DNA of 14,245 bases, taken from the NCBI GenBank assembly GCA_030066295.1, contig JASJBX010000072.1:1-14245 (forward strand), in the 5' to 3' direction. Below are positions 1-14,245 of this stretch, in pieces (within the stretch, counting starts at the first letter, position 1; each line of letters starts with the position of its first letter). This DNA comes from Crocosphaera sp. (lineage in GTDB: Bacteria > Cyanobacteriota > Cyanobacteriia > Cyanobacteriales > Microcystaceae). Both the position numbers and the translations under genes were made by a program. The notes beneath the pieces were generated by a model. The model had not been told where the DNA came from and did no database searches. It saw only the letters and a list, made by a program, of their open reading frames with translations.

Positions 1-1460
1 CGGATCGTCTTCATCAAGGTAAATTAATTGAAGATATTGCTAAGGAGTGGCGTTTTCTAATTTCTGAGAGTCTTAATGAAGCACTTTGGGCTTATGAAAT
101 TGATTATTATTACCCTTTTGCCAGATTTGGTGTTGCTATTGCTATTTTTCTTGTTATTGCTATTCCTGTAATTATTTTAGCAACTATTCGATACTTATTG
201 AAGACTTGGAATCGTCATCTGATTCGTCAATTAAGAGCATTACAAGAGTCTTTAACCGTTGATGCCGAGGGTTTATCTTCTGAGGAATTAGAAGTTTCAG
301 AAACCTCTAATCAAAGTAAAGAAAATAATCAAGAAGAGAAAAAAAGAAAAAAGCTAAATCCATCAGTTGTTTTAGAAACATTCAAAAAAGTGATTGATCG
401 CCCTGATAAAGCCTTGGCCAAAGCCAAAGCTATGATTGAAAATACAGTACAAACCATAAGTCATAGTGTTCCGAGTTTAGCATTAAAGAAACAGGCAAGT
501 ATTAAACGACAGCAAAATGTGATTCAATTATTTCTAGGATTATTTTTTTGGATACAATTATTTTTAATTTTATTCGCTCTCACTTTAATCATCTTACTTT
601 TTCCTGAAACTCGCCGTTATACCTATTTCTTTTTAGGCCAGTCTATTATTCTTCCTTTGATTTGGATGTCCGCTAGTATTGCTGATAAGTTAACCAATCT
701 CTTGATTGATTTTTATCTGAATAAATGGGCAAAAAATGCACAACTAATTAATCCAAATTCTAACCGTTATACTTTGCGCGTTAGTACCTATTCTAATGCG
801 CTTAAAAGCGGCACAACCTTTCTCTTTATTGTTCTTGCTACTGCCGCCACTGTACTATTTTTAGGGATTAACCTAACTGTATTAGCTAGTGCAGGAGGTG
901 TAGCTTTTGTGGCTGCTTTCTTGTCTCGCAATGTAGTAGAAGATATGCTAAATGGTATCTTAATTTTATGGACAGATCGTTATGCTATTGGGGATGTGAT
1001 TCAAGTGGGAAATATAGCTGGTTTTGTAGAAAATATGAATATTTATATCACACAAATTAGAGGAGCAGAAGGGCGTTTAGTTACTATTCCTAATGGTAAA
1101 ATTTTTATTGTTGAAAATTTAACGAAAGATTGGTCACGGGTTGAATTTAAAATAGAAATTGCTTATGATGCTGATGTAAGAAAGGCTTTAAATGTTATTA
1201 GTGAAGTGAGTGAAGAAATGCAAAATGATCCCACTTGGAAAGATAAAATTATTGAACCGGCTGCTATTCTAGGTGTCGATAATGTTTCCCATCAGGGTAT
1301 CTTAATTCAAGTATGGATTAAAACCCAAGCCATGCAACAATGGGCGGTAGGAAGAGAATATCGACTCAGAGTAAAGGAAGCATTTGAAACAGCAGGAATT
1401 AAGTTAGGAATTCCTCACCAAGAAGTGAGGTATCAAGCTTCTTTATTGAATGAAAATTAA
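1..1460 (+). CDS. Mechanosensitive ion channel, MscS family (5'-partial, continues upstream of the window)
   Basis: The C-terminal half carries the MscS pore-helix and beta-domain signature (GGVAFVAAFLSRNVVEDMLNGILILWTDRYAIGDVIQVGNIAGFVENMNIYITQIRGAEGRLVTIPNGKIFIVENLTKDW). The ORF-track start at 198 is a TTG. The same frame has no stop back to base 3 and encodes a hydrophobic helix (FGVAIAIFLVIAIPVIILATI) with no in-frame ATG or GTG, so the real start is most likely upstream of base 1. Confidence 0.85.
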   Translation, partial: DRLHQGKLIEDIAKEWRFLISESLNEALWAYEIDYYYPFARFGVAIAIFLVIAIPVIILATIRYLLKTWNRHLIRQLRALQESLTVDAEGLSSEELEVSETSNQSKENNQEEKKRKKLNPSVVLETFKKVIDRPDKALAKAKAMIENTVQTISHSVPSLALKKQASIKRQQNVIQLFLGLFFWIQLFLILFALTLIILLFPETRRYTYFFLGQSIILPLIWMSASIADKLTNLLIDFYLNKWAKNAQLINPNSNRYTLRVSTYSNALKSGTTFLFIVLATAATVLFLGINLTVLASAGGVAFVAAFLSRNVVEDMLNGILILWTDRYAIGDVIQVGNIAGFVENMNIYITQIRGAEGRLVTIPNGKIFIVENLTKDWSRVEFKIEIAYDADVRKALNVISEVSEEMQNDPTWKDKIIEPAAILGVDNVSHQGILIQVWIKTQAMQQWAVGREYRLRVKEAFETAGIKLGIPHQEVRYQASLLNEN

Positions 1461-1472
1461 GCTTTAACAACC

Positions 1473-1841
1473 ATGAATGTCTTTCACCTTACAACCTCTG
1501 AAACTTGGCAACAAGCACAGTTAAACAAGGAATATAAAGCAGCTTCTTTAGAAACAGAAGGGTTTATTCATTGTTCAACAAAGTCGCAAATTTTAACCAT
1601 CGCTAATACATTTTATCAGCATTATGAGCGATTACTTGTTCTTGAAATCAATCCCGATAAACTATTAGCAGAAATAAAATGGGAATCCCCCATACATCCT
1701 AACCCTAATATTGACCATAATATTGATGATAGTGAGAAATTTCCTCATATCTATGGAATCATCAATTTAGATGCTGTTGAAAGAATAGGCTATTTGTGTA
1801 AAAATAATCAGGGCTTATTTGAACATAGCTATCAAGATTAA
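1473..1841 (+). CDS. DUF952 family protein
   Basis: 122 aa with the family hallmarks as I recall them: N-terminal FH..T...W, SLETEGFIHCS, LLVLEI.P..L...IKWE and FPHIYG.INLDAV. It starts 12 nt after the mscS-like stop, so it is probably co-transcribed. Confidence 0.85.
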   Translation: MNVFHLTTSETWQQAQLNKEYKAASLETEGFIHCSTKSQILTIANTFYQHYERLLVLEINPDKLLAEIKWESPIHPNPNIDHNIDDSEKFPHIYGIINLDAVERIGYLCKNNQGLFEHSYQD

Positions 1842-1847
1842 AAAATC

Positions 1848-3056
1848 ATGGATCATTTCATCTCATTATTGGGCTTAATTATTTTTCTAGGCTTTGCTTA
1901 TCTCATATCTTATGAACGGTTAGCGATTCGCTGGAATACAGTTGCTTGGGGCTTTGCTTTACAGTTTCTTCTAGGAATTTTTATTTTAAAAACTCCTTTT
2001 GGTTTAGCTATTTTTGAATGGTTAGGGAATACGGTTAAAACTTTTTTAGATTATTCTGACGTAGGAGCAAAATTTGTCTTTGGAGATGGGTTTGAAGAAC
2101 ATTTTATTGCCTTTAAAGTATTACCAACTATCATCTTTTTTGCCTCATTTATTGCTATCATTTACCATTACGGAATTTTGCCCCGCATTGTTAATATAAT
2201 TAGCCGAATCATGATACGTACCATGAAAACATCAGGGCCAGAAACCTTAAGTTGTGCCTCCAATATTTTCGTCGGTTGTACAGAAGCCCCTTTAATGATC
2301 AAACCTTATATAAACTCCCTAACTTTCTCAGAATTACACGCTATTATGACCGGTGGATTTGCTACTATTGCAGGGGGAGTAATGGCTGCTTATATTGCCA
2401 TGGGAATCTCGCCAACCCATTTAATTTCTGCTTCAGTAATGTCGGCACCGGCTGCTTTAGCTATCTCTAAAATTATGTGTCCTGAAACTGATAAATCTGA
2501 AACCAAAAATGAAGTTGAGATTAATATGGAAAGTCCCTATACTAATGCTATTGATGCAGCTACGAATGGTGCATTAGAAGGGCTTAAATTAGCCCTAAAT
2601 GTGGGAGCAATGTTAATCGCTATTTTAGCTTTAGTTGCCTTAGTAAACGGCATTTTAGGGGCAATCGGTCAACCTTTCGGACTATCAAACCTATCCCTAG
2701 AATTGATTTTTTCTTATTTACTTGCACCGGTGGCCTGGTTGATGGGAGTTCCTTGGGAAGATTGTTTACAAGTGGGAATTTTGTTAGGAAAAAAAACAAT
2801 TTTAAACGAATTTATTGCCTATCTGGATCTCAAAACTTTAATCGATAATCAAACCATTTCAGCCCGTAGTCAAATCATTGCCACCTACGCATTATGTGGC
2901 TTTTCTAACTTAGGAACCATCGGTATTCAAATCGGAGGAATCAGTGCGATCGCCCCTAACCGTCAACAAGACTTGGCCAAACTAGGTCTAAGAACCATGA
3001 TAGCTGGCTCCTTGGCTTGTTTTATGACCGCTTGTATCGCCGGACTTTTATTGTAA
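1848..3056 (+). CDS. nupC: NupC/CNT-family concentrative nucleoside transporter
   Basis: 402-aa polytopic membrane protein with CNT-family motifs (NIFVGCTEAPLMIKPYI, LTFSELHAIMTGGFATIAGGVMAAYIAMGI, HLISASVMSAPAALAISKIM). It starts 6 nt after the DUF952 stop. Confidence 0.9.
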   Translation: MDHFISLLGLIIFLGFAYLISYERLAIRWNTVAWGFALQFLLGIFILKTPFGLAIFEWLGNTVKTFLDYSDVGAKFVFGDGFEEHFIAFKVLPTIIFFASFIAIIYHYGILPRIVNIISRIMIRTMKTSGPETLSCASNIFVGCTEAPLMIKPYINSLTFSELHAIMTGGFATIAGGVMAAYIAMGISPTHLISASVMSAPAALAISKIMCPETDKSETKNEVEINMESPYTNAIDAATNGALEGLKLALNVGAMLIAILALVALVNGILGAIGQPFGLSNLSLELIFSYLLAPVAWLMGVPWEDCLQVGILLGKKTILNEFIAYLDLKTLIDNQTISARSQIIATYALCGFSNLGTIGIQIGGISAIAPNRQQDLAKLGLRTMIAGSLACFMTACIAGLLL

Positions 3057-3197
3057 TATTTCTTTAACTTTTTAAGCTAATATAAATTTCCTCAGATCAC
3101 AGCCATTTTGAACAATCTGTGTTATCGTGTTGCACAGTTGGTTTAGTGTTTAGTGTTTTTAAATTTAGCTTTCTTATAGTTTTAGAGGATAATATTT

Positions 3198-3614
3198 ATG
3201 GTTCAAGCTAAAGAAAATAACAAGAGTGATGTTACTGCTATCCCTTTCTCCGTTGCCCATACAGGGGTTGCAGCGACCGAAATGCGTCCTTGGGGTTCCT
3301 TTACTACCCTAGAAGAAGGACCTGGTTATAAGATCAAACGTATTGAAGTTAACCCTGGTCATCGTCTCAGCCTACAAATGCACCACCACCGCAGCGAACA
3401 CTGGATCGTTGTATCCGGGACTGCTAAGGTAACTTGTGGGGATAAAGAGAAGATTTTAGGGGCAAACCAGTCCACTTATGTTCCTCAGTGTACCTCCCAT
3501 CGTCTGGAAAATCCAGGGGTGATTAAACTTATCCTCATTGAAGTTCAAAATGGTGAGTATTTAGGGGAAGACGATATTATTCGTTTCCAGGATGATTATT
3601 CCCGTCATAAGTAG
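3198..3614 (+). CDS. Cupin-domain protein resembling the type II phosphomannose isomerase (ManC) C-terminal domain
   Basis: The stretch RPWGSFTTLEEGPGYKIKRIEVNPGHRLSLQMHHHRSEHWIVVSGTAKV ... H.LENPG matches the cupin core of type II PMI / GDP-mannose pyrophosphorylase C-terminal domains. An AGAGGA Shine-Dalgarno-like motif lies upstream of the ATG. Confidence 0.8.
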   Translation: MVQAKENNKSDVTAIPFSVAHTGVAATEMRPWGSFTTLEEGPGYKIKRIEVNPGHRLSLQMHHHRSEHWIVVSGTAKVTCGDKEKILGANQSTYVPQCTSHRLENPGVIKLILIEVQNGEYLGEDDIIRFQDDYSRHK

Positions 3615-3634
3615 TTCAATTATACTGTCATTAT

Positions 3635-3675
3635 AATCTGCCAGATTCATTTTAGGGAATCTGGCAGATTTTTTA
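3635..3675 (+). terminator. Rho-independent terminator between convergent genes
   Basis: A perfect 14-bp inverted repeat, AATCTGCCAGATTC (3635-3648) and GAATCTGGCAGATT (3657-3670), encloses an 8-nt loop and is followed by TTTT. It sits between the + strand cupin gene and the - strand GmrSD-like gene. Confidence 0.85.
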
Positions 3676-3681
3676 TGAATA

Positions 3682-5475
3682 TTATCGGTTAACCAGTCTT
3701 TCTTTAAGTTGTTTAAGTAATAACTCAGCTTGTTCGATATCTGTTATTTCCATAGAAACAGACGCTTGGCAGTATTCAATGTTCCAGAGATTAGTTAATA
3801 TGTTTAAGTATTTTTCTTGATTTTCCTTAACTTGTTCAATTGTCCACTCATCTTGATTAAGAACATTGATAGTTACAGGAAAAATAACCTTATTTCCTTC
3901 CTTAAAATACTTGCATTTTTTCTCATCAAAATCATAATTTTTTGCAGCAGAATTTTTCTTTCGAGAGAGTAAAACTAAATTACCTAAACGATGTACCCAA
4001 GTTTCTCTTTCCTTATCTTCCCAATTTTTACACCACTGACTATTTGACTTAGGATTTTGCGGTAAAATATGCTCGATTGTCACCATTTTAGCATCAAAAC
4101 TAGGACTTAACCCTCCTTCTGCAATGGCAGAATCTAACCGTTTTAAAACATAAAGACGACTACGACTTTGTTCATATAACTCACCATTAAGAATCTCAAC
4201 TATTTTATTTTGATCTTCAGCAGATAACAAGTCTTTTGTTTTATTAATTGCTGCTTCTGCTGATTCATCAATTGCGTTTAAAAGTTGAGCATAACGTCTT
4301 CCTCTCTTGTTAATATCTACCCGTAAAATCATCAATCCTGCTGCTAATCTTTCTAAGTTAGTCAAGAAATCTTTGATGTAAGATGTGGTGCTAGGATACT
4401 TTACCAGAAAATGAATAGCAGGAGGTAACCAATCAGCATTATCAATTAAATTTAACCAACCAAAAAGACGATTAATTTCTTTTTCATCTTCTTTATTATC
4501 ACAACTAAATCGTTGATCTCTGATCATTTCAAATACATCAGAACAAGGTTTTAAGACTTCATCAATAAATTCTTTAGGGTTTTCTTGCGGTTTTAATTCC
4601 TGTCGATTACGATACTCAAACAATAACCCTTTTTTGGCTTTTTCTCTAGTTTTAATACGATGAATATAAGCAAATAACGCTTCAAAATCTTTTCTCCCTA
4701 AATCCCGTTCTTCTCCATCCCAAATTTGGGTATATTTTTGTCTTTCTTTTGCCTCTTGAATACCGCCAATAATTTCTGATTTTAGTACATCATTCAACTG
4801 CAAGTCTAAACCACGAGTATTGATAGTAGAAAAAATACGATAAGCTGTTTCAAAATCTGATGTTAAAACTGTTACTAAATAACACTTATGTAAAATGCTT
4901 TTTAATAAATATAATATCCAGTCCTCTAACTTTGTATTTTCAGGACAACGTTTTCTTAATTCTTTGACCAAAAAACGGGTATTATCTCTTAATAAAGTTT
5001 GACTATCTGTTTCTAAACCTGCATCTTTTTCTAATAAAGCTTTAATGGCTCCAGGTGTACGAATATACTCCCCAAAAAATGAATCATCTTGCGATCGCAG
5101 CTTTAAACCATACTGTTTTGAATCAAAACCTTCATCCTCCATAAAAGCATTAATTTTTCTATATGCAGGACTTTCCAAAGGTAAAAGATCACGACATACA
5201 GAAAATAATAAATTTAACGTCGTTAATCTTTGTTGGCCATCCACCACTTCCACTTTTTTAGATTTCTCTGATTTTTGAATCAGAATAATACTACCTAAAA
5301 AATAAATAGAACTATCTTTATCTGGATAAGGAAAAGCGTCTAACAAATCATTAATTAATTCTAAAACTTGATCCGTACTCCACGCATAAGGACGTTGATA
5401 AGATGGAATTTCAAATTGATAATTAGAAATGTTAAAGATTTGCTCTAATCTTTGTTCATCTGCTTTAATTGTCAT
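3682..5475 (-). CDS. GmrSD-like type IV (modification-dependent) restriction endonuclease, DUF262 + DUF1524 domains
   Basis: The N-terminal DUF262/ParB-like NTPase motifs are IPSYQRPYAWS and VVDGQQRLTTL. The C-terminal DUF1524 His-Me finger motifs are IEHILPQNP ... HRLGNLVLLSRKKNSAAKNYDFDEKK. The start is moved from the track's TTG (5499) to the ATG at 5475, which is preceded by GAAGGAGA 7 nt upstream on the minus strand. Confidence 0.85.
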   Translation of the reverse strand: MTIKADEQRLEQIFNISNYQFEIPSYQRPYAWSTDQVLELINDLLDAFPYPDKDSSIYFLGSIILIQKSEKSKKVEVVDGQQRLTTLNLLFSVCRDLLPLESPAYRKINAFMEDEGFDSKQYGLKLRSQDDSFFGEYIRTPGAIKALLEKDAGLETDSQTLLRDNTRFLVKELRKRCPENTKLEDWILYLLKSILHKCYLVTVLTSDFETAYRIFSTINTRGLDLQLNDVLKSEIIGGIQEAKERQKYTQIWDGEERDLGRKDFEALFAYIHRIKTREKAKKGLLFEYRNRQELKPQENPKEFIDEVLKPCSDVFEMIRDQRFSCDNKEDEKEINRLFGWLNLIDNADWLPPAIHFLVKYPSTTSYIKDFLTNLERLAAGLMILRVDINKRGRRYAQLLNAIDESAEAAINKTKDLLSAEDQNKIVEILNGELYEQSRSRLYVLKRLDSAIAEGGLSPSFDAKMVTIEHILPQNPKSNSQWCKNWEDKERETWVHRLGNLVLLSRKKNSAAKNYDFDEKKCKYFKEGNKVIFPVTINVLNQDEWTIEQVKENQEKYLNILTNLWNIEYCQASVSMEITDIEQAELLLKQLKERLVNR

Positions 5476-5763
5476 GATTTTTTCTCCTTCATTGATCAAA
5501 AAATTGATAATTAAGAGTGAGCAACAGCTTGATTGTATTCAGAATAAATTGAAGTAATTTTGCTCTTTTTCTCTTGTGTTTTTATTATACACTTCATAAA
5601 ATATTCTAAATGTTTATATTTATGTATTTGTCTAAGCAAATTTACTGTGATAATAGGTATTGATTTAATCCTTATAGGTAAAATTTACATAATTTAAAAT
5701 TATCCTTGGTTAAAAGTACCTAATTGATGTTACAAGGATGGGTGGTATTAATAGAATTTTAGT

Positions 5764-5939
5764 GTGATCACTTATCTTGTCGGTTGGGTTGAAGGATGAA
5801 ACCCAACAATTTTTTCTTTATTTGATATATTTGGATGATTGATAGGATACAATAGAGAAAACTTGAGTTATTAACAAACTATGGTAAAAACTTCAATTTT
5901 TCAGCAAGCAATTGAAACAGTGGAAAAACTATCTTTAGA
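5764..5939 (+). repeat. Cassette-boundary repeat copy A (flank + hairpin + conserved leader + first 19 codons of the downstream gene)
   Basis: The sequence is GTGATCAC-TTATCTTGTCG-GTTGGGTT(5783-5790)-gaaggatga-AACCCAAC(5800-5807)-AATTTTTTCTTTATTTGATATATTTGGATGATTGATAGGATACAATAG. It aligns almost base for base with copy C (6781-6950) through position 5939. It contains a -10-like TACAAT at 5848-5853. Confidence 0.9.
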
Positions 5940-6114
5940 AGAACAACAGATGTTAATCGATACTATCCAAAAACGATTACATCAACAACGTAGAGCAATT
6001 ATATCAAAAGAAATAACAGAAATTCGCCAAGAAGTGACCGAAGGAAAAGTACAATTTGGTTCAGTTGATGAATTTTTAAACGAACTTGATCGCCTATCTC
6101 GTAGGTTGGGTTGA
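5881..6114 (+). CDS. Small antitoxin-like protein, apparently orphan
   Basis: 77 aa, predicted helical. The N-terminal FQQAIETVEKLSLEEQQMLIDTIQKRL and C-terminal GKVQFGSVDEFLNELD resemble small cyanobacterial addiction-module antitoxin-like proteins from memory; this is not verified. The last 8 codons and the TGA stop (6112-6114) lie inside repeat copy B. No toxin-sized partner follows. Confidence 0.6.
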   Translation: MVKTSIFQQAIETVEKLSLEEQQMLIDTIQKRLHQQRRAIISKEITEIRQEVTEGKVQFGSVDEFLNELDRLSRRLG

Positions 6115-6131
6115 AGGATGAAACCCAACAA
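6086..6131 (+). repeat. Cassette-boundary repeat copy B (flank + hairpin only)
   Basis: The sequence is TTGATCGC-CTATCTCGTAG-GTTGGGTT(6105-6112)-gaaggatga-AACCCAAC(6122-6129)-AA. The conserved leader seen in copies A, C and D is absent, because the sequence diverges right after AACCCAACAA. Confidence 0.9.
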
Positions 6132-6216
6132 GCATAAATTTGTGGTGTATTGTGTGAATAAGCGATGGCCTTCAAGTAAGATATAATCATTATGGACTTT
6201 AAACTAAACAAACAAT

Positions 6217-6558
6217 ATGGCAAAACTTCCCAATGAAGTCCAAAACACTATTTTTAGTCTCCTGCAACAGTTAGCGAACCAAATAGAAGAAGCATCCGCT
6301 ACAGAATGGACAATCTTAGAAAGATACGGTGAAACAACAGAAACTATACCAGAACTTGATGAACTTCAGAATGTTAGAGAAAAACTAACTGAGCGTTATA
6401 ATGGACTTAACAAGCTATTGTTAAGGATTTTAGAAATTCAGCCACGGCCTCCAGAAGATATGGTAAATTTGCTAGTAAAGACTATTGAAAGAGGGCAAGC
6501 AACCATTGATTCTGCCCAAGCTAGTATTCTAGAAGTTAAAAAAAATTGGAGTTTATGA
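6217..6558 (+). CDS. Hypothetical protein, predicted all-helical (cassette 2, gene 1)
   Basis: 113-aa ORF with no family I can recognise. Its TGA stop overlaps the ATG of the next ORF (ATGA at 6555-6558), which indicates translational coupling. Confidence 0.6.
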   Translation: MAKLPNEVQNTIFSLLQQLANQIEEASATEWTILERYGETTETIPELDELQNVREKLTERYNGLNKLLLRILEIQPRPPEDMVNLLVKTIERGQATIDSAQASILEVKKNWSL

Positions 6559-6737
6559 TGAACGAATCTTTTTCTATTCCTGATGAAAAATCTAGACAAG
6601 AAAGTGTCAAAAATTTACAACAAGTACAAAAACAACTAGACCTTTTTGGCTTAGAAATTGAAGAAGTTTTAGGAATAGCAAACGCTGAAATTTTGCGCCA
6701 ACGCAGAAAACGTCTAGAAAACTCTGTAAACAGTTGA
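6555..6737 (+). CDS. Hypothetical small protein, coiled-coil-like (cassette 2, gene 2)
   Basis: 60 aa counted from the ATG at 6555. The track's TTG at 6546 is less likely. A 4-nt ATGA overlap joins it to the upstream gene. It has a basic C-terminus (RQRRKRLE) and belongs to no family I recognise. Confidence 0.5.
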   Translation: MMNESFSIPDEKSRQESVKNLQQVQKQLDLFGLEIEEVLGIANAEILRQRRKRLENSVNS

Positions 6738-6780
6738 ATTAATGTAAGTGCGATCTCGAAGAGATCAGCTTTGCGGTGCG

Positions 6781-6950
6781 TCTATCTTGTAGGTTGGGTT
6801 AAAGGATGAAACCCAACAATTTTATCTTTGTTTGATATATTTTAATGATTAATAGGATAAAATAGAAGAAAATTAAATCATTAAATAAACTATTGTAGAA
6901 ACTTCAACCTTTCAGCAAGCAATTGAAACAGTGGAAAAACTATCCTTAGA
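6781..6950 (+). repeat. Cassette-boundary repeat copy C (flank + hairpin + leader + gene-start fragment)
   Basis: The sequence is TCTATCTTGTAG-GTTGGGTT(6793-6800)-aaaggatga-AACCCAAC(6810-6817)-AATTTTATCTTTGTTTGATATATTTTAATGATTAATAGGATAAAATAGAAG. It is collinear with copy A over about 170 bp. It contains a -10-like TAAAAT at 6858-6863. Confidence 0.9.
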
Positions 6951-6966
6951 TGATTTATCTTCTTGA
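6892..6966 (+). pseudogene. Truncated paralogous fragment of the 5881-6114 antitoxin-like gene
   Basis: ATT GTA GAA ACT TCA ACC TTT CAG CAA GCA ATT GAA ACA GTG GAA AAA CTA TCC TTA encodes IVETSTFQQAIETVEKLSL, which matches codons 1-19 of the 5881 gene (MVKTSIFQQAIETVEKLSL). The ATG has become ATT. Homology ends after LSL and a TGA follows at 6964-6966. Confidence 0.75.
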
Positions 6967-7026
6967 CACAGATACCTTTTCTTAAATTATGATAAAATAC
7001 TGATCGAACACAGAGGTCAACAACTA

Positions 7027-7311
7027 ATGACAATAGACGTTAGACAAGCAGTTAAGCAAGCCAAAAATCACTTGAATCAAATTATCGATCTTTTTGGTAA
7101 TGTCAGTGATATAAGATTAGAAGAAATTGAACTATCATCAGACAACAAATCTTGGTTAATCACTTTGGGTTTCTTATTTGATACACCGATGAATCAACAG
7201 AAAAATCTTCCTGATATATTAAATAAAGCAATGAACATAAGAGAATATAAAATTGTTGAAATAGACGCAGAAACAGGAGAACTTAAGTCAATCAAAATCA
7301 GAGAATTATAA
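7027..7311 (+). CDS. Hypothetical 94-aa protein, candidate non-canonical partner or antitoxin of the downstream PIN protein
   Basis: An AGAGG motif lies upstream of the ATG. The stop overlaps the next start (TAATG, sharing base 7311). By eye the pattern is one helix followed by several beta strands (IRLEEIELS, SWLITLGFLF, REYKIVEIDA, ELKSIKIRE). I cannot see an RHH, AbrB, Phd or HTH DNA-binding motif. Confidence 0.6.
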   Translation: MTIDVRQAVKQAKNHLNQIIDLFGNVSDIRLEEIELSSDNKSWLITLGFLFDTPMNQQKNLPDILNKAMNIREYKIVEIDAETGELKSIKIREL

Positions 7312-7808
7312 TGGATGATGTTCAGAAACTTTTGAATAGATATCGAAATAAAGGCATTGTAATTGATACCAATATTTTATTACTTTTGATTGTAGGAACT
7401 GCCAATCGCAAACGAATTTCTCAATTTAAACGAACTCAACAATTTCTTCCTGAAGATTATGATTTATTAATTAAACTTATTAATCTATTTCCTAAAATAA
7501 TCATCACCCCTAATATTTTAACTGAAGTCAATAGCTTAACCAATCAAATAGGTGAACCAGAACGCTCAAAATGCTTCGCTATATTTGCTCAATTAATTTC
7601 TGAAATAGAGGAAATTGCTTTATCTAGTCAAGAGATTGTTAAAAATAATGGATTTATCAAATTTGGGTTAACTGACTGTGGAATTCTAGAACTATCTCAG
7701 AATCAATATTTAGTTCTAACCGATGATTTTAAATTATTTAATTATCTACAAAAATTAGGGATTGATTCAATTAATTTTAATTATCTTCGAGTTTATTTAT
7801 GGCAGTAA
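7311..7808 (+). CDS. PIN-domain protein (VapC-like putative ribonuclease toxin)
   Basis: The four acidic PIN positions occur in typical contexts: VIDTNILL (D19), TPNILTEV (E72), GLTDCGIL (D122) and LVLTDDFKLF (D138/139). It is 165 aa and translationally coupled to the 94-aa ORF upstream. Confidence 0.7.
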   Translation: MDDVQKLLNRYRNKGIVIDTNILLLLIVGTANRKRISQFKRTQQFLPEDYDLLIKLINLFPKIIITPNILTEVNSLTNQIGEPERSKCFAIFAQLISEIEEIALSSQEIVKNNGFIKFGLTDCGILELSQNQYLVLTDDFKLFNYLQKLGIDSINFNYLRVYLWQ

Positions 7809-7874
7809 TAAAAAATCTTTTTAAGTTTATATAAATCAAGTAATTATAAGTGACGAAAATTTCGATACATTACT

Positions 7875-7989
7875 GCGATCGCCTATCTTGTAGGTTGGGT
7901 TGAAGGATGAAACCCAACAATTTTATCTCTGTTTGATGTCTTTTAATGATTGATAAAATAGAATAGAATAGAAGAAAATTAAATCATTA
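7875..7989 (+). repeat. Cassette-boundary repeat copy D (HIP1 flank + hairpin + leader)
   Basis: The sequence is GCGATCGC-CTATCTTGTAG-GTTGGGTT(7894-7901)-gaaggatga-AACCCAAC(7911-7918)-AATTTTATCTCTGTTTGATGTCTTTTAATGATTGATAAAATAGAATAGAATAGAAGAAAATTAAATCATTA. The AATAG pentamer is expanded to three copies compared with copies A and C. It contains a -10-like TAAAAT at 7954-7959. Confidence 0.9.
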
Positions 7990-8062
7990 CCAGAAAGACA
8001 ACTAATTCGTATCCGAGTTAATCGGTTTACTTTTGATTTTAACAGTTATTAAAGAGAGAATT

Positions 8063-8248
8063 ATGATGAAATTAGATGATTCAGAATCAATTCAAGCTTA
8101 TCGTAATCGCGTCATGATTTACGCCAACGATCTTTGGTAAGAAAAAGATCCTCAAAAACGAGTGACTTTATCTATGTATTTAGCAGATGCTGCCACTACT
8201 TTAGCGCGACTAGAAGCAGAAGAAGCTAACAAAAATATTGTTGTTTAA
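8063..8248 (+). pseudogene. Small ORF interrupted by an in-frame TAA (cassette 4)
   Basis: The translation is ATG ATG ... TGG TAA(8138-8140) GAA ... GTT TAA(8246-8248), giving MMKLDDSESIQAYRNRVMIYANDLW*EKDPQKRVTLSMYLADAATTLARLEAEEANKNIVV*. A single frame of 61 codons is broken once. AAGAGAGA lies upstream of the ATG. The ORF ends 2 nt before repeat copy E. Confidence 0.5.
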
Positions 8249-8250
8249 GT

Positions 8251-8295
8251 GATCGCTGATCTTATAGGTTGAGATAAATATTTATCTTTGTTTGT
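8251..8295 (+). repeat. Degenerate terminal repeat copy E (hairpin core deleted)
   Basis: The sequence is GATCGC-TGATCTTATAGGTTGAG...ATTTATCTTTGTTTG. It keeps the left flank (9 of 12 matches after GATCGC) and the block that follows the hairpin (14 of 15 matches to TTTTATCTTTGTTTG). About 24 nt that would form the stem-loop are missing. Confidence 0.7.
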
Positions 8296-8356
8296 ATCTT
8301 TATAAATTCACCCTATCATCATACAATTAATATTTGATAGGTTATGATGCTCTAAT

Positions 8357-8689
8357 ATGATCGAATTGACACCCGCAGCCATCAAAGAAATAAAACGAAT
8401 GCAAAATAGTCGTCAACAACCTGACAGTTACTTTCGCTTAAGTGTGAAACCAGGGGGTTGTGATGGACTGTATTATACTTTCGATTTATGTGATACAAAA
8501 GAAAATAGCGATCGCTTGCACACCATTGACGACATTTCTTTGCTGATCGATGAACCAAGTTTAAAGTATTTATCAGACTTGCGCTTAGACTACGCAGAAG
8601 ACTTAATGGGAGGAGGGTTTCGCTTCCATAACCCCCTCATTACCACCTCCTGTCGTTGCGGTTTATCCTTCACCATTAAAGAAACTTAA
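8357..8689 (+). CDS. HesB/IscA-family iron-sulfur cluster assembly accessory protein
   Basis: 110 aa. ELTPAAIKEIKRM, RLSVKPGGCDGLYYTFDL, IDEPSLKYL and the C-terminal SCRCGLSF give the three-cysteine IscA/HesB pattern. Confidence 0.85.
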   Translation: MIELTPAAIKEIKRMQNSRQQPDSYFRLSVKPGGCDGLYYTFDLCDTKENSDRLHTIDDISLLIDEPSLKYLSDLRLDYAEDLMGGGFRFHNPLITTSCRCGLSFTIKET

Positions 8690-8701
8690 AGCTTATGGGA
8701 A

Positions 8702-8737
8702 TTGACATTGACAGAGCTTAGTATATATTGGTATGAT
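8702..8737 (+). promoter_or_regulatory. Candidate sigma70-type promoter(s) of the str operon
   Basis: TTGACA is duplicated in tandem (8702-8707 and 8708-8713). The pairings are TTGACA-N16-TATATT (8724-8729) and TTGACA-N18-TATGAT (8732-8737). The site lies about 60-95 nt upstream of the rpsL ATG. Confidence 0.5.
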
Positions 8738-8798
8738 GGCAATTTGTCAGCGATTTTATTAAACTAGAAGTCCTGAGCGTCTTGTTATACGTGAAATT

Positions 8799-9173
8799 AT
8801 GCCAACTATTCAACAACTAATCAGGAGTGAACGCTCCAAAGCCAAAAAGAAAACAAAATCCCCTGCCCTCAAGCAGTGTCCCCAACGTCGCGGTGTATGC
8901 ACTAGAGTATATACTACCACCCCCAAAAAACCCAACTCAGCCCTGAGAAAAGTGGCGCGGGTTCGTTTAACATCAGGGTTTGAAGTAACCGCTTATATCC
9001 CTGGTATTGGCCATAACCTACAAGAACACTCAGTGGTCTTAATTCGCGGAGGAAGGGTAAAAGATTTACCTGGAGTGCGGTATCATATTATTCGGGGAAC
9101 CCTAGACGCTCAAGGGGTAAAAGACCGTAAGCAAGGACGTTCTAAGTATGGAACGAAACGTCCTAAAGAGTAA
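8799..9173 (+). CDS. rpsL: 30S ribosomal protein S12
   Basis: Near-invariant S12 sequence ([78 protein letters not shown]). Confidence 0.98.
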
Positions 9174-9283
9174 AATAAACACTCTTTAAATCAGCCATAT
9201 TGAACCTTGAAAACCACAAACAATCTTAGATTGTTTGATAAAGAAAATTGTAATGTCAACTTAGTTCAAAGGAACAAACTACC

Positions 9284-9754
9284 ATGTCTCGCCGAGGAAA
9301 CATCAAAAGAAAGCCCGTTCCCCCCGATCCAATTTATAATAGTTGCTTATTAAACATGACCATCCGTCGAGTCATGAAAAGCGGTAAAAAATCTCTGGCC
9401 GCCGGCATTGTCTACGATGCCATGAATATGATCAAAGAGCGGACTGGAGAAGAACCCTTAGACGTATTTGAAAAAGCCATTAAAAACTTAACCCCCTTAG
9501 TAGAAGTTAAGGCGAGACGGGTAGGAGGGGCCACCTATCAAGTCCCCATGGAAGTCCGCCCCTCCAGAGGAACCACCTTGGCCTTACGCTGGTTAATCCG
9601 CTATTCTCGCATCAGAGGCGGCCGCACCATGGCCAGTAAACTCGCCAACGAAATCATGGACGCAGCCAACGAAACCGGGGCAGCTATGAAAAAACGGGAC
9701 GAAACCCACCGTATGGCAGACGCAAACAAAGCCTTTGCTCATTACCGTTACTAA
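9284..9754 (+). CDS. rpsG: 30S ribosomal protein S7
   Basis: 156 aa with S7 motifs ([29 protein letters not shown]...[20 protein letters not shown]). Confidence 0.97.
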
Positions 9755-9885
9755 ATTTTAGCCATAATTCCCAGATTCTTGCTCATCTAAGGTAAATTTT
9801 TCCGAAGAAAAGCATAGAATTGTAAATAGTGTAAACTTATAAACGGCCTCAACTTAAAGACAAGGCAAAGCATAAGGAGGTAGCT

Positions 9886-11979
9886 GTGGCAAGAAATATC
9901 CCCCTAGAGAGGGTGCGAAACATAGGCATTGCTGCCCACATCGACGCGGGCAAAACAACGACCACAGAGCGCATTCTCTTCTATACCGGAATCGCATACA
10001 AACTCGGTGAAGTCCACGAAGGGACAGCCACCATGGACTGGATGGCCCAAGAACAAGAACGGGGCATCACCATTACAGCAGCAGCCATTAGTACCAATTG
10101 GCTCGATCACCGCATCAACATCATTGACACCCCAGGTCACGTCGACTTCACCATCGAAGTTGAACGGTCTATGCGTGTGTTAGACGGTGTGATCGCTGTA
10201 TTTTGTTCCGTGGGAGGAGTTCAGCCCCAGTCAGAAACGGTATGGCGACAGGCCAACCGTTATCACGTGCCTCGCATTGCCTTTGTCAACAAAATGGATC
10301 GAACCGGAGCCAATTTCTTTAAAGTTTACCAACAAATCCGCGATCGCCTCAAAGCCAATGCGGTTCCCATTCAGATCCCCATTGGCACAGAAAGTGAATT
10401 TCGGGGCATTGTCGATCTAGTGAGGATGCGGGCAAAAATTTATCAAGATGATTTAGGCAAAAACATCGAAGATACAGAAATTCCCGCCGAATATCTAGAA
10501 CAAGCCCAAGAATACCGCGCTAAACTCGTCGAAGCCGTAGCAGAAATCGATGAAACCCTCTTAGAGAAATATCTCGAAGGGGAAGAACTGACAGAAGCAG
10601 AAATTAAACAGGGGTTGAGAAAAGGGACCCTAGATAAGACCATTATCCCCATGTTGTGCGGTTCCGCCTTCAAGAATAAAGGGGTGCAACTGTTACTCGA
10701 TGCAGTGGTGGACTATTTACCCTCTCCCCTGGATGTTCCCCCCATCACAGGGTTATTAAAAGACGGTACAGAAGACAGCCGCAAAGCAGACGATGAAGAA
10801 CCCTTTTCTGCCTTGGCCTTTAAAATTGCTTCAGATCCCTATGGACGTTTAACCTTTATGCGGGTGTACTCAGGGGTCTTAGAAAAAGGCAACTATATTT
10901 ACAACGCCACCAAAGAGCAGAAAGAGCGCATTTCTCGCTTAATCGTGCTGAAATCCAACGATCGCATCGAAGTAGACGAACTGAGAGCCGGAGACTTAGG
11001 GGCAGCCATCGGTTTACGGAATACCATTACTGGGGATACCCTGTGCGACGAGAAACACCCCATTCTCCTCGAATCCTTGTACATTCCAGAACCGGTGATC
11101 TCCGTAGCCGTCGAACCCAAAACCAAGCAAGACATGGAAAAACTCTCCAAAGCCTTGCAAGCCCTATCCGACGAAGATCCCACCTTCAAAGTGAGTGTTG
11201 ATCCCGAAACCAACCAAACCGTGATCGCAGGAATGGGAGAACTCCACCTAGAAATTTTGGTGGATCGGATGTTGCGAGAATTTAAAGTCGAAGCCAGCGT
11301 CGGTCAACCCCAAGTCGCCTACCGAGAAACCATCCGTAAACCGAGCCAAGCCGAGGGCAAATACATTCGTCAAAGCGGTGGCAAAGGTCAATACGGTCAT
11401 GTGGTCGTCGACCTCGAACCCGCCGAAGCCGGCAGTGGCTTTGAGTTCGTCTCCAAAATTGTTGGGGGAGCCATACCCAAAGAATTTATTTCGCCAGCCG
11501 AACAAGGCATGAAAGAAGCCTGTGACTCAGGTATTATTGCCGGTTATCCCCTCATCGATGTTAAAGTCACCTTAGTGGATGGTTCGTTCCATGACGTTGA
11601 CTCCTCAGAGATGGCTTTTAAAATTGCTGGCTCCATGGCCATTCGCAACGCGGTCAAAAAGGCCGCTCCCGTTCTCCTCGAACCCATGATGAAAGTGGAA
11701 GTCGAAGTCCCAGAAGACTTCTTAGGAGATGTGATCGGGGACCTCAACGCCCGTCGGGGGAACATTGAGGGGATGAACAGCGAAGACGGACTTGCCAAAA
11801 TTTCTGCTAACGTTCCACTCGCAGAAATGTTTGGTTACGCGACCGATATCCGGTCAAAAACCCAAGGACGGGGAATCTTCTCGATGGAATTTAGCCATTA
11901 CGCAGAGGTCCCCCAAAATGTCGCCGAAGCGATCGTCCTAAAAAACACAGGGAACGCCTACATCTACGACAGTGAATGA
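9886..11979 (+). CDS. fusA: Translation elongation factor G
   Basis: GTG start preceded by AAGGAGG. Motifs include the G domain ([32 protein letters not shown]) and EF-G domain IV/V sequences. 697 aa. Confidence 0.98.
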
Positions 11980-12101
11980 TTAATTATTTAGAAATCAGTG
12001 CATAGTTAACCATTGATAGTGGATAATAGACTATGGGTCACTGGTGACGAAAAAACATCACTGCTTAGAATAAAGAAGACAAAAAAAGGAACAATTAATT
12101 C

Positions 12102-13331
12102 ATGGCACGCGCAAAATTTGAACGGACTAAACCTCACGTTAACATCGGTACTATCGGTCACGTTGACCATGGTAAAACAACCCTAACGGCTGCTATTACC
12201 ATGACCTTAGCAGCAGCAGGTCAAGCAAAAGCTCGTAACTACGAGGACATTGACGCTGCTCCCGAAGAAAAAGCACGGGGCATCACCATCAATACCGCTC
12301 ACGTTGAATACGAAACCACTAACCGTCACTACGCTCACGTGGACTGTCCTGGACACGCTGACTATGTGAAAAACATGATCACCGGAGCAGCACAAATGGA
12401 CGGTGGGATCTTAGTGGTATCTGCTGCTGATGGCCCCATGCCCCAAACCCGTGAACATATCCTCTTAGCTAAACAGGTAGGGGTTCCGAGTCTGGTGGTT
12501 TTCTTGAATAAAGAAGACCAAGTGGATGACGAAGAACTCTTAGAATTAGTTGAACTCGAAGTTCGGGAACTCCTCAGCGAGTATGATTTTCCTGGAGATG
12601 ATATTCCCATCGTCACTGGATCTGCTTTAATGGCCGTAGAAGCTCTTAAAGAAAATGACAAATTGGGTCCTGGAGACAACGAATGGACCGATAAAATCCT
12701 CAAACTCATGGAAGAAGTGGATGCGAATATTCCCGAACCCGAACGGGAAATCGATAAGCCCTTCTTAATGGCAGTGGAAGACGTATTCTCCATCTCTGGT
12801 CGGGGTACAGTTGCCACCGGACGGATCGAACGGGGTAAGGTTAAAGTGGGTGAAACCATCGAGATCGTTGGTATCAGAGACACCCAAACTACCACCGTAA
12901 CCGGGGTAGAAATGTTCCAGAAAACCCTCGATGAAGGAATGGCAGGGGACAACGTTGGTTTACTGCTACGGGGGATCAAAAAAGAAGATATTGAACGGGG
13001 AATGGTAATTGCTAAGCCCGGTTCTATCACCCCTCATACCCAGTTTGAAGGAGAAGTTTACGTTCTCACCAAAGAAGAAGGGGGTCGTCATACTCCTTTC
13101 TTCAAAAACTATCGTCCTCAGTTCTATGTAAGAACCACCGACGTAACCGGCACCATCCAAGACTACACTGCTGATGATGGTAGCGCAGTAGAAATGGTTA
13201 TGCCTGGCGATCGCATTAAAATGACTGTAGAGTTGATTAACGCGATTGCTATTGAACAAGGAATGCGTTTTGCTATCCGTGAAGGTGGCCGCACCATCGG
13301 TGCTGGTGTTGTTTCTAAGATCATTAAGTAG
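12102..13331 (+). CDS. tuf: Translation elongation factor Tu
   Basis: 409 aa with canonical EF-Tu sequence ([53 protein letters not shown]). Confidence 0.98.
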
Positions 13332-13349
13332 GACAACCTAACACTCAAC

Positions 13350-13384
13350 AAGTGACCAGTTAAATTTACCTTAACTGGTCACTT
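13350..13384 (+). other. Perfect 14-bp stem-loop in the tuf-rpsJ spacer (possible attenuator or RNA-stability element)
   Basis: AAGTGACCAGTTAA (13350-13363) and TTAACTGGTCACTT (13371-13384) enclose a 7-nt loop. The stem is followed by AACTTTCTC, so there is no clear U-tract. Confidence 0.5.
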
Positions 13385-13439
13385 AACTTTCTCAAAATAT
13401 CCATTGCTGTAAATTTCTGAACCTTGACAATTAAACATT

Positions 13440-13757
13440 ATGGCTACTTTAGCACAACAAAAAATCCGCATCCGTTTAAAAGCTTTTGACCGTCGTTTAT
13501 TAGATACCTCTTGTGAGAAGATTGTTGATACCGCTAACCGTACGGACGCAACCGCGATCGGACCGATTCCTTTACCCACCAAAAGACGAATCTATTGTGT
13601 TCTGCGATCGCCTCACGTTGATAAGGACTCACGGGAACACTTTGAAACCAGAACCCATAGACGCATTATTGATATTTATCAGCCTTCTTCTAAAACCATT
13701 GATGCTTTGATGAAATTAGATTTACCTGCGGGCGTGGAAATCGAAGTTAAACTATAG
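13440..13757 (+). CDS. rpsJ: 30S ribosomal protein S10
   Basis: 105 aa with S10 motifs ([10 protein letters not shown]...[10 protein letters not shown]...[24 protein letters not shown]). Confidence 0.97.
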
Positions 13758-13770
13758 GTTGAATGAATTG

Positions 13771-13802
13771 CGCCTACTCCCTACGCTGAAGTAGGCGTTT
13801 CT
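13771..13802 (+). terminator. Rho-independent terminator after rpsJ
   Basis: The GC-rich stem CGCCTACT (13771-13778) and AGTAGGCG (13790-13797) is followed by TTTCT. Confidence 0.7.
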
Positions 13803-13817
13803 GATGTAACTTATATC

Positions 13818-14245
13818 TTACTCTTGAGCTTTACCTAATTTACGTTTAAAACCTGTTCCAAAAGCGATCGCTGTTCCTGCTCCGAGGATAGTTAGAGGTT
13901 CTGGAACTGCGCTTACTTCTTTTTGAGTAAAAGTTAAATTCGTTAGCTCTGCACGAGCATTTGCTGTATAAGTTGAATCTCCAAACACAATAGTATTCAT
14001 GGTTTCTGCACGTCCAAAACTAAGTGTATTGAAATCTCTAATAAAAGTATCATTAATATATAAATCTGAATAAGTTTTGTTCCATCCACAGAAAAAGCAC
14101 TCCTAGAACTATTACTTTCTCTTATCCATCCCTGTTGATTGGGTAAACTATCAAAATTTAAGGAGATAGTAGCGGCTTTTACTTCTGAAAATATAGAAAA
14201 GCTTAACCCTATAGTTAGAAGACTACCCAGTAAATAGTTTTTCAC
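13818..14245 (-). pseudogene. PEP-CTERM-anchored secreted protein, split by a frameshift (or sequencing error); the start is at or beyond the window edge
   Basis: The upstream ORF (14245-13997) begins with GTG and a signal peptide (MKNYLLGSLLTIGLSFSIFSEVKA/ATISLNF). The downstream ORF (14000-13818) ends with a PEP-CTERM sorting signal (VPEPLTILGAGTAIAFGTGFKRKLGK). The second frame reads plausibly upstream of its ATG (WNKTYSDLYINDTFIRDFNTLSFGRAETMNTIVFGD) as far as a TAG at 14103-14105. A -1/+1 shift is therefore required somewhere between 13997 and 14102, probably near the homopolymer runs at 14075-14078 or 14092-14096. Confidence 0.6.

Follow-up and report, generated by a model that had tools for sequence, protein, structure and literature searches.

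The stretch of DNA considered here, referred to as the window, comprises 14,245 nt of Crocosphaera sp. (assembly GCA_030066295.1, contig JASJBX010000072.1, positions 1-14,245, forward strand) and carries a row of co-oriented hairpins between small, unrelated coding units. The question is whether the hairpin is the recombination site of an integron-style or orphan-module-style cassette locus, as was suggested in the original prediction, or a repeat of another kind. The predicted layout of four hairpins and a remnant on the + strand is confirmed: matches to GGTTGGGTTGAAGGATGAAACCCAACAA occur at 5782-5809, 6104-6131, 6792-6819 (one mismatch) and 7893-7920, all on the + strand, with a chance expectation of 0 in 200 shuffles. 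The start-to-start spacing of hairpins A to D is 322, 688 and 1101 nt, and a fifth copy (E) lacks the hairpin. As described earlier, the intervals hold ORFs of 77 aa, 113 and 63 aa, 94 and 165 aa, and, in the last one, an ORF of 61 codons that is interrupted in frame by TAA.

All four hairpins share the same stem, and each copy folds, as had been expected, into an 8-bp stem with about -7 kcal/mol as DNA and -11.4 kcal/mol as RNA (30-mer). The window copies represent a 48-nt singlet, AGTGCGATCGCYGATCTT-GTAG-GTTGGGTT-loop-AACCCAAC-A, with a prefix-tag junction reading AGTGCGATCGCYGATCTT-GTAGG...; this composite is sharply bounded, conservation stopping at both ends. The G(C/T)GATCGC head of the prefix is the cyanobacterial HIP1 palindrome. 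The conserved leader predicted to follow the hairpin is common to copies A, C and D only, the right flank of copy B being different; A and C have about 180 nt in common, a stretch that covers the 5' part of the 77-aa gene (decayed in C). The features of the islet are compiled in the table.

Table. Features of the variable islet (L numbers denote related loci).
Feature	Position	Strand	Evidence and remarks
GmrSD-type restriction endonuclease gene	3682..5499	-	Pfam GmrSD_N E=2.4e-36, GmrSD_C E=5.7e-28; PADLOC Orf5, 810 bits
REP module A	5761..5808	+	degenerate HIP1 prefix AGTGTGATCAC, tag GTCG in place of GTAG, hairpin 5783-5807
Leader type 1, upstream region of 77-aa gene	5809..5880	+	alignment, repeat families D1 and D3; common to sequence 3' of C and D, and to L132
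77-aa antitoxin-like ORF	5881..6114	+	3' end fused into module B, stop codon inside hairpin loop
REP module B	6088..6130	+	GATCGCC-TATCTC-GTAG, then hairpin 6105-6129; left edge is breakpoint relative to L002 and L130
Right flank type 2	6131..6216	+	AGCATAAATTTGTGGTGTATT...AATAAGCGATGGCC...; related flanks after HIP-REP copies in other contigs
Overlapping 113-aa and 63-aa ORFs (113+60 unit), function unknown	6217..6737	+	
REP module C	6747..6818	+	AGTGCGATC, 24-nt insertion 6756-6779 interrupting HIP1, GTCTATCTT-GTAG, hairpin 6793-6817, loop AAAGGATGA
Leader type 1 and decayed 5' fragment of antitoxin gene	6819..6965	+	ATT for ATG, truncated; 83-88% identity to 5856-5942, 92% to L132 4003-4172
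94-aa ORF and 165-aa PIN-like ORF (94+PIN unit)	7027..7808	+	overlapping pair, portable unit
REP module D	7872..7919	+	ACTGCGATCGCC-TATCTT-GTAG, then hairpin 7894-7918
Truncated leader type 1, 3' of module D	7920..7989	+	
Decayed 61-codon ORF	8063..8248	+	in-frame TAA 8138-8140; 1-nt deletion in its place in L130
REP module E remnant	8248..8295	+	limits approximate; AGTGATCGCTGATCTTATAGGTTGAG, hairpin deleted; orthologue at about L132 5250-5313 fuller yet degenerate

Repetitive extragenic palindromes (REPs) form hairpins in single-stranded DNA that serve as recognition sites for a dedicated HUH/Y1 enzyme, the REP-associated tyrosine transposase (RAYT). The repeated hairpin of the window is a REP of the GTAG-tagged class with a cognate RAYT, and not the novel recombination site that had been proposed. 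Its consensus is GTAG-GTTGGGTT-GA-N-GNA-N'-GA-AACCCAAC. The pattern GGTTGGGTT-N9-AACCCAACA does not contain the tag, and GTA precedes 119 of its 129 non-redundant genome matches, 52 of which have an inverted partner within 100 nt. Hairpins of the form GTTGGGTT...AACCCAAC with other loops are widespread in cyanobacteria, as the original prediction had supposed, and often occur as inverted doublets. Among 84 distinct sequences the loop positions N and N' covary (GC 51, AU 11, CG 10, GU 5, other 7), a score reached by none of 500 shuffles, and one stem pair alternates between UA and CG. Co-occurring Y1-HUH genes, for which the original prediction had proposed a search, were found in other genomes, where such hairpins directly adjoin genes that reach 205-209 bits against the NCBIfam model NF047646 (REP-associated tyrosine transposase, cut-off 80 bits). 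At six loci in other genomes the hairpins lie in inverted orientation on both sides of the RAYT-scoring gene, one of the six having the window's own loop and HIP prefix; the 120 best RAYT homologues include no entry from Crocosphaera. GTAG-tagged REPs and RAYTs are described for Anabaena, Nostoc and Cyanothece in PMC3733652 and PMC6006769. The repeat itself is ordinary, and the cassette-like arrangement is real and explained only in part.

The HIP1-prefixed form is enriched beside small, mostly toxin-antitoxin genes by crude ORF calls on metagenome contigs that partly sample one locus repeatedly: ORFs of at most 150 aa make up 68% of those flanking HIP-prefixed copies, 36% of those beside other REP copies and 46% of those at other gaps in the same loci. 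Pfam domains in the flanking ORFs include PIN, ParE/YafQ, HicA/B, DUF433/DUF5615, HepT/MNT, Phd and MazE. The predicted association with toxin-antitoxin-like ORFs applies to this form; general REP copies show no enrichment and if anything depletion beside small genes, are dispersed genome-wide and also follow housekeeping genes. Comparable co-oriented arrays occur in other cyanobacteria (L226, L228, L156, L185/L237/L250, L266).

The interval between the cupin gene and iscA (iscA/rpsL side) is a hot spot in which close relatives hold different small units, as foreseen. In the window the hairpins border small, self-contained units of the toxin-antitoxin type and of defence. The left part of the variable islet is the GmrSD-type gene, which occurs only in the window haplotype and is absent from L130, L132 and L137. 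Three junctions coincide with the 5' edge of a REP module; others do not. In three genomes the left neighbour of module B and its 113+60 unit is a different one each time, and the similarity starts exactly at GATCGCC. Window 5761-6091 is 88.5% identical to L132 3990-4321, and this homology of the 77-aa region stops at GATC, module B marking a toxin deletion junction. In L132 a 72-aa homologue overlaps a 93-aa gene with weak Pfam matches to ParE/YafQ/YoeB, and the RelE/ParE-like partner gene of the 77-aa ORF has been lost from the window. L130 lacks the block that runs from module C to the leader behind module D, and there the 113+60 unit is contiguous with the 61-codon ORF; the left junction of the block is the edge of module C.

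The left edge of the 94+PIN unit lies about 170 nt 3' of hairpin C, and the 61-codon region ends, relative to L130, about 25 nt ahead of module E. The 165-aa product is named PIN domain-containing protein by NCBI and had no match in a Pfam search. Window 6999-7846 is 92.7% identical to L139, a different locus; no REP borders surround the copies in L139 and L140, and the unit has moved between two hot spots without them. In Aphanothece sacrum and C. watsonii, homologues of the 113+60 unit occupy a further hot spot; in Aphanothece a different REP family precedes the unit, and in C. watsonii the following unit adjoins it directly, with no intervening REP. Since the same cassettes are also found elsewhere with another REP family ahead of them or with no REP at all, the evidence does not support an obligatory recombination site of the integron kind. 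A cassette-like, strain-variable accumulation is thereby retained from the original prediction, and the hairpin as its obligatory border is given up; most likely the REP is a frequent but facultative punctuation of such arrays, not a dedicated cassette recombination site.

We consider it likely that the REP singlets were seeded by a RAYT and provide portable stretches of homology between autonomous units, where they probably also act as hairpins at transcript ends. The RAYT, encoded at another site in the genome, would seed REP elements into intergenic DNA, as is shown for other genomes only. Once there, the modules and the adjoining toxin-antitoxin leader are the sole sequence common to units that are otherwise unrelated. 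Copies could then recombine, with one another in the chromosome or with incoming DNA, so that whole units would be duplicated, deleted or swapped and would leave junctions at the module edge such as those observed. From what is known of REPs, the hairpins in the transcript probably delimit or insulate neighbouring autoregulated operons at their 3' and 5' ends.

Alternatively, AT-rich accessory DNA may merely tolerate REP singlets that play no role in recombination or expression. This is unlikely, although the islet is accessory with a G+C content of 27-35%, lower than that of its flanks, some equivalent junctions have no REP module, modules are degenerate at A, E and the L132 and L141 copies, and a MITE and the 24-nt element (found at the identical HIP1 position in 9 contexts) are inserted into modules themselves. 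Against it, at least three junctions coincide with module edges, and only the HIP-prefixed form is enriched by small genes; moreover, two different HIP-prefixed REP families stand at equivalent inter-unit positions in different genera, which suggests selection or targeting for position.

A second and rather doubtful possibility is directional mobilisation by RAYT, resembling one-ended transposition of the IS91/ISCR type: the HIP1-prefixed singlet would be the fixed, nicked single-stranded end, and variable downstream DNA, a leader with or without toxin-antitoxin genes, would be copied or carried along with it. Four right-flank families are combined with unrelated left groups (14 copies with 7 groups, 9 with 5, 5 with 4 and 4 with 4), whereas each left-flank family has one right flank only. 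Between such copies, homology sets in no more than 4 nt from the left edge of the element and extends 110-470 nt rightward; A, C and D share the module and leader with right ends unequal in length, some copies carry tandem 20-nt prefix units, and the HIP-prefixed form is found among the RAYT-flanking copies. However, several MITE-like or duplicated segments that simply have the 48-nt element as their left end would give this pattern too. The right ends of some units are constant, as in ordinary repeats (154, 202 and 308 nt), and cassettes also move without any REP. We know of no biochemical precedent for one-ended RAYT action.

That the element is a plain intrinsic terminator with a promoter, unconnected with mobile DNA, is highly improbable. 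A T-rich tract followed by -10-like hexamers is present after A, C and D, and 35% of the copies have a same-strand ORF end within -45 to +20 nt, compared with 12% of random positions; but copy B has no T tract, the stem has just 3 G-C pairs with a 9-nt loop, the terminator scan gave 0 sites and promoter-like sites were at chance level, so that the portable terminator-plus-promoter originally proposed finds no backing in these scans. Across orders and phyla the element has a near-invariant stem, the GTAG tag and a covarying loop, features that indicate a site recognised by a protein and not a generic terminator.

The integron-style reading, in which the hairpin is the dedicated site for excision and insertion of promoterless cassettes by a site-specific recombinase, is largely refuted and now barely credible: the stem halves fit the attC core strings (GTTGGGT = GTTRRRY, ACCCAAC = RYYYAAC), one co-oriented hairpin follows each unit and breakpoints lie at module edges, but the motif order is reversed relative to attC (GTTRRRY first), the site has 25 nt compared with 57-141 nt, about 10 related loci contain no integrase, attI or common promoter, the leaders belong to the units themselves, the same units exist where the hairpin is missing or the REP is of another family, copies of the element are scattered behind housekeeping genes throughout the genome, and the cognate enzyme is RAYT.

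Among known systems, the integron arrays and integrase-less attC clusters (CALINs) are similar in having co-oriented hairpins between small unrelated, often toxin-antitoxin units, with a content that differs by strain; the window differs from them in site architecture and motif order, contains no integrase, attI or Pc, and has units with promoter regions of their own and sites that are facultative and dispersed genome-wide. IS200/IS605 elements share Y1/HUH chemistry on single-strand hairpins with a guide tetranucleotide beside the hairpin, and ISCR elements have one fixed end and carry variable adjacent DNA along, an action that is hypothetical for RAYT; in contrast to both groups, the window units have no transposase or TnpB, and no distinct left-end and right-end hairpins were identified in them.

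The GTAG-tagged REPs and REPtrons (REP-BIME with RAYT/TnpA_REP in E. coli and Pseudomonas) share with the window family the 5' GTAG tag adjoining an imperfect palindrome, the conserved unpaired residues at the loop edges, the occurrence as singlets, inverted doublets and clusters, the position just 3' of genes and the inverted copies around RAYT genes. According to Di Nocera et al. 2013 (PMC3733652), the cyanobacterial families are GTAG-12, -15 and -16, with 9-15-nt loops in GTAG-15 of Anabaena, Nostoc and Cyanothece, and single elements predominating in GTAG-16 of Cyanothece 7424. The window family is probably equivalent to GTAG-15 or GTAG-16, as judged from this description; a fixed HIP1-containing 18-nt prefix, toxin-antitoxin enrichment and co-oriented arrays were not found in the searchable text of that paper. 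Like REPINs (Bertels and Rainey 2011, PMC3116915), 52 of 129 genome copies of the family belong to inverted doublets around a short spacer, and the family is associated with apparently single-copy RAYT genes, whereas the window has singlets in place of doublets, all co-oriented and 0.3-1.1 kb from one another. A parallel for the locus is the variable folA-apaH region of E. coli, which, according to Mine et al. 2009 as cited in PMC3184786, is occupied either by ccdO157, a toxin-antitoxin system, or by a REP, the REPs being suggested to add to the region's plasticity. On that account it is likewise a housekeeping intergenic hot spot, where the toxin-antitoxin system of some strains is decaying and other strains have a REP, differing in that one unit stands there and an array of several REP-separated units in the window.

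Four matches to GGTTGGGTTGAAGGATGAAACCCAACAA lie on the forward strand of the window (modules A to D, with start-to-start distances of 322, 688 and 1101 nt), where none is expected by chance, and a hairpin-less remnant, module E, follows. Pattern matching, ORF analysis and folding confirmed the co-oriented copies, the remnant, an 8-bp stem in every hairpin copy and four intervals with a different unit in each, as described in the original prediction. From the repeat consensus given there the hairpins stand, but the conserved head corresponds to HIP1, a palindrome of cyanobacteria, the tag directly 5' of the palindrome is GTAG in B, C and D and GTCG in A, and the long leader is common to A, C and D only, B having another right flank. 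The 5' part of the 77-aa gene is also common to A and C and is decayed in C.

The five small ORFs of the window gave nothing above cut-off in Pfam, NCBIfam and PADLOC, and the 165-aa protein had no useful match when its sequence was searched against the PDB; in NCBI naming this product is "PIN domain-containing". In the related contig L132 the partner of the 77-aa homologue has ParE/YafQ/YoeB matches below the curated cut-offs. The 61-codon ORF was inactivated independently in two genomes, in the window by a CAA to TAA change and in the relative L130 by a 1-nt deletion; in L130 it lies directly behind the 113+60 genes, as if all had formed one three-gene operon. A permissive Rfam scan of the whole window gave no match, and the tRNA/tmRNA search found none.

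Positions and contents of repeats, gene units and inserted elements in the window and in the contigs or loci compared with it (L-handles); units are named by ORF length in aa
Sequence	Position	Strand	Feature	Remarks
Window	3636-3675		Palindrome, then T run (ATCTGCCAGATTC...GAATCTGGCAGATTTTTT)	Just after cupin gene; conserved in relatives; marks left border of variable region
Window	3682-5499	-	GmrSD-type restriction gene	In the islet only in the window haplotype
Window	5782-5809	+	Hairpin, module A
Window	between A and B		77-aa ORF
Window	6104-6131	+	Hairpin, module B
Window	between B and C		113-aa and 63-aa ORFs	Overlapping
Window	~6745-8040		Block from C through D with leader	Absent from L130
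Window	6756-6779		24-nt insertion TCGAAGAGATCNGCTTNGCGGTGC	Inside HIP1 of module C
Window	6792-6819	+	Hairpin, module C	One mismatch
Window	between C and D		94-aa and 165-aa ORFs	Overlapping; 94+PIN unit at 6999-7846
Window	7893-7920	+	Hairpin, module D
Window	8063-8248		61-codon ORF, between D and E	In-frame TAA at 8138-8140
Window	~8248-8295	+	Remnant, module E	No hairpin
Window	13818-14245	-	60-aa ORF ending ...VPEPLTILGAGTAIAFGTGFKRKL	Abuts another ORF running off the window; C-terminus presumably resembles a PEP-CTERM sorting signal
Window	cupin to iscA		GmrSD, 77, 113+60, 94+165, decayed 61
L130	cupin to iscA		Frameshifted PIN-like gene, 113+60+decayed 61, HTH gene	HTH gene on other strand
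L132, L134, L135, L136	cupin to iscA		72+93, HicB+HicA	72+93 = 77-aa homologue and RelE/ParE-like gene
L137, L138	cupin to iscA		Gp49/HTH pair only
L133, L129	cupin to iscA		Without these units	L133: 133-aa minus-strand ORF upstream of iscA
L129	2421-8274		Group II intron-type reverse transcriptase/HNH gene and TnpB (OrfB_IS605)	Upstream of iscA; no toxin-antitoxin units
L130	~8097-8224		~125-bp insertion	Within REP module
L130	8876-8975		61-codon ORF region	1-nt deletion
L132	5225-5248		TCGAAGAGATCNGCTTNGCGGTGC	Same HIP1 position as in the window
L161	~8320-8375		20-nt unit AGTGCGATCGCCGATCTTGT, tandemly duplicated	Before hairpin; also in L156, L143, L186, L202
L266 (Aphanothece sacrum)	3504-5350		GmrSD_N gene and HEPN gene	Other hot spot, downstream of Mg-chelatase gene
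L266	5388-5414, 6133-6159, 6924-6950		Second GTAG REP family, AGTGCGATCGCTGACGAGT-GTAGGGTGCGTTAATGAAATGTAACGCACC	Other stem

Repetitive extragenic palindromes (REPs) consist of GTAG and an imperfect palindrome and occur as singlets and inverted doublets; they and the REP-associated tyrosine transposases (RAYTs) are abundant, and their biological role is still debated. A scan for GGTTGGGTT-N9-AACCCAACA with one genome per species yielded at least 120 loci, and a second collection scan likewise reached that number; some MAGs have several copies each. Among the matches listed the loci are mostly cyanobacterial and spread over many orders, with a minority in Poribacteria, Desulfobacteraceae and Gammaproteobacteria MAGs. 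Viral contigs gave six matches. GTA, which was absent from the search pattern, precedes 119 of the 129 non-redundant copies listed, giving GTAG-G..., and 52 of these copies have an inverted partner within 100 nt. Their loop takes the form GA-N-GNA-N'-GA; in 84 distinct sequences the N/N' pair is GC in 51, AU in 11, CG in 10, GU in 5 and other in 7, and one pair of the stem changes from UA to CG. Paired cells amount to 95%, and the observed covariation score was reached by none of 500 shuffles. The copies are imperfect palindromes of the 20-40 nt range that fold as single strands and conserve their structure, as is typical of REPs.

In six fetched loci from other genomes a gene lies immediately beside the hairpins, which are inverted where both sides are visible. 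Two of the proteins were tested; against a cut-off of 80 bits they reach 209 and 205 bits with NCBIfam NF047646 (REP-associated tyrosine transposase), and both match Pfam Y1_Tnp. One of these loci, L234, has both the loop found in the window, GAAGGATGA, and the HIP prefix. In cyanobacteria RAYTs form a very large family, to which a Desulfobacter protein also belongs; no Crocosphaera entry appeared among the best 120 RAYT homologues. Because of the GTAG tag, the imperfect palindrome and the occurrence as singlets and inverted doublets, the hairpin is almost certainly a GTAG REP, for which a cognate RAYT family exists (the pairing being seen in other genomes), and not the new recombination site first proposed. 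The lack of a recombinase in the window is expected if the RAYT is encoded elsewhere in the genome.

Passages of PMC3733652 report GTAG-tagged REPs from Anabaena, Nostoc and Cyanothece, one family having 9-15-nt loops, and cite binding and cleavage of single-stranded REP by E. coli TnpA_REP; passages of PMC6006769 report cyanobacterial TnpA_REP subclasses flanked by REPs with 5' GT[AG]G. Judged from the published description, not the consensus, the repeat probably belongs to the cyanobacterial family GTAG-15 or GTAG-16. REPs of the form GTAG-GTTGGGTT...AACCCAAC, often as doublets, were also noted in non-cyanobacterial MAGs (L017, L018, L042, L054, L055, L014, L022, L041 and L085) of the Poribacteria, Desulfobacteraceae and Gammaproteobacteria, with a close RAYT homologue annotated in an uncultured Desulfobacter, which points to either horizontal transfer of the REP/RAYT pair or contaminated bins. 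A REPIN (two inverted REPs with a short spacer) was rejected for the window, where the copies have no inverted partner, as were a CRISPR array, given the irregular spacing, the ORFs between repeats and the lack of Rfam matches, and a MITE with terminal inverted repeats.

The metagenome scan specified only ATCTYGTAGG ahead of the hairpin, and AGTGCGATCGC(C/T)G stands immediately upstream in about 70% of the matches listed. By position-wise conservation the 48-nt composite AGTGCGATCGCYGATCTT-GTAGGTTGGGTT-N9-AACCCAACA has sharp bounds with nothing conserved outside; modules B, C and D have this HIP1-prefixed form, of which A and E are degenerate versions. With a crude ORF call, flanking ORFs of at most 150 aa account for 68% at HIP-prefixed copies versus 36% at other REP copies (odds ratio 3.8) and 46% at other gaps of the same loci (odds ratio 2.5). 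In a by-eye selection of 54 small flanking ORFs, Pfam identified PIN, ParE/YafQ, HicA/HicB, DUF433/DUF5615, HepT/MNT, Phd/YefM, MazE and DUF6887/6888. General REP copies also occur behind housekeeping genes (argC, trpD, an ABC ATPase). A same-strand ORF ends between -45 and +20 nt from GTAG at 35% of copies versus 12% of random positions; the module as supplier or target of stop codons was dropped, only A at -1 being conserved and T at -2 being near background.

The prefix itself receives insertions. TCGAAGAGATCNGCTTNGCGGTGC, which includes a GATCTC-GAA-GAGATC mini-hairpin, is placed between GATC and GC of HIP1 in nine independent contexts (the window, L132 and seven other loci). In placement it resembles the reported insertion of the small dispersed repeat SDR5 into HIP1, which PMC5861425 describes as limited to Nostocaceae. 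In L130 a REP module is interrupted between CTATCTTGTA and GGTTGGGTT by the insertion, which has the terminal inverted repeats TAGCAATCAG...CTGATTGCTA and a TA duplication and has the look of a MITE inserted into the REP prefix. The second REP family in L266 has the same HIP1 prefix and punctuates an equivalent small-unit array; the prefix is therefore common to REP families with different stems. Where the prefix unit is duplicated, GTAG-TGCGATCGC...GTAG-GTTGGG results, with a GTAG tag ahead of HIP1 itself.

Contigs with identical RpsL show the interval from the cupin gene to iscA to be a hot spot, a look-up with the cupin returning the window haplotype only. To the left of module B and the 113+60 unit, the window, L002 and L130 each have a different neighbour, and similarity starts at GATCGCC each time. 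In the window the RelE-like gene was lost, with the junction at GATC of module B, and the 77-aa ORF now enters the hairpin. Compared with L130, the C-to-D block has its left junction 2 nt before module C and its right junction in a 16-nt imperfect direct repeat. Other borders lie away from REPs. The 94+PIN unit starts about 170 nt past hairpin C, where it has taken the place of most of a decayed antitoxin cassette; it is found without REP at its borders in another hot spot, Mg-chelatase to rpsD (L139 and L140), and between an orphan HicB and a degenerate REP in L141. In the 61-codon ORF region similarity to L130 stops about 25 nt before module E. The 113+60 unit occurs in Aphanothece sacrum in the Mg-chelatase hot spot, behind a different HIP1-prefixed GTAG REP, GTAGGGTGCGTTAATGAAATGTAACGCACC (three copies), and in C. 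watsonii WH 8501 it directly adjoins the 72+92 unit, no REP intervening. Autonomous small units make up this islet, whose content varies between strains; some exchange junctions coincide with module edges, and the modules are facultative. The cross-strain alignment bears out the predicted variation of units, with only some of the breakpoints at the hairpin. GmrSD-type genes were seen in both islets, so that the same two hot spots gather defence genes and toxin-antitoxin units. In about 115 kb of lineage DNA, from loci chosen for hot spots, 11 of 11 REP copies lie inside small-gene islets. Neutral accumulation of REPs in tolerant DNA is considered unlikely.

HIP-REP modules also stand in co-oriented arrays between small units in several genera of other cyanobacteria, with six modules in 4.1 kb in L226 (VapBC-like, ParDE-like and DUF6887 genes), three each in L228 and L156, and a further array in L266; in L185, L237 and L250 REP and leader stand ahead of paralogous secreted-protein genes and toxin-antitoxin pairs. 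In a set of 103 HIP-REP copies, families of right flanks turn up beside several unrelated left flanks, and each left-flank family has a single right flank. Where copies share a right flank, their homology begins at most 4 nt from the left edge of the element and extends 110-470 nt rightward. Because of this asymmetry and starting point, the element is typically the left end of longer repeated units, which matches the window modules A, C and D with their common leader. Directional RAYT-driven mobilisation of REP-led units would fit both observations; simpler alternatives exist and no biochemical precedent is known, and we regard it as quite improbable. Similarly improbable is the reading in which the HIP1-prefixed singlet would be the fixed end of a directional RAYT copy-out with variable downstream DNA. 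If it were true, this cargo would comprise the promoter leader, alone or together with toxin-antitoxin or defence genes, REP/RAYT would shuffle the cassettes of cyanobacterial toxin-antitoxin and defence islets, and the unexplained HIP1 palindrome would be tied to an HUH enzyme.

The integron attC site has the architecture R''(RYYYAAC)-L''...L'-R'(GTTRRRY) and a length of 57-141 nt. In the window the motif order is reversed (GTTGGGT...ACCCAAC), the site measures 25 nt and an L boxes region is missing. Neither the window nor the related loci contain an IntI integrase, attI or Pc, although an attC cluster of the integrase-less kind would not need one; moreover, each unit comes with a leader of its own, and a site can be absent or be replaced by another. 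The evidence therefore does not support an integron-like dedicated site, and the original prediction holds in part, for the variable islet and for some junctions at module edges, not for an integron-like or new recombination site. Nor is a plain terminator-plus-promoter module, to which the repeat had been likened, supported: the intrinsic terminator scan gave 0 sites, with a 9-nt loop and only 3 G-C pairs in the stem, and the promoter scan was at chance level.

We consider it likely that the array reflects RAYT-seeded REP singlets that provide homology between units and insulate transcripts. A RAYT elsewhere in the host genome would seed the REP copies. The modules and the adjoining toxin-antitoxin leader would be the sole homology between units, and recombination between modules could therefore duplicate, delete and swap them. 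Transcribed hairpins may also insulate neighbouring autoregulated operons; passages of PMC3733652 give transcription termination and mRNA stabilisation as hypothesised functions of REPs.

The repeat itself belongs to a known kind and its hairpin is ordinary; in the literature the hairpin sequence gave chance primer matches only. In the searchable literature on REP or HIP1 with antitoxin, no prior description of such arrays was found, and likewise none of the fixed HIP1 prefix, the toxin-antitoxin-gene enrichment or the left-edge junctions. The 48-nt HIP1-prefixed singlet is a cyanobacterial REP form that prefers sites between small toxin-antitoxin or defence units and is arranged in co-oriented arrays in several genera; some of the junctions at which units were exchanged coincide with it. 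REPs as portable homology, and possibly as enzyme-targeted borders, that shape defence islets are a testable idea, and REP-punctuated toxin-antitoxin islets offer a testable handle on REP/RAYT function. A related case is the ccdO157/REP hot spot between folA and apaH of E. coli, as described in part of PMC3184786.
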